Shown here piece after piece: positions 1 to 64,000 of a stretch of DNA of 64,000 nt. The notes beneath the pieces were generated by a model. That model had not been told where the DNA came from. It saw only the letters and a list, made by a program, of their open reading frames with translations, and did not search any database. Where the stretch lies: assembly GCA_031272365.1 (NCBI GenBank), contig JAISTX010000013.1:256-64255 (forward strand), read 5' to 3'. The position numbers and the translations under genes were made by a program. This DNA comes from Eubacteriales Family XIII. Incertae Sedis bacterium. Its GTDB lineage: Bacteria; Bacillota; Clostridia; Peptostreptococcales; Anaerovoracaceae. Positions within the stretch are counted from its first letter, which is position 1, and the number at the start of each line of letters is the position of its first letter.

Positions 1-330
1 CGCATCCGGCAGCTCGACGAGAAGATGAAGAACCGACAGCTGTATGTGGACAACGACTTGATCTTCGCCAACGAGATCGGCGGGCTATACGACCCGAAGA
101 CGTTCTACACCGCGCTCCGCAAAATCTGCAAGCGGACCCCGGGGCTGGAGCCGATCAAATTCCACGCCCTACGCCACACGTTCGCCACGCGCGGCCTCGA
201 AGCCGACATCTCCGGCAAGGCGATGCAGGGCTTACTCGGCCACGAAACCGAGGCGATGACCCTGCATTATCAGCAAATCCTCGAAGCGCAAGCCCGCAAG
301 GAAATCGACAAGCTCCAGAACGCTTTCTGA
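1..330 (+). CDS. tyrosine recombinase / phage-type integrase, C-terminal part (5' end lies outside the window)
   Basis: Frame 1 is open from base 1. C-terminal catalytic boxes are present: HALRHTFATRG ... LLGHETEAMTLHY. Confidence 0.85.
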   Translation, partial: RIRQLDEKMKNRQLYVDNDLIFANEIGGLYDPKTFYTALRKICKRTPGLEPIKFHALRHTFATRGLEADISGKAMQGLLGHETEAMTLHYQQILEAQARKEIDKLQNAF

Positions 331-387
331 TTCCCGTAGGGGTCAAATAGGGGTCAGAACCGAATCCATTCAAAACTGTATACAAAA

Positions 388-426
388 GACGAAGCCTTGC
401 AATCGTTGAAATTGCAAGGCTTCGTC
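388..426 (-). terminator. perfect 16-bp stem / 7-nt loop hairpin just downstream of the tRNA-Lys 3' end
   Basis: gacgaagccttgcaat-cgttgaa-attgcaaggcttcgtc. On the minus strand it is followed by TTTTG. Confidence 0.6.
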
Positions 427-427
427 A

Positions 428-504
428 TGGTACCCCTTCAGGGACTCGAACCCTGGACACCCTGATTAAGAGTCAGGTGCTCTAGCCAACTGAGCTAAAG
501 AGGC
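428..504 (-). tRNA. tRNA-Lys (anticodon CTT), CCA encoded
   Basis: The reverse complement folds as a cloverleaf: gcctctt/tagctcagttggctagagc/acctgaCTCTTAAtcagg/.../ccagggttcgagtccctgaaggggtaCCA. The anticodon loop CTCTTAA gives CTT. Confidence 0.9.
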
Positions 505-573
505 TTGCCTTCGCGCCGCTGCCCCGGCATGCCGTGCACGGCGGCGCGGAAAATATGTTACCATGTATGCGGC

Positions 574-1413
574 ATGTTTGTAAAGTCCGAATTGTTGAAA
601 GATGTGAAACTCTTCGTCCTGGATCTCGACGGGACCTTCTACCTCGGGGAGCGCCTGCTGCCGGGCTCGCTGCCCTTCGTGGACAGGGCCCGCGCCACGG
701 GGCGCCGCTTCGTCTTTTTTACGAATAATACCTCCCGCGCGCCGGAGGCCTACGTGGAGAGGCTCTCGCGGATGGGACTCGCGGTGACGCGGGGGGACAT
801 CCTCACGTCGGGCGACGTCACGGTGCAATACCTGAAAAACCACCATCCGGGAGCAAACGTCTACCTGCTCGGCACGGAGGCGTTGCGGCGGGAGTTCGCC
901 GCGCAGGGCATCGCTTTGACGAATGCAGAGGCGGAGGCGGGCGCGGAAGCGGAGGCGGCGGATGGGGCGAAGGCGGACGTCGTCGTGGCGGCGTTCGACA
1001 CGGAGCTTACTTATACAAAACTCGAAAGAGCCTGCACGCTCATCCGGGGCGGCGCGGCCTTCCTCGCGACGCATCCGGACATCAACTGCCCGACGGAGGA
1101 CGGCTTCATCCCCGACTGCGGCGCCCTCTGCGCGGCCATCGCGCTCTCGACCGGCAAAAATCCACGCTTCCTCGGCAAGCCCTACCCCGAGACGCTCGCC
1201 TATGTCCTCGCGAAAACCGGGTGCACGAAGGAGGAGGTGGCCTTCGTCGGCGACCGCCTCTACACGGACGTCGCGGCCGGCGTGAACGGCGGCGCAAAGG
1301 GCTTCCTCGTCCTGTCCGGCGAGACGAAGGAGTCGGACATCGCCGGGCAGGCGACGAAACCGACGGCCGTCTTCAAGGATCTCGGGGAGATCGCCATGCT
1401 GCTTGCATTTTGA
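574..1413 (+). CDS. HAD-superfamily subfamily IIA hydrolase (NagD-like sugar phosphatase)
   Basis: Motif I VLDLDGTFY, then FVFFTNNTSR and C-terminal FVGDRLYTDV. ATG at 574 was chosen because the longer ORF start (505) abuts the tRNA. Confidence 0.8.
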   Translation: MFVKSELLKDVKLFVLDLDGTFYLGERLLPGSLPFVDRARATGRRFVFFTNNTSRAPEAYVERLSRMGLAVTRGDILTSGDVTVQYLKNHHPGANVYLLGTEALRREFAAQGIALTNAEAEAGAEAEAADGAKADVVVAAFDTELTYTKLERACTLIRGGAAFLATHPDINCPTEDGFIPDCGALCAAIALSTGKNPRFLGKPYPETLAYVLAKTGCTKEEVAFVGDRLYTDVAAGVNGGAKGFLVLSGETKESDIAGQATKPTAVFKDLGEIAMLLAF

Positions 1414-1440
1414 AATACCGGTTTATCAAAATGCAAGCAG
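1399..1440. terminator. 15-bp stem hairpin between the convergent HAD and rlmH genes
   Basis: ctgcttgcattttga-N12-tcaaaatgcaagcag. It overlaps the HAD stop codon and lies 3 nt from the rlmH stop. Confidence 0.55.
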
Positions 1441-1442
1441 TA

Positions 1443-1865
1443 TTACTTGTGATACGGCTCGTGTTTTTGGATCTTGAAGGCGCGGTAGATCTGCTCGAGC
1501 AGGATGACCCGCATGAGCTGGTGCGGAAACGTCATGTCCGAGAAGGACAGCCGCATGTCCACCCTGTCAAGCACTTCGCTTGACAGGCCGTCCGCCCCGC
1601 CGATGAAGAACACGAGGCGGCTTTTCCCGGAGAGCGCGAGCGCCTCCATCTTCGAGGCGAGCCCCTCGGACGAGAGCTTCCCCCCGCGCACGTCGAGCGC
1701 GATGAGATAGGCGTCCGCGCCGTGCTCCAGAGGCAGGCGCGCCGCCTCGCGGGCTTCCGTCACCGACAGCTTGCAATAGGGGGAGAGCCGCTTCGCGTAC
1801 TCGGCCGCCGCGTCCCGCCAGTAACGCTCCCGCAGGGCGCCCACGCACACGATATCGATATTCAT
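1443..1865 (-). CDS. rlmH: 23S rRNA (pseudouridine1915-N3)-methyltransferase RlmH (SPOUT)
   Basis: About 140 aa. Has the conserved C-terminus FSDMTFPHQLMRVILLEQIYRAF. Confidence 0.9.
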   Translation of the reverse strand: MNIDIVCVGALRERYWRDAAAEYAKRLSPYCKLSVTEAREAARLPLEHGADAYLIALDVRGGKLSSEGLASKMEALALSGKSRLVFFIGGADGLSSEVLDRVDMRLSFSDMTFPHQLMRVILLEQIYRAFKIQKHEPYHK

Positions 1866-2695
1866 AGCCTGTACAGGTCGGACGGCATGTCGCGCCGCAG
1901 GACGCCGAGGTGGAAGTCGCCGCCCGTGAAGATCCCCTCGCGCGCGAGCAGCGTGCAGACGGTCTGCTCGGCGAGGCGTGGCGTGTTGTTCTCCTGCGAA
2001 AGGTGGGCGAGCAGGACGACGCGCTTCTTCGCGTTCAGCGAGAAGACGCGGGCGAGCGCCTCCGCCGCCTGCGCGTTCGAAAGGTGCCCGACCTCGCTGA
2101 GGATGCGCTGCTTCAGGTGCCAGGGGTAGCTGCCGCTGCGCAGCATCTCCGTGTCGTGGTTCGCCTCGAGCACGAGCAGGTCCGCGTCCGCGACGCTGTA
2201 GAGGATGTCGTCCGTGAAGAGCCCCGTGTCCGTGACGATCGCGACGGAACCGCCGCCGCCCCCGTCCGTGACGGCAAACCCGAGCGGCTCCGCGGCGTCG
2301 TGCAGCGTCCGGAACGCGCGCACCGTCAGCCCGCAGATCTCCACGGGCTGCGCGGGCGCGACGCGCTTCTTCCGCTGCTGCGCGACCTCCCGCGCGAACG
2401 TGAGCTTCTGCCCCGCGTCCCTGCGCTCCAGCTCCTCCATCGTGCCGGCGGAGGCGTAGACGTCCGCGCCCGGCAGCTTCTTGAGCAGCACGCGCGCGCC
2501 CGTCACGTGGTCCCAGTGCCCGTGCGTCACGAACAGCGCCTTCACGTCCGCGCGCGCCGTCCCCGTGCGCTCCAGCCCGGAGAGGATGCGCGAAGCGCTG
2601 ATGCCCGCGTCGATGAGGATCGCGCCGCCCCCGCCCTTGATCAAATAACTATTGCCGCTGCTGCCGCTCGAGAACGAGCACAAAGACAGGCTCAT
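1862..2695 (-). CDS. MBL-fold metallo-hydrolase (YycJ/WalJ-like)
   Basis: SGSSGNSYLI ... FVTHGHWDHVTG motif. Start at MSLSLC (ATG 2695) overlaps the rnhA stop by 4 nt. Confidence 0.8.
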   Translation of the reverse strand: MSLSLCSFSSGSSGNSYLIKGGGGAILIDAGISASRILSGLERTGTARADVKALFVTHGHWDHVTGARVLLKKLPGADVYASAGTMEELERRDAGQKLTFAREVAQQRKKRVAPAQPVEICGLTVRAFRTLHDAAEPLGFAVTDGGGGGSVAIVTDTGLFTDDILYSVADADLLVLEANHDTEMLRSGSYPWHLKQRILSEVGHLSNAQAAEALARVFSLNAKKRVVLLAHLSQENNTPRLAEQTVCTLLAREGIFTGGDFHLGVLRRDMPSDLYRL

Positions 2696-3267
2696 GCCGT
2701 AGGCCCCCCCGCCGAAAGCCGCGCGCGCACCTCCTCGATGCCCCGGTTCGCGAGCGCGTCCGCCTCGTTGTTGCGCCCGATGATGTGGCGGAACTCGTCC
2801 ATCGAGAACCCGTCGCCGTTGTGCTCGCGGAATTTCGCGAAGTGCTTTTCCATCGACGACGCCGGCGCGTCCGGCCGCACGTGCCCCTTCACGAGGTAGA
2901 ACCGGAAGTCGTAGTCCGGCAGGAAGGCGACCAGCCGCTCCCACAGGTCGCGGTTCTCCACGGGCTTCCTCGCCTGGGTCTTCCAGCCGTTCTCCCGCCA
3001 CCGCTCGTGCCACCGCTCCCTCAGGCATTTCATCACGTAGCTGCTGTCGCTGAACACGCGCACCGGGTAGCCGGTCTTCGTGAGCGCGGACAGGCCCGCG
3101 ATGAGCGCCAGCAGCTCCATGCGGTTGTTCGTCGTGTCCGCCTCGCCCCCGAAAAGCTCCTTGACGTAGCCGCCGTACTCCAGGATCGCGCCCCAGCCGC
3201 CCGTGTTTTCGTCGAACTGGTTCCCCGCGCAGGCGCCGTCTGTGTATATGTTGATCGTCTTCGTCAT
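2692..3267 (-). CDS. rnhA: ribonuclease HI
   Basis: IYTDGAC (Asp), TNNRMEL (Glu), FSDSSY (Asp), KGH, NEADALA. Confidence 0.85.
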   Translation of the reverse strand: MTKTINIYTDGACAGNQFDENTGGWGAILEYGGYVKELFGGEADTTNNRMELLALIAGLSALTKTGYPVRVFSDSSYVMKCLRERWHERWRENGWKTQARKPVENRDLWERLVAFLPDYDFRFYLVKGHVRPDAPASSMEKHFAKFREHNGDGFSMDEFRHIIGRNNEADALANRGIEEVRARLSAGGPTA

Positions 3268-3294
3268 AGTGCTTCCAAAAAAATCTCCGCCGGG

Positions 3295-4398
3295 TCAGGA
3301 CAGGACGTCGATCGCCACGATCGTGCGGTCGTCCTTCGCCGCGAGCAGGCTGTACTTCGCCGCCTCCTCCACGATGGCGTGCACGAGGAATTTCCCGTCG
3401 TACGCGTGCAGGCGCTCGGCCGTCTCGCGGACGCCCTCCGGCCCGAACGTCTTCTTCGTGAGCGTGTCCATCTCCTCCACGATGCCGTCCGTGTAGAGCA
3501 GCAGGCGGTCGCCGGGCTTCATGATCACGATCTCCTCCTCGAACGCGTCCTCCTCCGTGATGACGCTGATCGGCATCCCGCGCACCTGCACGCTCTCGGA
3601 GCGCCCGTTGTCGCGCACGATGAGCGGCGCGCAGTTGTGGCCGGCGTTCGCGACGGAGAGGGTGCGCTCCCCCCGGTCGTAGAGGCAGACGACCATCGTC
3701 ACGTAGATCGAGCCGTCGATCTCGAGCGCCGTGAACTCGTTCACGAGTCGGCCGAGGAGGTGGTTGACGCCGCCCGAGGCGAGCGCCGCGTTCGCGCGCA
3801 CGCGCTCCTGCATGAAGACCGTGAGGAGCGACGCCCGGATCCCGTGCCCGGAGACGTCCGCGACGTACAGGAGGAACTCGTCCTCGGTGACGCGCAGCAC
3901 GTCGAAGAAATCCCCGCCGAGGTCGTCCGCCGGCAGGTAGAGCGAATTGACCGCGAGCGCCTCCCAGTACACGCCGTCCGCCGGCAGGATGCTGCGCTGG
4001 ATCCGCTTCGCCGTGTTCGTCTCCTCGCGCACCTTCGCGAGCTCCGCCAGGAGGTTTTCGCGCAGCAGCCGGTTTTCGGAGATGTCCTCATAATATTCGA
4101 CGCGGTAGCTGCCCTCCCCGCCGAGGTCGACGTCGACGGCCGCCAGGCGGAAAGGCACGTCCGCGAGCAGGACCTCGACGAAGCCCTCGCCGCCCGGGAG
4201 CGCGGAGAGCGCGCCGTCCATCGGGACGCCGTCCCCGTAGACGAGCGCCGCGTTCTGCCCCGCCAAATCGCCGAACAGCTCCTTCATGGAGTCGTTGAGG
4301 AAGAGGATATTTCCATTTTTATCCAAAAGCCACGCCGGAATGGTGAAATTTACCAATAACTTCTCTATGGCGGAGATCCCTGCCGGCTTTTCGCTCAT
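3295..4398 (-). CDS. PP2C-family (SpoIIE/RsbU/RsbP-type) serine phosphatase with an N-terminal PAS-like sensor region
   Basis: RIQRSILP ... GGDFFDV ... ADVSGHGIRASL ... LLLYTDGIVE. The ATG overlaps the parB stop (ATGA at 4395-4398). Confidence 0.85.
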   Translation of the reverse strand: MSEKPAGISAIEKLLVNFTIPAWLLDKNGNILFLNDSMKELFGDLAGQNAALVYGDGVPMDGALSALPGGEGFVEVLLADVPFRLAAVDVDLGGEGSYRVEYYEDISENRLLRENLLAELAKVREETNTAKRIQRSILPADGVYWEALAVNSLYLPADDLGGDFFDVLRVTEDEFLLYVADVSGHGIRASLLTVFMQERVRANAALASGGVNHLLGRLVNEFTALEIDGSIYVTMVVCLYDRGERTLSVANAGHNCAPLIVRDNGRSESVQVRGMPISVITEEDAFEEEIVIMKPGDRLLLYTDGIVEEMDTLTKKTFGPEGVRETAERLHAYDGKFLVHAIVEEAAKYSLLAAKDDRTIVAIDVLS

Positions 4399-5363
4399 CG
4401 CCTTCTTTCCCCGGCCTTGCGGAGGAATTCCACGATCTCGTCGAGGCCCGTGCGCTCAAAATACCGCAATTCCACGCTGCCGCTGTTCGCGTCGCCGCTG
4501 ATGACGACCTTCGTGCCGACGAGCGAAGTGAGGTCCTCCTCGACGCGGCGGATCTCCTCCCCTTTCCTCGCGGCCTTCCGCGCCGACGGCTTCTTCTTCC
4601 CGTTGCCGCCGCGCTCCTCCGCGATCTGGGCGCAGAGCTTCTCCGATTCGCGGACGGTCAGCCCGTTCTTCACGATGCGCTGCGCGGTCGAAAGCTGCAG
4701 CGCCGGGTCGCGCAGGGCGCCGATCGCGTTTGCGTGGCCGAGCGACAGCAGGCCGACGCGCATGTACTCCAGGAGCTCCTCGGGAAATTTCAGGACGCGC
4801 AGCGTGTTGGCCACGTGCGAGCGGCTCTTGCCGACGGCGCGCGCCACCTGCTCCTGCGTCAGGTCGTATTTGTCCAGCACCATGCGGTACGCGCCCGCCT
4901 CCTCGATCGGGTTGAGGTTCTCGCGCTGCATGTTCTCGATGATGGCGATGAGCGCGTTCTCCTCCCCCGTGACCTCGCGCAGGATCGCGGGGATCTCCTT
5001 GAGGCCGGCCTTCCTGGCGGCGCGCCAGCGGCGCTCGCCCGCGATGAGCTCGTACCCGAGCTTGGTTTTCTTCAGCAGCACCGGCTGGATCACGCCGTAG
5101 GTCTCGATCGAAGCGGCGAGCGCCTCGATCGCCTCCGGCTCGAAGGACTGGCGCGGCTGCATCTCGTTGGGGCGGATATTGTCGATGTCTATGTACAAAA
5201 CGGCGTTTTCCGCCTCTTCCGAGGCCGTGCCGCCGCCGTTTTTCCCCGCTTTCGCGCCGCCGCCCTGCGATTTCCCGCCGGACCCGCGCGCCGGGACGGC
5301 AACTTCGATGTCGCCAAACAAGGCGTCTAGCCCACGCCCGAGCGCTTTTTTCTTCCCCGTCAT
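4395..5363 (-). CDS. parB: chromosome partitioning protein ParB/Spo0J
   Basis: GRGLDALF, IRPNEMQPRQ, GERRWRAA, and an HTH segment. Overlaps parA by 4 nt. Confidence 0.92.
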   Translation of the reverse strand: MTGKKKALGRGLDALFGDIEVAVPARGSGGKSQGGGAKAGKNGGGTASEEAENAVLYIDIDNIRPNEMQPRQSFEPEAIEALAASIETYGVIQPVLLKKTKLGYELIAGERRWRAARKAGLKEIPAILREVTGEENALIAIIENMQRENLNPIEEAGAYRMVLDKYDLTQEQVARAVGKSRSHVANTLRVLKFPEELLEYMRVGLLSLGHANAIGALRDPALQLSTAQRIVKNGLTVRESEKLCAQIAEERGGNGKKKPSARKAARKGEEIRRVEEDLTSLVGTKVVISGDANSGSVELRYFERTGLDEIVEFLRKAGERRR

Positions 5364-6139
5364 CTTCTTCTTCTACTTTCGCCCGCGAGGAATTCGTCCG
5401 CAAACTCCCGGTAGGCCTCCGCCCCCTTGGAATGCGGGTCGTAGTGCGTGATGGGGAGGCCGAAGCCCGGCGCTTCCGCGAGCTTGACGTTGCGCGGGAT
5501 GACCGTGGAATACACCTTTTCCTTGAAGTATTTCTTCACTTCCTCCACGACTTGGATGGAGAGGTTCGTCCGGCCGTCGAACATGCTGAGGATGACGCCC
5601 TGGACGTAGAGGCTCGTGTTCAGGTTTTTCTGCACCAGCTTGATCGTGCTCATGAGCTGGCTCACGCCTTCGAGCGCGTAGAATTCGCACTGGATCGGGA
5701 TGAGGACGCTGTCCACGGCCGTCAGCGAATTGATCGTCAGGAGCCCGAGCGACGGCGGGCAGTCGATGAAGATGTAGTCGTAGTCGCCCTTCACGCGGTC
5801 GAGCGCGCTTTTCAGCCTCCTCTCCCGCCCTTCCAGCTCCACGAGCTCGATCTCCGCGCCCGCAAGCTCGACGCTTGCCGGGATGATCCACAGGTTTGGG
5901 ATCCCCGTGCTGATGATCGCGTCCTTTGGATCTACCGTGTTGTCGATCAGCACATTGTACAGCGAGTATTCCAGCTCCCGCTTGTTGATGCCGAGCCCGC
6001 TCGTCGTGTTCCCCTGCGGGTCGATGTCCATGATCAGTATGCGTCTCCCCTTCAGCGCCAGACAAGTCGCCAGGTTGATGTTCGTGGTGGTCTTCCCGAC
6101 GCCCCCTTTCTGGTTGAATATCGCGATTGCCGTTCCCAT
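5360..6139 (-). CDS. parA: ParA/Soj chromosome partitioning ATPase
   Basis: Deviant Walker A: FNQKGGVGKTTT. Confidence 0.92.
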   Translation of the reverse strand: MGTAIAIFNQKGGVGKTTTNINLATCLALKGRRILIMDIDPQGNTTSGLGINKRELEYSLYNVLIDNTVDPKDAIISTGIPNLWIIPASVELAGAEIELVELEGRERRLKSALDRVKGDYDYIFIDCPPSLGLLTINSLTAVDSVLIPIQCEFYALEGVSQLMSTIKLVQKNLNTSLYVQGVILSMFDGRTNLSIQVVEEVKKYFKEKVYSTVIPRNVKLAEAPGFGLPITHYDPHSKGAEAYREFADEFLAGESRRRR

Positions 6140-6236
6140 ACTTCCTCCGCTCTGTTAAAAAAGAATATCCCCATGTTCTCTGTCCGGTCACAACAGTATA
6201 GACCCTTTCGGGGAGATGTGCAATGGATTTCACAAA

Positions 6237-6252
6237 TGTTTCACGTGAAACA
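6237..6252. promoter_or_regulatory. parS site 1 (perfect palindrome TGTTTCACGTGAAACA)
   Basis: Matches the Firmicute parS consensus TGTTNCACGTGAAACA. Lies upstream of parA. Confidence 0.85.
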
Positions 6253-6261
6253 CCCGAAAAA

Positions 6262-6277
6262 TGTTTCACGTGAAACA
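6262..6277. promoter_or_regulatory. parS site 2 (identical TGTTTCACGTGAAACA)
   Basis: Second exact copy, 25 bp centre-to-centre from site 1. Confidence 0.85.
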
Positions 6278-6289
6278 TTTCAGGCCGGC

Positions 6290-7090
6290 CTACAGGGGCA
6301 CTTTCGACGGGACCCCCTCGCGGCGGGGGTATTTCACCGGCGTCCCCCCCTCCTTCCGCACGATGTACAGCGCGTGCGCCCGGCCAGGGAGCAGGTCGGG
6401 GTAGGCAAATATTTCCACGTCCCTCGCGGCACCAAGCATCTCCCGCGCGACCAGGCTGCCCTCGATCTCGCCCCCGGCGCGCACCGTCTTGTAGGCGAGG
6501 AGGTTGCCCCCGGTGCGCACGAGCGGCAGGCAGTACTCCAGCACGACGGGGAGCTGCGCGACCGCCCGGCACAGCGCGAGGTCGAAGCCCTCCCGCAGCC
6601 GGGCGTCGTGCCCCGCCGCCTCGGCGCGCGCGTGCAGCGTGCGCACGTTTCCCATCGAGAGGGCCTCCGCCGCCTGCGCCATGAAGTCCACGCGCTTCCC
6701 GAGCGAGTCGATCAGGAGGAATTCCTTCTCCGGGCAGAGCAGCGCGAGCGGCAGGCCCGGGAAGCCTGCGCCCGCCCCGACGTCCACGACGGCGCGCGCC
6801 CGCGAGAGCGCGGGCAGCCCCGCCGGCGCGAGGCTGTCCAGCAGCTGCAGCTCAGCGAACTCCACCGGCTCCGTGACCGCCGTCAGGTTGACCACCTCGT
6901 TGCGCTCCAGCACGAGCGCCATCAGCGCCATCAGCGCATCAGCGAAATGGCTGTCAAGCAATTTGATTGACATGTCTGCGGGGAGGCCCCCGCGCCGCGC
7001 AAGCGTGCGGAGCCCGCGCTCCAGGCGCGCCCTCGCCTCCCCCGTTTCCTCGCCGTCTTCTTTCCTGAACATGCCCCCATCATACCACAC
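6290..7090 (-). CDS. rsmG: 16S rRNA (guanine527-N7)-methyltransferase RsmG (GidB); start uncertain (7090 or 7072)
   Basis: SAM motif VVDVGAGAGFPGLPLAL, followed by LIDSLGKRVDF. Confidence 0.88.
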   Translation of the reverse strand: MWYDGGMFRKEDGEETGEARARLERGLRTLARRGGLPADMSIKLLDSHFADALMALMALVLERNEVVNLTAVTEPVEFAELQLLDSLAPAGLPALSRARAVVDVGAGAGFPGLPLALLCPEKEFLLIDSLGKRVDFMAQAAEALSMGNVRTLHARAEAAGHDARLREGFDLALCRAVAQLPVVLEYCLPLVRTGGNLLAYKTVRAGGEIEGSLVAREMLGAARDVEIFAYPDLLPGRAHALYIVRKEGGTPVKYPRREGVPSKVPL

Positions 7091-7151
7091 CTCGCCGCGC
7101 CAAAAGGGCCCCCCGGCCGGGAAGCCCCTTTTGTACGCCCGCCTGGCTTTC

Positions 7152-7919
7152 CTATACGTAGATGACCGTGAAGCCGGAGATGTCCACCGTCCCGGTCAGC
7201 ACCAGGCGCGGCGCGTCGGGGACGTGCTCCTGCGCGCCCTTCTCCTCGATGCTGGAGACCCTGTTTGTGAGCTCGTTGACGACGGCCCAGGTGCGCGGGA
7301 TGTAGAGCTCCATCGCGCCGGCGCTGACATGCACCTCGATCTCGGCCTGCCCCTGCTCGGGCGTGATCCTCGCGTTGTCGAAGAACACCTTCATCACGCC
7401 GCACTTCACCTCCAGGTAGCCCCGCACGAGGTTGTCGGTGTTGATGTACTTGACGGCGGAGCCGAACTCCGTCTTCGCGTAAAACTCGCTGCCGTCCGGG
7501 TCGTTGATGACGCGCTCGAAATCGTCCCCGCCCGCGCATTGGGCCGCCTGCCCGCCCGGCGGCATCTGCGCCCACCGGTGCTTCTGCGGCCGGTGGAAGA
7601 GGATCGAGAAGCCGATCGAGAGGAAGAGCGCGACGAAGAACAGCGCCCACGCGCTGATCCTCGAGGTGTCGAGGCCGAGCCCCTTGTAGACGTAGTAGCC
7701 GATGACGGTCAGGGGGAAGAAGATCCCGAACCACAGCCGCCTCGGCACGCACGCGATGAGGATGACGGCCATGAGGAAGAGGAAGAGGAGCGAGCCCGCG
7801 CCCCAGCCGAAGACCTCCACGTAGCCGAACTGGTTCAGGATGATGACCGCCGCCGCGAAGACGCAGAACACCCCCCAGAACACCCTCCAAAAAGATTTGT
7901 GCTTTTGCTTGTTTTCCAT
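7152..7919 (-). CDS. polytopic membrane protein (about 4 TM helices) with a beta-rich C-terminal domain, possibly LiaF/DUF2154-like
   Basis: Four hydrophobic segments in the N-terminal half. Immediately follows the LytTR gene on the same strand. The family assignment is a guess. Confidence 0.5.
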   Translation of the reverse strand: MENKQKHKSFWRVFWGVFCVFAAAVIILNQFGYVEVFGWGAGSLLFLFLMAVILIACVPRRLWFGIFFPLTVIGYYVYKGLGLDTSRISAWALFFVALFLSIGFSILFHRPQKHRWAQMPPGGQAAQCAGGDDFERVINDPDGSEFYAKTEFGSAVKYINTDNLVRGYLEVKCGVMKVFFDNARITPEQGQAEIEVHVSAGAMELYIPRTWAVVNELTNRVSSIEEKGAQEHVPDAPRLVLTGTVDISGFTVIYV

Positions 7920-7935
7920 AGTTTTCCCTCCTGCA

Positions 7936-8391
7936 TCAAAGGTCGAAGTCCATTTTGTCTTGCAACAATTTAAAATACTGCCTGCTGACGCTGATCTGCT
8001 TGTGCGTGCCGCGGAACCGGACGAGGCTCGGCCCCACGGGGTTCCTGTCGATCGAGTAGATCTTGCCCGTGCCGAGGATCGCGGACTTGCTCACGCGCAG
8101 GAACGAGTGCGGCAGCAGCTCCTCGAGCTCGTACAGGCGCAGGCGCGTCTCGAAGACCTCGGTCTCCGTGTGGGCGAAGGTGCGCCCGTTCGCGGATTCG
8201 AAGAAGAGCACGTCCGCGGGCTGCAGGTAGTACTCGGTGCCGCCCTTCATGAGCCGCAGCCTGCCCGCGCCCTCTCCCGCCGCGGCCTGCGCCGCCCTCT
8301 GGATGCGCGCGACCTTCTCGTCCACCTCGCGGCACCGGATCGTCAGCTCGGCCTCGTCCGCCTTTTCGTCAATTTCAATCCGAATCTTCAT
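7936..8391 (-). CDS. stand-alone LytTR-family DNA-binding protein (no receiver domain)
   Basis: C-terminal YYLQPADVLFFES...TFAHTE...LYELEELLPHSFLRVSKSAI... Confidence 0.75.
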   Translation of the reverse strand: MKIRIEIDEKADEAELTIRCREVDEKVARIQRAAQAAAGEGAGRLRLMKGGTEYYLQPADVLFFESANGRTFAHTETEVFETRLRLYELEELLPHSFLRVSKSAILGTGKIYSIDRNPVGPSLVRFRGTHKQISVSRQYFKLLQDKMDFDL

Positions 8392-8483
8392 GACAAGGGT
8401 AGCCTATCGCGCCCGCCGCCGGTTGTAAACCCCTTTTCGCCAACAGGTGAAGATTCGGGGGTGAGTGGTAGGGATTCGTGTTG

Positions 8484-8489
8484 TATAAT
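8484..8489 (+). promoter_or_regulatory. consensus -10 box TATAAT ending 7 nt before the mnmG ATG (candidate leaderless transcript)
   Basis: gttgTATAATgcggtacATG. No Shine-Dalgarno is visible and the -35 is weak. Confidence 0.4.
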
Positions 8490-8496
8490 GCGGTAC

Positions 8497-10509
8497 ATGG
8501 ACATTTTTGATGTGATCGTGGTGGGGGCGGGGCACGCCGGCTGCGAGGCGGCGCTCGCCGCCGCGCGGCTGGGCAAGCGCACGCTGCTCCTCACCATGCA
8601 AATCGAGTCGGTGGCGATGATGCCCTGCAACCCCTCGATCGGCGGCACGGGCAAGGGCCAGCTCGTGAAGGAGATCGACGCGCTCGGCGGGGAGATGGGC
8701 CTGCTCATCGACCGCGCCTTCATACAGAGCAAGATGCTCAACCGCAGCAAGGGCCCGGCGGTGCACTCGCCGCGCGCGCAGGCGGACAAGCAGAGGTACC
8801 ACGAGGAGATGCTCCGCGCGCTCGGGGCGCAGGGCGGCCTCGAGCTGCGCTGCGCCGAAGTCGTGGATTTGCTGCTGTCAAACGATTCTGTTGACACCGT
8901 TGGCGGCGTCGTGCTGCAGGGCGGCGAGGAGGTCCCCGGCCGCGCGGTGGTGCTGGCCACCGGCACCTACCTGAACGGGCTCGTGCACATCTCGGACCGC
9001 GCCTGGCCATCGGGCCCCTCCGGCCTCCGGGCCTCCGTGGGCTTCGCCGAAAACCTGAAGCGCCGGGGCTTCCCCCTGCGCAGGTTCAAGACGGGCACAC
9101 CGGCGCGGGTGCTCGCCCCCTCCCTCCGCTACGAGGAAATGACCGAGCAGCCCGGGGACGACGTGATCGAGCCGTTCTCCTATATAAATGAAGGAAAGTA
9201 CATCGGGGAGAACCGCGCCTCCTGCTGGATGACGTACACGAACCCAGAGGGCCACAAGATCGTCGCGGAAAACATCGGCAGGACGGCGCCCTACGGCGGG
9301 CACACGACGGGCACCGGGCCGCGCTACTGCCTATCGATCGAGGACAAGGTGTCGAGGTTTCCGGACCGCGAGCGGCACCAGCTGTTCCTCGAGCCGGAAG
9401 GCCTGTCAACCGAAGAAGTTTACATACAGGGGATGAGCACGAGCCTGCCGGAGGACATCCAGGAGGTTTTCTACCGCACGATCAAGGGGCTCGAGGACGC
9501 GGTCATTTCCAGATACGGCTACTCGATCGAGTACGACTGCATCGACCCCCTCTCGCTCCTGCCCTCCCTGGAGTCGAAAAAAATCCGCGGGCTTTTCTTC
9601 GCCGGCCAGGTGAACGGCACGAGCGGGTACGAGGAGGCGGCGGCTCAGGGGCTGGTCGCGGGCGTCAACGCGGCGAGGCTGACGGACGGCCTTGCGCCCT
9701 ACGTGCCGGACCGGTCAGAGGCGTACATCGGCGTGCTCATCGACGACCTCACGACAAAGGGGACGGAGGAGCCCTACCGCATCATGACGTCGAGAGCCGA
9801 GTTCCGCCTCGTGCTGAGGCAGGACAACGCGGACCTGCGCCTGACGAGGGCCGGCTACGCCCTCGGCCTCGCATCAGAGGAGCGGTTCCTGCGCGCCGAG
9901 GCAAAACGCAGGGCGATAGAGGCCGCTCTCGGGTACACGGTCTATAGCAACGGGCAGGGGGCAAATGCTTGCGCCGTTCGCTTGTCCTCGGTGCGGGCGA
10001 TACCAGACAGTTCCTTGCCTAAAACCCGAAACTCGCTGGCATTTTTGCCTTCCGAAACGGGCAGCTTGGAAGAGCCTCGGATGAAAGCGGAGCAGGAATC
10101 TGCCACCGCTCAAACAGTCGGGTTTTTTAACGGCAATGAACTGTGTGGTATCGCAGCCGCCCCTGCGGAGGCTCACTCTGCAAGCATCCGCCCCCTGCCC
10201 GTTGCCATAGACCTCCCCCTGCCGGAGGAGCTGAAGGGATCCGTCGCGCGCCAGGTGGAAATAGAAAGAAAGTACAAAGGCTACATCGAGAAGCAGAGGA
10301 GGCAGGTCGAGAAGTTCCGCAAGCTGGAAAGCAAGCGCCTGCCGCAGGACCTGGACTACGGGAGCATGGACGGCCTGCGCCTCGAGGCGCGGCAGAAGCT
10401 GTCGGCGCAAAGGCCCGCCTCGCTGGGCGCCGCCTCGCGCATCTCTGGCGTCTCCCCCGCGGACATCGCCGTGCTCATGGTGCAGCTGGCGAGGAGGGAG
10501 CGGTCCTGA
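8497..10509 (+). CDS. mnmG: tRNA uridine 5-carboxymethylaminomethyl modification enzyme MnmG (GidA), carrying an in-frame palindromic insert
   Basis: FAD motif DVIVVGAGHAGCEAA, C-terminal VEIERKYKGYI, ASRISGVSPADI. About 670 aa, compared with about 625-630 as I recall for the family. Confidence 0.9.
   Translation: MDIFDVIVVGAGHAGCEAALAAARLGKRTLLLTMQIESVAMMPCNPSIGGTGKGQLVKEIDALGGEMGLLIDRAFIQSKMLNRSKGPAVHSPRAQADKQRYHEEMLRALGAQGGLELRCAEVVDLLLSNDSVDTVGGVVLQGGEEVPGRAVVLATGTYLNGLVHISDRAWPSGPSGLRASVGFAENLKRRGFPLRRFKTGTPARVLAPSLRYEEMTEQPGDDVIEPFSYINEGKYIGENRASCWMTYTNPEGHKIVAENIGRTAPYGGHTTGTGPRYCLSIEDKVSRFPDRERHQLFLEPEGLSTEEVYIQGMSTSLPEDIQEVFYRTIKGLEDAVISRYGYSIEYDCIDPLSLLPSLESKKIRGLFFAGQVNGTSGYEEAAAQGLVAGVNAARLTDGLAPYVPDRSEAYIGVLIDDLTTKGTEEPYRIMTSRAEFRLVLRQDNADLRLTRAGYALGLASEERFLRAEAKRRAIEAALGYTVYSNGQGANACAVRLSSVRAIPDSSLPKTRNSLAFLPSETGSLEEPRMKAEQESATAQTVGFFNGNELCGIAAAPAEAHSASIRPLPVAIDLPLPEELKGSVARQVEIERKYKGYIEKQRRQVEKFRKLESKRLPQDLDYGSMDGLRLEARQKLSAQRPASLGAASRISGVSPADIAVLMVQLARRERS
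9939..10213. repeat. roughly 275-bp imperfect palindrome (MITE/RPE-like) embedded in frame in mnmG
   Basis: Terminal inverted repeats match 31/34 by hand count (ggtctatagcaacgggcagggggcaaatgcttgc versus the reverse complement of 10180-10213). Further inner arm matches: 9999-10019 vs 10132-10152 (19/21), and 10020-10029 vs 10118-10129. Confidence 0.7.
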
Positions 10510-10530
10510 CGCGGCGCGTCGCGCCCCGCC

Positions 10531-11154
10531 CTACCCCGGCAGGCGGCGCAGGTCGCTGAGCGAAAACCCCGCCTTCTCCGCCGCCTTCTTCCACCCCGCG
10601 TGCGCCGACTTGACGTAGAGGAACCGCGCGACGTTCGGGCGCACGTAGAGGTCCTCCCCGGTGGCCACCGTCGAGATCGAGACCGCGAACTCGCCGAGCG
10701 CCGACGCAACCGGCGCCATCGGCCTCTTTTCGAGGGGCATGAAGCCGGCCATGGGCCCCGCGCCGACGCAGACCGCCTGGCCCCAGAACAGGCCCGCCTT
10801 GTTGCAGAACAGCTTCACCGCCGCCACCGCGTTTTTGCACTGCTCCGGCTCGTAAAACCCGTTGTTGACCAGCGTGTAGACGACGGCGCCCTGCTTGGGG
10901 ACCACCTCCCCCACCACGGCCCTCTCCAGGAAGCGGATCAGGTGCGACGGCAGCCCGTCGATGTAGAGCGGGAACGCCAGCACCCACACGTCCGCGCCGG
11001 CGATCGCCGCGCGCGCCTCCGCGCCGCCCGCCCCGATCACGTGCAGCTGCGCGCGCTCGGCCTCCGGGGGCAGGTGCTCCGACAGCGCGCCGAGCAGCGT
11101 CCCGCTGATGCTCCTTTTGGTCTTCGGGCTCCCGTTGATCAACACGATCTTCAT
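10531..11154 (-). CDS. flavodoxin-like / NAD(P)H-dependent FMN reductase family protein
   Basis: MKIVLINGSPK... with an alternating beta-alpha pattern. ATGA overlap with the upstream gene. Confidence 0.65.
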   Translation of the reverse strand: MKIVLINGSPKTKRSISGTLLGALSEHLPPEAERAQLHVIGAGGAEARAAIAGADVWVLAFPLYIDGLPSHLIRFLERAVVGEVVPKQGAVVYTLVNNGFYEPEQCKNAVAAVKLFCNKAGLFWGQAVCVGAGPMAGFMPLEKRPMAPVASALGEFAVSISTVATGEDLYVRPNVARFLYVKSAHAGWKKAAEKAGFSLSDLRRLPG

Positions 11155-11669
11155 TCCGACGCCTCCCTCCGCAGCTCGTCCGCCGCCTCCTGCGCGCTCT
11201 CGAAAAACAGCACCTCGTGGGATTTGGCGCACAGGTTCACCGCGTTCGCGCGGACGAGGCCCTGCGCCGCCGCGCGCCCCTCCCCGTCGCTGGCCGAACC
11301 GTAGAACAGCACCTTCAGGTGGAACCGCCCCTTGAACCTGGGGGCGTGGTGCGTCTCCCCCTTGATGACCGTGAAAAACGGCAGCATATACCCGATGCCC
11401 CGGTCGAGCACGGACTTGACGTCCGCGGAATACCCGCCGAACACGAGGCGGCTGACGATCACGAACGTCCCGCACTGCCCGAGGAGCGGCGCGAACGCCT
11501 GGCCCCGGTCCGGGATGACGCAGACGCCCGGCGTCTTCAGCCAGCACCCGAAGCAGCCGACGCAGGGCTTCACCGCCGGCGAGGCGCTGAAGAGCACCAC
11601 CTTCCTGCTCTCCGAGAGGGAGGCCGGGAGCGGCCCGACCAGGTCATGCAAAATCAATCGTTCTTTCAT
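11151..11669 (-). CDS. flavodoxin-like oxidoreductase family protein (Cys-rich CVGCFGCW motif)
   Basis: VVLFSASPAVKPCVGCFGCWLKTPGVCV. The ATG overlaps the mnmE stop (ATGA at 11666-11669). Confidence 0.6.
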   Translation of the reverse strand: MKERLILHDLVGPLPASLSESRKVVLFSASPAVKPCVGCFGCWLKTPGVCVIPDRGQAFAPLLGQCGTFVIVSRLVFGGYSADVKSVLDRGIGYMLPFFTVIKGETHHAPRFKGRFHLKVLFYGSASDGEGRAAAQGLVRANAVNLCAKSHEVLFFESAQEAADELRREASE

Positions 11670-13066
11670 TTTCCTACACAAAACTCCTCGAATACCCTGT
11701 TTAGAACATCGTCCGAGACCGACTCCCCGATCAGCTCCCCGAGCGCGTCGTATGCCGCGCGCATGTTCACCTCCGCGAACTCCGGCGCCTCGCCGAGCGC
11801 GAGCACCTCCCGGCCCTCCTCCGTCTCCGCGAGCGCCCGCGAAAGCAGCTCCGCCTGCCAGGCCCGCGTGACGAGCGCGCCCGTCCCCGCCTGGGCGCCG
11901 GCGCGCGCCGCGCGCTCGATCGCGTCCTCAATCGCCCGGACGAGCTCCCCCGGGCGGAGCGCGGAGCCGAGCGCCTTGTCCGCGAACGGCGCGAGCGCCT
12001 CTGCCTCCACGAGGGAGAACGCCTGCGGCAGGTCCTGCTTGTTGAGGACCAGCAGCGTCGCCTTCGCCGGGTCAAGCGAGGCGGCGATCGCCGCGTCCTC
12101 CCCCGACAGCGGCCGGCTGCCGTCGAGCACGAACAGCGCCATGTCCGCCCTGCCGTAGACGGCCCGGCTCTTCTCGATGCCCAGCGCCTCGACCTCGCCC
12201 GCCGCCTCGCGGATGCCCGCCGTGTCCGACAGCAGCACGGGGAGGCCCCGTACGTTCAGCCAGATCTCCAGCGCGTCCCGCGTCGTGCCCGGCACGGCCG
12301 TGACGATGGCCGCGTTCTCCCGCGCGAGCGCGTTGAACAGCGAGGACTTGCCGACGTTCGGCGCCCCGATGATGCACACGCGCAGGCCGTCGCGCACGAT
12401 GCGGCCCTCCCCGGCGGTGGCGAGCAGGGAGCGCAGGATGGACGTGATCTGCTCCGTGGACTCCCGGAAAAGCGTAGGCGTCGGCGGCAGGCCGGCCTCG
12501 TCGTCGAACGCCTCCGGGTAGTCGATGCGCGCCGTGATCTCGGTCAGGACCGCGAGCAGGAGCGCCCGCGCCTCGCGGATGGGCCCCGAAAGGCGCCCCT
12601 CCGCCTGGTCCTGCGCCGCCCGGTACGCCCGCTCCGTGCCCGCGCGGATCAGGTCGATGACCGCGCCCGCCTGCACGAGGTCGATGCGCCCCGAGAGGAA
12701 GGCCCTCTTCGTGAACTCGCCCGGCGCCGCCGGCGCCGCCCCCGCCGCGAAGCAGAGCTCCAGGATCCGCCGGAGCGGCACCGGCCCGCCGTGGCACTGG
12801 ATCTCCGCCACGTCCTCGCCCGTGTAGGAGCGGGGGCCCGGCATCACCACGGCCAGCGCCTCGTCCACCCGCTCCCCCGTCGAGGGGTCCACCACGTGCC
12901 CGTACCGCATGCGGCGGCCCGGGGCCCAGGCCCCGCCCGCGCCGCCGCGGGCGGGAACGAAAACGCGCGCCAGTACCTCCTGTGCGCGCGCCCCGCTCAA
13001 CCGTACAATCCCAATGCCCCCCTCGCCGGGCGCCGTCGAAATCGCAGCGATCGTTTCTTCTTCCAT
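11666..13066 (-). CDS. mnmE: tRNA modification GTPase MnmE (TrmE)
   Basis: IAAISTAPGEGGIGIVRLSG, G-domain GAPNVGKSSLFN, DTAG, C-terminal CVGK. Confidence 0.92.
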   Translation of the reverse strand: MEEETIAAISTAPGEGGIGIVRLSGARAQEVLARVFVPARGGAGGAWAPGRRMRYGHVVDPSTGERVDEALAVVMPGPRSYTGEDVAEIQCHGGPVPLRRILELCFAAGAAPAAPGEFTKRAFLSGRIDLVQAGAVIDLIRAGTERAYRAAQDQAEGRLSGPIREARALLLAVLTEITARIDYPEAFDDEAGLPPTPTLFRESTEQITSILRSLLATAGEGRIVRDGLRVCIIGAPNVGKSSLFNALARENAAIVTAVPGTTRDALEIWLNVRGLPVLLSDTAGIREAAGEVEALGIEKSRAVYGRADMALFVLDGSRPLSGEDAAIAASLDPAKATLLVLNKQDLPQAFSLVEAEALAPFADKALGSALRPGELVRAIEDAIERAARAGAQAGTGALVTRAWQAELLSRALAETEEGREVLALGEAPEFAEVNMRAAYDALGELIGESVSDDVLNRVFEEFCVGK

Positions 13067-13085
13067 CAGAACACCGTGTGAAGCC

Positions 13086-14108
13086 TCAGCTCTTTTCGAT
13101 GATGACCCGGCGGTAGGGCTCCTCGCCCTCGCTCTTCGTCATGACCCCGTCCACGTGCTGCAGCGTCGCGTGGATCACCTTGCGCTCGTACGGGTTCATA
13201 GGCTCGAGCCGCGCGTTGCGCCCCGTCTTCAGCACCTTCTTCGCGAGCTTCACCGCGAGCTCCTCCAGCGTCTTCTCGCGCCGCGAGCGGTAGCCCTCCA
13301 CATCGATGACGACCCGCTTGTAGTCCTCGTTGTCCTTGTTTGCCACGAGGTTCGCGAGGTACTGGAGCGAGTCCAGCGTCTGGCCGCGCTTGCCGATGAC
13401 CATGCGGACGTCCTCGCCCTTGACCTCGATATAGCTGCAGTCGTCGTTCTTGAAGCCCTCGATCTCCACGTTGAAATGCATCTTCTCGAGCACGTCGCGC
13501 AGGAACACCGTCGCTTCGCCCTCCGGATCCGGCACGAGGTTCTCGATCGGCTCCGAGATCTGCGGGATGCCGGAGATATCGATCTCGATGTCCGAATAGT
13601 CTTCCACGCGGTCGCGGTCCCGGTCACGGTTCCTGTTCCGGTCGCGGTCGCGGTCTCGCGGCCCACGGTCACGGTCCCGGTCACGCCCGGATCCGCCGCG
13701 CCCCCGGTCGCGGTCGCGGTCGCGGTCCCGGTCGCGCGGCCCACGGTCGCGGTCCCGGTCACGCGGGCGCCCGTCGCCCCGCGCCGGCCGGCCGCCGTCG
13801 GACCCGCCGCCCTCGCCCTGCGCCCGCGGCTTCTTCCGGAAGTCGTGGTTCGCCTTCGTCTTCGGCTTGTTCGCCGCCTCGCGCGACATCGCCTCCGCCT
13901 GCGTCATGTCCTCGATCGGCTCCGCGTCCGCGATGCGCTCCACGCGCACCTTCGCAAGCTTGCTGCCGAGGCCGAGGAAGCCCTTCGTCGGCTCCTCGAG
14001 CACCGTCACCATCACCTGATCCTCCGTGAGGTTCAGCTCGTCCAGCGCGAGCCGCACCGCCTCGTCTACATCCTGCCCGTATTTTTCCGAATACTCCATT
14101 TTCACCAT
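13086..14108 (-). CDS. jag: Jag/KhpB RNA-binding protein (Jag_N, KH and R3H domains) with an Arg-Asp repeat linker
   Basis: N-terminal Jag_N (VRLALDELNLTEDQV), KH (GKRGQTLDSLQYL), R3H (EPMNPYERKVIHATL). GGAGGG Shine-Dalgarno upstream of ATG 14108. Confidence 0.85.
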   Translation of the reverse strand: MVKMEYSEKYGQDVDEAVRLALDELNLTEDQVMVTVLEEPTKGFLGLGSKLAKVRVERIADAEPIEDMTQAEAMSREAANKPKTKANHDFRKKPRAQGEGGGSDGGRPARGDGRPRDRDRDRGPRDRDRDRDRDRGRGGSGRDRDRDRGPRDRDRDRNRNRDRDRDRVEDYSDIEIDISGIPQISEPIENLVPDPEGEATVFLRDVLEKMHFNVEIEGFKNDDCSYIEVKGEDVRMVIGKRGQTLDSLQYLANLVANKDNEDYKRVVIDVEGYRSRREKTLEELAVKLAKKVLKTGRNARLEPMNPYERKVIHATLQHVDGVMTKSEGEEPYRRVIIEKS

Positions 14109-14205
14109 AGCCCTCCGTTCACAAAATGAAACTTATAAAACCAATGACACTACGAATGCAAATCCTCAACAAATGTCTTCCAAACCAACAAAAATCACCC
14201 GTCAA

Positions 14206-14261
14206 CAATTCCCAATTCCCAATTCTCAATTCTCAATTCTCAATTCTCAATTTTCAATTCC
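14206..14261. repeat. heptanucleotide microsatellite, 8 copies of CAATTCY (GAATTGR on the coding strand)
   Basis: caattcc x2, caattct x4, caatttt, caattcc. The last 6 codons and stop of yidC (ELKIEN*) lie inside it. Confidence 0.9.
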
Positions 14262-14974
14262 CGCGCGCGCATCGCCTTCCCGCGCATCCGCTTCAGCATC
14301 CACGTCTGCCCGACCGTGAACAGGTTCCCGATCATCCAGTACACCGACAGCCCCGCCGGCATCGTGCGCGCCATCACGACGATGAACACCGGCATGAACA
14401 CGCGCATCACCTTCATCATCGGCTGCATCTGCGCGCTCATGTCGCTCCCCTCGCCCGACGGCGTCGGCGTCGTGCCCATGCCCGTCATGCTCATCGACGC
14501 GAACGTCGTCGCGCCCGTCACGAGCGGCAGCACCCACGGGTCGGGCTGCGAGAGGTCCGCGATCCACCAAAACGCCTCGTGCGACCCGAGGATCATCGAG
14601 AGGTTCTGGATGTACGCGACCGGGTTGCGCAGGAGCACGAACAGCCCCATGAGGATCGGCATCTGGATCAGGAGCGGCAGGCACCCCATCATCGGGTTGT
14701 AGCCCTCCTCCTTGTACAGCTGCTGCATCGCGATGCCGAGCTGCTGCCGGTCGGTCGCGTATTTCTTCTGCAGCGCCTGCATCTTCGGCTGGATGTCCGC
14801 CATCTTCATCTGCCCCTTGATCTGGCTCGCGTAGAGCGGGAACAGGCAGCCGCGCACGATGAGCGTGAAGACGATCAGCGTGATGCCGTAGATGCCGATG
14901 TGGTCGTACAAAAAGCCGAGCAGCGCCCCCAGCGGTTTCGCGATCGTTCCGAAAATCTGATAATACCAGGACAA
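14240..14974 (-). CDS. yidC: membrane protein insertase YidC/SpoIIIJ (short Gram-positive type)
   Basis: LIVRGCLFPL...QPKMQALQKKY...GCLPLLIQMPIL. Confidence 0.9.
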   Translation of the reverse strand: MSWYYQIFGTIAKPLGALLGFLYDHIGIYGITLIVFTLIVRGCLFPLYASQIKGQMKMADIQPKMQALQKKYATDRQQLGIAMQQLYKEEGYNPMMGCLPLLIQMPILMGLFVLLRNPVAYIQNLSMILGSHEAFWWIADLSQPDPWVLPLVTGATTFASMSMTGMGTTPTPSGEGSDMSAQMQPMMKVMRVFMPVFIVVMARTMPAGLSVYWMIGNLFTVGQTWMLKRMRGKAMRARELKIEN

Positions 14975-15016
14975 ATCCTTCCCTCCGTCTTCCTACAATA
15001 ACAGCCGCCGCGCCCG

Positions 15017-15226
15017 CTACGGCACCGGGTCGTAGCCGCCCGGGTGGAACGGGTGGCACCTGAGGATGCGCGCGATGCCGAGCCTGCAGCCCTTGAAAAA
15101 CCCGTATTTCTGGAGCGCCTCGATGAAATACGCGGAGCAGGTCGGGAAAAACCGGCAGGTGGGCGGGAACCAGGGCGAGACAAAAATCTGGTACCCCCGT
15201 ATGCCGTAGATAAGCACTGTTTTCAT
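15017..15226 (-). CDS. yidD: membrane protein insertion efficiency factor YidD
   Basis: [22 protein letters not shown]...[13 protein letters not shown]. Confidence 0.92.
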
Positions 15227-15567
15227 TTCAGGACTTTTCCCTTCGCGAGCGCTCGCTTCATCGACGCCTCGACTTCCTGCCGCTTCTTTCCGGTGATCGT
15301 GTTCCTCGCGATGAAGAGGATGTCGAAGCCGCTTTTCAGCGCGTCCTCCTTCTCCATCAGCCGGAACCCCTCCTTCATGAGCCTCCGCGCCCGGTTCCGG
15401 GCCACGGCCCCGCCTACTTTCTTGCTGGCGAGGAACGCCTTTCGGTTCATGGGCAGGGCGTTCGGGATGGCGAACAAAACGATGTATTTTTCGGAAATCG
15501 ACCGCCCCCGTTTGTAGAGCCGGTCGAAATCCTTCCTGTTCCGAAGAACCTCCGGCTTCAGCGCCAT
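15223..15567 (-). CDS. rnpA: ribonuclease P protein component
   Basis: About 114 aa and basic, with [14 protein letters not shown]. Lies downstream of rpmH. Confidence 0.9.
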
Positions 15568-15588
15568 GTGCCGCGCGCCGCCCCTTCC

Positions 15589-15717
15589 TTACGCGGAGAG
15601 GCGCTTCCGGCCCCTGAGCCGCCTGCGTTTCAGGACGTTGCGCCCGTTCTTTGTCGACATCCTTTTGCGGAAGCCGTGCTCTTTCGCTCTTTGCCGTTTT
15701 TTCGGCTGGTACGTCAT
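15589..15717 (-). CDS. rpmH: 50S ribosomal protein L34 (below the ORF-track length cutoff)
   Basis: Hand translation of the minus strand: [42 protein letters not shown]. Confidence 0.9.
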
Positions 15718-15822
15718 CTTCATGTGTTCTGCGTTCTCCTTACTATCTCGTCCGGCCCTGAATCTCGTGCCGGTTCTTCACTTGCGCCTGCGGCGGAACC
15801 ACCCCATTCCACAAGCCATATT

Positions 15823-15851
15823 ATTATAGTCGACAAGCCCCTGCCTGTCAA
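15823..15851 (-). promoter_or_regulatory. consensus sigma-A promoter for rpmH (TTGACA-17-TATAAT)
   Basis: Minus strand reads TTGACAggcaggggcttgtcgacTATAAT. The -35 overlaps the recF stop codon (15848-15850). Confidence 0.7.
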
Positions 15852-16960
15852 AAGGTATTTTTTTCCACGAAACCGCCGCGGACCCTGATCACACGCGCGC
15901 CCCCCAGGGCCGCCGGCGCCTCCGCCGCCGTCACGAAGACCTGGTTGCCCGAGAAGGCCGAGAGGATCCGCCCCTGCCGCCCCGCGTCGAGCTCGCTCAT
16001 CACGTCGTCGAGCAGGAGGATCGCGTCCTCCCCCGTCTCCTGCTTGATGAGGGCCCGCTCCGCGAGCCGGAGCGCGAGCGCCGCCGTGCGCTGCTGCCCC
16101 TGCGAGCCGTAGACGCGCAGGTCCGACCCGTTCAGTGACAGCGCGAGGTCGTCCCGGTGCGGCCCCGCCTCGGTGGCGCCGAGGAAGAGGTCCCGCTCCC
16201 GCCCCCGCCGCAAGGCCCCCCGCATGGCCTCCTCGTACTCGCCCGCCGTGACGCCCGAAGGATCCCGTTCGCCGCCCAGCGCGCTCGGCCGGTACGCCGC
16301 CGAGAGCGCCTCGCGCCCGTCCGAAATCATCGACACGGATTCCGCCGCCGCCCGCGACAGCGCCTCCGCGTAGGCCGCCCGCTCGGCCATCACGGCTGCG
16401 CCCGCCGCCGCCAGCTGCTCGTCGTAGACGTCGAGCAGCCCCGGGTCCGCCCCTTCTTTTTTCAAGAGCGCGTTGCGGTTTTTCAAAACCCCCTTGTATT
16501 TTTTCAACTTGTGGTAGTAGACGGGCCGCAGGAGGATGATCTCGCGGTCGAGGAACCGCCGCCGCGCGTCCGGCCCCCCCTTCACGATCGACAGGTCCTC
16601 CGGCGAGAACACGATCGTGTACGCCCCCCCGAGCAAATCAAAAACGGAACCCTTCTCCGCCCCGTTCACAAAAAACTCCCTCTGCCCGCCGGCCCCCCGC
16701 CACACGATCTCCACCGTGAAGGGCGAGCCCCTCTTCTCGAAATGCCCCTTCACCGACAGGGCCTCCTCCCCCGACCGGACCATCTCCTGCTCCCGCCGCG
16801 TCCGGAAGGACTTCGCCATGGACAGGAAACCGACCGCCTCGATCAGGTTCGTCTTCCCCTGCCCGTTCTCCCCCGTGACGACGTTGAGGCGCTCGTCGAA
16901 GGAGACCTCCTCCTCTTTGTAGTTGCGGAAATTCCGCAGGAGGATTTTCTCTATCTTCAT
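15848..16960 (-). CDS. recF: DNA replication and repair protein RecF
   Basis: Walker A GENGQGKTNLIEA, signature SQGQQRTAALAL, LLLDDVMSELD. Confidence 0.92.
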   Translation of the reverse strand: MKIEKILLRNFRNYKEEEVSFDERLNVVTGENGQGKTNLIEAVGFLSMAKSFRTRREQEMVRSGEEALSVKGHFEKRGSPFTVEIVWRGAGGQREFFVNGAEKGSVFDLLGGAYTIVFSPEDLSIVKGGPDARRRFLDREIILLRPVYYHKLKKYKGVLKNRNALLKKEGADPGLLDVYDEQLAAAGAAVMAERAAYAEALSRAAAESVSMISDGREALSAAYRPSALGGERDPSGVTAGEYEEAMRGALRRGRERDLFLGATEAGPHRDDLALSLNGSDLRVYGSQGQQRTAALALRLAERALIKQETGEDAILLLDDVMSELDAGRQGRILSAFSGNQVFVTAAEAPAALGGARVIRVRGGFVEKNTF

Positions 16961-16967
16961 CCTTTTT

Positions 16968-18089
16968 TCAGACGTTCACCGTGGACAGCCGCACCGGCAG
17001 GATCAGGTAGGTGAACCCCTCCCCCTCGACCGGCCTGACCACGCAGGGGCTGATGCTCGTGCCGAACTCCATCACGACCTTCTCGTCCCCCGCCGCCCGC
17101 AGCGCCTCCTTCAGGAACCTCGCGTCGAACCCGATCTCCAGGTCCTCCCCCTCCTTCTCGATCGCGACCGTCTCCTTCCCGTGCCCCACGTCCGCGCGCG
17201 AGGACACCACCAGCGACCCCTCGCCGATCGAGAACCGCACGAAAGAGTTTTTCCCGTCGCTCTTGTACACCTCCGCAAGCTCCACCGCGTTCAGGATCTC
17301 CTCCCTGCGGCACACGAACCGGACCGCGTACTCCTTCGGCAGCACCTCCCGGTACTTGATGTACTCCCCCGCGAGCAGGTTCATCCGCACCGTCGTGTCC
17401 TCCGTCACGAGGACCGCCTTGTTCTGCCCCACCTCGAGGCACACCTCCTCTTTGCAGGACTCTGCCAGGATCTTTCCGGCCTCCCGCATCATCCGGGCCG
17501 GGATGACCGCCTTCAGCGACTCCCCGCGCAGCGCCTCGCGGAAATCCCGCCGGATCGCCACCCTATACCCGTCCAGGGCCACCATCGCCAGGTCCCCCGC
17601 CTCCACCTCGAACAGGGCCCCCGTGATCACCCCCCTCGACTCGTCGGCGCTGGCCGCGAAGCAGGTGCCCTCGATCATATCCTTCAAAGCTTCCCTTTCA
17701 ATAATAATTTTCTTGCCCTCTTCCATGCCTTCGATGCGCGGAAACTCGCTTTCCTCTATTCCCTGTATCTTGTTGTCCGTCGTCTCCGTCGTGATCGTGA
17801 GCACGTTCCTCTCGTCCGTGGCGAGCACCACGTCCTCCTCCGGCAGCTTCCTGATCAAATCGGAGAAGACGCGCGCCTCCACGACGACCGAACCCCCCTC
17901 GTTCACGATCGCCCCCATCCGCGTCGTGATGGATATCTGTATGTCCGTCGCGGACAGGTTGATGTTCAGGTCCCCGTCCGTCTTGATGAGTATCCCCTTG
18001 ATGATCCCGAGCGTGGAAACAGTGGACACGGCCCTCGAGACGATCCCGAGCGCTTTGATCAAATTTGTTTTCTTGCAAATTGCTTTCAC
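16968..18089 (-). CDS. dnaN: DNA polymerase III beta sliding clamp (GTG start)
   Basis: About 373 aa with a three-domain clamp pattern. Lies downstream of dnaA. Confidence 0.9.
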   Translation of the reverse strand: MKAICKKTNLIKALGIVSRAVSTVSTLGIIKGILIKTDGDLNINLSATDIQISITTRMGAIVNEGGSVVVEARVFSDLIRKLPEEDVVLATDERNVLTITTETTDNKIQGIEESEFPRIEGMEEGKKIIIEREALKDMIEGTCFAASADESRGVITGALFEVEAGDLAMVALDGYRVAIRRDFREALRGESLKAVIPARMMREAGKILAESCKEEVCLEVGQNKAVLVTEDTTVRMNLLAGEYIKYREVLPKEYAVRFVCRREEILNAVELAEVYKSDGKNSFVRFSIGEGSLVVSSRADVGHGKETVAIEKEGEDLEIGFDARFLKEALRAAGDEKVVMEFGTSISPCVVRPVEGEGFTYLILPVRLSTVNV

Positions 18090-18106
18090 GTGCTTTTCCT
18101 TTCTTC

Positions 18107-18203
18107 AATCATTTTATTTTTATTATTTTGCCTATGGATATGTGGATAACTCCTATGGACAAGTGAAAAAAGCCTTTTCCCACCTCTTTTTTTCTATGGA
18201 TAA
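18107..18203. other. oriC part (dnaA-dnaN spacer): AT-rich tract plus DnaA boxes
   Basis: AT-rich caatcattttatttttattatttt (18107-18130). TGTGGATAA at 18141-18149 is a perfect box in reverse orientation. TATGGATAA at 18195-18203 has 1 mismatch. Weaker boxes at 18133 and 18154. Confidence 0.65.
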
Positions 18204-18238
18204 CTCTTTGGATATCCTGTCATATCTATGGGAAAAAA

Positions 18239-19606
18239 TCAATACTCCTCTTCAATCTTGTCCTTGATCTCTTGGATGATGCTCCCGAGTTGTTCGTTCG
18301 TCTTGAGCTCCTTGCGCACTTTCTCGTAGGCGTGGTGGACGGTGGAGTAGTCCTTCCCGAACATCTTCGCTATTTTTGGGAAGGAGTTTTGCGTCATCTC
18401 GTAGCTCAGGAACATCGCGATCTGCCGCGGCATCGCGAGCGAGCGCGTGCGCTCCTGCGAGTCGATCTGGGCGACCGTGATCCCGAAATGGGCGGCGACC
18501 ACCTTCTTGATGTCCTTCGGGGACACGTCCCCCGTGCCGTTCACGGAGACGACGTCCTTGAGGATCTGCTTCGCCAGGTTCCTGGAGAAGGAGGATCCGG
18601 AGATCTTCGCGAAGGCTACCACGCGGTTGAAGGCGCTCTCCAGCTCGCGCACGTTGGTCTTCACGATCTCCGCGATGAAGGAGATGACCTCGTTGAGGCC
18701 CTCGTCCTCCGGGATGCCGTCGAGCTTCGCCTTGTTCAGGAGGATGGCCACCTTGATCTCGTAGGAAGGCGGCTGCAGGTCCACGAGGAGCCCGCTGCCG
18801 AGGCGGCTCTGCAGCCGCTCGTCGATGCCGAGGATGTCCTTCGGCGGGCGGTCGCTCGTGAAGACCATCTGCTTGCCCATGTTGTAGAGCGTGTTGTACG
18901 TGTTGAAGACCTCCTCTACGGTCTTGTCCTTCTCGCTGATGAACTGTATGTCGTCGATCAGGAGCACGTCGATGCCCCTGTACTTCGCCTTGAACTCGTT
19001 CATCTTCTTTTGCAGGTTCGCGTTGACGAACTCCTCCGTGAACGTCTCAGAGGAGACGTACAGCACCTTCTTGCTGGGGAAGTTTTCCATCACGAAGATG
19101 CCGATCGCGTTCATCAGGTGCGTCTTGCCGAGGCCGGACCCCCCGTAGATGAAGAGGGGGCTGTAGGCCTTGCCCGGGGCCTCGGCCACCGCCTTCGCGG
19201 CCATCGCCGCGAAGCGGCTGTTGTCGCCGATGATGAAATTGTCGAACGTGTAGCGGGGGTTGAAGATGTTCTCCCCGTCCAGGGAGGTGGGGCCGGGATC
19301 CTTCCGGGGCTCCGGGGCGCGCGCCGTGCGGTCCTGCGGGAGCAGGAAGGAGAGCGTGACCGGCGCGGCGAAGGCCTCGCTCGCCGCCTCGGCGATCGTG
19401 CCCGCGTACTTCATCTCCAGCTGGGCCTGCTTGAAATCGTTGTCCACAGAAAAATAGAGCCGACCAGCCGCCTTGTCGTAGCGGATCGGCTCCAAATCTG
19501 CAATCCAAGCAAGAAAATCCCTCTTTTCAACGGATTTTTCAAGCGTCGCCAGCGTTCTTTCCCACAATTCCGAAGTTGTTTCCATTCTTTTCCTATCCGG
19601 TTCCAC
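18239..19606 (-). CDS. dnaA: chromosomal replication initiator protein DnaA
   Basis: Walker A GGSGLGKTHLMNAIG, LLIDDIQF, and C-terminal DNA-binding domain (PRQIAMFLSYEMT...DYSTVHHAYEKV). Confidence 0.95.
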   Translation of the reverse strand: MEPDRKRMETTSELWERTLATLEKSVEKRDFLAWIADLEPIRYDKAAGRLYFSVDNDFKQAQLEMKYAGTIAEAASEAFAAPVTLSFLLPQDRTARAPEPRKDPGPTSLDGENIFNPRYTFDNFIIGDNSRFAAMAAKAVAEAPGKAYSPLFIYGGSGLGKTHLMNAIGIFVMENFPSKKVLYVSSETFTEEFVNANLQKKMNEFKAKYRGIDVLLIDDIQFISEKDKTVEEVFNTYNTLYNMGKQMVFTSDRPPKDILGIDERLQSRLGSGLLVDLQPPSYEIKVAILLNKAKLDGIPEDEGLNEVISFIAEIVKTNVRELESAFNRVVAFAKISGSSFSRNLAKQILKDVVSVNGTGDVSPKDIKKVVAAHFGITVAQIDSQERTRSLAMPRQIAMFLSYEMTQNSFPKIAKMFGKDYSTVHHAYEKVRKELKTNEQLGSIIQEIKDKIEEEY

Positions 19607-19677
19607 CCTGCCTCAACAAACGAGCATATCTAAGATAACACGGGGGGCGCGGTGGGCGCAATACGAAAAAGGGCAAG

Positions 19678-19796
19678 TTATCCATAGAAATCCACATATT
19701 ATCCACAGGTTTTTTGTGGATAAAAAACCCCCGGGGCTCCGGGGCGCGCGCCGCTTATCCCAACGCACCCGCGTTCTGTGGAAAAAATATTCCACA
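19678..19796. other. oriC part (dnaA-gyrB spacer): DnaA-box cluster
   Basis: TTATCCATA 19678, AAATCCACA 19688, TTATCCACA 19699 (perfect), TGTGGATAA 19715 (perfect, reverse), TTATCCCAA 19755, TGTGGAAAA 19777, TATTCCACA 19788. Confidence 0.75.
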
Positions 19797-19863
19797 ATCG
19801 CGCCGGGGAAACGGGGGGCGCGAACATAGTGTTACTTTTACGTGACAGCGCGGCTCCGGGCTG

Positions 19864-19936
19864 TAAAAAAAACACTTTATATGGTAGAATATATTGTTAA
19901 AAATTCTACCTGTATATAATATGTAGGAAATTTTCA
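19864..19936. other. AT-rich tract: candidate DNA-unwinding element and/or gyrB promoter region
   Basis: taaaaaaaacactttatatggtagaatatattgttaaaaattctacctgtatataatatgtaggaaatttt. Contains the inverted repeat ggtagaat...attctacc and a TATAAT at 19915-19920. Confidence 0.5.
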
Positions 19937-19956
19937 GGAAGAGGGGTAAATGCCAC

Positions 19957-21900
19957 ATGGCGGCGGACGTAGAACAACAACGGTATAACGCGGAACAAAT
20001 TCAGGTGCTGGAGGGGCTCGAGCCGGTCCGGACGAGGCCCGGCATGTACATCGGGAGCACGGGGCCCAGGGGGCTCCACCACCTCGTCTACGAGGTCGTG
20101 GACAACAGCGTCGACGAGGCGCTGGCGGGGTTCTGCAAGCACATCAACGTGACGATCCAGGCGGACAACTCGATCGTCGTCGAGGACGACGGGCGCGGCA
20201 TGCCCGTGGACAAGCACCCGAAGCTGGGGATCCCGGCGGTCGAGGTCATCCACACGGTGCTGCACGCGGGCGGCAAATTCGGCGGCGGCGGCTACAAGGT
20301 GTCGGGCGGCCTGCACGGCGTCGGCGCCTCCGTCGTCAACGCCCTCTCCGAGGAGATGGAGGTCCAGATCCAGCGGAACGGCAAGATCTACCGCCAGACG
20401 TACTCGCGCGGCAAGACGACGAGCAAGCTCGAGGTCATCGGCGAGAGCAAGAAGACGGGCTCGCGCACGATGTTCCGCCCCGACCCGGAGATCTTCGACG
20501 AGCTCGAGTACGACTACGGCACGCTGGAGCACCGCCTGCGCGAGATGGCCTTCCTCAACAAGGGCGTGCGCATCACGCTCGCCGACGAGCGCGAGGGCAA
20601 GAAAAAGAAGGAAGTCTTCTATTATGAAGGGGGCATCCTCGAGTTCGTGCGGCACCAAAACGCAAACAAGGAGCCGATCCACCCGGACATCATCTACTTC
20701 GAGGCGTCCCGCAAGTCCTCTGAGGGCGGCGGCGACGCGGACGTGGAGATCGCGATGCAGTACACGAAGCGCTTCAACGAGACGGTCTTCACGTACGCCA
20801 ACAACATCAACACGATCGAGGGCGGCATGCACCTGTCGGGCTTCCGCAGCTCGCTGACGCGCGTGTTCAACGAGTACGCGCGCCGGCAGGGCATCCTGAA
20901 GGAGAAGGACGAGAGCTTCACGGGCGAGGACGTGCGCGAGGGGCTGACGGCGATCATCTCCGTGAAGCTCACGACGCCGCAGTTCGAGGGGCAGACGAAG
21001 GCGAAGCTCGGCAACAGCGACATCCGCGGCTTCGTGGAGAGCACGACCAACGACCGGCTCATGGCCTTCCTCGAGGAGAACCCCTCGCAGGCCAAGACGA
21101 TCCTGGACAAGATCTACGGCACGTACAAGGTGCGGCTGAAGACGCAGAAGGTGCGCGAGACGGAGCGCAAGAGCCTCATGTCGGGCGGGAGCCTGCCCGG
21201 CAAGCTCGCGGACTGCTCGGAGAAGGACCCCGCGCTCTCGGAGATCTTCCTCGTCGAGGGCGACTCGGCGGGCGGCAGCGCGAAGCTCGGGCGCGACCGC
21301 AGGCGCCAGGCCATCCTGCCGCTGCGCGGCAAGATCCTCAACGTCGAGAAGGCAAACCTCGACCGCGTGCTCTCCTCGGACGAGATCAAGAACATGATCA
21401 CGGCCTTCGGCTGCGGCATCGACGAAAACTTCGACCTCGAGAAGCTGCGTTATCACAAAATAATAATAATGACGGACGCCGACGTGGACGGCGCGCACAT
21501 CCGCACGCTGCTGCTGACGTTCTTCTTCCGGCACATGACGGAGCTGATCCAAAACGGCAACGTCTACATCGCGCAGCCGCCGCTCTACCAGGTCAAGCGC
21601 GGCAAGGACGTTCATTATACATACTCGGAGAAGGAGCAGGAGAAGCTCATGCGCCGGCTCGGCGAGGAGGCGCCCAACGCGAAGTGGGACATCCAAAGGT
21701 ACAAGGGCCTGGGCGAGATGGACGCGTCGCAGCTGTGGGAGACGACGATGGACTGGCAGGGGCGCACGCTGATCCAGGTGACGCTCGACGACTACAGCCT
21801 CGCGGACGAGACGTTCGTGATGCTGATGGGGGACCGCGTGGAGCCGCGGCGCCGATTCATCGAGGAAAACGCCCGGTACGTGAAAAACCTTGACATATAG
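19957..21900 (+). CDS. gyrB: DNA gyrase subunit B
   Basis: [53 protein letters not shown]. Confidence 0.95.
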
Positions 21901-21914
21901 AAACAGGAGCAGCC

Positions 21915-24362
21915 ATGAGTGAGCAAATCGACGAACTGAAACTGATACAGACCGAAATCCACGACGAGATGAAGACGGCGTACATCGACTACGCGATGAG
22001 CGTCATCGTCGCGCGCGCCCTGCCCGACGTCCGCGACGGGCTGAAGCCCGTGCACCGGCGCATCCTCTACGGGATGAGCGAGCTCGGCGTCACGCCCGAC
22101 AAGCCGCACAAAAAATCCGCGCGCATCGTCGGCGACGTCATGGGCAAATACCACCCGCACGGCGACAGCTCGATCTACGACGCGATGGTGCGGCTGGCGC
22201 AGGACTTCTCCATCCGCTACCCGCTCGTCGACGGCCACGGCAATTTCGGCAACATCGACGGCGACAGCGCCGCGGCCATGCGCTACACGGAGGCGCGCAT
22301 GAGCCCGCTCGCGCTGCAGATGCTGCGCGACATCGAGAAGGACACGGTCGACTTCATGCCCAACTTCGACGGCGAGGAGAAGGAGCCCATCGTCCTGCCC
22401 GCCCGCTTCCCGAACCTGCTCGTGAACGGCAGCAACGGCATCGCGGTCGGCATGGCGACGTCCATCCCGCCGCACAACCTCGTGGAGGTCATCGACGCGA
22501 CGACGCACCTGATCGACCACCCGGGGGCGACGGACGACGAGCTGTGCAAATTCGTCAAGGGGCCGGACTTCCCGACGGGCGCGATCATCCTCGGCAAAAA
22601 GGGCGCGAAGGAGGCCTACAAGACGGGGCGCGGCAGCGTGCTCGTGCGCGCGACGCACACGTTCGAGGAGACGAAAAAGGGGCGGACGCAGATCATCTTC
22701 ACGTCCATCCCCTACCAGATCAACAAGGGCAACCTGCTCGAGAAGATGGGCGAGCTCGCGCGCGAGCAGAAGATCGAGGGGATCGCCGAGGTGCGCGACG
22801 AGTCGAGCATGGAAGGCATCCGCATCGTCGTCGAGCTGAAAAAAGACGCCAACCCGCAGATCACGCTGAACAGGCTCTTCAAGCAGACGCAGCTGCAGGC
22901 CAGTTATTCGATGATCATGCTCGCGCTGGTCGACGGCGAGCCGAAGGTGCTCAGCCTCTCGCAGATCCTGCACCACTACCTCGTGCACCAGAAGGAGGTC
23001 CTGACGCGCCGGACGCAGTTCGAGCTGAAGAAGGCGGAGGCGCGCGCGCACATCCTGGAGGGGCTCATCATCGCGCTCGACAACATCGACGAGGTCATCA
23101 AGACGATCCGCGAGAGCTACGACGACGCGAAGGAGCGGCTCATGGACCGGTTCCGCCTCTCCGACCTGCAGGCGCAGGCGATCCTCGAGATGCAGCTGCG
23201 CCGGCTGCAGGGGCTGGAGAAGGAGAAGATCGAGAAGGAGTACGCGGAGCTGCGCAAGATGATCGCCTACTACAAGGAGCTGCTCGCCGACGAGGCGAAG
23301 CTGATGGGCGTCGTGAAGGCGGAGCTCGAGGAGATCAAGGACAAATGGGGCGACGCGCGCAAGACGAAGATCGAGGCGGCCGCGGCGGAGATCGAGGAGG
23401 AGGACCTCATCGAGGAGGGCCGCGTCGCGGTCACGCTGACGCACCTCGGCTACATCAAGCGCGTGGACGCGGACGAGTACAAGCTGCAGCGGCGCGGCGG
23501 CAAGGGCATCAAGGCGCTGACGACGAGGGACAACGATTTCGTGCGCGACCTCATCATCACGTCCACGCACGATTATTTGATGTTCTTTACAAATACGGGC
23601 AAGGTGCATAAAATAAAAGCATACGAGATACCGGAGGCGCAGCGCACCGCGAAGGGCACGCCCGCGATCAACTTCCTCAATCTCATGCAGCGGGAGCGCA
23701 TCACGGCGCTCATGCCGATCCGGGAGTTCCCGGAGGACCGCTACCTGATCTGCGTGACGAAGAAGGGGACGATCAAGAAGACGCCGCTGTCGCAGTACGA
23801 CACCAACCGGAAGAACGGGCTGATCGCGATCGCGCTGAAGGACGGCGACGAGATGATCGGCATCAAGCAGAGCAGCGGCAGCGACCTGGTGATCCTCGTC
23901 ACGAAGTTCGGCAAGAGCATCTGCTTCAAGGAGGACGACGTGCGCAGCATGGGCAGGACCGCCGGCGGCGTGCGCGGGATCAACCTCGAGGCGGGCGACG
24001 AAGTCGTGGCCATGGACCTCGTGCAGCCGGAGGAGAAGCTCCTCGTCGTGACCCAGTTCGGGCTCGGCAAGAGGACGCCGGTCTCCGACTACAACATACA
24101 GAAGCGCGGCGGCATGGGGCTGCTGACGTACGACAAGAAGAAGATCAAGAAGACGGGCGAGCTGGTCGGGGCCTGCGTGGTGAACGACGACGACGAGATC
24201 ATGCTCATCAACTCGGACGGCATCCTGATCCGCATCGAGGCGCGGGAGGTGAAAGAGCTCAGCCGCGTGACCCAGGGGGTCAAGATCATGAAGGTGGGCG
24301 AAGACGCGCAGATCATCGCGATCGCGAAGGTCGCGCGGGAAGAAGACGAGGAGGACAGCTAA
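21915..24362 (+). CDS. gyrA: DNA gyrase subunit A
   Basis: [22 protein letters not shown] (catalytic Tyr), and C-terminal beta-pinwheel repeats. Confidence 0.95.
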
Positions 24363-24369
24363 AGTGGCA

Positions 24370-24672
24370 ATGTCGATCAATGCAAACAACAACGCAGCGG
24401 AAGGGCTTTGGGACTTCAAGGTCGTGGGCGAGGTGGACATCAGCAACGCGCATTATTTCAAGACCCAGCTCGAGGCGGCGCTCGCGGAGAAGCAGCAGAA
24501 CATCCGCATCGACCTCGAGGACCTCAACTACATCGACAGCACGGGCCTGGGCGTCATCATCGGCTGCTACGGGCAGATCAAGAAGGACGGGCTGACGATC
24601 AAGCTCGTCAACCCGAAGCCGAACGTGAAGAAGCTCCTGACGATCTCGGGCTTCGACAAGGTGCTGCTGTAA
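24370..24672 (+). CDS. STAS-domain anti-sigma-factor antagonist (RsbV/SpoIIAA type)
   Basis: DLNYIDSTGLGVII (phosphorylatable Ser context). Starts 7 nt after the gyrA stop. Confidence 0.85.
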   Translation: MSINANNNAAEGLWDFKVVGEVDISNAHYFKTQLEAALAEKQQNIRIDLEDLNYIDSTGLGVIIGCYGQIKKDGLTIKLVNPKPNVKKLLTISGFDKVLL

Positions 24673-24703
24673 GCGGCGGGGGCTTGCAAGGAGGGGTTTT
24701 GGC

Positions 24704-25120
24704 ATGGCGGACGTTTTGAAACTGACGGTGCCCGGCAAGGCGGAGTACGTGCGGGCCGTGCGCATGACGGCGGCGACGGTCGCGAGCGGCTGCGGCTTCG
24801 ACATCGACCAGATCGAGGACATCAAGGTCGCGATCTCGGAGGCGTGCACCAACATCGTGCTGCACGGCGGGCCGGAGCCGGTCGACTACGAAGTGGTGTT
24901 CGAGGTCGGCGAGGACACGCTTTCGATCACGGTGGAGGACAGGGGCGAGGGCTACGACGTGGAGGGCTACGTCGAGCCGGTCCCCGGGGAGATCCAGGAA
25001 GGAGGCGGGCTCGGCATCTTCATCATCCGGGCGCTGATGGACGAGGTCGACATCCGCTCGGAGGTCGGGGCCGGGACGTTCATATGCATGAAAAAACGCT
25101 TGCTGGCGCAGGCGGTCTGA
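24704..25120 (+). CDS. anti-sigma factor serine kinase (RsbW/SpoIIAB type, HATPase_c)
   Basis: SEACTNIVLHG ... DRGEGYD ... GGLGIFIIRALMDEV. Confidence 0.85.
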   Translation: MADVLKLTVPGKAEYVRAVRMTAATVASGCGFDIDQIEDIKVAISEACTNIVLHGGPEPVDYEVVFEVGEDTLSITVEDRGEGYDVEGYVEPVPGEIQEGGGLGIFIIRALMDEVDIRSEVGAGTFICMKKRLLAQAV

Positions 25121-25150
25121 GGCGCGCGCGTCTGCGGGGGGCATAGGGTC

Positions 25151-25909
25151 ATGGCAGGAACGCCAGAAGAGAAGCAGGCCATCGCGGATCTGTTCCGCGC
25201 GTACGGGGAGTCGCATTCCGAGGGCATCCGAAACGAGCTCGTCGAGAAGCACCTCTACCTCGCGGAGATCCTGGCGCGCAAATACGCCGGGCGCGGCGTG
25301 GACTACGAGGACCTGCTGCAGGTGGCGAGCTACGCGCTCGTGCTCGCCGTCGAGCGGTTCGACCCGGGCAAGGGCGTGCAGTTCACGAGCTTCGCGACGC
25401 CGACGATCATCGGGGAGATCAAACGGTATTTCCGCGACACGGCCTGGTCGCTCAAGGTGCCGCGCCGGCTCAAGGAGATCGCGATGCGCATCCCGCAGGC
25501 CAGGGAGCGGCTCATGGAGGAGCTCGGCCACGTGCCGACGGTGCAGGAGCTCTCGAAGGACCTGGGCGTGCCCGAGGACGAGATCCTCGAGGCGCTGGAG
25601 AGCAGCCGCGCCTACTCCACGTTTTCGCTCGAGCAGGAGGCGGAGGCGTCGGCGGAGAGCGGCGACAGCCCGATCTTCGAGAAATACCTCGGCACCGAGG
25701 AGAGGGGCTACGACCGGTTCGACACGTCGACGGTCGTGCAGAACGTGATGGCGGAGCTGTCGGACACGGAGAAGGAGATCATGCGGAGGCGGTTCCTGCA
25801 GGAGATGACGCAGCGGGAGGTCGCCGAGGCGCTCGGCCTGTCGCAGATGACGGTCTCCAGGATCGAGAAGGCGATGCGGGCGAAGTTCCGCGCGGAGTAC
25901 AACAAATAA
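25151..25909 (+). CDS. alternative sigma factor of the SigB/SigF group
   Basis: [30 protein letters not shown] closely resembles my recollection of B. subtilis SigB region 2.4/3 ([30 protein letters not shown]). Region 4 contains [13 protein letters not shown]. Confidence 0.85.
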   Translation: [252 protein letters not shown]

Positions 25910-25923
25910 AGGATTTGAAAGAT

Positions 25924-26904
25924 ATGCGCGTATTCAGCGGCGTACAGCCAACCGGCAACATCCACATCGGCAACTACCTCGGGGCGCTGAGGCAGTTCGT
26001 GGCCCTGCAGGACGAGGGCGAGTGCATCTACTGCATCGTCGACCTGCACGCGATCACGCTGCCCAAGGACCCCAGCGAGCTGCGGTCGCACATCCTCGAC
26101 GTGGCGGCGCTGTACATGGCCATCGGCCTCGACCCGAAGAGGTCCATCCTCTTCGTGCAGTCCGACGTGCCGGGGCACGCGGAGCTCTCGTGGATCCTGA
26201 CCTGCTGCGCCTACACGGGCGAGCTGTCGCGCATGACGCAGTTCAAGGACAAGAGCCGGGGCAACGAGAGCGCGCCGGCGGGCCTCTTCCTCTACCCCGT
26301 GCTCATGGCGGCGGACATCCTTTTGTACGACGCGGACGTCGTGCCCGTCGGCCAGGACCAGAAGCAGCACATCGAGCTGACGCGCGACCTCGCGGTGCGC
26401 GTCAACAACCGCTTCGGCGACGACACCCTGGTCGTGCCGGACGGGCGCTTCCTGAAGGAGGGCGCGCGCGTGATGGCGCTCGACGACCCCACGTCCAAGA
26501 TGAGCAAGAGCGCCGAGAGCGAGATGAGCCGCATCTCGCTGCTGGACGACGACGCGAAGATCAAGAAGGCGATCATGCGTGCGACGACGGACTCGGACGG
26601 CGAGATCCGCTACGACATCGAGCGCAAGCCCGGGATCAGCAACCTGCTGTCGATCTACGGCGCCTTCTCCGGCCGGTCGGTGGACGACGTCGCCGCCCAG
26701 TACCAGGGCCAGGGCTACGGCTCCCTGAAGAAGGACCTCGTGGAGGTCACGGTGGACGCCCTGCGGCCGATCAAGGAGCGCTTCTGCGAAATCCGCCCGA
26801 GCGGCGAGCTCGTGGATGCCCTGCGGGACGGCGCGGAAAGGGCAAACGCCATCGCCGCCCGCGTCCTCGCCAGGGTCCAGGGGAAATTCGGCCTCGGGGT
26901 GTAG
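25924..26904 (+). CDS. trpS: tryptophan--tRNA ligase
   Basis: SGVQPTGNIHIGNYLG (HIGH), KMSKS. ATG 25924 is preferred over TTG 25915. Confidence 0.92.
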   Translation: MRVFSGVQPTGNIHIGNYLGALRQFVALQDEGECIYCIVDLHAITLPKDPSELRSHILDVAALYMAIGLDPKRSILFVQSDVPGHAELSWILTCCAYTGELSRMTQFKDKSRGNESAPAGLFLYPVLMAADILLYDADVVPVGQDQKQHIELTRDLAVRVNNRFGDDTLVVPDGRFLKEGARVMALDDPTSKMSKSAESEMSRISLLDDDAKIKKAIMRATTDSDGEIRYDIERKPGISNLLSIYGAFSGRSVDDVAAQYQGQGYGSLKKDLVEVTVDALRPIKERFCEIRPSGELVDALRDGAERANAIAARVLARVQGKFGLGV

Positions 26905-26911
26905 AAAAAGC

Positions 26912-26940
26912 TTGCAGGGCAAGAACTTCTGTTCTATAAT
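26912..26940 (+). promoter_or_regulatory. sigma-A-type promoter for the R-M operon (TTGCAG-17-TATAAT)
   Basis: cTTGCAGggcaagaacttctgttcTATAAT, 37 nt upstream of the methyltransferase ATG. GAGGGAG Shine-Dalgarno. Confidence 0.55.
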
Positions 26941-26977
26941 CATGCTATGAGCAGCGCGACGTTGATGAGGGAGAGAA

Positions 26978-27946
26978 ATGAACTCCATTGAAATATGTGC
27001 CGGGGCCGGAGGGCAGGCGCTGGGTCTTGAGCAGGCGGGGTTTGAGCACCTTGCCTTGGTGGAAATCGACCCGTCCGCGTGCGCGACCTTGCGGGAAAAC
27101 CGCCCTTCATGGAACATCATCGAAGGGGATGTCAAAGAAGTCTCTTTGGGAAGCTATGGCGGCATAGACCTGCTCGCCGGCGGCGTCCCCTGCCCCCCCT
27201 TTTCCGTCGCGGGCAAGCAGCTCGGCGGCGACGACGACCGCGACCTGTTCCCCGAGATGATCCGGCTGGCCAGGGAATGCAGCCCGAAAGCAGTGATGAT
27301 CGAAAACGTGAAGGGGATATTTGACCCAAAATTCGATTCCTACCGGGAAAGCATCCTGGCGCAGTTCGAGGCCATGGGATACCGCTGTTTTTGGGAATTG
27401 GTCGAGGCGAACCACTATGGCGTGCCCCAGCAGAGGACGCGCGCCATCCTCGTCGCGCTCAAAGCCGAGTACGCCGGGTCTTTTGCATGGCCGCTTGGCG
27501 TCTTGGCCCCGCCCCCGACCGTCGGGGATCTTCTTTTCCCGGAAATGGCTGCGGCCGGCTGGGAAGGCGCCGAGGAGTGGAGGCGTCGCGCGGACGGCGT
27601 CGCGCCAACGCTGGTCGGGGGGAGCAAAAAGCACGGCGGGGCGGATCTCGGGCCGACGCGCTCAAGAAAGGCCTGGGAGAAGCTTGGCGTGGATGGGGCC
27701 GGTTTGGCGGACCAGCCGCCGCAGAAGGGCTTCAGCGGCTTGCCGCGCCTGACCGTGGCCATGGCGGCGCTTCTCCAGGGCTTCCCGCCGGACTGGGTTT
27801 TTTCCGGGAAGAAGACGCCGGCATACAGGCAGGTGGGCAACGCTTTCCCGCCCCCCGTGGCAAAGGCGGTCGGCCAGGCGATCGCGTCGGCATTGGCGGC
27901 GGGCGAAGGCAAGGGCGAGAAGCAGGAAGCGAAAGTCGCCATATGA
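26978..27946 (+). CDS. DNA (cytosine-5)-methyltransferase
   Basis: Motif I EICAGAGGQALG, motif IV GGVPCPPFS, motif VI ENVKG, motif VIII QQRTRAILV, motif X GNAFPPPVA. Confidence 0.92.
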   Translation: MNSIEICAGAGGQALGLEQAGFEHLALVEIDPSACATLRENRPSWNIIEGDVKEVSLGSYGGIDLLAGGVPCPPFSVAGKQLGGDDDRDLFPEMIRLARECSPKAVMIENVKGIFDPKFDSYRESILAQFEAMGYRCFWELVEANHYGVPQQRTRAILVALKAEYAGSFAWPLGVLAPPPTVGDLLFPEMAAAGWEGAEEWRRRADGVAPTLVGGSKKHGGADLGPTRSRKAWEKLGVDGAGLADQPPQKGFSGLPRLTVAMAALLQGFPPDWVFSGKKTPAYRQVGNAFPPPVAKAVGQAIASALAAGEGKGEKQEAKVAI

Positions 27947-28524
27947 AAACGCCCGGCGCAAAAGCAAAGCTGCGGATGTACTTCCTTGAGCATGTCGGGG
28001 AGGTATTGGATTCCGGCATTCTGAGGGAAGTCGCCGGGACAAGCGAATGGGCGCGCCGTATCCGCGAGCTTCGCGACGAGGAGGGCTATCAAATCCTCAC
28101 GCACAACGATCGCGCGGATCTGAAACCGGGGCAGTATCTGCTGGAGGATTTGAGGCAGCGGCCCGCTTTTTCGCGCGAGATCAGCAAGGAGACGCGCGCC
28201 TATGTATTGGACCGCAACGGCTTCACGTGCCAGATGTGCGGCGCCGTCGCGGGGGAGCCGCACCCCTACGACCCTACGAAAAAAACAAGGCTGCACATCG
28301 CGCACATCATCGACAAGAGCGTAGGCGGCACGGACGACCCCTCGAACCTCCGCGCCATTTGCAGCGTGTGCAACGAAGGGGCGTCAAACATCACGCTCGA
28401 CAGGCCATCCTACGAAAAGCTCCTGATACAAGTCCGCAGGGCATCGGCCGTCGACCAGCTGAAGGTCTTGGAATGGCTCGCCGCAAAATTCCCCAATCAA
28501 GCGAAAACGATGATCGAAGGATAA
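27943..28524 (+). CDS. HNH (beta-beta-alpha-Me, Cys4 zinc) nuclease, probable type II restriction endonuclease
   Basis: CQMCG ... HIAHIIDKSVGG ... NLRAICSVCN. The ATG overlaps the methyltransferase stop (ATGA). Confidence 0.75.
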   Translation: MKTPGAKAKLRMYFLEHVGEVLDSGILREVAGTSEWARRIRELRDEEGYQILTHNDRADLKPGQYLLEDLRQRPAFSREISKETRAYVLDRNGFTCQMCGAVAGEPHPYDPTKKTRLHIAHIIDKSVGGTDDPSNLRAICSVCNEGASNITLDRPSYEKLLIQVRRASAVDQLKVLEWLAAKFPNQAKTMIEG

Positions 28525-28897
28525 AGGCCCCATCCTCTCCGCTCGGGTTTGGCCCGGGGCGACGGGGCCGTCATATGCACGAAACGGGAGGTGTCGGCGA
28601 TAGACCGAAGCACGGCGGTCGTGCCGGCCTGGATGGTTTGACACGGTAGCTGCCCCAAGCCGGCGCGCAAGCCGCGCCAAGGGGCGGTTTTGTCTGCCTC
28701 CGGCCCAAATTTTCAATTATTGAGATCTATTCCACCAGAAATATCCAGCACACCCATTTCCTAATACCACAATAACTGAAATAATGCCCCGCCCTCCGCC
28801 ACTCTTTTTTTGTATATTTGTAATATGCGGCCGGGATTTTTGGTTATAATTAGTACACGATACCACTCGGTAGTTGTTTGTATGGGAGAGAACAATC

Positions 28898-30613
28898 ATG
28901 AATATGAAAAAGATGTGGGTATTTGTAGCGGTGTTTGTTTTGGCGGCAGCGCTGTTTGCGGGTTGCGACAAGAAGGAGGACGGCGGCAGCGCGGGCGTGC
29001 CCCTGGGTGACGGGGGCGCCTCGGCGCGGGCGGAAGGAGACGGCGCGGCGGGCGGCGACGCGTTCGGGAGCCTCGACGCGCAGGCCGACCCGGTCACCGT
29101 CACGCGCACGGCGCTCGGCATGGAGGTGAAGCTGACGGCGCACCCGATCCAGAGCGACGGGACGCAGGCGGCACTCGTGGTCGACTACGAGCTGACCTCG
29201 GATCTCCCCGAGGGCGTGAGGAGCCTCGCGCTGTACCACTTCCTGTCCGTGGACGAAGTGACGGAATACGGCCCGGCGAGCATCCGGTTGTTCGACCTGC
29301 CGTCGCAGACGGCGTGGATCGAGCTCCCGCAGGAAAGCAACCAGTACCAGGACGCGGGGGCGTTCCGCGTCATGCCCGACAAGGACGGCAAGCCGGGCTA
29401 TACGGCGAGCAGCGTCCTGTCCCCCGACAGGCCGTTTGCTTCCAGCGTGACGCTGTACGCGGCGCCGGAGGGGCTGGACACGGTCGATGTCTTCCTGCCG
29501 GTGTTCGGCGTGATCCCGGACGTGCCCATCGTCAACGCGGACGGCGGCCTCGGCCCGTTCACGGAACTCACGGGCGCGCCCGCGGCCGGATCCGAGGCGG
29601 CCTGCACCGTGACGCTGCGGCGGTTCCTCGCGGACTACGAGGGCGAGATGTTCGTCGTGGACGAGGGCGAGGAGGCGACGCTGACGATCACGTCCGACGT
29701 GCTGTTCGCCACCGACGAGTACGAGCTGACGGCGGAGGCGCAGGAAGTCATCGCGCGCGCGGTCGAGCAGATCAAAGCCGAGTACGACAGCGGCACCGTC
29801 AAGGTCGTCGGCCACACGGACGACGTCGCCGACGACGCCTACAACCAGACGCTCTCGGAGAAGCGCGCCGAGTCGGTGCGCGCCGAGCTTGCGCCCCTGC
29901 TCGGCAGCGGCTACACGCTGACGGCCGAGGGCCGCGGCGAGACGGAGCCCCTCGCGGAGGGCACGTCCGCCGAAGCGCGCGCGGTCAACCGCCGCGTGGA
30001 CATCGTGATGTCCGGCGTGAAGCACGAGGACAAGGCGGAGGCCTTCCAGGCGGGCGACCTGCTCCCGGCAGACTACCCGACGGGCCAGGGCGGCGCGGAC
30101 TGGCTGGAATACCGCCAGGCGGGCGAGGACACGAACGTCGGCACAACGGTCTTCAAGGTCAGGGTCGAAAACCTCGTCCGCACGGAGAACGGCCTCGTCG
30201 GCTACCTCAGGATCGGCCTCGCGGAGGACGGCACCTTACCTGGGCTGACCAAGGCGCTGTACATGGTATACGCCGACCGCGCGACAAGCCGCGACCTCGC
30301 CGCGCGCGGCTACGTGTTGATGCAGAACATGATCGGCACCTTCCCCGTCGCGCTGCTCACGGCGGAGGGCCGGCTCTACGGCTACGACTACGTCGCCACC
30401 GACGCCGGCACGGGCGAAAATTATGTGAACATGGTCTGCAACAGCGGCACCGGCTTCGGGCCGACGTACGGCGATCTGCACGAGGGCGTGCTCGTCCCGA
30501 TGATCTGGCCCGACCCCGGCACGGACACGGTCACGATCGACGTAGACGGCGTCTTCCGCATCGAAAACGTGCCCGTCTCGGACGACGCGTCCCTGCTGGC
30601 CGCAGCCTATTGA
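28898..30613 (+). CDS. lipoprotein with a central OmpA/MotB-type peptidoglycan-binding domain
   Basis: Signal peptide with lipobox LFAGC. VKVVGHTDDVADDAYNQTLSEKRAESV...NRRVDIVM. The flanking domains were not recognised. Confidence 0.8.
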   Translation: MNMKKMWVFVAVFVLAAALFAGCDKKEDGGSAGVPLGDGGASARAEGDGAAGGDAFGSLDAQADPVTVTRTALGMEVKLTAHPIQSDGTQAALVVDYELTSDLPEGVRSLALYHFLSVDEVTEYGPASIRLFDLPSQTAWIELPQESNQYQDAGAFRVMPDKDGKPGYTASSVLSPDRPFASSVTLYAAPEGLDTVDVFLPVFGVIPDVPIVNADGGLGPFTELTGAPAAGSEAACTVTLRRFLADYEGEMFVVDEGEEATLTITSDVLFATDEYELTAEAQEVIARAVEQIKAEYDSGTVKVVGHTDDVADDAYNQTLSEKRAESVRAELAPLLGSGYTLTAEGRGETEPLAEGTSAEARAVNRRVDIVMSGVKHEDKAEAFQAGDLLPADYPTGQGGADWLEYRQAGEDTNVGTTVFKVRVENLVRTENGLVGYLRIGLAEDGTLPGLTKALYMVYADRATSRDLAARGYVLMQNMIGTFPVALLTAEGRLYGYDYVATDAGTGENYVNMVCNSGTGFGPTYGDLHEGVLVPMIWPDPGTDTVTIDVDGVFRIENVPVSDDASLLAAAY

Positions 30614-30642
30614 CCCGCATTTGCAACGGATGACGGAAATGC

Positions 30643-30672
30643 AAAGCCGATTGGGAAACCAGTCGGCTTTTC
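30643..30672 (+). terminator. intrinsic terminator after the lipoprotein gene (12-bp stem, GAAA tetraloop, T-run)
   Basis: aaagccgattgg-gaaa-ccagtcggcttttct. Confidence 0.6.
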
Positions 30673-30681
30673 TGCTATAAT
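30673..30681 (+). promoter_or_regulatory. extended -10 promoter (TGcTATAAT) 11 nt upstream of the gatC ATG
   Basis: tcTGcTATAATaattatttgttATG. There is no Shine-Dalgarno between the -10 and the start codon. Confidence 0.45.
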
Positions 30682-30692
30682 AATTATTTGTT

Positions 30693-30983
30693 ATGAAAAT
30701 TGACGACCGACTAATTGAATACCTTGCCGACCTTTCGCGGCTCGAATTGTCCGGGGAAGAGAAGGAAGCGCGGAAGAAAGACCTGGAGGACATCCTCGCC
30801 TATATGGAGAAGCTCGGGGAGCTCGACACGCAGGGGCTGCCGGAGATGACGCACCCCTTCGAGGCGCAGAACCGCTTCCGCGAGGATGAGGTGGCAAACC
30901 GGGATCGCAGGGAGGAGCTGCTGGGGGGGGCGCCGGACCGGTCCGGCCCCTATTTCCGCGTCCCCCGCGCGGTGGAGGAATGA
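30693..30983 (+). CDS. gatC: Asp-tRNA(Asn)/Glu-tRNA(Gln) amidotransferase subunit C
   Basis: IEYLADLSRLELSGEEKE...DLEDILAYMEKL. Confidence 0.9.
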   Translation: MKIDDRLIEYLADLSRLELSGEEKEARKKDLEDILAYMEKLGELDTQGLPEMTHPFEAQNRFREDEVANRDRREELLGGAPDRSGPYFRVPRAVEE

Positions 30984-30990
30984 GGCACCC

Positions 30991-32469
30991 ATGGATCTGG
31001 ACCTGAAGAAATCCACAGCGTTGGAAATAGCGAAAGCGATCCAGGAGCGGAAGCTCAGCAGCCCGGAGGTGACGCGCGCCTACCTCGACGCGGCGAAAGC
31101 GGATTTTGAAAAAGCCCCCGGGGATACAACGAAAATAAACGCCTACGCCTCCCTTGGCGAGGAGGCGGCGATGGCGCAGGCGCAGGCCGCGCAGAAACGC
31201 ATCGACGCCGGCGAGGCGCCCTCGCCGCTGGCGGGCGTGCCCGTCGCGCTCAAGGACATCATCTGCACGACGGAGGGCACGACGACGGCCTCCTCGAAAA
31301 TCCTCACGGGCTTCCGCGCGCCGTATGACGCGGGCGTGGTCGACCGGATGCGGGCGGCGGGGCTCGTGTTCCTCGGCAAGACGAATATGGACGAGTTCGC
31401 GATGGGCAGCTCGACGGAGACGTCGCACCTCGGCATCACGCGCAACCCGTGGGACACCGCGCGCGTGCCGGGCGGCAGCTCGGGCGGCAGCGCTGCGGCG
31501 GTCGCGGCGGGCCTGGCGCCCTTCGCGCTGGGCTCTGATACGGGCGGCTCGATCCGCCAGCCCTGCGCCCTCACAAACCTGACGGGCGTGAAGCCGACCT
31601 ACGGCAGCGTGTCGCGCTACGGCCTCATGGCCTACGGCAGCTCGCTCGACCAGATCGGCCCCATGGCGAAGGACGCGGCGGACGCGGCGGCGCTGCTCGC
31701 CGTCATCAGCGGCAAGGACGAGCGGGACAGCACGTCCGTCATGGAAAAGCCGTTCGACTTCTCGGATATCAATATGAAGGAAATCAAAATCGGCATCCCG
31801 CGCAACTACTTCGGGATGCCCGGCCTCGCGGACGACGTGAAGGCGTGCGTGCTCGGGGCGGCGGAGACCTTCCGCGCGCTCGGGGCCAAGGCCATCGACA
31901 TCGACCTGCCGCTCATCGACTACGCGGTACCGACCTACCTCATCATCGCCTGCGCGGAAGCGAGCTCGAACCTGTCGCGGTACGACGGCGTGAAATACGG
32001 CTACCGCAGCCCGGACGCCGCAGACATCCACGACGTCTACTACAAGACGCGCAGCGAGGGCTTCGGCACGGAGGTGAAGCGGCGCATCATCCTCGGCTCC
32101 TTCGTGCTGTCAAGCGGATACTTTGACGCCTACTACAAGAAGGCGCTTCAGGTGCGCGGCCTCATCCGCGCCGCCTTTGACAAGGCGCTCGAAGGCTGCG
32201 ACATGATCCTGTCGCCCGCGACGCCGACGGTCGCCTTCGAGATCGGCGGCAAGATCCAGGATCCAATCGCCATGTACCTCGCGGACATCTACACGACGTC
32301 CGTCAACCTGACGGGGCTGCCCGGCCTGGCCGCGCCCTGCGGGTTCGGCGAGGGCGGCCTGCCTGTCGGCATGCAGCTCATCGGGCGCGCGTGGGAGGAC
32401 GGCAGGCTCCTGTCCGCGGTCAAAGCCTACCAGGGCGCGACGGACTTCCACAAGAGGTGGCCGGCATGA
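30991..32469 (+). CDS. gatA: amidotransferase subunit A (amidase signature)
   Basis: GKTNMDEFAMGSSTE...GGSSGGSAAAVA...GSDTGGSIRQP. Confidence 0.93.
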   Translation: MDLDLKKSTALEIAKAIQERKLSSPEVTRAYLDAAKADFEKAPGDTTKINAYASLGEEAAMAQAQAAQKRIDAGEAPSPLAGVPVALKDIICTTEGTTTASSKILTGFRAPYDAGVVDRMRAAGLVFLGKTNMDEFAMGSSTETSHLGITRNPWDTARVPGGSSGGSAAAVAAGLAPFALGSDTGGSIRQPCALTNLTGVKPTYGSVSRYGLMAYGSSLDQIGPMAKDAADAAALLAVISGKDERDSTSVMEKPFDFSDINMKEIKIGIPRNYFGMPGLADDVKACVLGAAETFRALGAKAIDIDLPLIDYAVPTYLIIACAEASSNLSRYDGVKYGYRSPDAADIHDVYYKTRSEGFGTEVKRRIILGSFVLSSGYFDAYYKKALQVRGLIRAAFDKALEGCDMILSPATPTVAFEIGGKIQDPIAMYLADIYTTSVNLTGLPGLAAPCGFGEGGLPVGMQLIGRAWEDGRLLSAVKAYQGATDFHKRWPA

Positions 32470-35400
32470 GGAGGGGCTGGGAGATCGTCATCGGGCTGGA
32501 GGTCCACGTCGAGCTGTCGACGAAGACGAAGATCTTCTGCGGGTGCTCGACGGCATTCGGCGGCGAGCCGAACAGCCACACCTGCCCCGTCTGCCTCGGG
32601 ATGCCGGGCTCGCTGCCCGTGCTCAACAAGGCCGTGGTGGAGAAGGCCGTCGCGGCCGGCGTCGCGACGCACTGCGAAATACTGTCAACGAATTTGTTTG
32701 ACAGAAAAAATTATTTCTATCCAGACCTGCCGAAGGCCTACCAGATCTCGCAGCTGTACAGGCCGATTTGCCGGGACGGCTGGGTCGAGATCGACGCGGG
32801 CGCGGGGCCGAAGAAGGTGCGCATCCACGAGATCCACATGGAGGAGGACGCGGGCAAGCTCGTGCACGAAGGCGGCGTGAGCCTCGTGGACTACAACCGC
32901 TGCGGCGTGCCGCTCATCGAGATCGTGAGCGAGCCGGACATGCGCAGCGCGCAGGAGGTGGAGGCCTACCTCGCGGCGCTGAAGGAGGCGCTGGTCTACC
33001 TGGGCGTGTCCGACTGCAAGATGCAGGAGGGCTCGATGCGCGCGGACGTGAACCTGTCCGTGCGGGAGGCGGGCGCGGAGGCGTACGGCACGCGCACGGA
33101 GACGAAGAACATGAACTCGGTCAAGGCGATCATGCGGGCGATCGAGTGGGAAGCCGACCGGCAGATCGCGCTGCTCGAGAAGGGGCAGCAGGTCGTGCAG
33201 GAGACGCGGCGCTGGGACGACGCGGCGGGCGCCGGCTACGCGATGCGCAGCAAGGAGAACGCGCAGGACTACCGTTATTTCCCCGACCCCGACCTCGTGC
33301 CGCTGCACGTGGACGCGGCGTGGGTGGAGGAGATCGCCGCCCGCTTCCCGGAGCTTGCGCCGGAGAAGCGCGCGCGGTATGCGTCCGAGTACGGTCTCGC
33401 GCCGAAGACGGCGGCGGTGCTCACGCAGGAAAAGCGCGTCGCGGAGACCTTTGAAGCCATCACAGCCGCCCTTGGCGGCTCGCGTGCTGCGGCCGTCGAG
33501 GCCGCGAACGCGGTGACGGGCGAGCTGCTCCGGCTCCTCAAGGAGAGCGGGCAGGAGGCGGACGCGCTGTCCGTCGACCCCGGGAAGGTCGCGGGCGTGC
33601 TGCGCCTCGTGCTGGACCGGCGGATCAACCGCAACGCGGGCAAGGCCGCGATCGAGGCGGTGTACAAGGAGGATGTAGACCCCGAAGCGTACGTGCGGGA
33701 GCACGGGCTCCTCATCGAGGAGGACGCGGCGGGGCTGGCAGATGCGGTCGCGGGGGTGCTGGCCGCCAACGCGAAGTCCGTGGCGGACTACAAGGGCGGC
33801 AAGGAGAAGGCGTTCGGATTTTTGGTCGGGCAGACGATGCGGGCGCTCGGCGGGAGCGCGGACCCGGCCGCCGTGAACGAGGAACTGAAGAAGCAGCTCG
33901 GGGTTGCGGATGCTGCTGGCGGCGGCGCGGCCGTCGCGGCCGGTGCGGCTGGTGCAGCCGGCGCGGCGCCGGCTTCCCGGGAAGCTGGTGTGGAGGCAAA
34001 GGGCAAGCCCGCGGATGCGCGGGCGCAGGACGGCGGCGGGCGCGCGCCGCGCGCGGAAACGGCGGTTTCGCCTGCCGCGGAAACGGCTTTTGCGGGACCT
34101 GCGGAGGCGGAGGCGGCCATGGCTGCCCCGGTGGCCTTCTCGGGCCGCTACCGCGAGATGACCTGCGGGGAGCTGCGGGAGGCGCATGTCGGTATGGCCG
34201 TGAAGCTCGCCGGCTGGGTGCAGACGATCCGCGACCACGGCGGCATCATCTTCGTCGACCTGAGGGATATGTACGGCGTGACGCAGGTCGTCGTGACCGA
34301 GGAGCAGGCGGCCCTCATCGGCAAGGAGTATTCCATCTCGGTCACGGGCAGCGTGAAGCAGCGCGACGAGGAGACGTTCAACCCGCGCATCGCGACGGGC
34401 ACGGTCGAGCTGCGGGCGCAGGAGGTCGAGGTGCTCGGGCCCTGCCGGAGCGGCCTGCCGTTTGAGATTGACGAGTCGAGGGATACGCGCGAGGAGTTGC
34501 GGCTGAAATACCGCTACCTCGACTTGCGCAACCCGGCGCTGAAGAAAAACCTCCTGCTGCGCACCGACGTCATCCGGAAGCTGCGCGCCGAGATGGAGGC
34601 GCTGGGCTTCCTCGAGATCCAGACGCCGATCCTCGCAAACTCCTCCCCCGAGGGCGCGCGCGACTACCTCGTGCCGAGCCGCAAACACAAGGGGATGTTC
34701 TACGCGCTGCCGCAGGCGCCGCAGCAGTTCAAGCAGCTGCTCATGGTCGCCGGCTTCGACCGCTACTACCAGATCGCGCCGTGCTTCCGCGACGAGGACG
34801 CGCGCGCCGACCGGTCGCCGGGCGAGTTTTACCAGCTCGACTTCGAGATGGCCTACGCGACGCAGGAGGACGTCTTCGCCGTGTGCGAGCGCGTCCTTTT
34901 CGCGACGTTCGCGGCGTTCGCCGGCAGCAGGGCGATCTCCCCCCCGCCCTTCCGGCGCATCCCCTTCGCAGAGGCGATGCTCCGGTACGGGACGGACAAG
35001 CCGGATCTGCGCAACCCGCTCGTCATCTTCGACCTGTCAAGCTATTTCCTTGACACAGACTTCGCGCCCTTCCGGGGCAAGACCGTGCGGGCGATCCGCG
35101 TGCCCGGCGCGGCGGCGCAGCCCCGGTCGTTCTTCCGCGAGATGGAAAAGTTTGCGACGGGCGAGGTCGGCATGAAGGGGCTCGGCTACGTCACGGTGCA
35201 GGACGACCTGTCCTACAAGGGGCCGATCGACAAATTCCTGTCCGGCGCGAAGAAGGCGGAGCTGCTGCGCATCGCGGAGGGCGAGGGCCAGGCGCTCGCG
35301 CCCGGCGACGTGCTGTACTTCATCGCCGATGAGGAGGAGCTGGCCGCGAAGTTTGCGGGGCAGATCCGCACGGAGGCCGCGCGCCGGCTTGGCCTGATCG

Positions 35401-35897
35401 AGGAAGGCCGGTTTGACTTCTGCTTCATCACGGACTTCCCGATGTACGAATACAACGAGGAGCAGGGCAAGATCGACTTCACGCACAACCCGTTCTCCAT
35501 GCCGCAGGGCGAGATGGAGGCGCTGACGGCGAAGGATCCCCTGGACATCCTCGCGTGGCAGTACGACGTCGTCTGCAACGGGGTCGAGCTGTCGTCGGGC
35601 GCCGTCCGGAATCACAGGCCGGACGTCATGGTCAAGGCCTTCGAGATCGCCGGTTATTCCGAAAAAGATGTCGAGGAGAAATTCGGCGCCCTGTACAGCG
35701 CCTTCTCCTACGGGGCCCCGCCGCACGCCGGCATGGCGCCCGGCGTCGACCGCATGGTCATGCTGCTCGCGGGCGAGGAAAACATCCGCGAGACCATCGC
35801 CTTCCCGCTCAACGCGAGCGCGCAGAACCTGATGCTGGGCGCGCCGTCCGAGGTGACCGAGCAGCAGCTGCGCGAAGTGCACATCAAAATCCGCTGA
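32466..35897 (+). CDS. gatB-aspS: fusion protein: complete GatB + about 80-aa Ala/Gly/Pro/Glu linker + complete bacterial-type aspartate--tRNA ligase
   Basis: A single frame with no stop. GatB part: [24 protein letters not shown], YqeY-like tail ...NEELKKQLG. AspRS part: CGELR..[62 protein letters not shown], GAD-type insertion, [19 protein letters not shown]. Confidence 0.85.
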   Translation: [1143 protein letters not shown]

Positions 35898-35899
35898 CC

Positions 35900-36481
35900 A
35901 TGGAAACGCCGAAACGCGCCTATGTTTTGATACGCTCGAAGCGGCGGACGATGTCGCTGCGCGTGACGGAGGAGGGGCTCGTCGTGCGCGCGCCGCTGCG
36001 GCTGCCCGCCGCCGAGATCGACCGCTTCGTCGCGTCGAAGGAGCGCTGGATCGCGGCGCGGGCCAGCGAGATCGAGGCGCTCCGGAAGGAGCGGGCGGCG
36101 TTTGAGGGCATGCTCGGCGGCGCGGAGGCGCACGCGCGCTTTGCGGAGGAGTGCAAGGCGCGGGCGAAGCGGGAGATCCCCGCGCGCGCGTGGGCGCTTG
36201 CGGCGGCCATGGGCGTGCGGCCGGTCTCCGTCCGCGTCGGGTCGGCGCGCACGCGGTGGGGCAGCTGCAACGCGAAGGGCTGCATCAATTTTTCCTGGCG
36301 GATCATCTTCGCCGACCGCGACACGATCGACTACGTCATCATCCACGAGCTCGCGCACCTCAAACATCTCAACCACAGCAAGGCCTTCTGGGGCGTCGTC
36401 GCGCGGTATATGCCGGACTATGGCGTGCAGCGGGCGAAGCTGCGGGAGCTCCACCGGAGGCTGCAGCGTGAAAACTGGTAG
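35900..36481 (+). CDS. YgjP/DUF45-type (M48-like) metal-dependent hydrolase
   Basis: HELAHLKHLNHSKAFW zinc motif. Confidence 0.8.
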   Translation: METPKRAYVLIRSKRRTMSLRVTEEGLVVRAPLRLPAAEIDRFVASKERWIAARASEIEALRKERAAFEGMLGGAEAHARFAEECKARAKREIPARAWALAAAMGVRPVSVRVGSARTRWGSCNAKGCINFSWRIIFADRDTIDYVIIHELAHLKHLNHSKAFWGVVARYMPDYGVQRAKLRELHRRLQRENW

Positions 36482-36490
36482 GGGCCCGGC

Positions 36491-37468
36491 ATGAGGGAGG
36501 ACAAGGCGAAGGCCATCCTGTGCGCTCTGCTCTCCGCCGCCCTGTTCGGCGCGAGCATCCCCCTGTCCAAGCTGCTGCTGGGGAGCCTCCCCCCGCTGCT
36601 GCTCGCGGCGCTGTTGTACCTTGGCGCCGGGGCCGGCACCTTCCTCTTAGAAACGCTGCGCGGCCGGCTCTCCCGCGCCCCTGCGGAAACGGCGCTGACG
36701 CGGAAGGACGTGCCCTGCCTCGCCGCCGTCATCGCGCTCGACGCCGCCGCGCCGATCCTCATCCTGCTCGGCCTGTCGCGCGCCGACCCCGGGGCGGCCT
36801 CGCTGCTGAGCAATTTCGAGATCGTCGCCACCGCCCTCCTCGCCGCGAGCCTGTTCAAAGAGGCCGTCGGCGGGCGCATGTGGGCGGCCATCGGCTTCAT
36901 CACTTTCGCGAGCGTCCTGCTCTCCTGCGAGGACATCGGGCGGTTCCGGTTTTCGGCGCCCGCGCTGCTGATCCTTGCGGCGACCGTCTGCTGGGGCATG
37001 GAAAACAACCTCACGCGCGTGCTCTCGGAAAAGAACCCGTTCCAGATCGTCGTTGTCAAGGGGCTGGGCTCCGGCGGCGTGGCGCTCGCCATCGCATTTT
37101 CTGCCGGCGCGGCGAGAGGCACGCTGCCCGCCATCTTGCTGGCGCTGCTGCTCGGCTTCTGCTCCTACGGCATGAGCATCGCGCTGTACATCTACGCGCA
37201 GCGCGGCCTCGGCGCCGCCCGCACGGGCACGATCTACGCGATCGCGCCCTTCGTCGGCTACGCCCTGTCGCTCGCCGTCTTCGGCTGGCAGGGGGGCGGC
37301 CTGGCGGTTCCGGCCACCGCCGCGATGGCCGTCGGCGCCGTGCTCGCCTGCCTGGAGAAGCACACCCACCCGCACCGCCACGGGGCGCTCGTCCACACCC
37401 ACCCGCACTACGCGGGGCTGTTCCACCGCCACCGCCACGTGCGCCACACAAACGAAAACGGCGGGTAA
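36491..37468 (+). CDS. EamA/DMT-family transporter with a His-rich C-terminal tail
   Basis: About 10 hydrophobic segments. Tail: HTHPHRHGALVHTHPHYAGLFHRHRHVRH. Confidence 0.75.
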   Translation: MREDKAKAILCALLSAALFGASIPLSKLLLGSLPPLLLAALLYLGAGAGTFLLETLRGRLSRAPAETALTRKDVPCLAAVIALDAAAPILILLGLSRADPGAASLLSNFEIVATALLAASLFKEAVGGRMWAAIGFITFASVLLSCEDIGRFRFSAPALLILAATVCWGMENNLTRVLSEKNPFQIVVVKGLGSGGVALAIAFSAGAARGTLPAILLALLLGFCSYGMSIALYIYAQRGLGAARTGTIYAIAPFVGYALSLAVFGWQGGGLAVPATAAMAVGAVLACLEKHTHPHRHGALVHTHPHYAGLFHRHRHVRHTNENGG

Positions 37469-37601
37469 GCCGCCTGTAATGGCGGATTTCAGGTTCGTTT
37501 ATGTTTTGTGATATAGTATAGTATCGAATCAATCGGTTGTTTTTTGCGGATGGGGTTTTCCCTGACGCTTGAAAAAGGAGTGGCAAACAGGAGAAACCCC
37601 T

Positions 37602-38947
37602 ATGGATGTGGACGCGCGCAAGAAAAGGCGGAAAAAAATCCTTCTCATCATCATCATTGTCGTGGTGGCTGTGCTCGCCATCTTCTACTTTGCTTTCATC
37701 CGGCCGGCCGTCAAGGCCGCGCAGGAGCAGGCCAATACCCCGCTGGCGACCACGGTGCTGCAGAAGACGGACCTCGAGCAGACGGTCGCGGCGACGGGCA
37801 CCTTCGAGGGCGCGGTCTCCCGCTCGGTCGTGAGCACGGATTCCTACAAGGTCACGCAGATCTTCGTCAGCGAGGGCGAGAAGGTCGGCGAGGGGCAGAC
37901 GCTCGCGACGCTCGACACGACGGACATCGACGAGGACATCGCCGCCGTCCTGCAGGACATCGCGAAGGCGCAAAACGAAGACGCCATCGCGCGGGAGCGC
38001 GCGCAGGGCCACCTCGACAAGACGGTGCTCGACTCCCTCGAGGGGAAGGCGGACTATGACCAGGTCATCACGGCGCAGCGCGCCCTCGACGACGCAAACC
38101 GGAAGGACAGCTCGGAGGCGCTCCGGGATCAGCTGAAGGAGCTCGAGAAGCAGAAGGATGACTGCACGATCACGGCGCCGATCACAGGCACCGTCACGGC
38201 GGTCAACACGGAGGTCGGGCTCCCCGCCAACGGGCTGGGCAGCGGCAGCACGGGCAGCAACGCGGCGACGAGCATGTTCGTCGTGCAGGACCTCTCGCAG
38301 CTGCAGGTCCCCGCGAGCGTGGCCGAGTACGACGCCGTCCTGCTCTCGCCGGGCCTGACGGCGCGCATCACCTCCGACACCTTCGACGGGCAGAGCTGGA
38401 CGGGCACGGTCAAGGCCATCTCGCCCGTCGCCACGGACGAGAACAACAATTTCACGGTCACCGTGACGCTCGAGGGCGACGCCCTCGGGCTGACGAGCGG
38501 CATGAGCGCGAAAATCGAGATCATCACGGAATCGAAGAAAGGCATCTACGCCGTGCCCTACGACGCGGTCGTGGAAAAAGAAGACGGCTCGAAGGTCGTC
38601 TACGCATTGCCGGAAGGCTCCTCGCCGTTCGGCGGCATGGGCGGCGGCCAAAAGGCCAAGAGCGGCTTCTCGATCTCCATCGGGAAGTCGGGCGACTCCA
38701 GCGGCACGGTTTCGGACGACGGGCGCGTCGAGATCCCCGTGACCACGGGCATGGAGACCGACTACCTCGTCGAGATCTCCGGCGAAGGGCTCACAGACGG
38801 CCTTCAGATCCTGACCGACCCGCTGGGCCTGAGCGTCAGCGGCAGCAGCGACATGATGGGCGGGATGATGATCGGCGGCCCCGTGGGCGGCGGCGGTGCC
38901 CCCGGTGGCGGCGGCGGCGTGCGTGTGGAACGCAGTGTGAATGTCGG

Positions 38948-38951
<4 letters not shown>
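37602..38951 (+). CDS. efflux periplasmic adaptor (HlyD/MacA family) with an N-terminal anchor and a Gly/Met-rich tail
   Basis: TM anchor, coiled-coil region, and beta-barrel segments. Coupled to the downstream ABC pair by an ATGA overlap. Confidence 0.75.
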
Positions 38952-39681
<730 letters not shown>

Positions 39682-39685
<4 letters not shown>

Positions 39686-40965
39686 ATTTCAGGGACAACA
39701 TAGGCCAGGCGTTCACCAGCCTGAAAGCCAACAAAATGCGCGCGCTTTTGACGATGCTCGGCATCATCATCGGCATCTCGGCCGTGATCGCGATCATGAC
39801 GATGGGCAATTCGATGACCGTGGCCATGACGGAGCAGTTCCAGGAGCTCGGCGTCAACAACGTCACCGTCTACGTGCAGCAAAAAGAGGACGAGTTCGCT
39901 GGCGGGCGCTTCGGCGGCGGCTACGAGACAACGGACAAGGATCTCCTCACCGACGAGATGCTCGCGGACCTGCGCGAGCAGTACCCGGACGACATCGACG
40001 CCTTCAGCCTCGCGGTCGGGGTCGGCAACGGCCAGACCACGCAGGGCAGCAAATACGCAAACCTCACCCTGCTGGGCGTGAACGCGGAATACAAGACGAC
40101 GAACAACATCGAAATCACGCGCGGCCGCTTCGTCGACGACGGCGACAGCGAGAGCCGGAAAAAGGTGGTCGTCGTCTCCGACAAGCTCGTGAGCAACATC
40201 TTCGGCGAAGAGGATCCGATCGGCAAGTCGATCCTCGTCGAGCTGCAGGGCTACGTGGGCACCTATGTGATCATCGGCGTCTACGAGGCGGAGGACTCAG
40301 CGATGGGGCCGTCGACCTCGTCCGAAGCCGACGTCGTCACCGAGGCCTATATCCCGCTGAAGACCGCGCAGCTCATCATGAAAGTGAATGGCTATGAACA
40401 AGCCACGGTCATGACCGCCGCCGGCGTCAACGCGACGGAGTTTACGGACAAGATCACGGGGGTGCTGAACAAATATTATTCAAGAAATGAACATTTTGAG
40501 ATCGCCGCCTTCAGCATGGAATCCATGGTGGAGAGCATCACCTCCATGCTCAATATGATGACGCTCGTCATCGCGGCCATCGCGGCCATCGCGCTGCTCG
40601 TCGGCGGCATCGGCGTCATGAACATCATGCTCGTGTCCATCACGGAGCGCACGCGCGAGATCGGCGTGCGGAAGGCGCTCGGCGCGACGAACGGCGAGAT
40701 CCGCGCGCAGTTCATCGTGGAAGCGATCGTCATCTGCATGATCGGCGGCATCATCGGCATTATTGTTGGAATCCTGCTCGGCATTGTCGGCACGGCCGTG
40801 ATCGGCAACTACTCCGGGGGCGACATGGAATTCAAAGCCTCGGTCTCGGTGCCGTCCATCCTGCTCGCCACGGGCTTCTCGATGGCCATCGGCATCTTCT
40901 TCGGCTACTACCCCGCCAACAAAGCCGCGAAGCTCGACCCCATCGACGCACTCCGCTTCGAGTAA
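39682..40965 (+). CDS. ABC transporter permease (MacB/FtsX family)
   Basis: N-terminal TM helix, a large extracytoplasmic domain, and a C-terminal FtsX module (ERTREIGVRKALGA). Confidence 0.9.
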
Positions 40966-40985
40966 TCAACCAATCGCGAAAAGGG

Positions 40986-41792
40986 CTATTCCTCCAGCAG
41001 CTCCGCGTCGAAGGACACGGGCGGGATCGTGCGCGTGATGTTGCTGTACGGCCCGTCGTAGAGCAGCAGGAAGATCGTCGCGAGCGCGCCGCCGAGCGCC
41101 CAGCCGCCGAGCACGTCGGATGGGTAGTGGACGCCGAGGTAGATGCGCGAGAAGCCGACGAGCAGGATGAGGCAGGCGAACAGCGCGCGCAGCACGGCCG
41201 CGAGGTCGTCGTGGTAGCGTTCCAGCAGCAGCCGCCAGACCAGCACCGCGATGAAGACGTAGAGGATCATGCTCACGTTGGAATGCCCGCTCGGGAAGCT
41301 GAAGCCGTCCTCCGGCACGAGCCACATCGCCTCGTCCGGGCGCGGGCGCTCCTCGAAATGCTTGATGAGCGTGTGGATGACCCCGCCGAGCCCCGCCGCC
41401 ACCGCGACCGGGAGGCCGAACGCCGCGAAGACGAACCGCATGTTGCTCCGCAGGCCCCAGTGCTTTTTCCGGTTCTCGCCCGAGCTGAGGAAGATGAAGA
41501 GGCCGAGCGGCAGGAAGACGAACACCACCCAGAACGCGGCGACCGTGTGCATCTCCCCGAACAGCGTGAAAAACTTGAACAGCTTCGTGAGCACCGGGCC
41601 CCCCTCGCCCCAGTCGCGCAGCGCAAAGAAAAGCGATTGCAGCGTCTCGTCGAACGCCGCCATCTTGCCGGCGTCGATCATATACCAATCCAGGAAGAAA
41701 AGCACCAAAAGAGCGCTGGCCCCTGCGAGCCGCCCCACAACATTCTTCAACGGTAAATCACCCATCAACTCTCCAGACTTGCCATCCATCAA
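40986..41792 (-). CDS. PAP2-family phosphatase
   Basis: KHFEERPRP ... SFPSGHS ... SRIYLGVHYPSDVLGG. Confidence 0.85.
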   Translation of the reverse strand: MMDGKSGELMGDLPLKNVVGRLAGASALLVLFFLDWYMIDAGKMAAFDETLQSLFFALRDWGEGGPVLTKLFKFFTLFGEMHTVAAFWVVFVFLPLGLFIFLSSGENRKKHWGLRSNMRFVFAAFGLPVAVAAGLGGVIHTLIKHFEERPRPDEAMWLVPEDGFSFPSGHSNVSMILYVFIAVLVWRLLLERYHDDLAAVLRALFACLILLVGFSRIYLGVHYPSDVLGGWALGGALATIFLLLYDGPYSNITRTIPPVSFDAELLEE

Positions 41793-41801
41793 GACATACC
41801 C

Positions 41802-42551
41802 TTATAGTCTATTATCCGATTCTAAAGCCCATTCGTCAAGCTTTGCGCGGATAATCCCTTCAACTTTTGCCGCGAGCGCCCCCTCTTCCGACTTCGCCAC
41901 CCCCTCCGTCGGGACCGCGGGGTGGATGTGGAAGCGGATCACGCCCGGCGTCGGGAAGCCGTGCGCCTCGAAGCACTCCCACGAGCCCTTCGTCGAGACC
42001 GGCACGATCGGCACCTGCGCCCTCAGCGCGAGCCGGAGGCTGCCCTTCTGGAAGGCCTGCATCCCCTGCCCCTTCGCGCGGTGCCCCTCGGGGAAGATCA
42101 CGAGCGAGAACCCGCGCCGCAGCATGTCCTCGCCCTCCGCGAACACGCGCAGCGCCTCCTTCGCGTCGCCCCGCACGAGCATGAGGCTGCGGATGCGCAC
42201 GATCCATTTGTTGAAGAGCGGGAGCTTCGACAGCTCGTCCTTCGCGACGAAGCCGAACTGCTTCTGCGGCACCGCCACCATGAACAGGGGGATGTCGCCG
42301 TACCCCTCGTGGTTGGAAACGAATAACACCCCGCCTGCCGGCAGCGCCTGCTCCCCCGTCACCTCCGCGCGGACCTTCCAATGGCGGAAGAGCCGGGGGC
42401 CCCAGTCGTTCTCGGCGAGCCGGATCCACTCCTGCTCGCGCGCGTCCTCGCCCCCCGCCCGCGCGCGGTCGATCTCGCGCCGGTGCCTCTGGATCGGCAG
42501 CAATGTAGTAAGGATGAAAGCCCCAAGCCGGAGCGCGTTCCATGCATTCAT
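41802..42551 (-). CDS. plsC: 1-acyl-sn-glycerol-3-phosphate acyltransferase
   Basis: VSNHEGYGDI (HX4D) and IFPEGHR. Start taken at MNAWNAL. Confidence 0.8.
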   Translation of the reverse strand: MNAWNALRLGAFILTTLLPIQRHRREIDRARAGGEDAREQEWIRLAENDWGPRLFRHWKVRAEVTGEQALPAGGVLFVSNHEGYGDIPLFMVAVPQKQFGFVAKDELSKLPLFNKWIVRIRSLMLVRGDAKEALRVFAEGEDMLRRGFSLVIFPEGHRAKGQGMQAFQKGSLRLALRAQVPIVPVSTKGSWECFEAHGFPTPGVIRFHIHPAVPTEGVAKSEEGALAAKVEGIIRAKLDEWALESDNRL

Positions 42552-42690
42552 GCGTAATAGTTTACCATACTTGCGGGAAAAGGATGCCGCGCGCTGGCCG
42601 CCCGCACCGCTTGCATCGGGTTGAAAAAATATGTATGATGTCGGCACGGGAGATATACGACAGGGGAGTTTTGCCCAAGGAGGGACAAAA

Positions 42691-43416
42691 ATGACGGAGG
42701 ATTGCAAATACATCACGGACTATCTGGGCTGCGGCTACGAACTGTTCGAAGAAGAAACAGACGGCAAAAGGATCGCCGCCCGCTGGCGGGAGCTGTCGGG
42801 GCAGGGGGCGCAGGAAGGCTTCTTCCCCCTGATCATCCCCGTGTCGGACACGCTGTCCGAGCAGCTGTACTTTGCGCTGGAGGACGCCGGCCTGCCGGAC
42901 GAGCCATCGCCGGAAAACGCCAAAATCGTCCGGGACGGCATCCTGGCAAAGGCCCGGGAGGCGGACCCCGCCGCCATCCTCAAGCCCTTGGTCGAAGAAG
43001 ACTATGGACAATTCGTGTCCCCCGGCCCCGGCGATCCGGGCGGCGAGTTCCACGGCTACATGTTCGGCAGGCGCCCCTACCCGGAGATCCTCATCGCGAA
43101 GATCCCGGCCAGCGCGCCGTGGGAGCTGCCGGCGTGGGTCCCGATGGGCGGCTTCAACGACTGCCCTCAGGCCGCCGACCAGGTGGCGGCGTTCCGCTAC
43201 TGGCACGAGGGGTACGGCGCCGTCCCCGCGTGCGTGACCTACGAGATCTGGGAGCTGAACGTGCCCTACCCGCCGCGGACCGAAGAAGCCGCGATGGCCC
43301 TGGCCGTGGAGCAGTTCGCCTTCTGCCAGGACATCGTGTGGCAGGGGATGGAGACCGTGGGCGCCCTGGCAGGCTTTCTGAAAGGCGCCACCTCCTGGTA
43401 CTTCTGGTGGGACTGA
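42691..43416 (+). CDS. hypothetical protein, possibly DUF4253-type (C-terminal ...YFWWD)
   Basis: AAGGAGGG Shine-Dalgarno before ATG 42691. The family assignment is from memory of the WWD C-terminus only. Confidence 0.45.
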   Translation: MTEDCKYITDYLGCGYELFEEETDGKRIAARWRELSGQGAQEGFFPLIIPVSDTLSEQLYFALEDAGLPDEPSPENAKIVRDGILAKAREADPAAILKPLVEEDYGQFVSPGPGDPGGEFHGYMFGRRPYPEILIAKIPASAPWELPAWVPMGGFNDCPQAADQVAAFRYWHEGYGAVPACVTYEIWELNVPYPPRTEEAAMALAVEQFAFCQDIVWQGMETVGALAGFLKGATSWYFWWD

Positions 43417-43438
43417 AGCCCCCCGCCGCCCCGCCGCC

Positions 43439-44722
43439 TCACGCGCGCCGCAGCATCTTGAAGATCTGCCCGAGCTTCGGCTGCGTGCCGTACATCATGA
43501 CGCCCATGCGGTAGATCTTCGCCGCGAGCCACGCGACGAGCAGGACGCCGGCCGCGAGCACGACCGCGCCGACCGCCGCGCCGGCCAGTGACGCGTCGCC
43601 GATGTTGTAGCGGCAGATCATCACGAACGGCGTGAAGAACGGGACGTACGACGCCACGGCCGCGGCCATCTTCGGCAGCACGCCGAACAGCGTCAGGAAG
43701 CCGAGCCCGAGCGCCGCCAGGAGCAGCAGCATCGGCAGCGTCTGCACCGTCGCCGCCTCCTCCTGCCGGCTCACCGTCGAGGACAGCGCCGCGAGCAGGA
43801 ACGAGTACAGGAAAAACCCGAGGAAAAAGAACACGAGCATGAACGCCACGAGCCCGCCCGACAGGTTCGAGCCCGCAAGCAGGTCGAAGAACCCCGAGCC
43901 GGTCCGCTCCCAGTAAGGCATGTTCAGCGCGATGCCGGCCGCCGCCGCCCCCACGATCGCCGCAAACTGCGTCAGCGACGCGAGCCCCACGCCGACGACC
44001 TTGCCGACCATCAGCTCGATCGGCCGCGCCGCCGTGATGAGCATCTCCATCGCCTTGCTCGTCTTCTCCGTCACCACCGACGCGCTCACAAACTGCCCGT
44101 ACATCATGATCATGTAGAACAGCATCATGATGATCACATACCCGATCCAATAGTTGCTCTCTGCGTCGCCGCCGATGGAAACGACATTGGGTTCCGCTTC
44201 CATAACAGCAATGGCGCCTGCCTCCGCCTGCACCTCCTGCGGCAGCTCCCCGATGGCCGTCTGCTTGGCCGCCTGCGTCACGAGCGTGTTGATGAGGTCG
44301 ATGTACGCGTAGTTGAAGACGCTGTTGCCCTTCACGATGAAGTCATAGCCCGTCCCGCCCTCGTAGTAGACCGCGAAATTGTACTGGTCGTCCTCGACGA
44401 GGGGGTCCAGGATGCCCCTGGTATAGGCCAGCGCGTTGCCGTCCGTCCACGCGACGCCCGCGACGGATTCCGAGAGCGCGTCCACCGTGAAGAGGGCGCC
44501 CGTCCCCGGATCCGACAGCGCGTCCCCGCCGAGCAGGATGACCGCCTTCGTGCGGTCCGGCTTGTCCGCGCCGACGCCCGCCTCCTTGAACCCGGCGATG
44601 ATCTGCGGGAGGAAGGAGATGCCGAGCAGGAGCGCCACCAGGATGATCGTGACGACGCGGTAGGGCTTCGACCCCGCGAACCCCTTGTACTCAAACGCCA
44701 GGATGGTCAGGATCTTCTTCAT
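43439..44722 (-). CDS. ABC-2 type transporter permease (NatB-like)
   Basis: N-terminal TM helix, an extracytoplasmic domain, and 5 C-terminal TM helices. ATGA overlap with the upstream ATPase gene. Confidence 0.8.
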   Translation of the reverse strand: MKKILTILAFEYKGFAGSKPYRVVTIILVALLLGISFLPQIIAGFKEAGVGADKPDRTKAVILLGGDALSDPGTGALFTVDALSESVAGVAWTDGNALAYTRGILDPLVEDDQYNFAVYYEGGTGYDFIVKGNSVFNYAYIDLINTLVTQAAKQTAIGELPQEVQAEAGAIAVMEAEPNVVSIGGDAESNYWIGYVIIMMLFYMIMMYGQFVSASVVTEKTSKAMEMLITAARPIELMVGKVVGVGLASLTQFAAIVGAAAAGIALNMPYWERTGSGFFDLLAGSNLSGGLVAFMLVFFFLGFFLYSFLLAALSSTVSRQEEAATVQTLPMLLLLAALGLGFLTLFGVLPKMAAAVASYVPFFTPFVMICRYNIGDASLAGAAVGAVVLAAGVLLVAWLAAKIYRMGVMMYGTQPKLGQIFKMLRRA

Positions 44723-45699
44723 GGCTTCGCCCTCCTTCCGAAGAGGCCGCGCCGTTTCTTCCCGCCGGCGGCCGCCTCGGGCGCCTCCGCCTCCGGGTCG
44801 GGCTCCCCGGCCTTCTCGATGAATATCTGCTCCAGCGACGGCTCGACGACGGAGAAGCCGTCGAGCGGCACGCCCTTCTCGTCGAGCGCCCGGAGCAGCG
44901 CCGTCCGCTGCCTTTCGTCCGCGAGCGTCACGACGAAGCCGCCGCCCTTCGGCACGGCCTCCTTCACATAGGGCAGCGCGCCCAGCGCCGCCTCCAGAGC
45001 AGGGGCCTCCCCCTCCGCCGTGATGAGCAGCCTGTCGCGCGGGTAGGAGCGCTTGATCTGCGCGAGGTTGCCCTCGAGCACCGCGCGCCCGCGGTCGATG
45101 ATCACGATGTCGTCGCAAAACTCCTCGACCTGCGCCATCTGGTGGCTCGAGAAGATCACCGTCTTGCCGAGGTCCACCTGCCGCCGCACCGCGTCCTTGA
45201 GGATCTGCGCGTTGATCGGGTCGAGCCCCGAGAACGGCTCGTCGAGGATCACGATCGAAGGGTCGCCGAGCAGCGCGACCGCGAGCTGGATCTTCTGCTG
45301 GTTGCCCTTCGACAGCGTGTCGAGCTTGCTATCCGTGTACTCGGTCGCGTCCATCTCGGCGAGCTTGTCCCGCACGACCCCGTCCACGCGCTTCGGGTCG
45401 ACGCCCTTCAGCTTCGCCAGGTAGACCATCTGCTCCAGGATCGTCCGCTTCGGGTACAGCCCGCGCTCCTCCGGCAGGTAGCCGATGCGCTTCGGCTCCT
45501 TGTGCGCCGGCACGCCGTCGATCAGCACCGCCCCCGCGTCCTCGCGGAAGATATTCATCAGGATGCGGATCGTCGTCGTCTTCCCCGCCCCGTTGCGCCC
45601 GAGCAGCCCGAAGGCCACCCCCTCGCGCACCGTCAAAGAAAGCCCGTCCAGCGCCCGCTTCTCCCCAAAGCATTTCACAAGATCACGAATCTCAATCAT
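44719..45699 (-). CDS. ABC transporter ATP-binding protein (NatA-like with a C-terminal extension)
   Basis: GRNGAGKTTTIR, LSKGNQQKIQLA, ILDEPFSGLD. Confidence 0.9.
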   Translation of the reverse strand: MIEIRDLVKCFGEKRALDGLSLTVREGVAFGLLGRNGAGKTTTIRILMNIFREDAGAVLIDGVPAHKEPKRIGYLPEERGLYPKRTILEQMVYLAKLKGVDPKRVDGVVRDKLAEMDATEYTDSKLDTLSKGNQQKIQLAVALLGDPSIVILDEPFSGLDPINAQILKDAVRRQVDLGKTVIFSSHQMAQVEEFCDDIVIIDRGRAVLEGNLAQIKRSYPRDRLLITAEGEAPALEAALGALPYVKEAVPKGGGFVVTLADERQRTALLRALDEKGVPLDGFSVVEPSLEQIFIEKAGEPDPEAEAPEAAAGGKKRRGLFGRRAKP

Positions 45700-45821
45700 A
45701 AAAGAACCTCTCCTTCCCAACCATCATATCACAAAAGGCGCCATTGTTATTACAATAATAAAGACGCCTTGCCGGGCGGCGGCGCGAGCATGGCCGTTAC
45801 GGCAGAAAAAACAAAAATTAG

Positions 45822-45879
45822 TACAGCGAATATAGCGATTTTAAGGAAATTTTTTTAGAAAATCGCTATTTTCGCTGTA
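45822..45879. promoter_or_regulatory. 21-bp inverted repeat (1 mismatch) with a 16-nt AT-rich spacer, in a divergent promoter region
   Basis: tacagcgaatatagcgatttt-N16-aaaatcgctattttcgctgta. Each arm carries two AGCGA motifs, and a fifth TTTTCGCTG follows at 45888-45896. Confidence 0.6.
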
Positions 45880-45950
45880 TCAACTCGTTTTCGCTGCGGA
45901 AATATGCCTTGAGGGCGCATGCGGCCGCCGATCACCCATGACACGCGGCG

Positions 45951-46095
45951 CATTCCGGGCGGATTGCCATCCGCGCCCCTACGGCCACCGCTGTTGTCAT
46001 TCCGGGCGGATTGCCATCCGCCCCTACGGCCACCGCTGTTGTCATTCCGGGCGTGACCCACCCGCGTTGTCATTCCGGGCTTGACCCGGAATCCA
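45951..46095. repeat. tandem REP-like hairpin repeats (units of 47, 45, 28 and 25 nt, each starting CATTCCGGGC)
   Basis: Units 1 and 2 carry the hairpin gggcggat-tgcc-atccgccc. The last unit carries ccggg-cttga-cccgg. Confidence 0.8.
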
Positions 46096-46141
46096 TGCTC
46101 AAATCAACGCCGGATGCGCCAGCATCCGGCAACCTATCCAA

Positions 46142-46150
46142 TGGTATACT
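46142..46150 (+). promoter_or_regulatory. extended -10 promoter (TGgTATACT) ending 6 nt before the CDF ATG (candidate leaderless mRNA)
   Basis: aaTGgTATACTagcctcATG. No Shine-Dalgarno. Confidence 0.45.
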
Positions 46151-46156
46151 AGCCTC

Positions 46157-47344
46157 ATGGTAGAAAAATTGATCGACAGATTCGTGGGCGGGGCGGCCGG
46201 GCGCGAGGAGCGCGAGCGGTGCGGCCGCCTCTCCGGCATCACGGGCACGCTGCTCAACGCGCTGCTCGGCGCGCTCAAGCTTGCCGCCGGGCTCCTCACG
46301 GGCAGCATAGCCGTCATGGCCGACGCCGTGAACAACCTCACCGACGCGGCCGCCTCCGTGATCACCTTCGTCGGCTTCTCCTACGCGGCGAAGAAGAGCG
46401 ACGACGAGCACCCCTTCGGCCATGCGCGCGTCGAGTACATGACGGGCATGGTCGTGTCCGGCATCATCGTGCTCGCCGGGTGGGGGATCATCACGGAGTC
46501 CTACGAGAAGATCGTGAGCCCGGGGCCCGTGGCGCCCTCGCCGCTCGCGGCAGCCCTGCTCGTCGCCCTCATCCTCGTGAAGGCCTGGCTGTACCGGTTC
46601 AACCTGGCGCTGTCCCGGCGCATCGGGAGCGCCTCGCTGAAGGCGACGGCCATAGACGCGCGCAACGACGTCATCTCCTCCGCCGTCGTGCTGGGCGCGC
46701 TGCTCGCGGCGCCGGTGTCAAGCTTCCCGGTTGACGGCGTCGTCGGGCTCGCCGTCGGCTGCTTCGTGATCTACTCGGGGCTGTCGATGGTGAAGGAGAC
46801 CGCCGCCCCGCTGCTCGGGCAGAACCCGGACCGGGCGGTGGTGGACGCCATCGCCCTTCTGGTCAAGGAGGAGCCCGGCGCGCTGGGGTACCACGACCTC
46901 ATCATCCACGACTACGGCCCGGGCCATGTCTTCGCGACGATCCACATCGAGGCCGACTCGCGCATGGACGTCTTCGACTCGCATCGGATGGTCGACAACA
47001 TCGAGCAGCGCGCGCAGGAAAGCCTCGGCGTGCTGCTCGTCGGCCACATGGACCCGATCGACACGCAGGACCTGCGCGTCGCCGAGATGCGCGTCGTGAT
47101 AGGGGACGCCCTCGCGGAGGTGCCCGGCGTGCGCGGGTTCCACGACCTGCGCCTCGTGCCCGGCGCAAGGTACACGCGCGTCATCTTCGACGTGGTCGTC
47201 TCGCACGAGGACCCGAAGGCCACCTTCGCGCTGGCCAAGAAGGCGGCGCAGCAGGCGCTGGGCTCCCGCGTGCGGGAACAGGGCCCCTATGTCGCCGTCG
47301 CAAACCTCGACTTGGACTACACCCCCCGCAATGGTGTAAAATGA
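46157..47344 (+). CDS. cation diffusion facilitator (CDF) family transporter
   Basis: LTGSIAVMADAVNNLTDA ... HPFGHARVEYM, plus a C-terminal cytoplasmic domain. Confidence 0.9.
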   Translation: MVEKLIDRFVGGAAGREERERCGRLSGITGTLLNALLGALKLAAGLLTGSIAVMADAVNNLTDAAASVITFVGFSYAAKKSDDEHPFGHARVEYMTGMVVSGIIVLAGWGIITESYEKIVSPGPVAPSPLAAALLVALILVKAWLYRFNLALSRRIGSASLKATAIDARNDVISSAVVLGALLAAPVSSFPVDGVVGLAVGCFVIYSGLSMVKETAAPLLGQNPDRAVVDAIALLVKEEPGALGYHDLIIHDYGPGHVFATIHIEADSRMDVFDSHRMVDNIEQRAQESLGVLLVGHMDPIDTQDLRVAEMRVVIGDALAEVPGVRGFHDLRLVPGARYTRVIFDVVVSHEDPKATFALAKKAAQQALGSRVREQGPYVAVANLDLDYTPRNGVK

Positions 47345-47379
47345 GTGGATAATATACAGAAAGAAAAGGAGTCGTTTAT

Positions 47380-47961
47380 ATGAGCCCCAAGCACAGCACA
47401 TTGTTCCGGTATATCCTATGCGCCCTCTTCGCCGCCTTGACGGGGGTGCTGTCCCAAGTGAACGTGCCGCTCGGGTTCACGCCCGTGCCGCTCAACCTTG
47501 CGCTTCTGTCGGTGCTGATCTGCGGCGGCGTGCTCGGCGCGAAGCGCGGCGCGATCGCGATCGCCGTGTACATCCTGCTCGGCATGGTCGGCGTCCCGGT
47601 GTTCGCAAACTTTCAGGGCGGCCTGGCCGCGATCGCCGGGCCGACGGGCGGCTATATCGTCGGCTACCTGCCGGCGGCGGTCATCATGGGCCTGCTGTCG
47701 GGCTGGACGCCGGCGGGCGGCTCCCCAGCCGCGCGGACGGGCAAGGGCATCGCGGTCTCGCTCGCGAAGGGCATCCCCGCGGTGGCGGCCTGCTACGCGC
47801 TCGGGACGGCGTGGTTCATGCATCTGCAGGGCGTCGGGTTCATGGCGGCGCTTTGGAGCTGCGTCATCCCGTTCATCCCCGTCGACGTGCTGAAGATCAT
47901 CTGCGCGTCGGTCGTCGTCGAGGCGCTGAAGCGCCCGATGCGCGTGCTGTCCCTGTCATGA
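47380..47961 (+). CDS. bioY: biotin transporter S component BioY
   Basis: PVPLNL... and GPTGGYIVGYL. Confidence 0.88.
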   Translation: MSPKHSTLFRYILCALFAALTGVLSQVNVPLGFTPVPLNLALLSVLICGGVLGAKRGAIAIAVYILLGMVGVPVFANFQGGLAAIAGPTGGYIVGYLPAAVIMGLLSGWTPAGGSPAARTGKGIAVSLAKGIPAVAACYALGTAWFMHLQGVGFMAALWSCVIPFIPVDVLKIICASVVVEALKRPMRVLSLS

Positions 47962-48605
47962 CGGGGCGCCCGGCGCAGGCGGATTTGAACGCGTACACGG
48001 CGGCCATCCTGGCCGGCGGCAAAAGCACCCGCATGGGGCGCGACAAACTGACGCTCGACTTCGGCGGCGCGGGGATGCTCGCCTCCTGCGCCGCGCGCTT
48101 CTCCGCGCGCTTCGGCCGCGTGGTGCTCAGCGTGGCGCGCGCGGGGGACTACCCGGACATCGGGCTCGAGCACATCGCAGACATCCACCCCGGCATAGGC
48201 CCGATCGCGGGCCTGCACGCCGTGCTGGCGGCACTCGCGGCGGAGGCCGGGGCGGAAGCGCCGACGCCCGCCCCGAAGGGCGTCTTCCTCTGCGCCGCCG
48301 ACATGCCCTACGCCAGCCCACAGGCCGCGGAGCGCATCTGCCTGCTCGGCGAGGGGTACGACGCCTGCGTGCCGGAGGACCCGGAGGGGCGCCCCGAGCC
48401 GCTGTTCGCCTGGTACGGCCTCTCCCTCCTGCCGCGCGCCGAGGAGGCCATCGCGAAAGGCCGCTACAAGATGGCCGGCCTGCTCAAGGAGGCGCACGTG
48501 CGCATCGCCGCCCCCACAGACCTCAAAGGCCTCTGGGACGCGAAGAGCCTCACGAACATCAACGACCCGGAGACGTACGAGCGCGAGAAAAACATGCTAC
48601 AATAG
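47958..48605 (+). CDS. mobA: molybdenum cofactor guanylyltransferase
   Basis: AAILAGGKSTRMGRDK. ATGA overlap with the bioY stop. Confidence 0.8.
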   Translation: MTGRPAQADLNAYTAAILAGGKSTRMGRDKLTLDFGGAGMLASCAARFSARFGRVVLSVARAGDYPDIGLEHIADIHPGIGPIAGLHAVLAALAAEAGAEAPTPAPKGVFLCAADMPYASPQAAERICLLGEGYDACVPEDPEGRPEPLFAWYGLSLLPRAEEAIAKGRYKMAGLLKEAHVRIAAPTDLKGLWDAKSLTNINDPETYEREKNMLQ

Positions 48606-48609
48606 CCCT

Positions 48610-49524
48610 ATGACGATCGACCAGATGCGGTGTTTTCTCGTAGCGGCGGAGACGCTCAATTTCACCGAGGCGGCGAAACGCCTGTACAGTTCGCAGCAGG
48701 TAGTCAGCAGGCAGATTGCAAACCTCGAGAAGGAGCTGGGCTTCCGCCTATTTGAGCGCACGACAAAACGCGTGGCGCTGACGCCGCAGGGGGAGGCGCT
48801 CCTCCCCGCCTGGGAGAAAGCCCTGCGCGAGATCGACGGCGCGGTCGCGAAGGCGGAGGCGCAGGCGCAGGACAAAAAGAACACGCTGCGGGTCGGCATC
48901 GTCGACACCGTGAAGGCGATCTCCATCGCCAAGAAGGCCTTCATCGACTACCTCGAGTCCTACGGCGGCAAGCAGCAGAAAGTCGTGATCGAGCACCAGA
49001 CCCTGCCCGCCGGCCAGCTGACGGACCTCCTGCTGTGGGGCGACATCGACGTCATCGTCGTGCTCTCCTCGGAGCTCTCCGAGCAGAAGATCGAGGGGAT
49101 GGAGGTGCAGGTCCTGAAGACGCTGGAGGAGTACATCGTCTTCTCGAAGCGGCACCCCTTCGCCCAGAAGTCCCGGATCACGCCGAAGGACATGAACAGC
49201 GAGACGCTGATCCTGCCGTCCGGGGCCTTCTCGCACGTGTCGAACGTCTACATCCTCGGCGCGCTGAAGGCGAAGAAGATCGCGCCGGACAAAGTCCGGT
49301 TCGTGGACACGATCGACAGCATGGAGCTCGCGCTGTACGCGGGGAAGGGCTACGCCATCGCGCCCGACATCTTCTTCGAGAACGCGGGCAACAGCCTCCG
49401 GTTCCGCCGCTTCTCCATGCCGGCCGACAAGCAGGAGGCCCTCGTCGCCGCCTGGTCGAAAAAGAACAAGAGCAAGCGCATCCGCGAATTCATCGAATAC
49501 CTCATCAAGCAATATATAGAATAA
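48610..49524 (+). CDS. LysR-family transcriptional regulator
   Basis: N-terminal HTH: FLVAAETLNFTEAAKRLYSSQQVVSRQIANLEKELG. Confidence 0.92.
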   Translation: MTIDQMRCFLVAAETLNFTEAAKRLYSSQQVVSRQIANLEKELGFRLFERTTKRVALTPQGEALLPAWEKALREIDGAVAKAEAQAQDKKNTLRVGIVDTVKAISIAKKAFIDYLESYGGKQQKVVIEHQTLPAGQLTDLLLWGDIDVIVVLSSELSEQKIEGMEVQVLKTLEEYIVFSKRHPFAQKSRITPKDMNSETLILPSGAFSHVSNVYILGALKAKKIAPDKVRFVDTIDSMELALYAGKGYAIAPDIFFENAGNSLRFRRFSMPADKQEALVAAWSKKNKSKRIREFIEYLIKQYIE

Positions 49525-49551
49525 TTATTCACAACGAAAACGCGTGAATAA
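49525..49551. promoter_or_regulatory. LysR-type T-N11-A palindrome TTATTCAC-N11-GTGAATAA
   Basis: Begins at the base after the LysR stop and lies upstream of the symporter operon. Confidence 0.6.
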
Positions 49552-49661
49552 CCGCCGTTTTACTGTTTCACAAACCCGCGCCGAAAGCGCATGATGGGGC
49601 TATCGAGAGATGGTTAGCTTTTTGAGTCAATCAAAGTCTGTTTGAGAGAGGATGGTGTTTT

Positions 49662-51125
49662 ATGGTCTTATCAATCGTCATCGTATATGAACTACTTTCC
49701 GTTGTCGGCGTCGGCCTCTTGATCCGCGTCCTTGCGAAGCGGCGCGGGGAGAGCGAGGACTTCGTCACGGCGAACCGCTCGCTGTCCGCGCCGGTCATCG
49801 GCGTGACGCTCGGCCTGACCTACCTCGGGTCGCTGCACGTCTTCGGCGTCATGGAGCTCGCGTGGGACATCGGCTTCGCGGCCATCTGGGTGTCCGTCGC
49901 GCACGTCGCGATGATCTGCGTGATCTGCCTCGCGTCGGGCCGGTGGGTGCGCAAGCTGCGCGTCGCCACCGTGCCGCAGATGATCGAGCAGCTGTTCGGC
50001 AAGCGCGTCCGCGTCGCGACCTCGTGCGCGAACGCGATGGTCGTCTTCGGCATGCTCACGATGGAGGCGCAGGCCATCGGCATCGTGCTCTCCACGCTCA
50101 CGCCGCTGTCCATCCAGGCCAGCGCGGTCATCGGCGGCGTCATCGGCCTGTTCTACGTGCTCTTCGCGGGCATGAAGGAGATCGGCATCATCAACCTGAT
50201 CAACACGGTCGTCATGTTCAGCGGCCTCATCGTGACGGGGCTGACGCTCGGCGGCTACCTGCCGAACGGCTGGGAGGGCGTGCAGGCCTACTACGAGACG
50301 AGCGCGCAGCTCGACAAGCTGAGCGTGCTCGGCAACCCCGCCGTCATCATCGCGTTCGGCATCCCGACGCTCATCTCCACGGTCTTCTCGCAGGGCATCA
50401 ACCAGCAGGGCCTGCAGGTCATGATGGCGGCGAAGTCCGAGCGCACCGTCTACAAATCGCTGCCGTGGGCGGCCATCATCAACGGCTCGTTCACGATCTT
50501 CACGGTCGGCATCGGCGTCGCGGCGCTGTCCATCCCGGAGCTCCAGGCGCTCGGCGCGAAGGTCGGCGGCCCCATGCTCATCGTCAACTACCTGCCGCCG
50601 TGGCTCGTCGCCTGGCTCTGCGCGGGCTTCCTCGGCGCCCTGCTCTCGACGTTCGCGACGAACGTGATGGCGCCGGCGACGCTGTTCATCAAGGACATCT
50701 ACGTCACCTGCTCGGGCTCCAAGGATAGCGAGGCGGAGCAGGCGAAGAAGATCCGCATCACGATCGTCGTGCTCGGCGTCATCTCCATCATCAGCAGCTT
50801 CTTCCTGCCGGAGATGGTCGCGGGCGCAAACTGGCTCTTCTCCTTCCTCGTGCCGATCTTCTGGGTCGCCGTCTACGGCCTGTTCTGGAAGACCTCGAAG
50901 AAGGCCGCGGAGGTCACGCTGTTCGGCACCTGGATCATCAACCTGATCTGGTCGTTCACGCCGCTGCCCGCCGCGCTCGGCATGGAGGGCGTGCTCAACA
51001 GCTACATCACGCTGGCCTGCTCGCTCGTGATCGGCGTCGTCGCGAACCTGGCGCTGCCCGGGGGCGAGGCGCTGTTCAAGACGATGAAGGCGAAGAAGGC
51101 GGAAGCGCTCGCCGCGGCGGAATAG
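49662..51125 (+). CDS. sodium:solute symporter (SSS) family transporter
   Basis: 487 aa, about 13 TM segments, with the typical SSS N-terminal pattern. Confidence 0.8.
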   Translation: MVLSIVIVYELLSVVGVGLLIRVLAKRRGESEDFVTANRSLSAPVIGVTLGLTYLGSLHVFGVMELAWDIGFAAIWVSVAHVAMICVICLASGRWVRKLRVATVPQMIEQLFGKRVRVATSCANAMVVFGMLTMEAQAIGIVLSTLTPLSIQASAVIGGVIGLFYVLFAGMKEIGIINLINTVVMFSGLIVTGLTLGGYLPNGWEGVQAYYETSAQLDKLSVLGNPAVIIAFGIPTLISTVFSQGINQQGLQVMMAAKSERTVYKSLPWAAIINGSFTIFTVGIGVAALSIPELQALGAKVGGPMLIVNYLPPWLVAWLCAGFLGALLSTFATNVMAPATLFIKDIYVTCSGSKDSEAEQAKKIRITIVVLGVISIISSFFLPEMVAGANWLFSFLVPIFWVAVYGLFWKTSKKAAEVTLFGTWIINLIWSFTPLPAALGMEGVLNSYITLACSLVIGVVANLALPGGEALFKTMKAKKAEALAAAE

Positions 51126-51140
51126 AAGGAGGGACAAGGA

Positions 51141-51272
51141 ATGTTATTCTACGATTTTTGGGGAAAATGCGAGCTCATCATGCTCGCCATCACGGTCGTG
51201 GCCATCCTGATCGGCCTGCCGATGTACAAGAAGATGTCCGACGGGTCGGACGAAGAGCAGGAAGAGGCATAG
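51141..51272 (+). CDS. 43-aa single-TM peptide (candidate symporter accessory subunit)
   Basis: AGGAGGG Shine-Dalgarno. MLFYDFWGKCELIMLAITVVAILIGLPMYKKMSDGSDEEQEEA*. Below the ORF-track cutoff. Confidence 0.55.
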   Translation: MLFYDFWGKCELIMLAITVVAILIGLPMYKKMSDGSDEEQEEA

Positions 51273-51284
51273 GGAGGTAAAAAC

Positions 51285-51383
51285 ATGAACGGATACCTGA
51301 TTTGGCAGCTCTGCATGATCGCCATCGCGGCCATCTACGCCGTGACCGCGGCCGTGCTGACGAAGCGCAACAAGCAGCAGTGA
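51285..51383 (+). CDS. 32-aa single-TM peptide (candidate symporter accessory subunit)
   Basis: GGGAGG Shine-Dalgarno. MNGYLIWQLCMIAIAAIYAVTAAVLTKRNKQQ*. Confidence 0.5.
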   Translation: MNGYLIWQLCMIAIAAIYAVTAAVLTKRNKQQ

Positions 51384-51429
51384 ATGGCAGTGATCAAACA
51401 ATAATGAATGAGAGGATGGTGAAGACGAG

Positions 51430-51774
51430 ATGAAAAAAGTGGAACTGAAAGACGTGCAGTCGTACGCGGCGCCCGGCCATTTCGGGATGACGGCGTTCCG
51501 GCTGCAGGGCAAAGAGGAGACGGGCATCCAGACGTTCTGGGTCGGCAAGTCGTACTTCCTGCCGGGCGGCGGCGCGGACTGGGCGTACGAGGAGAACAGC
51601 CCGAACGAGAAGGTGTACTACATCCTCTCCGGGGAGATCACGGTGAAGAGCAAGACGGAGACCTTCCTCCTGAAAGCGGGCGATTCGCTGTACATCGGGC
51701 CGAACGAAGGGCGTGAGATGATCAACGAGGGCCGCGAGGTCTGCGAGACGCTGGTCATCATCACCTACGCGTGA
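51430..51774 (+). CDS. cupin-domain protein
   Basis: 114 aa with a beta-barrel pattern: YYILSGEITV...GDSLYIGPNE. Confidence 0.7.
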   Translation: MKKVELKDVQSYAAPGHFGMTAFRLQGKEETGIQTFWVGKSYFLPGGGADWAYEENSPNEKVYYILSGEITVKSKTETFLLKAGDSLYIGPNEGREMINEGREVCETLVIITYA

Positions 51775-51785
51775 GGGCCTGTGCG

Positions 51786-52715
51786 ATGGGCATCAAGAAA
51801 GTAGCGGTGCTGGGCTCGGGCCTCATGGGCAACGGCCTGTGCCAGGTCTTCGCGAAGGACCCCGGCACCGAGGTCGTGCTCCGGTCCCGGTCGATGAAGG
51901 ACGACCCGCTCGCGGGCATCCGGAAAAACCTCGACCAGCTCGTGGAGCACGGCGCGATGGCCGGGGCGGACGCGGAGGCATCGCTCGGCCGCATCTCGTT
52001 CACAGACGACATGGAGGCGGCGCTGAAGGGCGCGGACCTCGTCGTCGAGTGCGTGCCGGAGGACATGCAGATCAAGCAGGACCTGTTTGCCGGGATCGAG
52101 CCGCTCGTGCGCGAGGACACGATCCTCGCGACGAACACCTCGGTCATGAGCATCACGCAGATCGCGTCGAAGACGCAGAAGAAGGACCGCGTCGTCGGCA
52201 CGCATTTCTGGAACCCGCCCTACCTCATCCCGCTCGTGGAGGTGGTCAAGGGCGAGGGGACCTCGATGGAGGTCGTGGACAAGACGTATGACTATCTGAA
52301 GAAGATCGGCAAGAAGCCCGTGAAATGCATGAAGGACGTGCAGGGCTTCGTGGCCAACCGGCTGCAGCACGCGCTGTGGCGCGAGGCGCTGTACATGGTC
52401 GAGGCCGGCATCGCCGACGCGGCGACCGTGGACGAGGCGCTGCGCTACGGGCCGGGGCTGCGCTGGCCGCACCTGGGCGTCCTGGAGAACGTGGACATGA
52501 TCGGGACGGACCTGTCGCTGTCGATCCAGCGCGGGGTGCTGCCGTACCTCGCCGACGGCCACGAGCCCTCGGCGCTGCTGGAGCAGCTCGTGGCAGACGG
52601 GAAGCTCGGCTTCAAGACGGGCGAAGGGTACCAGAAGTGGACGCCGGAGGAGGCGGACGCGCGCAACAAGGCGCTGCGGGCGTACCTCATCCGCGTGACA
52701 AAAGACCTGGCGTGA
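51786..52715 (+). CDS. 3-hydroxyacyl-CoA dehydrogenase-family NAD-dependent dehydrogenase (carnitine-dehydrogenase-like)
   Basis: VAVLGSGLMGNG Rossmann motif, THFWNPPYLIPLVEV, GFVANRLQHAL. Confidence 0.8.
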   Translation: MGIKKVAVLGSGLMGNGLCQVFAKDPGTEVVLRSRSMKDDPLAGIRKNLDQLVEHGAMAGADAEASLGRISFTDDMEAALKGADLVVECVPEDMQIKQDLFAGIEPLVREDTILATNTSVMSITQIASKTQKKDRVVGTHFWNPPYLIPLVEVVKGEGTSMEVVDKTYDYLKKIGKKPVKCMKDVQGFVANRLQHALWREALYMVEAGIADAATVDEALRYGPGLRWPHLGVLENVDMIGTDLSLSIQRGVLPYLADGHEPSALLEQLVADGKLGFKTGEGYQKWTPEEADARNKALRAYLIRVTKDLA

Positions 52716-52775
52716 CCAGGGCGGGCATGTAGGGGCGAACTGCGTTCGCCCGAAAGGAAGGAGGAGAAGAAGGAG

Positions 52776-53573
52776 ATGGCAATAACAGTTGAGAAGAAAT
52801 TCGTCGACAGCATGTTCTCGCTTGCGGGCAAGACCGCGATCGTGACGGGCGCGACGGGCGCGCTCGGCGGCGCGGTGGCCGCGGGCTACGGCTTCGCCGG
52901 CGCGAAGGTCGTGGCGAGCGCGCGCAGCAAGGACAAGCTCGAGGCGTACGCCTATGAGCTCAAGGCGGCGGGCATCGAGGCGACCAGCTTCGCCGCGGAC
53001 CCCGCGAGCGAGGAGGACGTGAAGGCGCTCGTGAAGGCTGCCGTGGACACGTACGGCGAGGTGAACATCCTCGGCGCCTGCCACGGCTTCAACGCGCCGA
53101 AGAACATCCTCGAGCAGACGACGGAGGAGTGGAAGAAGATCATGGACGCCGACGTCACGAGCATCTACCTGCTCGCGAAATACGTCGCGGCGCAGATGGC
53201 GGCGCAGGGGAAGGGCGGCAAGATGGTCATCACCTCCTCGGCCCGGTCGAAGATGGGCATGGCGGGCTACACCGGCTACTGCACGGCGAAGGGCGGCGTG
53301 GACCTCATGGTGCAGAGCCTCGCCTGCGACCTGACGACCCAGCACGGCATCAACGTCAACTCGATCAACCCGACCGTGTTCCGCTCGGACCTGACGGAGT
53401 GGATGTTCGACAAGGAGTCGGCCGTCTACCAAAACTTCCTCAAGCGCCTCCCGATCGGGCGGCTCGGGGAGCCGTCGGACTTCGTAGGGCTCGCGGTCTT
53501 CCTCGCGTCGCCGGCGTCGGATTTCCTGACGGGCGGCAACTACGACGCGACGGGCGGCTATTGGGCTTGTTAA
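52776..53573 (+). CDS. SDR-family oxidoreductase
   Basis: [11 protein letters not shown] ... YCTAKGG (YxxxK). Confidence 0.88.
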
Positions 53574-53605
53574 ATTATTTATATAAGAAGAGAGGAGAAA
53601 AAATC

Positions 53606-54613
53606 ATGGGAAAGAAAGTATGGGTAGACCTGGCGCACCCCTTCAGCGCGGAGATCCCGCGGTGGCCGTATTTCGACAAGCCGGAGATCACGAACGCGCA
53701 CACGATGGCGAAGGGCGGCGTGCTCACGCAGAAGATCACGTGCACGATGCACACGGGCACGCACTGCGACGCGCCCCGGCACGTCATGGAGTACGAGTTT
53801 GACGGCCGGCGCGCGCGCTACACGCACGAGATGCCGGTGGACGCCTACACGGGCGACGCGGTTTGCCTCGAGATCCACATCAACAACTGGGGGCCGTACG
53901 CGAAGACGCGCAAGGCCGGCTACAACCCGGACTACGACAAGATCACGCGCGTGCCGACGCTCATCGGGCCCGAGCACCTCGACGACGCCTGCAAGCGGGC
54001 GGGCATCGACCCGAAGGAGCTCGAAGGCATGGTCGTCTGCCTCAACACGGGGCAGCACCGCGACTTCGACGACAGCAAAAACTACTACCACTACGCGGCC
54101 GGCACGGGCGTCGACGCGGGCCGGTGGTTCGTCGAGCACAAGGTCAAATGCGTGGCGATGGACAGCCAGGCGCTCGACCACCCGCTCCTCACGGCGATGG
54201 GCAACAACGGCATGACCAGGATGAACCTCATCGGCGCCTCGGGCATCCCGATCACGGAGGAGTACAAGAACGAGTTCGGCGAGGAGGCCTACGCGGAGTT
54301 CGACAAATTCGAGTACATCCGCATCTTCGGGCAGGAAGCCTACGACAAGAAGTTCGGCGACCTCGAGGCGATCGGCAACTGGGGCACGTGGGAGCCCTGC
54401 CACAAGATGATGCTCGGGCACGGCATCGTCGGCGTCGAGAACCTCGGCGGCGACCTCGACAAGGTCTCCGGCAAGCGCTTCCGCTTCTACTGCTTCCCGC
54501 TCAGGTGGTACCTCGGCGACGGCTCGATGGCGCGCTGCGCGGCGGAGATCGACGAGGACGACATCAACAAGGACGTCCCGGACCGCACCTACACCTACGG
54601 AGGGAACATCTGA
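53606..54613 (+). CDS. cyclase-family (kynurenine-formamidase-like) metal hydrolase
   Basis: HTGTHCDAPRH motif. Confidence 0.7.
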   Translation: MGKKVWVDLAHPFSAEIPRWPYFDKPEITNAHTMAKGGVLTQKITCTMHTGTHCDAPRHVMEYEFDGRRARYTHEMPVDAYTGDAVCLEIHINNWGPYAKTRKAGYNPDYDKITRVPTLIGPEHLDDACKRAGIDPKELEGMVVCLNTGQHRDFDDSKNYYHYAAGTGVDAGRWFVEHKVKCVAMDSQALDHPLLTAMGNNGMTRMNLIGASGIPITEEYKNEFGEEAYAEFDKFEYIRIFGQEAYDKKFGDLEAIGNWGTWEPCHKMMLGHGIVGVENLGGDLDKVSGKRFRFYCFPLRWYLGDGSMARCAAEIDEDDINKDVPDRTYTYGGNI

Positions 54614-55461
54614 TGAGCGATTTGAAGAATAAAAGAATCATCACGGTCGCGACGACGGGAGCCTGGCCGACGAAGGAAAACACGCCGAACGTGCCTTTGG
54701 AGCCGGAGGAGATCGCCGAGGAGGTCTATGCCTGCTGGAAGGAAGGGGCCGCCGTCGCGCATATCCACGTGCGCGACGACGAGGGCCGCGCCGCGATGGA
54801 GTTCGGGAAGTTCCAGAAGACCGTCGAGCTGATCCGCGCGAAGAAGGACTGCGACATCATCCTCAACCTGACGACGTCGGGTGGCGTCGGCCTCAAGGAG
54901 GAGGACCGCATCCGGCCCTTCTACGAGCTGAAGCCGGAGATGGCGTCCTACGACTGCGGCACGATGAACTGGCTGCACACGAGCGTCTTCGAGAACAACC
55001 CGGCCTTCCTCGAGAAGCTCGGCGGGCTCATGCAGGAGGTGGGCGTGAAGCCGGAGATCGAGGCGTTCGACCCCGGCATGATCTACAACGCAGCCTATTA
55101 TTTGAAGAAGGGCGTGCTGAAGGCGCCGCTGCACTTCCAGCTGTGCATGGGGTGCGCGGGCGGCATCGCGGCCTCCGTGAAAAACCTCGTCTTCATGAAG
55201 GAGACGATGGACTCGGTCGCGCCGGGCTCGACGTGGAGCACGTTCGGCGTCGGCGCGGGCGCGATGGAGATCCTGTACGCGGCGGTCGCGATGGGCGGCA
55301 ACGTGCGCGTCGGCATGGAGGACAACGTGCTGTACAAGAAGGGCGTCATCGCGGAGAACAACATGGTATTCGTCGCGCGCGCCAAGCGCATCATCGAGGA
55401 GTTTGGCTGTGAGGCCGCGACGCCCGCGGAGGCGCGGCAGATCCTGGGGTTGGCGCAATGA
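54613..55461 (+). CDS. beta-keto acid cleavage enzyme (BKACE/DUF849; 3-keto-5-aminohexanoate cleavage enzyme family)
   Basis: [10 protein letters not shown]...[13 protein letters not shown]...NLTTSGG. Confidence 0.8.
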
Positions 55462-56150
55462 TCAACAAAGTGATCCCCGTGAAGGAAGCCGTCGAGAAGA
55501 TCCCCGACGGGGCGACGATCATGTTCGGCGGCTTCATGGGGTGCGGCAACGCGCACCGGCTGATCGGCGAGCTGGCGGGCAGCGGCAAGGGCGGCTTCAC
55601 GATCATCTCCAACGACGCGTCCATGCCGGGCGGGCCGATCGGGGACGAGCACTACGGCATCGCCAAGCTCATCCACAACCGCCAGGTCAAGAAGCTGATC
55701 GCGACGCACGTCGGGCTGAACCCCGAGGTGGCCGCGCAGGAGCAGGCCGGCGAGCTGGAGCTCGTGCTGATCCCGCAGGGCAGCTTCGCGGAGATGATCC
55801 GGGCGGGGGGCGCCGGCCTCGGCGGCGTCCTCACCCCCACGGGGGTCGGCACCCTCGTGGAGGAGAACCCCTACGCCGAGGGGCGGGTCGCCGTGGACGG
55901 CAGGGACTACCTGCTCATGAAGCCGCTCACGGCGGACATCGCAATCATCGCCGGCTACTACGTCGACAAGATCGGCAACGTCTGGTACAAAGGCACGATG
56001 CGCAACTTCAGCGCCGTCATGGCGACGGCCGCGGACGTGGTCATCGCCGAGGCGGCGCATATCGTGGAGGTCGGCGACATCGTGCCGGAGAACGTCATGA
56101 CGTCCTCGATCTTCGTCGACTACGTCGTGCCGGGCCTGGGAGGTGCATGA
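55458..56150 (+). CDS. 3-oxoacid CoA-transferase subunit A
   Basis: [20 protein letters not shown] overlaps on both sides. Confidence 0.88.
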
Positions 56151-56785
56151 TGGAAGGCAAATCCGCAAAAGAGATCATCGCGCAGCGCGTCGCCAAGGAG
56201 TTCAAGCAGGGCGACGTCATCAACCTCGGCATCGGCCTCCCGACGCTGGCGGCCAGGTACATGCCGGAGGGGATGGACGTCTTCCTCCAGGCGGAGAACG
56301 GCATCGTCGGGCTCGGCGCGGTCACGGACGACACGAGCGACCAGCTCCACATCGTCGACGCGGGCGGCCAGCCCTCGATCGCCCGCCCGGGCGGCAGCTA
56401 CATCGACTCGGCGACGAGCTTCGGGCTCATCCGCGGCGGGCACGTGGACGTGACCGTCCTCGGCGCGCTCGAAGTGGACGAGAAGGGCAACCTGGCCAAC
56501 TGGATCATCCCGGGCAAGATGGTGCCGGGCATGGGCGGCGCGATGGACCTCGTCGTCGGCGCGAAGAAGGTCATCATCGCGATGACGCACACGCAGAAGG
56601 GCGCCCCGAAGATCCTCAAGGAGTGCACGCTCCCGCTCACGGCCGTGGGCGTGGTGGACATGATCATCACGGAGATGGGCGTCATCGAGGTGGGGCCTGA
56701 CGGCCTCGTCCTGACGGAGGTGAACGAGGGCTACACGGCCGAGGACGTGCAGGCGGCCACGGCCGCGCCGCTCATCGTCATATAG
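56147..56785 (+). CDS. 3-oxoacid CoA-transferase subunit B
   Basis: INLGIGLPT ... [11 protein letters not shown] (catalytic Glu context). Confidence 0.88.
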
Positions 56786-56789
56786 GTGG

Positions 56790-56818
56790 TTGACAGAAGC
56801 TACGATTTCGGCTAATAT
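56790..56818 (+). promoter_or_regulatory. near-consensus sigma-A promoter TTGACA-17-TAATAT
   Basis: gTTGACAgaagctacgatttcggcTAATAT. An 11-bp inverted repeat (tttcggctaat at 56806-56816 and attagccgaaa at 56834-56844) overlaps the -10. Confidence 0.65.
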
Positions 56819-56858
56819 GCTATTGAGATACAAATTAGCCGAAACGGAGGGAGCGATA

Positions 56859-58082
56859 TTGTTTTACCAACGCCACGCAGACGAGACCATCCGGAAGCTA
56901 TCAAAGATGTTTGGCGCGGTGCTCGTCACAGGAGCGCGTCAGGTCGGGAAAACCACGCTTTTGAAAGAGGTCGCAAGCGAAGCGGGCTACGTTACGCTTG
57001 ACGACAAACTCCTGCTGATGAGCGCAATCAGCGAAAGCGGCACGTTCTTCAAGGACAACCCGCCGCCTATTTTTGTGGATGAGGTACAGTACGCGCCGAA
57101 TCTCTTTCCACAGATCAAAATCATATTGGACAAAGAGAAACGAAAAGGGCAGTTTTATCTTTCCGGCTCACAGCAGTTTGCGATGATGAAAAATGTCAGT
57201 GAATCTTTGGCAGGACGAATTGGCATACTGAATCTTCCCTGCCTGTCTATGCGCGAACTTTATGGTATATCATGCAACACGCCGTTCCTGCCGACCGGCG
57301 ACTATTTCAGAGAGCGCGAGAAGGAAATAGCATACATCGCCTATTCCGATGTATGGGAAGCTATTCATCAGGGCGGCTTTCCGGAGTTATGCGCCAATCC
57401 AGATTTTGATTGGCGGATGTTCTTCGCCGCATATGTCAAGACGTATCTGGAACGCGATGTGCGCGATCTGGCGCAAGTAGGCGACGAAGTGAAATTTTTG
57501 CAGTTTATGACGGTTGCGGCGAGCTTGACGGGTAGCTTGCTCAACCTCGCGTCTATTGCAAGGGATGTGGGCATCAGCCAGCACACCGCTGAGCGGTGGT
57601 TGTCCATCCTGGTGGCGTCAAACCTGGTCTATCTACTCCCACCGTATCGCAACAACATCACAAAGCGGACGCTCAAAACGCCGAAGTTGTATTTTTTGGA
57701 TACCGGACTTGCAGCCTACCTCACAAGATGGACCACGCCGGATGTCCTGAAAAATGGGGCGATGGCAGGCGCGTTCTTTGAAACATTTGTGGTTTCGGAA
57801 ATCATCAAGAGCTACGCCAACGCCGGTATCCTTGACTTTCCGTTTTATTTTTATCGCGACCGCGACGGAAGAGAAATAGATTTGTTGATTGAGAACGGGG
57901 GTACGCTCTATCCGATAGAAATCAAAAAACACGCCGACCCCACGAAATCTGATGTGCGCACATTTTCCATCTTGGACAAGATTCCGGGCATGCGCCGAGG
58001 TACGGGCGGCGTGGTTTGCCTTTACGAGAACCTGATTACGCTTTCCGGCGAAGACAAGGTAATACCTGTTGCGCTTCTGTAG
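56859..58082 (+). CDS. AAA-family ATPase with a DUF4143-type C-terminal domain (COG1373-like); visibly lower GC than its neighbours
   Basis: Walker A VTGARQVGKTTLL. A TTG start at 56859 follows a GGAGGGAG Shine-Dalgarno; the annotated ORF start at 56790 lies inside the promoter. Confidence 0.75.
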   Translation: MFYQRHADETIRKLSKMFGAVLVTGARQVGKTTLLKEVASEAGYVTLDDKLLLMSAISESGTFFKDNPPPIFVDEVQYAPNLFPQIKIILDKEKRKGQFYLSGSQQFAMMKNVSESLAGRIGILNLPCLSMRELYGISCNTPFLPTGDYFREREKEIAYIAYSDVWEAIHQGGFPELCANPDFDWRMFFAAYVKTYLERDVRDLAQVGDEVKFLQFMTVAASLTGSLLNLASIARDVGISQHTAERWLSILVASNLVYLLPPYRNNITKRTLKTPKLYFLDTGLAAYLTRWTTPDVLKNGAMAGAFFETFVVSEIIKSYANAGILDFPFYFYRDRDGREIDLLIENGGTLYPIEIKKHADPTKSDVRTFSILDKIPGMRRGTGGVVCLYENLITLSGEDKVIPVALL

Positions 58083-58181
58083 TCCACACGGCCGCGCCGC
58101 TCCATGCCGCCCATGCTACAAAATGACGGAAAAGCATTCTGAAAATTCCGTTATTTTTTCGCTTTTGGGGCCTGTTTTGCC

Positions 58182-58211
58182 TTGACACCGGCCATCCAAT
58201 AGTGGTAGAGT
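58182..58211 (+). promoter_or_regulatory. candidate atp operon promoter TTGACA-18-(TGg)TAGAGT
   Basis: cTTGACAccggccatccaatagTGgTAGAGT. Confidence 0.45.
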
Positions 58212-58235
58212 AAGCGACAAATCAAAAAAAAGAGG

Positions 58236-58793
58236 TTGGTTGCTATTTCGATACTTAGGAGAGAAAATTTACGCTATTCGGTGCTGGCGGCAGGGCTTGC
58301 AGAGCTTGTCTCGCTGGCATTTCTGGGCGTCAACGCCCTCTTCCCGTACGGCCTTGCCCTCGGCACGGCCGTCGCGCTCATCTGCATGCACCTGCTGGCG
58401 GTTTCCATCGAGCAGGCCATGCGCGCAAGGCGCAGGGGGGCCGTCATCACGGGCTATATCCTACGAATCGTACTATACGGGGGCGCGCTGTTCCTGGCGT
58501 TCCGCACCTCGGACGTGGCGGGGCTGGGCTGCGTGGTCGGCCTGCTGCTCCCCCGGCTCATGCTGCCGGTGCAGCTGTTCGCCGTGCCGAAGGTGCTCTC
58601 TCTCGCCGGGAAGCGGCCGCAGGAATCCTTCCGCTACGAGGCCTACACGAAGAGCCGGATGTTCGAGAAGGAGCCGCGCATCGTCCTCTACAAGAGGGGC
58701 CGCGCCTACATGACGCACCGGCATTTCGTCAAATACCGCCGCGTGCCGCAGGGGCCGGAGGCATTCTCGCGAGGTAAGAACGCATGGAAATGA
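58236..58793 (+). CDS. atpI: ATP synthase protein I-like membrane protein with a basic C-terminal extension (TTG start)
   Basis: Hydrophobic helices, and the position immediately upstream of atpB. Confidence 0.6.
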   Translation: MVAISILRRENLRYSVLAAGLAELVSLAFLGVNALFPYGLALGTAVALICMHLLAVSIEQAMRARRRGAVITGYILRIVLYGGALFLAFRTSDVAGLGCVVGLLLPRLMLPVQLFAVPKVLSLAGKRPQESFRYEAYTKSRMFEKEPRIVLYKRGRAYMTHRHFVKYRRVPQGPEAFSRGKNAWK

Positions 58794-59533
58794 ACCTGGG
58801 CCCGCGCGTCATCATCATGTTCCCGAACGGCTTCTATATCACGGAGACCGTGGTCTGGGCGGTGATCGTCGCGGTGGGGATGATCCTCTACGCGGTCCTC
58901 TCGACGCGCCGCATGGAGAAGGTCCCCCGGGGCATACAGGTCGTCAACGAGATGATCGTCGAGACCGTCTACAATTTCGTGAAGAACACGATGGGGCCGC
59001 ACTGCAAGGCGTTTGCGCCGTACATCGGCACGCTCTTCCTCTTCCTCATCATCAACAACGCGCTGGGCATGCTGCCGGGCGCCAACGGGGCGCCGAGCCG
59101 CGCCGCGACGGCGGACATGAACTTCACCTTCGCGATGGGCGTGCTCGTGTTTTTCCTGATCCAGATCAATTCCATACGCAGCAAGGGCGGCCTCGGCTAC
59201 ATCAAGCATTTCGCCGAGCCGCTGCCGTTCATGGTGCCGCTGAAGATCCTCGAGGAGGTCACGTTCCCGATCAGCCTGTCCTTCCGTATCTTCGGCAACA
59301 TCCTCGCGGGCGTCATCATCATGGACCTGTTTTTCCACCTGATGCACTTCCTCAGCGAGAAGGTGCTCGGCGCGTTCGGCGAGCAGGTGCCGGTCTTCCA
59401 GGCCGTCATCCCGCTGTTCCCGAACGCTTTCTTCGACATGTTCGAGCCGTTCCTGCAGGCGTTCGTGTTCTGCATGCTGACGATGTCGTTCATCGGGCGC
59501 GCGGTGGCGCCGCACGAAGAGCACGCGGCATAG
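58784..59533 (+). CDS. atpB: F0F1 ATP synthase subunit a
   Basis: ISLSFRIFGNILAG (essential Arg). Confidence 0.92.
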   Translation: MEMNLGPRVIIMFPNGFYITETVVWAVIVAVGMILYAVLSTRRMEKVPRGIQVVNEMIVETVYNFVKNTMGPHCKAFAPYIGTLFLFLIINNALGMLPGANGAPSRAATADMNFTFAMGVLVFFLIQINSIRSKGGLGYIKHFAEPLPFMVPLKILEEVTFPISLSFRIFGNILAGVIIMDLFFHLMHFLSEKVLGAFGEQVPVFQAVIPLFPNAFFDMFEPFLQAFVFCMLTMSFIGRAVAPHEEHAA

Positions 59534-59548
59534 TGGATGGAGAGTTGA

Positions 59549-59854
<306 letters not shown>

Positions 59855-59866
59855 AGAGGAAGGCCG

Positions 59867-60471
59867 ATGCGGAAAAAGGCTATACGGGCAGCGGCGCTCT
59901 GCCTCTTCCTCGCCCCCCTGCTCACGGCGTGCTCGACGGCGAGCGAGAGCGGCACGGGCGAAAACGGCGAGGTGATCTACACGACGTCGCTGATCGGCTT
60001 CGACTGGACGTTCGTGATGATCCTCATCTCGTTCGCCGTGCTGTACTTCGTCTTCAAGAAGTACTTCTTCGACCGCGTCCATGGCTTCATGGAGGCGCGC
60101 GCGCAGAAGGTCCAGGACCAGTTCGACAGCGCGGAGGCCAAGGAGCAGGAGGCCGAAGGCCACCTCGCGGAGTACAAGGGGAAGCTGGACGGCGTCGAGC
60201 TGGAGCGCAGGGAGATCCTCAAGCAGGCGAAGGCGAAGGCGGACGCGCGCGCGGCGGAGATCGTCTCCGAGGCGAACGACAAGGCCCAGGCCATCCTCGC
60301 GAAGGCCGAGAAGGACATCGAGCGCGAGCGCAAGGAGGCGGCCGAGGCGATGAAGGACCAGGTGGCGCTGCTCGCGATCTACGCGGCGGAGCGCATCCTC
60401 GAGAAGGAGCTGGACGAGAAGCAGCAGCTCAAATTCGTCGATGAGATCCTGAAGGAAAGCGGCGTGGAGAC

Positions 60472-60484
<13 letters not shown>
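59867..60484 (+). CDS. atpF: F0F1 ATP synthase subunit b, with an N-terminal signal peptide and lipobox-like extension
   Basis: TM segment WTFVMILISFAVLYFVF, then a long charged helix. N-terminus: MRKKAIRAAALCLFLAPLLTAC. Confidence 0.85.
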
Positions 60485-62537
<2,053 letters not shown>

Positions 62538-62539
62538 CG

Positions 62540-64000
<1,461 letters not shown>

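Follow-up and report, generated by a model that had tools for sequence, protein, structure and literature searches.

When palindromic repeats within protein-coding sequence were first reported, they seemed peculiar to Rickettsia; scattered cases in Proteobacteria and cyanobacteria have followed. The Rickettsia palindromic elements (RPEs) are AT-rich, and the pneumococcal BOX and SPRITE repeats are intergenic. RPEs lie in frame in housekeeping genes (Ogata et al., 2000, 2002, summarised in PMC10969869 and PMC2229807), with a length of 105-146 bp and a target-site duplication to which Table 1 of PMC2229807 gives a '?'. Besides RPEs, the ERIC, Correia, and QMITE elements also provide documented cases of palindromes read in frame (PMC10969869, PMC2229807, PMC5896051), and MITEs that are both intragenic and open in frame include ERIC/IRU, the 107-bp Correia element, YPAL, and Coxiella QMITE1/2 (PMC2229807, PMC5896051). 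RUP is also intergenic, with 107 bp, 9-bp terminal repeats, and TA targets (PMC2229807), and the REP/BIME palindromes are extragenic, measure 20-40 bp, and have a GTAG or CGTC head (PMC3733652).

Here, we find that a 275-bp segment inside mnmG (9939-10213) of a termite-gut-type Clostridiales Family XIII MAG is likely one copy of a mobile repeat that is small, palindromic, and non-autonomous, and we place it in a new family of MITE/RPE-like protein-coding palindromic repeat. The limits of this element are set by its outer inverted repeats on the + strand, GGTCTATAGCAACGGGCAGGGGGCAAATGCTTGC (9939-9972) and GCAAGCATCCGCCCCCTGCCCGTTGCCATAGACC (10180-10213), which pair with each other over 34 nt and are complementary at 31 of these (91%), the same count that the first-pass annotation had given. 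The inner arms that it had also noticed extend to 23 nt (9997-10019 and 10132-10154, + strand), with 91% complementarity. Further inward on this strand, the innermost left stem together with a block conserved between copies forms AAAACCCGAAACTCGC (10021-10036), encoding PKTRNSLA, and the innermost right stem, likewise together with a conserved block, forms CGCTCAAACAGTCGGGTTTTTT (10108-10129), encoding AQTVGFF. In the predicted fold, AAAACCCGA (10021-10029) is base-paired with TCGGGTTTT (10118-10126), as earlier proposed for the innermost arms, while the variable non-palindromic core between them (10037-10107, + strand) forms small local hairpins.

As RNA, the + strand of the element folds into a single hairpin of -156.8 kcal/mol (z = -9.2) and the - strand reaches -170.4 kcal/mol (z = -11.8), with the DNA fold at -88 (z = -9.5); in none of the three cases was any of 200 shuffles as good. 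The whole segment can thus be described as one long hairpin, as had been suggested, and its folding lies far beyond the shuffled controls that were named as the yardstick. Across the whole stretch of DNA analysed (64 kb, here called the window), this is the strongest inverted repeat spanning up to 500 nt; two others, at 27536-27810 (z = -2.7) and 35990-36139 (z = -0.1), are not comparable. Moreover, a 24-nt pattern of the terminal repeat, allowing up to three mismatches, occurs in the window only at the two arms (chance expectation 0.00).

The host gene, mnmG (gidA; 8488-10509, + strand), encodes 673 residues when counted from MRYMD, or 670 in the NCBI model (P0001), which begins at 8497, and its product contains the Pfam domains GIDA and SAM_GIDA_C. 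With 670-673 residues against roughly 620-640 in most of the listed homologues, MnmG is indeed longer than typical, and the distance from DNADLRL to VEIxxKY is 144 residues versus 98 in most homologues. The orthologues P0003 and P0004, which outside the linker share 76% and 75% sequence identity with the window MnmG, are without the element: AKRRAVE is directly joined to LPxEL in a short linker, and only 51 residues separate DNADLRL from EIxxKY. These empty and filled sites show the polarity to be that of an insertion. The LLRRPE segment is missing from the window MnmG, as the first-pass annotation had stated, though its further suggestion that the element replaces this part of the linker does not hold, because the element-free P0003 and P0004 lack LLRRPE too. 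In this clade, the LLRRPE subdomain had already been lost. The Pfam profile GIDA_C_1st (PF21680) matches only with its positions 72-96, below the curated cut-off, at residues 580-604 downstream of the element, and the segment itself is not this native linker subdomain. The linker takes many different insertions among relatives. In P0002, it has 45 residues and might be a decayed orthologous copy of the element. It holds a 14-mer in common with the rsmG element of the same genome, a match that 15 of 1000 dinucleotide shuffles and one of 71 control segments also attain, and the colinear alignment of this linker with the window element is not significant (z = 1.0 and 2.4).

In composition, the element differs from its host gene, with a GC content of 0.585 versus 0.667 in the remaining mnmG, the lower value having already been remarked upon, and a GC3 of 0.60 versus 0.90. 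Translation of mnmG passes through the element with no stop. Frame 2 is free of stops on both strands, and the other four frames have 2-4 stops each. The encoded peptide, VYSNGQGANACAV...IRPLPVAID (9940-10212, + strand), makes up 91 residues of MnmG (485-575). Neither this peptide nor that of the antisense mirror frame has a Pfam match, nor do the element-encoded peptides of the two other copies described below (AddA and the rsmG of L006), and a promoter and terminator scan of the element found none. Between the mnmG element and the rsmG copy, dN/dS is about 0.86, a near-neutral value showing no constraint on the peptide, versus 0.13 for mnmG itself. In the AlphaFold model, residues 487-569 are coil with a pLDDT below 50, positioned between the intact helices 464-482 and 580-595, while the remainder is confident and matches solved MnmG structures (target-normalised TM 0.87). 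The element peptide is therefore predicted to be a disordered loop that leaves the MnmG fold undisturbed.

An exhaustive HMMER search with the 91-residue peptide through 1.84 billion representative proteins gave one real match besides itself, in AddA (P0123, residues 912-991; 46% identity, E = 2e-7), whereas P0121, P0122, P0124, and P0125 are tandem-repeat proteins with spurious matches. This AddA is about 81 residues longer than that of B. subtilis, the excess lying exactly between the helicase and nuclease blocks. Its accession (MDR1796569.1) is numbered 498 after that of MnmG (MDR1796071.1) under the same organism label, and from this proximity the AddA copy very probably belongs to the same MAG as the mnmG element. 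It is known as protein only, and its DNA is presumed to be palindromic.

The third copy is carried by a sister MAG (GCA_031272745.1) within its rsmG (L006, about 12337-12575), again in frame; here, some 80 inserted residues, whose DNA holds the related palindrome, interrupt the GidB domain. For this gene, it is the window that provides the empty site, with a contiguous GidB domain in its own rsmG (gidB; 6290-7090, - strand). The rsmG copy and the mnmG element give colinear pieces in blastn and a local alignment with z = 12.5 (0 of 300 shuffles as good), and the rsmG copy likewise folds as a hairpin (z = -3.7). It is shorter, the central core (10037-10107) being largely missing, but the 10021-10036 block is nearly identical, with a compensatory change of C-G to T-A, and CGCTCAAACAGTCGG (within 10108-10129) is identical.

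The reading frame is common to the three copies, as is the motif R.SS.R.I. AQTVGF..G is invariant among them, while PKTRNSLA is found only in the window and AddA copies; at the DNA level, these conserved blocks correspond to the paired inner stems. The copies share 36-46% amino acid identity and a mean column identity of 70% in the MAFFT nucleotide alignment. Only three are known, all very diverged, and they do not represent a recent burst. An nhmmer search of the window, L004-L006, and L014-L017 gave no further clear copy, its sole other match being weak (L006, 10394-10427; E = 0.012). Scanning a genome collection with TATRGCAACGGGCAGGGGGC returned three single matches in Proteobacteria-type and other MAGs, each with no inverted partner and attributed to chance, and scanning a metagenome collection (one that contains neither the source contig nor L006) with CAAACAGTCGG N{28,48} CTGCGGAGGCT returned two chance matches. 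For the viral, plasmid, and phage collections, there were chance matches or nothing. A word-indexed protein search with the element peptides, either as an alignment or concatenated, missed even the known copies and is unsuited to such short, low-complexity queries.

When set against the described systems, the mnmG element resembles RPEs in being one long stem-loop with one stop-free frame, fused in frame within conserved genes, in encoding a peptide tolerated by, or compatible with, the host fold, and in its unclear target-site duplication. Yet its host is a high-GC Clostridium instead of Rickettsia, and it is GC-rich and not AT-rich, about twice as long (275 bp versus 105-146 bp), bounded by terminal repeats of 34 bp versus about 12 bp, and known from three copies versus dozens. 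The element thus works like an RPE but falls outside the Rickettsia RPE families, from which it is set apart by host, length, and GC and not by a sequence comparison. With the open-frame bacterial MITEs, it shares a small size, non-autonomy, terminal inverted repeats, a stem-loop transcript, occasional in-frame ORF fusions, and filled and empty sites among relatives. It has 275 bp with no transposase of its own (no Pfam match) and is flanked by terminal inverted repeats, and its copies are dispersed (mnmG, addA, and rsmG), with empty sites in the mnmG of P0003 and P0004 and in the window rsmG, though the copy number is low at three. Unlike those MITEs, it is not AT-rich, and no target-site duplication, terminal TA, or partner IS was found; in addition, most classical MITEs are intergenic and of high copy number, whereas this element is intragenic. 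The pneumococcal BOX, RUP, and SPRITE repeats (PMC10969869, PMC2229807), which are the best known of such repeats in Firmicutes, are likewise small, hairpin-forming, and hosted by a Firmicute, but no sequence relationship to them was seen. Identity with REP/BIME is ruled out by the 275-bp length, the intragenic position, and the GGTC start.

Three other explanations deserve consideration. Were the segment an ordinary lineage-specific insertion, a functional loop or mini-domain of MnmG whose DNA is palindromic by accident, the open frame, the AQTVGFFNG and PKTRNSLA blocks conserved between copies, and the many insertions tolerated by the linker in relatives would all be accounted for. Against this, the same sequence occurs in three unrelated proteins (MnmG, AddA, and RsmG) and is missing from close orthologues, the peptide is predicted to be disordered and matches no Pfam family, dN/dS is about 0.86, GC3 is 0.60 versus 0.90, and the conserved blocks fall on paired inner stems of the DNA. 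We therefore read it as an insertion and not as a lineage-specific domain, because empty sites, foreign composition, dN/dS, disorder, and the other copies all point this way, and regard the domain reading as very improbable and already largely refuted. The first-pass annotation had itself taken uniqueness in the genome, together with conservation in related MnmG sequences, as the mark of such a domain; the empty sites in P0003 and P0004 and the AddA and rsmG copies are the reverse of this. A metagenome assembly or amplification artefact, such as a chimeric inverted duplication, comes to mind since the source is a MAG and snap-back chimeras do make inverted repeats. However, the arms are imperfect and contain indels (76% identical across 98 nt), the central sequence is unique, the reading frame has been kept, independent assemblies and genes contain diverged relatives, and mnmG of another sample carries a second, unrelated in-frame palindrome, so that an artefact is hardly credible.

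A functional nucleic-acid structure under selection, with its repeat origin secondary, is a somewhat more serious rival, whether as an mRNA element (an RNase III site or ribosome pause) for mnmG stability or translation, or at the DNA level as a cruciform or a site bound by protein. The hairpin has a very high stability, the outer repeat of 34 bp has stayed 91% intact even though the copies are old, and the stem has been kept by paired changes between the window and L006 DNA copies, where 17 base pairs are changed on both sides versus 1-4 in slid controls. This count, though, used a structure derived from one of the two sequences compared, and such covariation of the arms is equally expected if the copies stem from different palindromic master elements. 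The structure also matches no described RNA family (Rfam 15 covariance models gave no match up to E = 1 within 9000-11000, and the entire window, scanned at gathering thresholds, yielded one tRNA only), it holds no promoter or terminator signal, and its copies reside in three different genes without common regulation. We consider this rival quite unlikely; the structured RNA element offered as the alternative in the first-pass annotation finds no support, given the Rfam result and the three unrelated coding regions, while its preferred selfish, in-frame, RPE-like palindrome is supported by the empty sites, the related AddA and rsmG copies, and the fold.

Under this mobile-repeat explanation, the selfish nature of the DNA is drawn from the related copies inside two other housekeeping genes. 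In an ancestor of the Clostridiales Family XIII MAG, the element would have inserted into mnmG at the short linker between two helices, and it may have survived because it is read in its only stop-free frame and because the MnmG fold can accommodate about 91 additional disordered residues at this position. Thereafter, it would have evolved as DNA and not as protein. For MnmG itself, the element is probably neutral or mildly harmful, and the mRNA hairpin of -157 kcal/mol may slow ribosomes or attract RNase III. How it moved can only be inferred, since neither a target-site duplication nor a partner transposase was found, nor any further copy: the flanks are ACAC and TCCC, with no direct repeat of at least 4 nt even when the boundaries are shifted by up to 8 nt either way, and the 64-kb window has no IS with matching ends. 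That a transposase supplied in trans moved it by way of its 34-bp terminal repeats has about an even chance in our estimation; alternatively, it may have been captured when a double-strand break was repaired, or have taken some other RPE-like route. The repeat-to-repeat span of 275 bp is 3n+2 and so cannot be the true inserted length; measured against P0003 and P0004, the net insertion amounts to 279 bp, a length with which a decayed target-site duplication of 4 bp would be compatible.

With this element, protein-coding palindromic repeats are now found in uncultured high-GC Firmicutes. For annotation, it explains why protein lengths are inflated, why Pfam domains are split, and why the opposite strand has mirror ORFs. 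With regard to protein evolution, it is selfish DNA donating ready-made disordered loops, and for mechanism, both empty and filled sites are at hand to work out how the element moves. A broader and doubtful idea is that the high-GC gut Clostridia represented by Family XIII MAGs are home to several families of long palindromes unrelated to one another, which enter preferentially coding regions without target-site duplication by a mechanism not yet described and whose hairpins are actively maintained, be it by selection or because the elements keep moving from inside genes. If so, Firmicutes would have their own counterpart of the Rickettsia system, and housekeeping proteins a general way of gaining new surface loops. 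As observed here, mnmG of related organisms carries at least two unrelated in-frame families, the 275-bp element of the window and a 231-bp one in L004.

In the window, mnmG (8488-10509; Pfam GIDA and SAM_GIDA_C) is host to an element of 275 bp at 9939-10213. Its outer arms (9939-9972 and 10180-10213) are complementary at 31 of 34 positions and its inner arms (9997-10019 and 10132-10154) at 21 of 23, while the innermost stem in the predicted fold, AAAACCCGA paired with TCGGGTTTT, encloses a non-palindromic centre of ~70 nt. Folding prediction turned the whole segment into a single hairpin, with energies of -156.8 kcal/mol for the plus-strand RNA (z = -9.2), -170.4 kcal/mol for the minus-strand RNA (z = -11.8), and -88 kcal/mol for the DNA (z = -9.5), and none of 200 shuffles folded equally well. 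The imperfect palindrome of about 275 bp that the first-pass annotation had read in mnmG is thus confirmed. Across the 64-kb window, the element was the top local inverted repeat in an inverted-repeat scan, its terminal motif had no further occurrence in a pattern scan, and a scan of the element itself gave no promoter or terminator signal. Two further short but strong palindromes, both unrelated to the element, lie at 1396-1443 (24-nt arms, zero spacer) and 45822-45879 (21-nt arms, 95% complementary, 16-nt loop).

The element is translated as MnmG residues 485-575, and on either strand its only stop-free frame is frame 2. A 178-aa ORF antisense to mnmG (9874-10410, minus strand) owes its existence solely to the lack of stops in the mirror frame of the palindrome and to the high GC content of the DNA, and is not a gene. 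At third codon positions, the GC content is 0.60 in the element versus 0.90 in the remainder of mnmG. Pfam gave no match to the encoded peptide, and an Rfam RNA identity was rejected, as no family matched. In an AlphaFold model of the window MnmG (67 aligned sequences, mean pLDDT of 82), residues 487-569 score below 50 in pLDDT, form no secondary structure, and sit between helices 464-482 and 580-595; the remainder fits solved MnmG (target-normalised TM of 0.87 to 2ZXH). Together, the GC3, the lack of a Pfam or Rfam match, and the predicted disorder point to the element being an insertion.

Between the DNADLRL and VEIxxKY motifs, there are 144 residues in the window MnmG versus 98 in most homologues, where this spacing takes in the LLRRPE subdomain. 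In the homologues P0003 and P0004 (76% and 75% identity with the window protein when the linker is excluded) it is only 51 residues, running AKRRAVE-xGDLxG-LPxEL, and both the element and the LLRRPE subdomain are absent; therefore this clade lost most of GIDA_C_1st first and gained the element afterwards. The earlier claim that the element replaces an LLRRPE linker consequently holds for the absence of LLRRPE, but not for the replacement, as these empty-site proteins lack it as well. In the alignment to E. coli MnmG, the gap between aligned blocks is 106 residues in the window protein (91 of them supplied by the element) versus 62 in E. coli. Of the GIDA_C_1st profile, the window protein keeps only the last ~25 positions. 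Most of this linker subdomain, LLRRPE included, is gone from P0003, P0004, P0005, P0107, and the window protein, an absence that MnmG evidently tolerates.

Related copies were found in two other genes. On contig L006 (JAISTF010000197.1, assembly GCA_031272745.1), which belongs to a sister MAG and encodes the homologue P0002, a related element lies in frame inside rsmG (~12337-12575). Here, blastn aligned it with the window element in colinear pieces, the local alignment had a z of 12.5 (0 of 300 shuffles as good), and a long hairpin was predicted (z = -3.7). The GidB domain of this 343-aa RsmG is split by the element, and the window rsmG (6290-7090, minus strand) is contiguous, with the site empty. 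Moreover, when the 91-aa element peptide was searched with HMMER against 1.84 billion representative proteins, the sole real match besides MnmG itself was to residues 912-991 of the AddA protein P0123 (46% identity, E = 2e-7); the other matches were rejected as tandem-repeat proteins. P0123 has ~81 residues more than B. subtilis AddA, and the excess falls precisely at the junction of the helicase block with the nuclease block. The records of AddA (MDR1796569.1, 46-kb contig) and MnmG (MDR1796071.1, 64.9-kb contig) are both labelled Clostridiales Family XIII bacterium, and their 498-accession gap fits a probable origin from one length-sorted MAG. All three copies use an identical reading frame and share R.SS.R.I, with AQTVGF..G invariant in 3/3, while PKTRNSLA is common to the window and AddA copies only.

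Between the window and L006 copies, dN/dS is ~0.86 for the element (76 codons), against 0.13 for mnmG itself. In the same comparison, 17 hairpin base pairs are changed on both sides (1-4 in slid controls) and 90% of cells are paired (~41% in controls), in a test that involves two sequences only and a structure derived from one of them. The conserved peptide blocks, moreover, simply correspond to inner stems in the DNA. It is thus at the level of a palindromic nucleic acid, and not of a protein, that the element evolves.

In its behaviour, the element resembles Rickettsia palindromic elements (RPEs) and the intragenic ERIC, Correia, and QMITE elements (PMC10969869, PMC2229807, PMC5896051). It falls outside the RPE families, differing from them in host, length, and composition, but it has the size, the terminal repeats, and the dispersed copies, at sites occupied in some relatives and empty in others, of a miniature inverted-repeat transposable element. 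A REP/BIME identity was rejected, and our literature search turned up no account of comparable elements from Clostridia. The window element is a new family of an already known kind, and the proposal of a selfish, RPE-like, in-frame palindrome is supported by the empty sites in P0003 and P0004 and the related copies in rsmG and AddA.

Of the readings considered, a non-autonomous mobile palindrome has the best support. Such an element would insert at random and be retained inside genes only where it is read in its stop-free frame and the site is a permissive loop, with which all three known sites agree, namely the MnmG inter-helix linker, the AddA helicase-nuclease linker, and the RsmG loop immediately upstream of the glycine-rich VVDVGxGAGFPG (presumably SAM-binding motif I). 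A transposase acting on the terminal repeats is a step we only infer, since no target-site duplication was found flanking the element, its 275 bp (3n+2) do not match the net gain of 279 bp over the empty sites, no IS with matching ends occurs in the 64-kb window, and the genome, metagenome, viral, plasmid, and phage nucleotide collections gave chance matches only. Break-repair capture is a live alternative route, because a target-site duplication is not established for RPEs either (Table 1, PMC2229807). The hairpin in the mRNA could plausibly, if hypothetically, influence translation or decay.

A different, unrelated palindrome occurs in the mnmG of P0004 (L004, contig Ga0209629_10077857, 1360-1590), in frame in an N-terminal domain loop. 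It spans 231 bp (77 codons), with 39-nt arms (1368-1406 and 1543-1581; 92% complementary), an RNA fold of -141 kcal/mol (z = -16.4), and a GC content of 0.50 versus 0.65 in the remainder of the gene. This palindrome is missing from P0003 (87.5% identical to P0004), the window, and P0002; we found no target-site duplication, nor another copy in the window or the relatives' contigs searched, and the P0004 gene is without the window-type element. The same loop in P0002 mnmG holds a 17-aa insertion, TPSEARSANAVPTASEARS (L006 10395-10440), consisting of two copies of CTTCGGAGGCTCGCTCCG. An 18-mer of that insert, CGGAGGCTCGCTCCGCAA, recurs without mismatch in the right arm of the rsmG element ~2.1 kb downstream on the same contig, and the insert could represent a fragment, or a footprint, left by that element family. 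In-frame palindromes thus seem to recur in this clade.

Among the orthologues, P0002 is nearest to the window protein (81% identity with the linker excluded), and its linker (L006 11484-11625) has 45 extra residues over the short-linker relatives, exactly at the site of the window element. This stretch has the 14-mer CTTGCTCCGCTCGC in common with the rsmG element on the same contig, but its colinear alignment with the window element is not significant, and it may either have decayed from an orthologous copy or have arisen independently. Farther along the same linker, P0029 mnmG carries a 52-aa insertion (L014 6128-6283), in which GCTCGCAGCCGAGCGATTCCC pairs with GGGAATCCTCGGTGCGAGC (weak hairpin evidence, z = -2.3) and which has only a 15-nt stretch (14/15 bases identical) in common with the window element.

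Gene order around mnmG (6290-13066) is unlike that of L006 and L014. In the window, rsmG and mnmE flank mnmG, both on the opposite strand, whereas the two relatives have mnmE, mnmG, rsmG, parA, and parB in order on a single strand, with a minus-strand GDSL-lipase gene between mnmE and mnmG in L006. Just downstream of the window rsmG, there are two adjacent perfect copies of TGTTTCACGTGAAACA (6234-6280), which we take to be the parS consensus, and this pair fits an origin-proximal region. Elsewhere, an ORF whose translation resembles, by eye, a C5 cytosine methyltransferase (26978-27946) is overlapped by one with an HNH-like CxxC...H...CxxC region, and the pair (26978-28524) looks like a putative restriction-modification module, as judged from the translations.

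Follow-up and report, generated by a model that had tools for sequence, protein, structure and literature searches.

The window (the whole 64-kb stretch of DNA analysed) carries gatC and gatA directly upstream of a single long open reading frame (ORF) in which gatB is joined to aspS, co-encoding GatB with its partners in a layout shared by relatives. The ORF extends over 32391..35897 (+); read from the ATG at 32466, it specifies 1143 residues and a stop codon, with no internal stops in the ORF listing or translation. This ATG shares letters with the TGA stop codon of gatA (ATGA overlap at 32466-32469, 'ccggcATGAgg'). The features of the locus are as follows.

30693..30983 (+): gatC, first gene of the operon, 96 aa; TIGR00135 equivalog match of 86 bits (cutoff 47); identical to MDR1796092.1
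30991..32469 (+): gatA, 492 aa; TIGR00132 equivalog match of 553 bits (cutoff 481); GGAGGA precedes the start ATG
32466..35897 (+): gatB-aspS fusion gene, 1143 codons plus stop, from ORF, Pfam and NCBIfam evidence; same 1143-aa product in IMG (P0584)
32466..33899 (+): GatB module, aa 1-478, made up of the catalytic domain GatB_N (7-288) and a YqeY-like tail (341-478; Pfam, NCBIfam)
33900..34148 (+): linker rich in Ala and Gly, aa 479-561 (249 nt, 83 aa, 79% GC), predicted to be disordered (AlphaFold)
34103..34121 (+): possible internal start, comprising a ribosome-binding-site-like GGAGGcGGAGG, a 5-nt spacer and the ATG of codon 552, which would give a free 592-aa AspRS; unconserved in relatives
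34149..35897 (+): bacterial-type AspRS module, aa 562-1143, with OB-fold anticodon-binding domain (579-657), class II core (676-1116) and GAD insertion (871-962)
34158..35897 (+): only part of the protein annotated by NCBI, a 579-aa 'aspartate--tRNA ligase' (MDR1796094.1) starting at an internal ATG; exact-sequence match
34236..34238 (+): codon for His591, in the R(D/N)HGG motif of the anticodon-binding domain; invariant in 121/121 fusions

An earlier note on this DNA had described one uninterrupted 1143-codon frame overlapping gatA, composed of a complete GatB ending ...NEELKKQLG and a complete bacterial-type AspRS of approximately 580 residues, and the ORF listing, translation and profile searches bear this description out. 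The GatB module ends at residue 478 as claimed, scoring 611 bits against the GatB equivalog NF004012 (cutoff 338; profile positions 4-479 of 481) and 527 bits against TIGR00133 (cutoff 315), and covering GatB_Yqey positions 11-148 of 148. The AspRS module (residues ∼562-1143, 582 aa) scores 752 bits against the bacterial AspRS equivalog NF001750 (cutoff 443; profile positions 3-586 of 590), and is 41% identical to Escherichia coli AspRS from end to end. The Pfam matches are GatB_N (7-288), GatB_Yqey (341-478), tRNA_anti-codon (579-657), tRNA-synt_2 (676-1116) and GAD (871-962). Between gatB and aspS, where the note would have taken a stop codon as evidence against a fusion, the frame is open throughout. 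The gene encodes one polypeptide of ∼125 kDa, consisting of a whole GatB, a linker and a whole bacterial-type AspRS.

Both modules retain the residues expected of working enzymes. In an alignment of 78 fusions, G10, L11, E12, H14 and E16, D79, R80 and K81, H124, E126, E127 and D128, and E152 of GatB are invariant, the catalytic motifs of the cradle domain are kept (a stretch of 20 residues, HxEEDAGK and EIVSEPD), and AspRS motif 2 (10 residues) and motif 3 (GMAPGVDR) are likewise invariant. Judged by these motifs, the GatB module is predicted to be catalytically intact and the AspRS module, with its class II motifs and GAD insertion present, to be intact as well. AlphaFold models the protein as two folded modules (pLDDT mostly 80-95 in GatB; overall pTM 0.51), the monomer model having no fixed inter-module geometry; residues 481-544 of the linker have pLDDT values of 25-31 and no secondary structure.

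With its GC content of 79%, the linker of the window has no stop codon in any of the six reading frames (probability of being stop-free by chance ∼0.1-0.4), so that its openness is weak evidence when taken alone; the significance of the open frame comes from the at least 120 divergent homologues that maintain it, including some in low-GC genomes (38-51% GC), where a linker would be stop-free by chance with a probability of 0.0016-0.05 per locus. Linkers are hypervariable in both sequence and length (42-130 aa), yet in frame in all 120 homologues. None is shorter than ∼40 residues, either in this fusion family or in the separate P0180 family described below, a minimum consistent with a spacing requirement.

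The earlier note had proposed a search for the domain architecture in related genomes; all five Pfam domains were found together in at least 120 protein clusters (a lower bound, counted at 90% identity), mostly from Clostridiales Family XIII / Anaerovoracaceae, the homologues being 53-71% identical at 100% coverage. Separate gatB and aspS genes in close relatives had been named as grounds for doubt, but the most similar loci are all single ORFs: gatC-gatA-gatB~aspS is arranged in this way in Family XIII metagenome-assembled genomes (L001-L004), in a 2.97-Mb genome (L081) and in Aminipila (L082). At one locus (L026), gatB ends in TAA and is followed, after 21 nt, by the ATG of an unfused aspS in the same frame, plausibly representing a pre-fusion state. 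GatB-AspRS fusions have arisen at least two further times, always with GatB first. In the P0180 family, found behind gatC-gatA in Ruminococcus, Hominimerdicola and Oscillospiraceae (in clusters exceeding 1000 members), GatB is fused to an 'aspartate--tRNA(Asn) ligase' of archaeal type (526 bits for NF003483, cutoff 353; 398 bits for TIGR00458, cutoff 368), and another fusion (P0195) comes from a lineage that reads UGA as Gly (code 25). The architecture occurs in many gut Clostridia and is abundant in sequence databases; the fusion is under selection and has evolved repeatedly. One of the separate fusion lineages pairs its fusion with a GatD-like glutaminase in place of GatA.

The fusion is hidden by database annotation. 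IMG names the 1143-aa product (P0584) "aspartyl-tRNA synthetase", while the GatB half is apparently left unannotated in the NCBI record; across its records, NCBI assigns AspRS starts internal to the fusion that yield proteins of 562, 579, 583 or 585 aa, some records apparently using non-canonical start codons. For fusion genomes, NCBI thus displays only an AspRS that is cut short and, apparently, nothing for GatB, so that the amidotransferase will be wrongly scored as missing from abundant gut Clostridia when metabolism is reconstructed automatically. The earlier note knew of no characterization of such a protein, and our literature searches likewise retrieved no publication describing a GatB-AspRS fusion.

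Several features bear on the tRNA specificity of the AspRS module. The position of His591 is occupied by His in the structurally characterized P. aeruginosa AspRS (4WJ3_M) and mycobacterial Asp/Asn ligases, aligning with the RDHGG motif of 4WJ3_M, 5W25 and 4O2D, and by Leu30 (RDLGS) in the discriminating E. coli enzyme. This position corresponds to P. aeruginosa His31, reportedly identified as a determinant of Asp/Asn non-discrimination by Bernard and colleagues (J Bacteriol, 2006). His is also found at this position in 78 clostridial AspRS proteins, ∼50 of them from loci that also carry gat genes. A second residue, reportedly linked to tRNA(Asn) recognition in the same paper, is Gly82/83 of P. 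aeruginosa (Lys in E. coli); the corresponding position is Gly in P. aeruginosa and mycobacteria, Lys in E. coli, E/D/S across the fusion family and Glu636 in the window, which appears uninformative, matching neither the non-discriminating nor the discriminating state. The best PDB matches to the AspRS module are the P. aeruginosa and mycobacterial non-discriminating enzymes, and the nearest free AspRS proteins (60-66% identical, all RDHGG) are encoded in aspS-gatC-gatA-gatB operons; aspS adjoins gat genes in ∼50 of 80 related loci. From such comparisons, we infer that the AspRS module is non-discriminating, and would charge both tRNA(Asn) and tRNA(Asp).

No asnS, glnS, second aspS or other class IIb paralogue was found within the 64-kb window, nor asnA/B among its annotated ORFs, and a search of the window and ∼1.5 Mb of related loci revealed no AsnRS, LysRS, AsnA, second AspRS or second GatB. 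A tRNA(Asn) gene, sought for its U1-A72 pair, is absent from the window and from 10 related loci. At the Rfam gathering threshold, the window and nine related loci (seven with the fusion) contain no Asn-specific T-box or leader RNA before gatC, where the upstream gap in the window is ∼80 nt, the only Rfam matches being unrelated riboswitches and tRNAs; such an absence ahead of the operon, in the window and in six relatives, counts against the Asn-transamidosome reading given below.

The possibility that gatB and aspS are really separate genes, merged by a missed stop codon or frameshift in the assembly, derives from the origin of the window in a Family XIII metagenome-assembled genome, from the annotation by NCBI of the 579-aa AspRS alone, and from the composition of the linker (79% GC, six frames open), as a result of which a single indel would introduce no nearby stop. 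However, the frame is uninterrupted in at least 120 independent clusters differing in sample, assembler and GC content, contigs of 2.2-3.0 Mb among them, and linker lengths differ between homologues, with every one in frame. These comparative data effectively refute an artefact, to which we attach next to no credence. Alternatively, the fused ORF may exist while translation starting at the ATG at 34119 (codon 552) supplies a large share of the AspRS in this organism, which would then contain tethered and free enzyme side by side, the free form performing housekeeping charging of tRNA(Asp). An SD-like GGAGG does lie 5 nt before this in-frame ATG, 10 codons ahead of the AspRS domain, but at high GC the codons for Ala-Glu-Ala-Glu-Ala-Ala-Met spell out such a motif anyway; three related loci (L002-L004) have no ATG, GTG or TTG within 40 codons ahead of that domain, the Met is not conserved in the alignment, and the differing internal starts assigned by NCBI look like annotation choices. 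We consider separate synthesis of this kind unlikely. A conserved internal start codon was rejected as a candidate: relatives share neither a start codon nor a Met ahead of the AspRS module, so what is conserved is the fused chain.

Cleavage of the linker after translation, releasing GatB and AspRS in equimolar amounts, would be favored by the protease accessibility of a long, exposed, disordered segment; no cleavage motif is conserved, however, the linkers of different family members having no sequence in common, and translational coupling in the operon already provides co-expression, making this explanation very unlikely. A further alternative is a near-neutral accident of operon structure, in which the gatB stop codon was lost, the halves work as before, the AspRS is a housekeeping enzyme, and kinetic coupling or channelling is nil. 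The unstructured linker of unconstrained sequence, the same-frame but unfused gatB-stop-aspS arrangement of L026, and the lack of any regulatory RNA tying the operon to Asn all fit such an origin. On the other hand, the fusion has been kept without reversion down to ∼53% identity across the whole family, it has at least three independent origins, GatB-first each time and in one case involving a dedicated tRNA(Asn)-charging type of AspRS, and linkers never fall below ∼40 residues in either fusion family. On balance, we regard an accident as somewhat improbable.

The best reading, and probably the correct one, is that the GatB-AspRS protein constitutes a covalent 1:1 Asn-transamidosome, which gains indirect support from the conservation of His591, the presence of the nearest AspRS relatives in gat operons, and the independent archaeal-type fusion. 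The 1:1 stoichiometry follows from the covalent linkage of GatB and AspRS, with all components encoded in one operon. GatC and GatA, translationally coupled upstream, would bind the GatB module, and the AspRS would dimerize, as expected from both families, giving a holoenzyme (GatC.GatA.GatB~AspRS)2 in which every synthetase active site has an amidotransferase of its own. The AspRS module would aspartylate both tRNA(Asn) and tRNA(Asp); Asp-tRNA(Asn) would then pass its 3' end to the kinase/transamidase site of the tethered GatB, where ammonia from the GatA glutaminase would yield Asn-tRNA(Asn). Rather than setting a rigid geometry, the tether may keep GatCAB at a high local concentration around the synthetase and allow the mischarged intermediate to be captured before release, the chain thereby representing a covalently joined form of the bacterial-type Asn-transamidosome, which is otherwise dynamic. 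Channelling of Asp-tRNA(Asn) and the oligomeric state are proposed by inference, and a flexible tether by itself is no proof of channelling. Further considerations count against the mechanism: if the fusion is the sole AspRS, it must also release Asp-tRNA(Asp) unaltered; if its GatCAB also serves tRNA(Gln), tethering could carry a cost; and the good SD and ATG at codon 552 could, in this genome, produce free AspRS as well.

More tentatively, the fusion could be both the only AspRS and the only GatB in these bacteria, in effect an 'AsnRS made of two enzymes', obligate and acting in cis, in which tRNA identity decides between release (tRNA(Asp)) and amidation (tRNA(Asn)); this stronger proposal is possible but doubtful. 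Were it true, the tail of the tethered GatB would read the U1-A72 pair and D-loop, and these would make that decision within one particle, and same-polarity fusions in at least three unrelated lineages would imply that escape of Asp-tRNA(Asn) drives convergent tethering. Transamidosomes are the textbook case of keeping a deliberately mischarged tRNA out of translation. The existence and tightness of channelling vary between species, and for the bacterial-type complex, which is dynamic, they are still debated. A GatB-AspRS tethered 1:1 by nature would offer a stable particle for structural study of the GAD-containing complex, comparison of the fused protein with a linker-split version would show what proximity contributes to fidelity, and convergent fusions would constitute evolutionary evidence for selected proximity.

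Among known systems, the bacterial-type Asn-transamidosome of P. aeruginosa (PDB 4WJ3) and Helicobacter pylori resembles the fusion in combining a GAD-containing AspRS with GatC, GatA and GatB, in having one GatCAB per AspRS protomer and a His-containing R(D)HGG motif, and in its presumed reaction order. The four GatB chains in 4WJ3, and the five AspRS chains across 4WJ3 and 4WJ4, agree with a 1:1 ratio, and no chain among the PDB matches spans both the GatB and AspRS halves. In the bacterial-type complex the partners are separate, dynamic and joined mainly via tRNA (PMC3367201), whereas in the fusion the C-terminus of GatB is connected to the N-terminus of AspRS by the 83-aa linker. The tether has a rationale because this GAD-containing complex was found to be dynamic and less stable (Fischer et al. 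2012, PMC3367201). The Thermus thermophilus transamidosome (PDB 3KFU) shares the pathway and GatCAB with the fusion, but is non-covalent and employs an archaeal-type ND-AspRS without GAD, making it the natural counterpart of the Ruminococcus-type fusion of GatB with archaeal-type AspRS; deposited chains (two GatB in 3KFU, six AspRS over 1N9W and 3KFU) suggest two AspRS protomers per GatCAB.

Clostridial aspS-gatCAB and gatCAB-aspS operons contain the same genes and the AspRS sequences closest to that of the fusion, with gatB and aspS adjacent and in frame in L026; in these operons, however, the genes are parted by a stop codon, ribosome-binding site and start codon, and aspS usually comes first. 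AspRS is covalently joined to a GatCAB subunit in another natural protein too, recognized by a curated model (NF009460 / PRK12820, 'bifunctional aspartyl-tRNA synthetase / amidotransferase subunit C'), for which literature searches returned nothing relevant; there, GatC lies at the C-terminus of AspRS, whereas the window protein carries GatB at the AspRS N-terminus. Membership in the NF009460 family was rejected, the match (452 bits, cutoff 1379; positions 24-614 of the 723 in the profile) covering the AspRS part only, with the GatC domain absent. As in the fusion, a GatB-type tRNA-binding tail is attached to a synthetase in Deinococcus radiodurans GlnRS (NF011291), which has a C-terminal YqeY/GatB-tail domain (PMC1865053); that enzyme possesses the tail domain alone, with no amidotransferase domain, and operates in the direct pathway, whereas the window protein contains the whole of GatB.

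An uninterrupted open reading frame on the + strand occupies 32391-35897 in the ORF listing of the window, and translation from the ATG at 32466, preceded by AAGAGGTG, yields a 1143-residue chain that meets no stop before the terminal one. This ATG shares the tetranucleotide ATGA (32466-32469) with the TGA of the preceding gene. The product matches the NCBIfam equivalog models for both GatB (611 bits against a cutoff of 338; profile positions 4-479 of 481) and bacterial AspRS (752 bits against a cutoff of 443; positions 3-586 of 590) from end to end, and contains five Pfam domains, listed here after the two genes upstream:

30693-30983, gatC, upstream of the fusion
30991-32469, gatA, upstream of the fusion
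residues 7-288 of the fusion, GatB_N (Pfam)
residues 341-478 of the fusion, GatB_Yqey (Pfam)
residues 579-657 of the fusion, tRNA_anti-codon (Pfam)
residues 676-1116 of the fusion, tRNA-synt_2 (Pfam)
residues 871-962 of the fusion, GAD (Pfam)

The earlier note had described a single gatB-aspS frame of 1143 codons, with a complete GatB half and a complete, GAD-containing bacterial-type AspRS half, lying downstream of gatC and gatA with an ATGA overlap at 32466-32469; the ORF listing and translation, the Pfam and NCBIfam matches and the window sequence show this description to be correct in every element.

On its own, the window is weak evidence for a fusion, since the linker (33900-34148, 249 nt) is 79% GC and contains no stop in any of the six frames; by chance alone, its 83 codons would be free of stops with a probability of ∼0.1-0.4. 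The question of chance or error is settled by comparison with relatives. Among the matches listed by a homologue search covering 5.8 billion proteins, at least 120 clusters have the whole five-domain Pfam set, at 53-69% identity over 100% coverage and with chains of 1089-1214 aa; the architecture that the earlier note proposed to look for is abundant in the databases. The linker ranges from 42 to 130 residues in these homologues, with the frame kept in all; family-wide sequence likeness is absent, and composition tracks the host (Ala/Gly in the window, Lys/Glu/Asn in AT-rich relatives). For relatives at 38-51% GC, the probability of an open linker by chance is 0.0016-0.05 per locus. Conservation is strong in both enzyme halves of the fusion alignment (mean column identity 59%), and neither the GatB metal/catalytic motifs nor AspRS class II motifs 2 and 3 vary. 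These comparisons indicate that the fusion is real and kept by selection, and we regard a real, conserved fused protein as very nearly certain. Some linker motifs are kept within sub-lineages despite the hypervariability of the region ('PxVPAWKK', 'LTAAEKALRRA' and 'EHEKYEQEKAELNSVFASYGKYA...EPISVFQSQA'). Many homologue linkers are rich in Lys, Glu and Ala, recalling the N-terminal helices with which eukaryotic class IIb synthetases bind tRNA.

Public records represent this gene only in part. By exact-sequence look-up, the full 1143-aa product is called in IMG under the name 'aspartyl-tRNA synthetase' only, while NCBI holds a 579-aa 'aspartate--tRNA ligase' (MDR1796094.1) that starts at the internal ATG at 34158. 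Because a single accession number, taken from its place in the series to be that of GatA, separates this record from GatC (MDR1796092.1), the GatB half (window 32466-34157) appears to have no NCBI protein record. AspRS products in other MAGs are likewise shortened (562, 583 and 585 aa, with differing internal starts), some apparently beginning at non-canonical start codons. Such AspRS-only annotation accounts for the lack of comment so far on so abundant an architecture, and exposes a systematic gap: GatB would be wrongly scored as missing from these genomes in metabolic reconstructions. Among the fusions, no Met or start codon before the AspRS module is conserved, three relatives having no start at all in 40 codons, which argues that the fused chain is the conserved product. 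The window has GGAGGcGGAGG followed, after 5 nt, by an ATG at codon 552, and as a minor possibility an internal start there could add some free AspRS in this genome only.

No PDB chain spanning the GatB and AspRS halves was found, and a full-text literature search returned no paper on a GatB-AspRS fusion, in keeping with the earlier note's belief that it was uncharacterised; the sole fusion paper from that search concerns a GatC-GatA fusion that arose experimentally in Mycobacterium smegmatis. A different natural link between AspRS and GatCAB, the AspRS-GatC protein curated as NCBIfam NF009460, is distinct from the window protein, which falls below that model, and Deinococcus GlnRS carries only a paralogue of the GatB tail (PMC1865053). 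The fusion is therefore a new covalent form of a well-known system, visible but mis-annotated in databases and uncharacterised in the sources searched. Fusing interacting partners is a familiar theme, so GatB~AspRS is not revolutionary; it is a natural construct that recurs, is abundant and lends itself to experiment, and it has a direct bearing on the channelling question.

Locus comparison covered 80 loci, with one genome per species. Four of them (L001 and L002, from Family XIII MAGs, L003 and L004) carry gatC, gatA and a truly fused gatB~aspS, in that order, and two more fusion loci, L081 (from a 2.97-Mb genome) and L082 (Aminipila sp.), share this synteny; in these six, the loci most similar to that of the window, gatB and aspS are a single ORF. 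In ∼50 of the 80 loci (Oscillospiraceae, Ruminococcaceae, Lachnospiraceae), aspS is followed by gat genes, mostly as a full aspS-gatC-gatA-gatB set, and encodes an AspRS with 60-66% identity to the fused one. One unfused locus, L026 ('Ruminiclostridium sp.' MAG, 8700-8830), has the gatB TAA, 21 nt containing the ribosome-binding site AAAGGG, and an in-frame aspS ATG, a layout that is one point mutation (loss of the stop codon) short of fusion. A type III glutamine synthetase gene lies just 5' of gatC in both L081 (5352-7442) and L082 (1-8051), with glutamate-synthase genes also upstream of gatC in the latter and a class I/II aminotransferase gene downstream of the fusion in the former; these neighbours may reflect a link to amide-donor and aspartate supply.

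More GatB+AspRS chains came from a HMMER scan that covered 1.84 billion representatives exhaustively. One of these, P0180 (955 aa), joins GatB to an archaeal-type 'aspartate--tRNA(Asn) ligase' that lacks GAD (NF003483, 526 bits, above 353; TIGR00458, 398, above 368) and is encoded downstream of gatC-gatA (L083-L085, 8001-10868). Its family, a very abundant one in gut Ruminococcus, Hominimerdicola and Oscillospiraceae, comprises at least 120 clusters, the membership of some exceeding 1000; IMG names two of the clusters 'amidotransferase B subunit/nondiscriminating aspartyl-tRNA synthetase'. GatB~AspRS tethering arose independently here. A second GatB~AspRS protein, P0195 (1074 aa), comes from an organism of 26-27% GC (L087, 2138-6586; L088, 2046-6494). 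In 14 alignment columns its in-frame UGA codons face an invariant Gly, and in none a Trp, indicating that this lineage uses genetic code 25 (UGA = Gly), as in Gracilibacteria/Absconditabacteria. The preceding gene encodes an asparaginase-domain (GatD-like) protein in place of gatA, which suggests that a GatD-type glutaminase partners this chain. P0168 (1112 aa) is a lone divergent example. GatB is N-terminal and AspRS C-terminal in all fusions found. Since the fused AspRS is of bacterial type with GAD in some and of archaeal type without it in others, fusion took place twice at the least, and probably three or more times.

Other unusual AspRS/GatB architectures were present among the representative-search matches (P0202, P0245, P0211/P0194). 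These are a HisRS~AspRS fusion (1029 aa, 14 members, one in a 3.5-Mb genome), a GatB that ends in a Trbp111-like tRNA_bind domain (701 aa), and an AspRS of 744-748 aa that ends in a YbaK-like tRNA_edit domain.

In an AlphaFold model of the fusion, built from an alignment of 78 sequences, both modules are folded, and residues 481-544 have pLDDT values of 25-31 and no secondary structure. With the linker thus disordered and a pTM of 0.51, the model resembles two beads joined by a string and shows no set interface. As for specificity, His591, within the motif R(D/N)HGG, is invariant (121 of 121 fusions). The same motif is found in the enzymes from P. aeruginosa and mycobacteria whose depositions name them Asp/Asn ligases, and the equivalent His in all 78 clostridial AspRS with a readable motif, ∼50 of them in loci with gat genes; the discriminating E. 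coli AspRS has Leu here. At a second position, the window fusion has Glu, non-discriminating (ND) enzymes Gly and E. coli Lys, so that this residue is uninformative on specificity. Work by Bernard et al. in 2006 reportedly found that both positions affect tRNA(Asn) recognition.

AspRS is a dimer, and the GatB tail domain reads the tRNA D-loop and 1-72 pair. One tRNA can hold both enzymes, because AspRS lies on the acceptor stem's major-groove side and GatCAB opposite (PMC2330236, PMC9499178). PDB chain counts (4 GatB in the P. aeruginosa transamidosome structure 4WJ3; 5 AspRS over 4WJ3 and 4WJ4) are consistent with a bacterial-type complex that has one GatCAB for each AspRS protomer. According to Fischer et al., the GAD-containing transamidosome of bacterial type is dynamic and of lower stability than that of Thermus, with slow release of Asp-tRNA(Asn) by ND-AspRS letting GatCAB catch it (PMC3367201). 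A tether would put a permanently high local GatCAB concentration in place of this kinetic race, in a holoenzyme proposed to be (GatC.GatA.GatB~AspRS)2; a linker of at least 42 residues could bridge the tens of angstroms from the GatB tail at the tRNA elbow to the AspRS OB-fold at the anticodon. Our leading hypothesis, which we consider likely, is that the fusion acts as a putative tethered Asn-transamidosome. Neither the window nor the related loci (∼1.5 Mb) contained an AsnRS, AspRS or GatB paralogue or a tRNA(Asn) gene.

The window is the replication-origin region, with ∼11 kb between the gat operon and dnaA, and comprises:

18239-19606, - strand, dnaA
on the - strand, dnaN, recF, jag, mnmE and parB
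+ strand, gyrB and gyrA

The layout at 15848-24362 is unusual and divergent, dnaA/dnaN/recF (-) being separated from gyrB-gyrA (+) by a gap of ∼350 nt (19607-19956). The GyrB encoded here matches MDR1796083.1, from a 'Clostridiales Family XIII bacterium' MAG, at 100% identity. Before the gat operon, neither a T-box nor any other leader RNA turned up in the window or related loci. Flanking the operon (28874-30613 and 37569-40965) are genes for an OmpA-like peptidoglycan-binding protein and a MacA/MacB-type efflux set (membrane-fusion adaptor, ABC ATPase, FtsX-like permease). Within 30640-30695, 5' of gatC, a hairpin and T-run (AAGCCGATTGGGAAACCAGTCGGCTTTTCT) is probably the terminator of the OmpA-like gene. 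After the hairpin, TGCTATAAT lies only ∼12 nt 5' of the gatC ATG, and a Shine-Dalgarno sequence is absent, suggesting that the gat operon transcript is leaderless or has a very short leader. The OmpA-like and MacA/MacB-type features, here in a 64.5% GC genome of Family XIII (Clostridia), are commoner in diderm bacteria.

What the first reader, a model, noticed from the sequence alone, without database searches (positions are those of the whole stretch)
48610..56785. A LysR-controlled operon for an unidentified beta-hydroxy / beta-keto acid, centred on a BKACE enzyme
The gene order is: LysR regulator, T-N11-A box, SSS symporter with two mini-peptides, cupin, 3-hydroxyacyl-CoA-dehydrogenase-family enzyme, SDR, cyclase/formamidase-like hydrolase, BKACE (DUF849), and CoA-transferase subunits A and B. 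Most junctions are tightly spaced or overlapping.

**Established.** BKACE enzymes condense a beta-keto acid with acetyl-CoA to give acetoacetate plus an acyl-CoA. Known examples are Kce in lysine fermentation and the dehydrocarnitine cleavage enzyme next to carnitine dehydrogenase. AtoDA-type transferases then activate the acetoacetate.

**Inference.** The proposed pathway is uptake, then hydrolysis or ring opening (cyclase-family enzyme, cupin), then NAD-dependent oxidation to a beta-keto acid, then BKACE cleavage, then acetoacetyl-CoA. The lysine-fermentation partners kamA, kamDE, kdd and kal are absent from the cluster, so the substrate is probably neither lysine-derived nor obviously carnitine.
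Basis: partly seen in the sequence, partly recalled or inferred. Interest (0 to 1): 0.6.

Follow-up and report, generated by a model that had tools for sequence, protein, structure and literature searches.

The report
Known phloroglucinol breakdown operon, new transporter
This operon is a copy of the oxygen-free pathway, published in 2023, that breaks the plant-polyphenol ring phloroglucinol down to acetyl units; what is still undescribed is a conserved small cupin protein and a sodium symporter with two tiny membrane partner peptides.

Summary

The substrate is not unknown. The four central enzymes carry the diagnostic features of the anaerobic phloroglucinol pathway of Clostridium scatologenes (Zhou et al. 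2023, PMC10470551):
- The SDR matches the crystallised phloroglucinol reductase 5G4K at 1e-110. The next PDB SDR scores 1e-38.
- The cyclase has the DPGC residues Trp20 and Tyr22.
- The 3HCDH enzyme keeps the catalytic Ser/His/Asn and lacks the two CoA-binding residues, like TfD.
- The BKACE has Trp in place of Kce Glu14, like TAL.

CtfAB recycles the acetoacetate. The same genome also encodes pyrogallol-phloroglucinol transhydroxylase orthologues.

This scan had already reached the same reading on at least 24 other genomes.

Two parts remain undescribed:
1. A cupin without the usual metal ligands sits in 52 of 80 related clusters and in five bacterial classes.
2. An SSS symporter is followed by two conserved single-helix peptides. 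Five of seven sampled homologues lie inside phloroglucinol clusters. A complex model supports binding of the second peptide (0.77, best control 0.00).

Verdict: a new member of a known system, of modest interest.

The parts
48610..49524 (+). LysR-family transcriptional regulator, co-directional with the operon
   Evidence: It carries HTH_1 plus LysR_substrate. No NCBIfam equivalog reaches its cut-off. A 62% identical LysR holds the same position in metagenome locus L084.
49525..49551 (+). Candidate LysR operator: perfect 8-bp dyad TTATTCAC-N11-GTGAATAA (T-N11-A type)
   Evidence: It is a unique match, with 0 expected in shuffles. The half-sites are largely conserved in L084. Binding has not been tested.
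49567..49595 (+). Promoter-like site TTCACA-17-CATGAT ahead of the symporter gene
   Evidence: It comes from a consensus scan. The block TTTTACTGTTTCACAAA, which holds the -35-like hexamer, is identical in L084. This is inferred only.
49662..51125 (+). SSS-family (PF00474) symporter, candidate phloroglucinol importer
   Evidence: The family assignment comes from Pfam. Homologues of 42-71% identity lie inside phloroglucinol clusters in 5 of 7 sampled contigs. The family is rare: 3 of 401 genomes sampled in the phylum have it. The substrate is inferred from context only.
51141..51272 (+). Mini-protein mp1 (43 aa): one transmembrane helix with an acidic tail
   Evidence: It has a Shine-Dalgarno-like AGGAGGG upstream. 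A peptide of the same type lies at the same position after 12 other family members. It has no Pfam family.
51285..51383 (+). Mini-protein mp2 (32 aa): one transmembrane helix with invariant Trp7 and a basic tail
   Evidence: It is conserved in 13 of 13 aligned loci. The Trp is invariant in all 13; the next residue is Met in 11 of the 13 (Gln in the window and L084); and a Tyr about 11 residues downstream of that position is kept in most. It has no Pfam family. The complex model with the symporter scores 0.77, against 0.00 for the best of 3 controls.
51430..51774 (+). 114-aa cupin lacking the usual metal ligands, role unknown; conserved companion of the pathway
   Evidence: It matches Cupin_2. 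It occurs in 52 of 80 DPGC loci and in all five SSS-linked clusters. The invariant residues are Y12 H17 F43 P45 G47 G48 Y63 G68 P91 R95 N99. The model has pLDDT 95. The nearest folds are TM1459, RemF, DddK and KdgF.
51786..52715 (+). (S)-3-hydroxy-5-oxohexanoate dehydrogenase (TfD-type, 3HCDH family)
   Evidence: It carries 3HCDH_N plus 3HCDH. Aligned to C. butyricum HBD 4KUG, the catalytic Ser/His/Asn are kept, Lys56 is Ala and Asn221 is Gly. The paper describes the same pattern for CsTfD.
52776..53573 (+). Phloroglucinol reductase (PGR, NADPH-dependent SDR)
   Evidence: It scores 368.9 bits, E 1e-110, over its full length against PDB 5G4K/5G4L. I counted about 63% identity from the alignment. 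The next PDB SDR scores 1e-38. The paper identifies this reference as the characterised PGR of Clostridium sp. ATCC BAA-442.
53606..54613 (+). Dihydrophloroglucinol cyclohydrolase (DPGC, cyclase family PF04199)
   Evidence: The family assignment comes from Pfam. It has Trp20 and Tyr22, exactly as in CsDPGC (sequence; paper). The metal motif HTGTHCDAPRH is kept. Trp20/Tyr22 occur in 86 of 86 homologues. It is the only DPGC-type gene in the genome.
54613..55461 (+). Triacetate acetoacetate-lyase (TAL, BKACE family)
   Evidence: It scores 347 bits on the BKACE model. Trp18 aligns with Kce Glu14, and the HxH and Glu zinc ligands are kept. This is the CsTAL signature. The Trp occurs in 61 of 65 homologues. 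It scores below every NCBIfam equivalog cut-off.
55458..56150 (+). 3-oxoacid (acetoacetate) CoA-transferase subunit A
   Evidence: It scores 189 bits on TIGR02429 against a cut-off of 128.5. Its start overlaps the TAL stop by 4 nt.
56147..56785 (+). 3-oxoacid (acetoacetate) CoA-transferase subunit B
   Evidence: It scores 292.6 bits on TIGR02428 against a cut-off of 243.55. Its start overlaps the subunit A stop by 4 nt.

Best explanation
This is a LysR-headed operon for anaerobic use of phloroglucinol (1,3,5-trihydroxybenzene), the ring fragment released from flavonoids and tannins.

**Proposed route**
1. Phloroglucinol enters the cell, probably through the SSS symporter with its two single-helix peptides (inferred).
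2. The SDR (PGR) reduces it with NADPH to dihydrophloroglucinol.
3. The Mn-type cyclase-family enzyme (DPGC) opens the ring by retro-Claisen hydrolysis, giving (S)-3-hydroxy-5-oxohexanoate.
4. The 3HCDH-family enzyme (TfD) oxidises this free acid to 3,5-dioxohexanoate (triacetate).
5. The BKACE (TAL) cleaves triacetate with acetyl-CoA into acetoacetate and acetoacetyl-CoA.
6. CtfAB converts the acetoacetate to acetoacetyl-CoA.
7. A thiolase encoded elsewhere in the genome yields acetyl-CoA.

**Status of the steps.** The enzyme assignments rest on orthology and on diagnostic residues. The chemistry itself was shown for the C. scatologenes enzymes, not for these proteins. The regulator's effector, the transporter's substrate and the cupin's role are inferred or unknown.
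For: **PGR.** It matches 5G4K/5G4L at 1e-110. The next PDB SDR scores 1e-38.

**DPGC.** It has Trp20/Tyr22 and the His/Asp metal motif. These two residues occur in 86 of 86 homologues.

**TfD.** The catalytic Ser/His/Asn are kept. The CoA-contact residues Lys56 and Asn221 are replaced.

**TAL.** Trp replaces Kce Glu14, and the zinc ligands are kept.

**CtfAB.** Both subunits score above their TIGRFAM cut-offs.

**Conservation of the gene set.** The set cupin-PGR-TfD-DPGC-TAL-CtfAB recurs in 80 genome loci, including Flavonifractor plautii, Lacrimispora and Clostridium species. The paper names F. plautii and E. ramulus as carriers and shows CtfAB and thiolase in such clusters.

**Genome context.** Contig C56 of the same genome encodes full-length orthologues of both subunits of pyrogallol-phloroglucinol transhydroxylase. 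They score 1190 bits against 4V4C_A and 279 bits against 4V4C_B. C56 also encodes a thiolase.

**Operon structure.** The gene junctions are tight and there are no internal terminator-like sites.
Against: - No enzyme of this organism has been assayed.
- I could not fetch the C. scatologenes sequences, so I did not measure identity to them directly. The link runs through the 5G4K reference and through the residues named in the paper.
- The BKACE scores higher on the NCBIfam Kce model (292.7 bits) than on the 3,5-dioxohexanoate transferase model (222 bits), and passes neither cut-off.
- Relatives of PGR could act on substituted phloroglucinols.
- No thiolase gene lies in the operon itself.
- The genome is 89% complete.
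Confidence: 0.9

Rival explanations
1. The operon uses the same chemistry on a related ring compound rather than phloroglucinol itself. Candidates are a methyl- or acyl-phloroglucinol, or another cyclic 1,3-dione precursor.
For: The SDR is only about 63% identical to the characterised reductase. The genome holds a second BKACE/3HCDH/SDR/cupin set on C56, so the two sets may have different substrates. Some related clusters carry phloretin/DAPG hydrolase genes (L085).
Against: The substrate-pocket residues named for DPGC and TAL are identical to those of the phloroglucinol enzymes. No DAPG_hydrolase gene was found in this genome, but the control search was silent too, so this is weak. The genome makes phloroglucinol itself through AthL/BthL orthologues and has only one DPGC-type gene.
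Confidence: 0.07
2. One reading: a pathway for a still unidentified beta-hydroxy or beta-keto acid that is imported as such. The cyclase-family enzyme and the cupin hydrolyse a lactam or ester precursor.
For: Family-level annotation alone (3HCDH, SDR, cyclase/formamidase, BKACE) allows it. No NCBIfam equivalog cut-off is reached for the central enzymes.
Against: [quoted passage not shown] The cluster is syntenic with known phloroglucinol degraders.
Confidence: 0.02
3. Sub-claim rival: the SSS symporter with its two peptides does not import phloroglucinol. It carries another solute instead, for example pyrogallol, gallate, acetoacetate or another organic acid.
For: The phloroglucinol-linked symporters do not form one clade in a 13-sequence tree. 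Other family members sit next to M24/HIBADH-like/cupin genes or next to the transhydroxylase genes. Characterised SSS substrates that I know of are mostly charged or sugar-like (my own knowledge, not tested here).
Against: Five of seven homologues, sampled for contig length and not for context, lie inside phloroglucinol clusters of Clostridia, Bacilli, Alpha-, Gamma- and Deltaproteobacteria. In this operon it is the only transporter gene.
Confidence: 0.35

Closest known systems
Anaerobic phloroglucinol degradation cluster of Clostridium scatologenes (PGR, DPGC, TfD, TAL, with thiolase and CoA-transferase; Zhou et al. 2023, mBio, PMC10470551)
   Same: It has the same four enzyme families, with the same diagnostic residues: DPGC Trp20/Tyr22, TAL Trp in place of Kce Glu14, and TfD without the CoA-contact Lys/Asn. 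It has the same CtfAB follow-up step. A small cupin gene is present there too: CSCA_1081 appears in the proteomics supplement for phloroglucinol-grown cells.
   Different: The transporter here is an SSS symporter with two mini-peptides, not the major facilitator family transporter mentioned in the paper. The regulator is a co-directional LysR protein. The gene order is cupin-TfD-PGR-DPGC-TAL. No thiolase or kinase gene lies in the operon. The host is an uncultured Clostridia-type bacterium with 64% GC.
Phloroglucinol reductase of Clostridium sp. ATCC BAA-442 (PDB 5G4K/5G4L; Conradt et al. 2016, as cited in PMC10470551)
   Same: The alignment covers the full length at E 1e-110 with about 63% identity. 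The SDR catalytic Ser and YxxxK are conserved, as is the Arg-Ser/Asn pair at the NADPH 2'-phosphate site.
   Different: The motif reads S-A-R-S where the reference has T-G-R-N. No kinetic data exist for this protein.
[quoted passage not shown]
   Same: It shares the TIM-barrel BKACE family, aligns over the full length (218 bits) and keeps the zinc ligands.
   Different: Glu14, which binds the substrate's 5-amino group, is Trp here. The score is below the Kce equivalog cut-off, 292.7 against 382.
SSS symporters with small accessory subunits: PanF/YhdT (DUF997), ActP/YjcH (DUF485), VC_2705-type with DUF4212 (recalled from memory, not tested beyond Pfam)
   Same: In each case a sodium:solute symporter gene is paired with short membrane-protein genes in the same operon.
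   Different: Here there are two peptides of 30-60 aa, encoded downstream. Neither matches any Pfam family. The symporter scores far below the PanF, ActP and VC_2705 cut-offs.
Rv1717 of Mycobacterium tuberculosis, a cupin reported as a beta-galactosidase (PMC7873859; NCBIfam NF050094)
   Same: It belongs to the same small cupin family: the window's cupin scores E 2e-17, 63 bits, on NF050094. Rv1717 lies in a predicted operon Rv1714-Rv1718 (PMC2724278). Rv1714-Rv1716 in that operon resemble the Clostridium phloroglucinol genes (PMC5894108).
   Different: The window's cupin scores below the equivalog cut-off of 175 bits. Nothing in the context here points to galactoside hydrolysis. The relation to Rv1717 was not tested by direct alignment.

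Membership tests
Anaerobic phloroglucinol pathway (PGR-DPGC-TfD-TAL) | PGR: an SDR orthologous to the characterised phloroglucinol reductase, with the NADPH 2'-phosphate Arg-Ser/Asn | tested here: met
   It matches 5G4K/5G4L at E 1e-110 over residues 3-265. The next PDB SDR scores 1e-38. The Arg-Ser pair is present.
Anaerobic phloroglucinol pathway (PGR-DPGC-TfD-TAL) | DPGC: a cyclase-family protein with the conserved metal site, and Trp20/Tyr22 in place of the isatin-hydrolase Ile/Leu | tested here: met
   Trp is at position 20 and Tyr at position 22. The HxGTHxDAPxH motif aligns with kynurenine formamidase.
Anaerobic phloroglucinol pathway (PGR-DPGC-TfD-TAL) | TfD: a 3HCDH-family enzyme with catalytic Ser/His/Asn but without the CoA-contact Lys56 and Asn221 of HBD | tested here: met
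   In the alignment to 4KUG, Ser, His and Asn are kept, Lys56 is Ala and Asn221 is Gly.
Anaerobic phloroglucinol pathway (PGR-DPGC-TfD-TAL) | TAL: a BKACE with Trp replacing Kce Glu14 and intact zinc ligands | tested here: met
   In the alignment to 2Y7D, Trp18 stands opposite the Glu, and HxH and Glu are kept.
Anaerobic phloroglucinol pathway (PGR-DPGC-TfD-TAL) | The four genes are co-located and conserved as a cluster | tested here: met
   They lie in one operon here. The same set occurs in most of the 80 loci.
Anaerobic phloroglucinol pathway (PGR-DPGC-TfD-TAL) | Enzyme activities on phloroglucinol and its intermediates; induction by or growth on phloroglucinol | not testable with these tools
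   This needs protein assays or a culture. The organism is known only from a metagenome.
Lysine-fermentation Kce | Glu14 binding the 5-amino group; NCBIfam NF052387 cut-off of 382 bits | tested here: not met
   The Glu is replaced by Trp. The score is 292.7 bits.
Carnitine dehydrogenase with dehydrocarnitine cleavage enzyme | The dehydrogenase reaches the carnitine dehydrogenase equivalog cut-offs (NF005716 at 592, NF005471 at 414) | tested here: not met
   The scores are 163 and 156 bits.
Sodium:solute symporter family (PF00474) | Pfam SSF domain above the gathering score | tested here: met
   It scores 93.3 bits against a gathering score of 22.8.
Known small subunits of SSS transporters (DUF997, DUF485, DUF4212, DUF3311) | The peptide matches one of these Pfam families | tested here: not met
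   Five peptides gave no hits, or only chance-level hits, at E up to 10.
Metal-dependent cupins (TM1459, RemF, DddK, KdgF type) | His/Glu metal ligands of the two cupin motifs | tested here: inconclusive
   The fold matches at TM 0.8-0.86. By motif spacing, the ligand positions hold Glu/Asn, Lys61 and Arg95 rather than His. I derived this mapping by hand, not from a structural superposition.

The most novel reading that the evidence does not exclude
The operon holds two undescribed working parts of the phloroglucinol pathway.

1. A three-component importer. It consists of the SSS symporter and two single-helix micro-subunits of families not yet catalogued. It would be the first transporter assigned to phloroglucinol or small hydroxybenzenes.
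2. A cupin lacking the usual metal ligands, acting as a fifth accessory enzyme. One possibility is a keto-enol tautomerase for dihydrophloroglucinol or triacetate that speeds up the slow ring-opening step.

If the second part is true, the published beta-galactosidase label of its M. tuberculosis relative Rv1717 would be a side activity.
Probability: 0.3. Interest if true: 0.5.

Novelty: new member of a known kind. Interest (0 to 1): 0.3.

Why it matters
Phloroglucinol is the common ring fragment from anaerobic breakdown of flavonoids and tannins. Its fermentation turns polyphenol carbon into acetate and butyrate in guts and anoxic soils.

This copy adds little to the pathway itself. It does show that automatic annotation still misses the pathway. 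The BKACE scores best as the lysine enzyme Kce, the cyclase is called kynurenine formamidase, and the cupin family's only named member is called a galactosidase.

The useful leads are the transporter module and the cupin. No phloroglucinol transporter was described in the papers I searched. The cupin is expressed in phloroglucinol-grown C. scatologenes, yet it was never discussed.

Tried and rejected
- **Lysine-fermentation Kce and carnitine readings.** Rejected on residues and NCBIfam scores.
- **Direct comparison with the C. scatologenes proteins.** Not possible. Their sequences were not among the returned hits and could not be fetched by accession.
- **RNA evidence for co-transcription.** No RNA holder is listed. 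The only run that holds the stretch is a termite gut metagenome that may be the source of the assembly.
- **DAPG/phloretin hydrolase (PF18089) in this genome.** Nothing was found, but the control genomes were silent too, so this says nothing.
- **M. tuberculosis as a control genome for the cupin.** It is not among the controls, and the profile search's top 120 hits held no mycobacterial entry. The Rv1717 link therefore rests on the NCBIfam score and on two papers.
- **One clade for the phloroglucinol-linked symporters.** Not supported. The tree needs three changes and is poorly resolved.
- **PDB sequence search for the cupin.** Only weak hits.
- **The second AthL-like gene on C56 and the L099 neighbours.** Two Pfam scans failed on wrong coordinates. 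The first was repeated without the AthL-like stretch; that gene was later located. The L099 scan was not repeated.

Full report
**1. Observation**

| Gene | Coordinates |
|---|---|
| LysR | 48610-49524 |
| SSS symporter | 49662-51125 |
| mini-ORF mp1 (43 aa) | 51141-51272 |
| mini-ORF mp2 (32 aa) | 51285-51383 |
| cupin | 51430-51774 |
| 3-hydroxyacyl-CoA-dehydrogenase-family enzyme | 51786-52715 |
| SDR | 52776-53573 |
| cyclase-family protein | 53606-54613 |
| BKACE | 54613-55461 |
| CoA-transferase A | 55458-56150 |
| CoA-transferase B | 56147-56785 |

From the symporter onward the gaps are 15, 12, 46, 11, 60 and 32 nt. The last three junctions overlap by 1, 4 and 4 nt. No terminator-like site lies on the + strand inside the operon.

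The T-N11-A box is a perfect 8-bp dyad at 49525-49551. It is unique in the window, with none expected by chance. A promoter-like site follows at 49567-49595. In the closest syntenic contig (L084, LysR 62% identical) the dyad half-sites are largely kept. The block that holds the -35-like hexamer is identical over 17 bases.

**2. What it is**

The SDR matches one PDB protein far better than any other. It scores 368.9 bits, E 1e-110, against 5G4K/5G4L over its full length. The next SDR scores 1e-38.

A literature search led to Zhou et al. 2023 (mBio, PMC10470551). That paper identifies this reference as the characterised phloroglucinol reductase of Clostridium sp. ATCC BAA-442. It then characterises its three neighbours in C. 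scatologenes:
- a cyclase-family dihydrophloroglucinol cyclohydrolase (DPGC);
- a 3HCDH-family (S)-3-hydroxy-5-oxohexanoate dehydrogenase (TfD);
- a BKACE-family triacetate acetoacetate-lyase (TAL).

The paper gives diagnostic residues for each, and I tested them here.
- **DPGC.** The paper names Trp20 and Tyr22 in place of the isatin-hydrolase Ile/Leu. The window's protein has Trp at 20 and Tyr at 22. It also keeps the His/Asp metal motif.
- **TAL.** The paper names Trp in place of Kce Glu14. The alignment to 2Y7D puts Trp18 opposite that Glu and keeps the HxH and Glu zinc ligands.
- **TfD.** The paper describes retained catalytic Ser/His/Asn and loss of the CoA-contact residues Lys56 and Asn221. 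The alignment to C. butyricum HBD 4KUG shows exactly this, with Ala and Gly at the two positions.

CtfA and CtfB pass the 3-oxoacid CoA-transferase cut-offs. They fit the paper's scheme, in which acetoacetate is converted to acetoacetyl-CoA.

**3. Comparative support**

A scan of one genome per species with the cyclase-family protein returned 302 relatives. The best 80 are 75-90% identical.

Mapping all eleven window proteins onto those loci shows the set cupin, PGR, TfD, DPGC, TAL and CtfAB recurring with small changes of order. The carriers include Flavonifractor plautii, Lacrimispora, Clostridium, Anaerostipes and many uncultured Clostridia.

Trp20/Tyr22 of DPGC are present in 86 of 86 homologues. 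The TAL Trp is present in 61 of 65.

**4. Genome context**

The genome is 2.92 Mb in 88 contigs, 63.8% GC and 89% complete. It has only this one DPGC-type gene. A second, unrelated cyclase-family gene lies on C49.

Contig C56 carries full-length orthologues of both subunits of the Pelobacter acidigallici pyrogallol-phloroglucinol transhydroxylase. They score 1190 bits against 4V4C_A and 279 bits against 4V4C_B. C56 also carries:
- a second AthL-like gene;
- a thiolase, MoeA and a second CtfAB;
- a second BKACE/3HCDH/SDR/cupin set;
- a distant paralogue of the symporter with its own two peptides.

The organism therefore looks like a trihydroxybenzene fermenter. It would make phloroglucinol from pyrogallol and degrade it with the operon in the window.

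The only public run that holds the stretch is a termite gut metagenome, which may be the source of the assembly.

**5. Verdict on the interpretation**

The unidentified substrate is phloroglucinol, and the pathway is published. The SDR acts first, as the ring reductase. The cupin is not needed for ring opening in the published four-enzyme reconstitution.

I reached this reading. The scan's earlier notes show that the same conclusion was reached on at least 24 other genomes, including the remark that the cupin is unexplained.

**6. What is not yet described: the cupin**

The cupin is present in 52 of the 80 loci. It is also present in all five symporter-linked clusters from other classes.

Zhou et al. 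never mention it in the text. No paper in the library holds both 'phloroglucinol reductase' and 'cupin'. Yet their proteomics supplement lists the C. scatologenes cupin CSCA_1081 among proteins from phloroglucinol-grown cells.

An alignment of 36 members shows these residues:
- invariant: Y12, H17, F43, P45, G47, G48, Y63, G68, P91, R95, N99;
- near-invariant: E30, W37, S41, Y53, E60, K61, E69, E93.

By motif spacing, Lys61 and Arg95 stand where metal-binding His or Glu residues stand in classical cupins. I derived this mapping by hand.

The model is confident, with pLDDT 95. Its nearest solved folds are TM1459, the polyketide cyclase RemF, DddK and KdgF.

A helper role is my speculation. It could, for example, tautomerise dihydrophloroglucinol or triacetate ahead of the slow DPGC step. 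I give that specific idea about 15%.

The family's only named member is M. tuberculosis Rv1717, published as a beta-galactosidase (PMC7873859) and now an NCBIfam equivalog. Rv1717 lies in a predicted operon Rv1714-Rv1718 (PMC2724278). Rv1714-Rv1716 resemble the Clostridium phloroglucinol genes (PMC5894108). That context argues for a role in this pathway.

**7. What is not yet described: the transporter**

The symporter belongs to a rare family, found in 3 of 401 sampled genomes of the phylum.

I picked seven homologues (42-71% identical) for long contigs or named organisms, not for their context. Five lie inside phloroglucinol clusters:
- a metagenome contig;
- Tropicimonas;
- Metabacillus endolithicus;
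- Paraglaciecola;
- Desulfopila.

The Desulfopila cluster also sits beside an AthL-like gene. The other two homologues, and further ones in Bacillota, lie in different contexts. Twice this is a sigma-54 / M24 / HIBADH-like / cupin set. A small tree does not make the phloroglucinol-linked symporters one clade.

Both mini-peptide types follow 12 of the 13 other family members examined:
- mp1 is a helix with a mostly acidic tail. Its sequence is weakly conserved.
- mp2 has an invariant Trp, followed by Met in 11 of the 13 aligned sequences (Gln in the window and L084). It also has a Tyr about 11 residues downstream of that position in most sequences, and a basic tail.
- Neither matches any Pfam family.

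I ran a complex prediction of symporter, mp1 and mp2, with mp2 as the scored partner.
- The median score was 0.77, against 0.00 for the best of 3 controls.
- That mark was reached by 58 of 80 solved complexes and by 2 of 110 mismatched pairs in the tool's calibration.
- The runs agree in at least 98% of their contacts, and the partner's pLDDT is at least 80.
- The tool notes that my own alignments and the three-chain set-up differ from its calibration.
- The predicted contacts include invariant symporter residues Cys122 and Trp391 and the invariant Trp7 of mp2.

This supports binding but does not show it.

**8. Scores**

The finding is real, but it is a further copy of a known system that this scan has met many times. 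I rate it a new member of a known kind, with interest 0.3. The residual value lies in the transporter module and the cupin.

Noticed in passing
own genome, contig C56 about 84-108.5 kb (loci L101, L102): A second polyphenol locus. It holds a Liv-type ABC transporter, a 3HCDH, a BKACE (57% identical to the window's TAL, with Ile at the Trp position), an SDR and a cupin. It also holds a sigma-54 PAS activator, an M24 creatinase-like protein and an AthL orthologue (1190 bits against 4V4C_A). Further genes are an SSS paralogue with two peptides, a thiolase, a second AthL-like gene, a BthL orthologue, CtfAB and MoeA. It looks like a pyrogallol or related trihydroxybenzene funnel.
   Followed up: partly
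window 51430-51774, and literature on M. tuberculosis Rv1717: The cupin family's only characterised member, Rv1717, is published and named in NCBIfam (NF050094) as a beta-galactosidase. It lies in the predicted operon Rv1714-Rv1718, whose first genes resemble phloroglucinol-pathway genes (PMC2724278, PMC5894108). The label may reflect a side activity.
   Followed up: partly
L091 7193-11785; L097 9272-16108; own C56 92055-99600: The same symporter-plus-two-peptide module recurs in a second conserved context: a sigma-54 activator, an M24 creatinase-like protein, a HIBADH-like dehydrogenase and a different cupin. Molybdopterin and Fe-S enzyme genes are sometimes adjacent. The substrate is unknown.
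   Followed up: partly
own genome, contig C20 549-3301 (locus L100): A 40% identical paralogue of the symporter has a divergent LysR gene and its own mp1 and mp2 peptides. A CobW-family GTPase gene and a hybrid-cluster (prismane) protein gene follow.
   Followed up: partly
window 54613-55461: The NCBIfam equivalog for 3,5-dioxohexanoate:acetyl-CoA transferase (NF053538, 310 positions) fits the longer proteobacterial type. This Kce-like TAL of about 280 aa scores higher on the Kce model than on it (292.7 against 222 bits). Such genes are therefore likely to be mislabelled as lysine-fermentation Kce.
   Followed up: partly
window 53606-54613 and loci L001-L080: DPGC is unusually conserved. It is 75-90% identical across MAGs labelled Clostridia, Lachnospiraceae, Dehalococcoidia, Spirochaetaceae and Brachyspira, far more than the neighbouring PGR, TfD or cupin. 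This suggests strong constraint or lateral spread.
   Followed up: no
window 56790-58082: A DUF4143/AAA_14 ATPase gene lies in a stretch of about 50% GC directly after ctfB, between the operon and the atp genes. A DUF4143 gene also lies near the syntenic cluster in L084, but it is only 21% identical.
   Followed up: no
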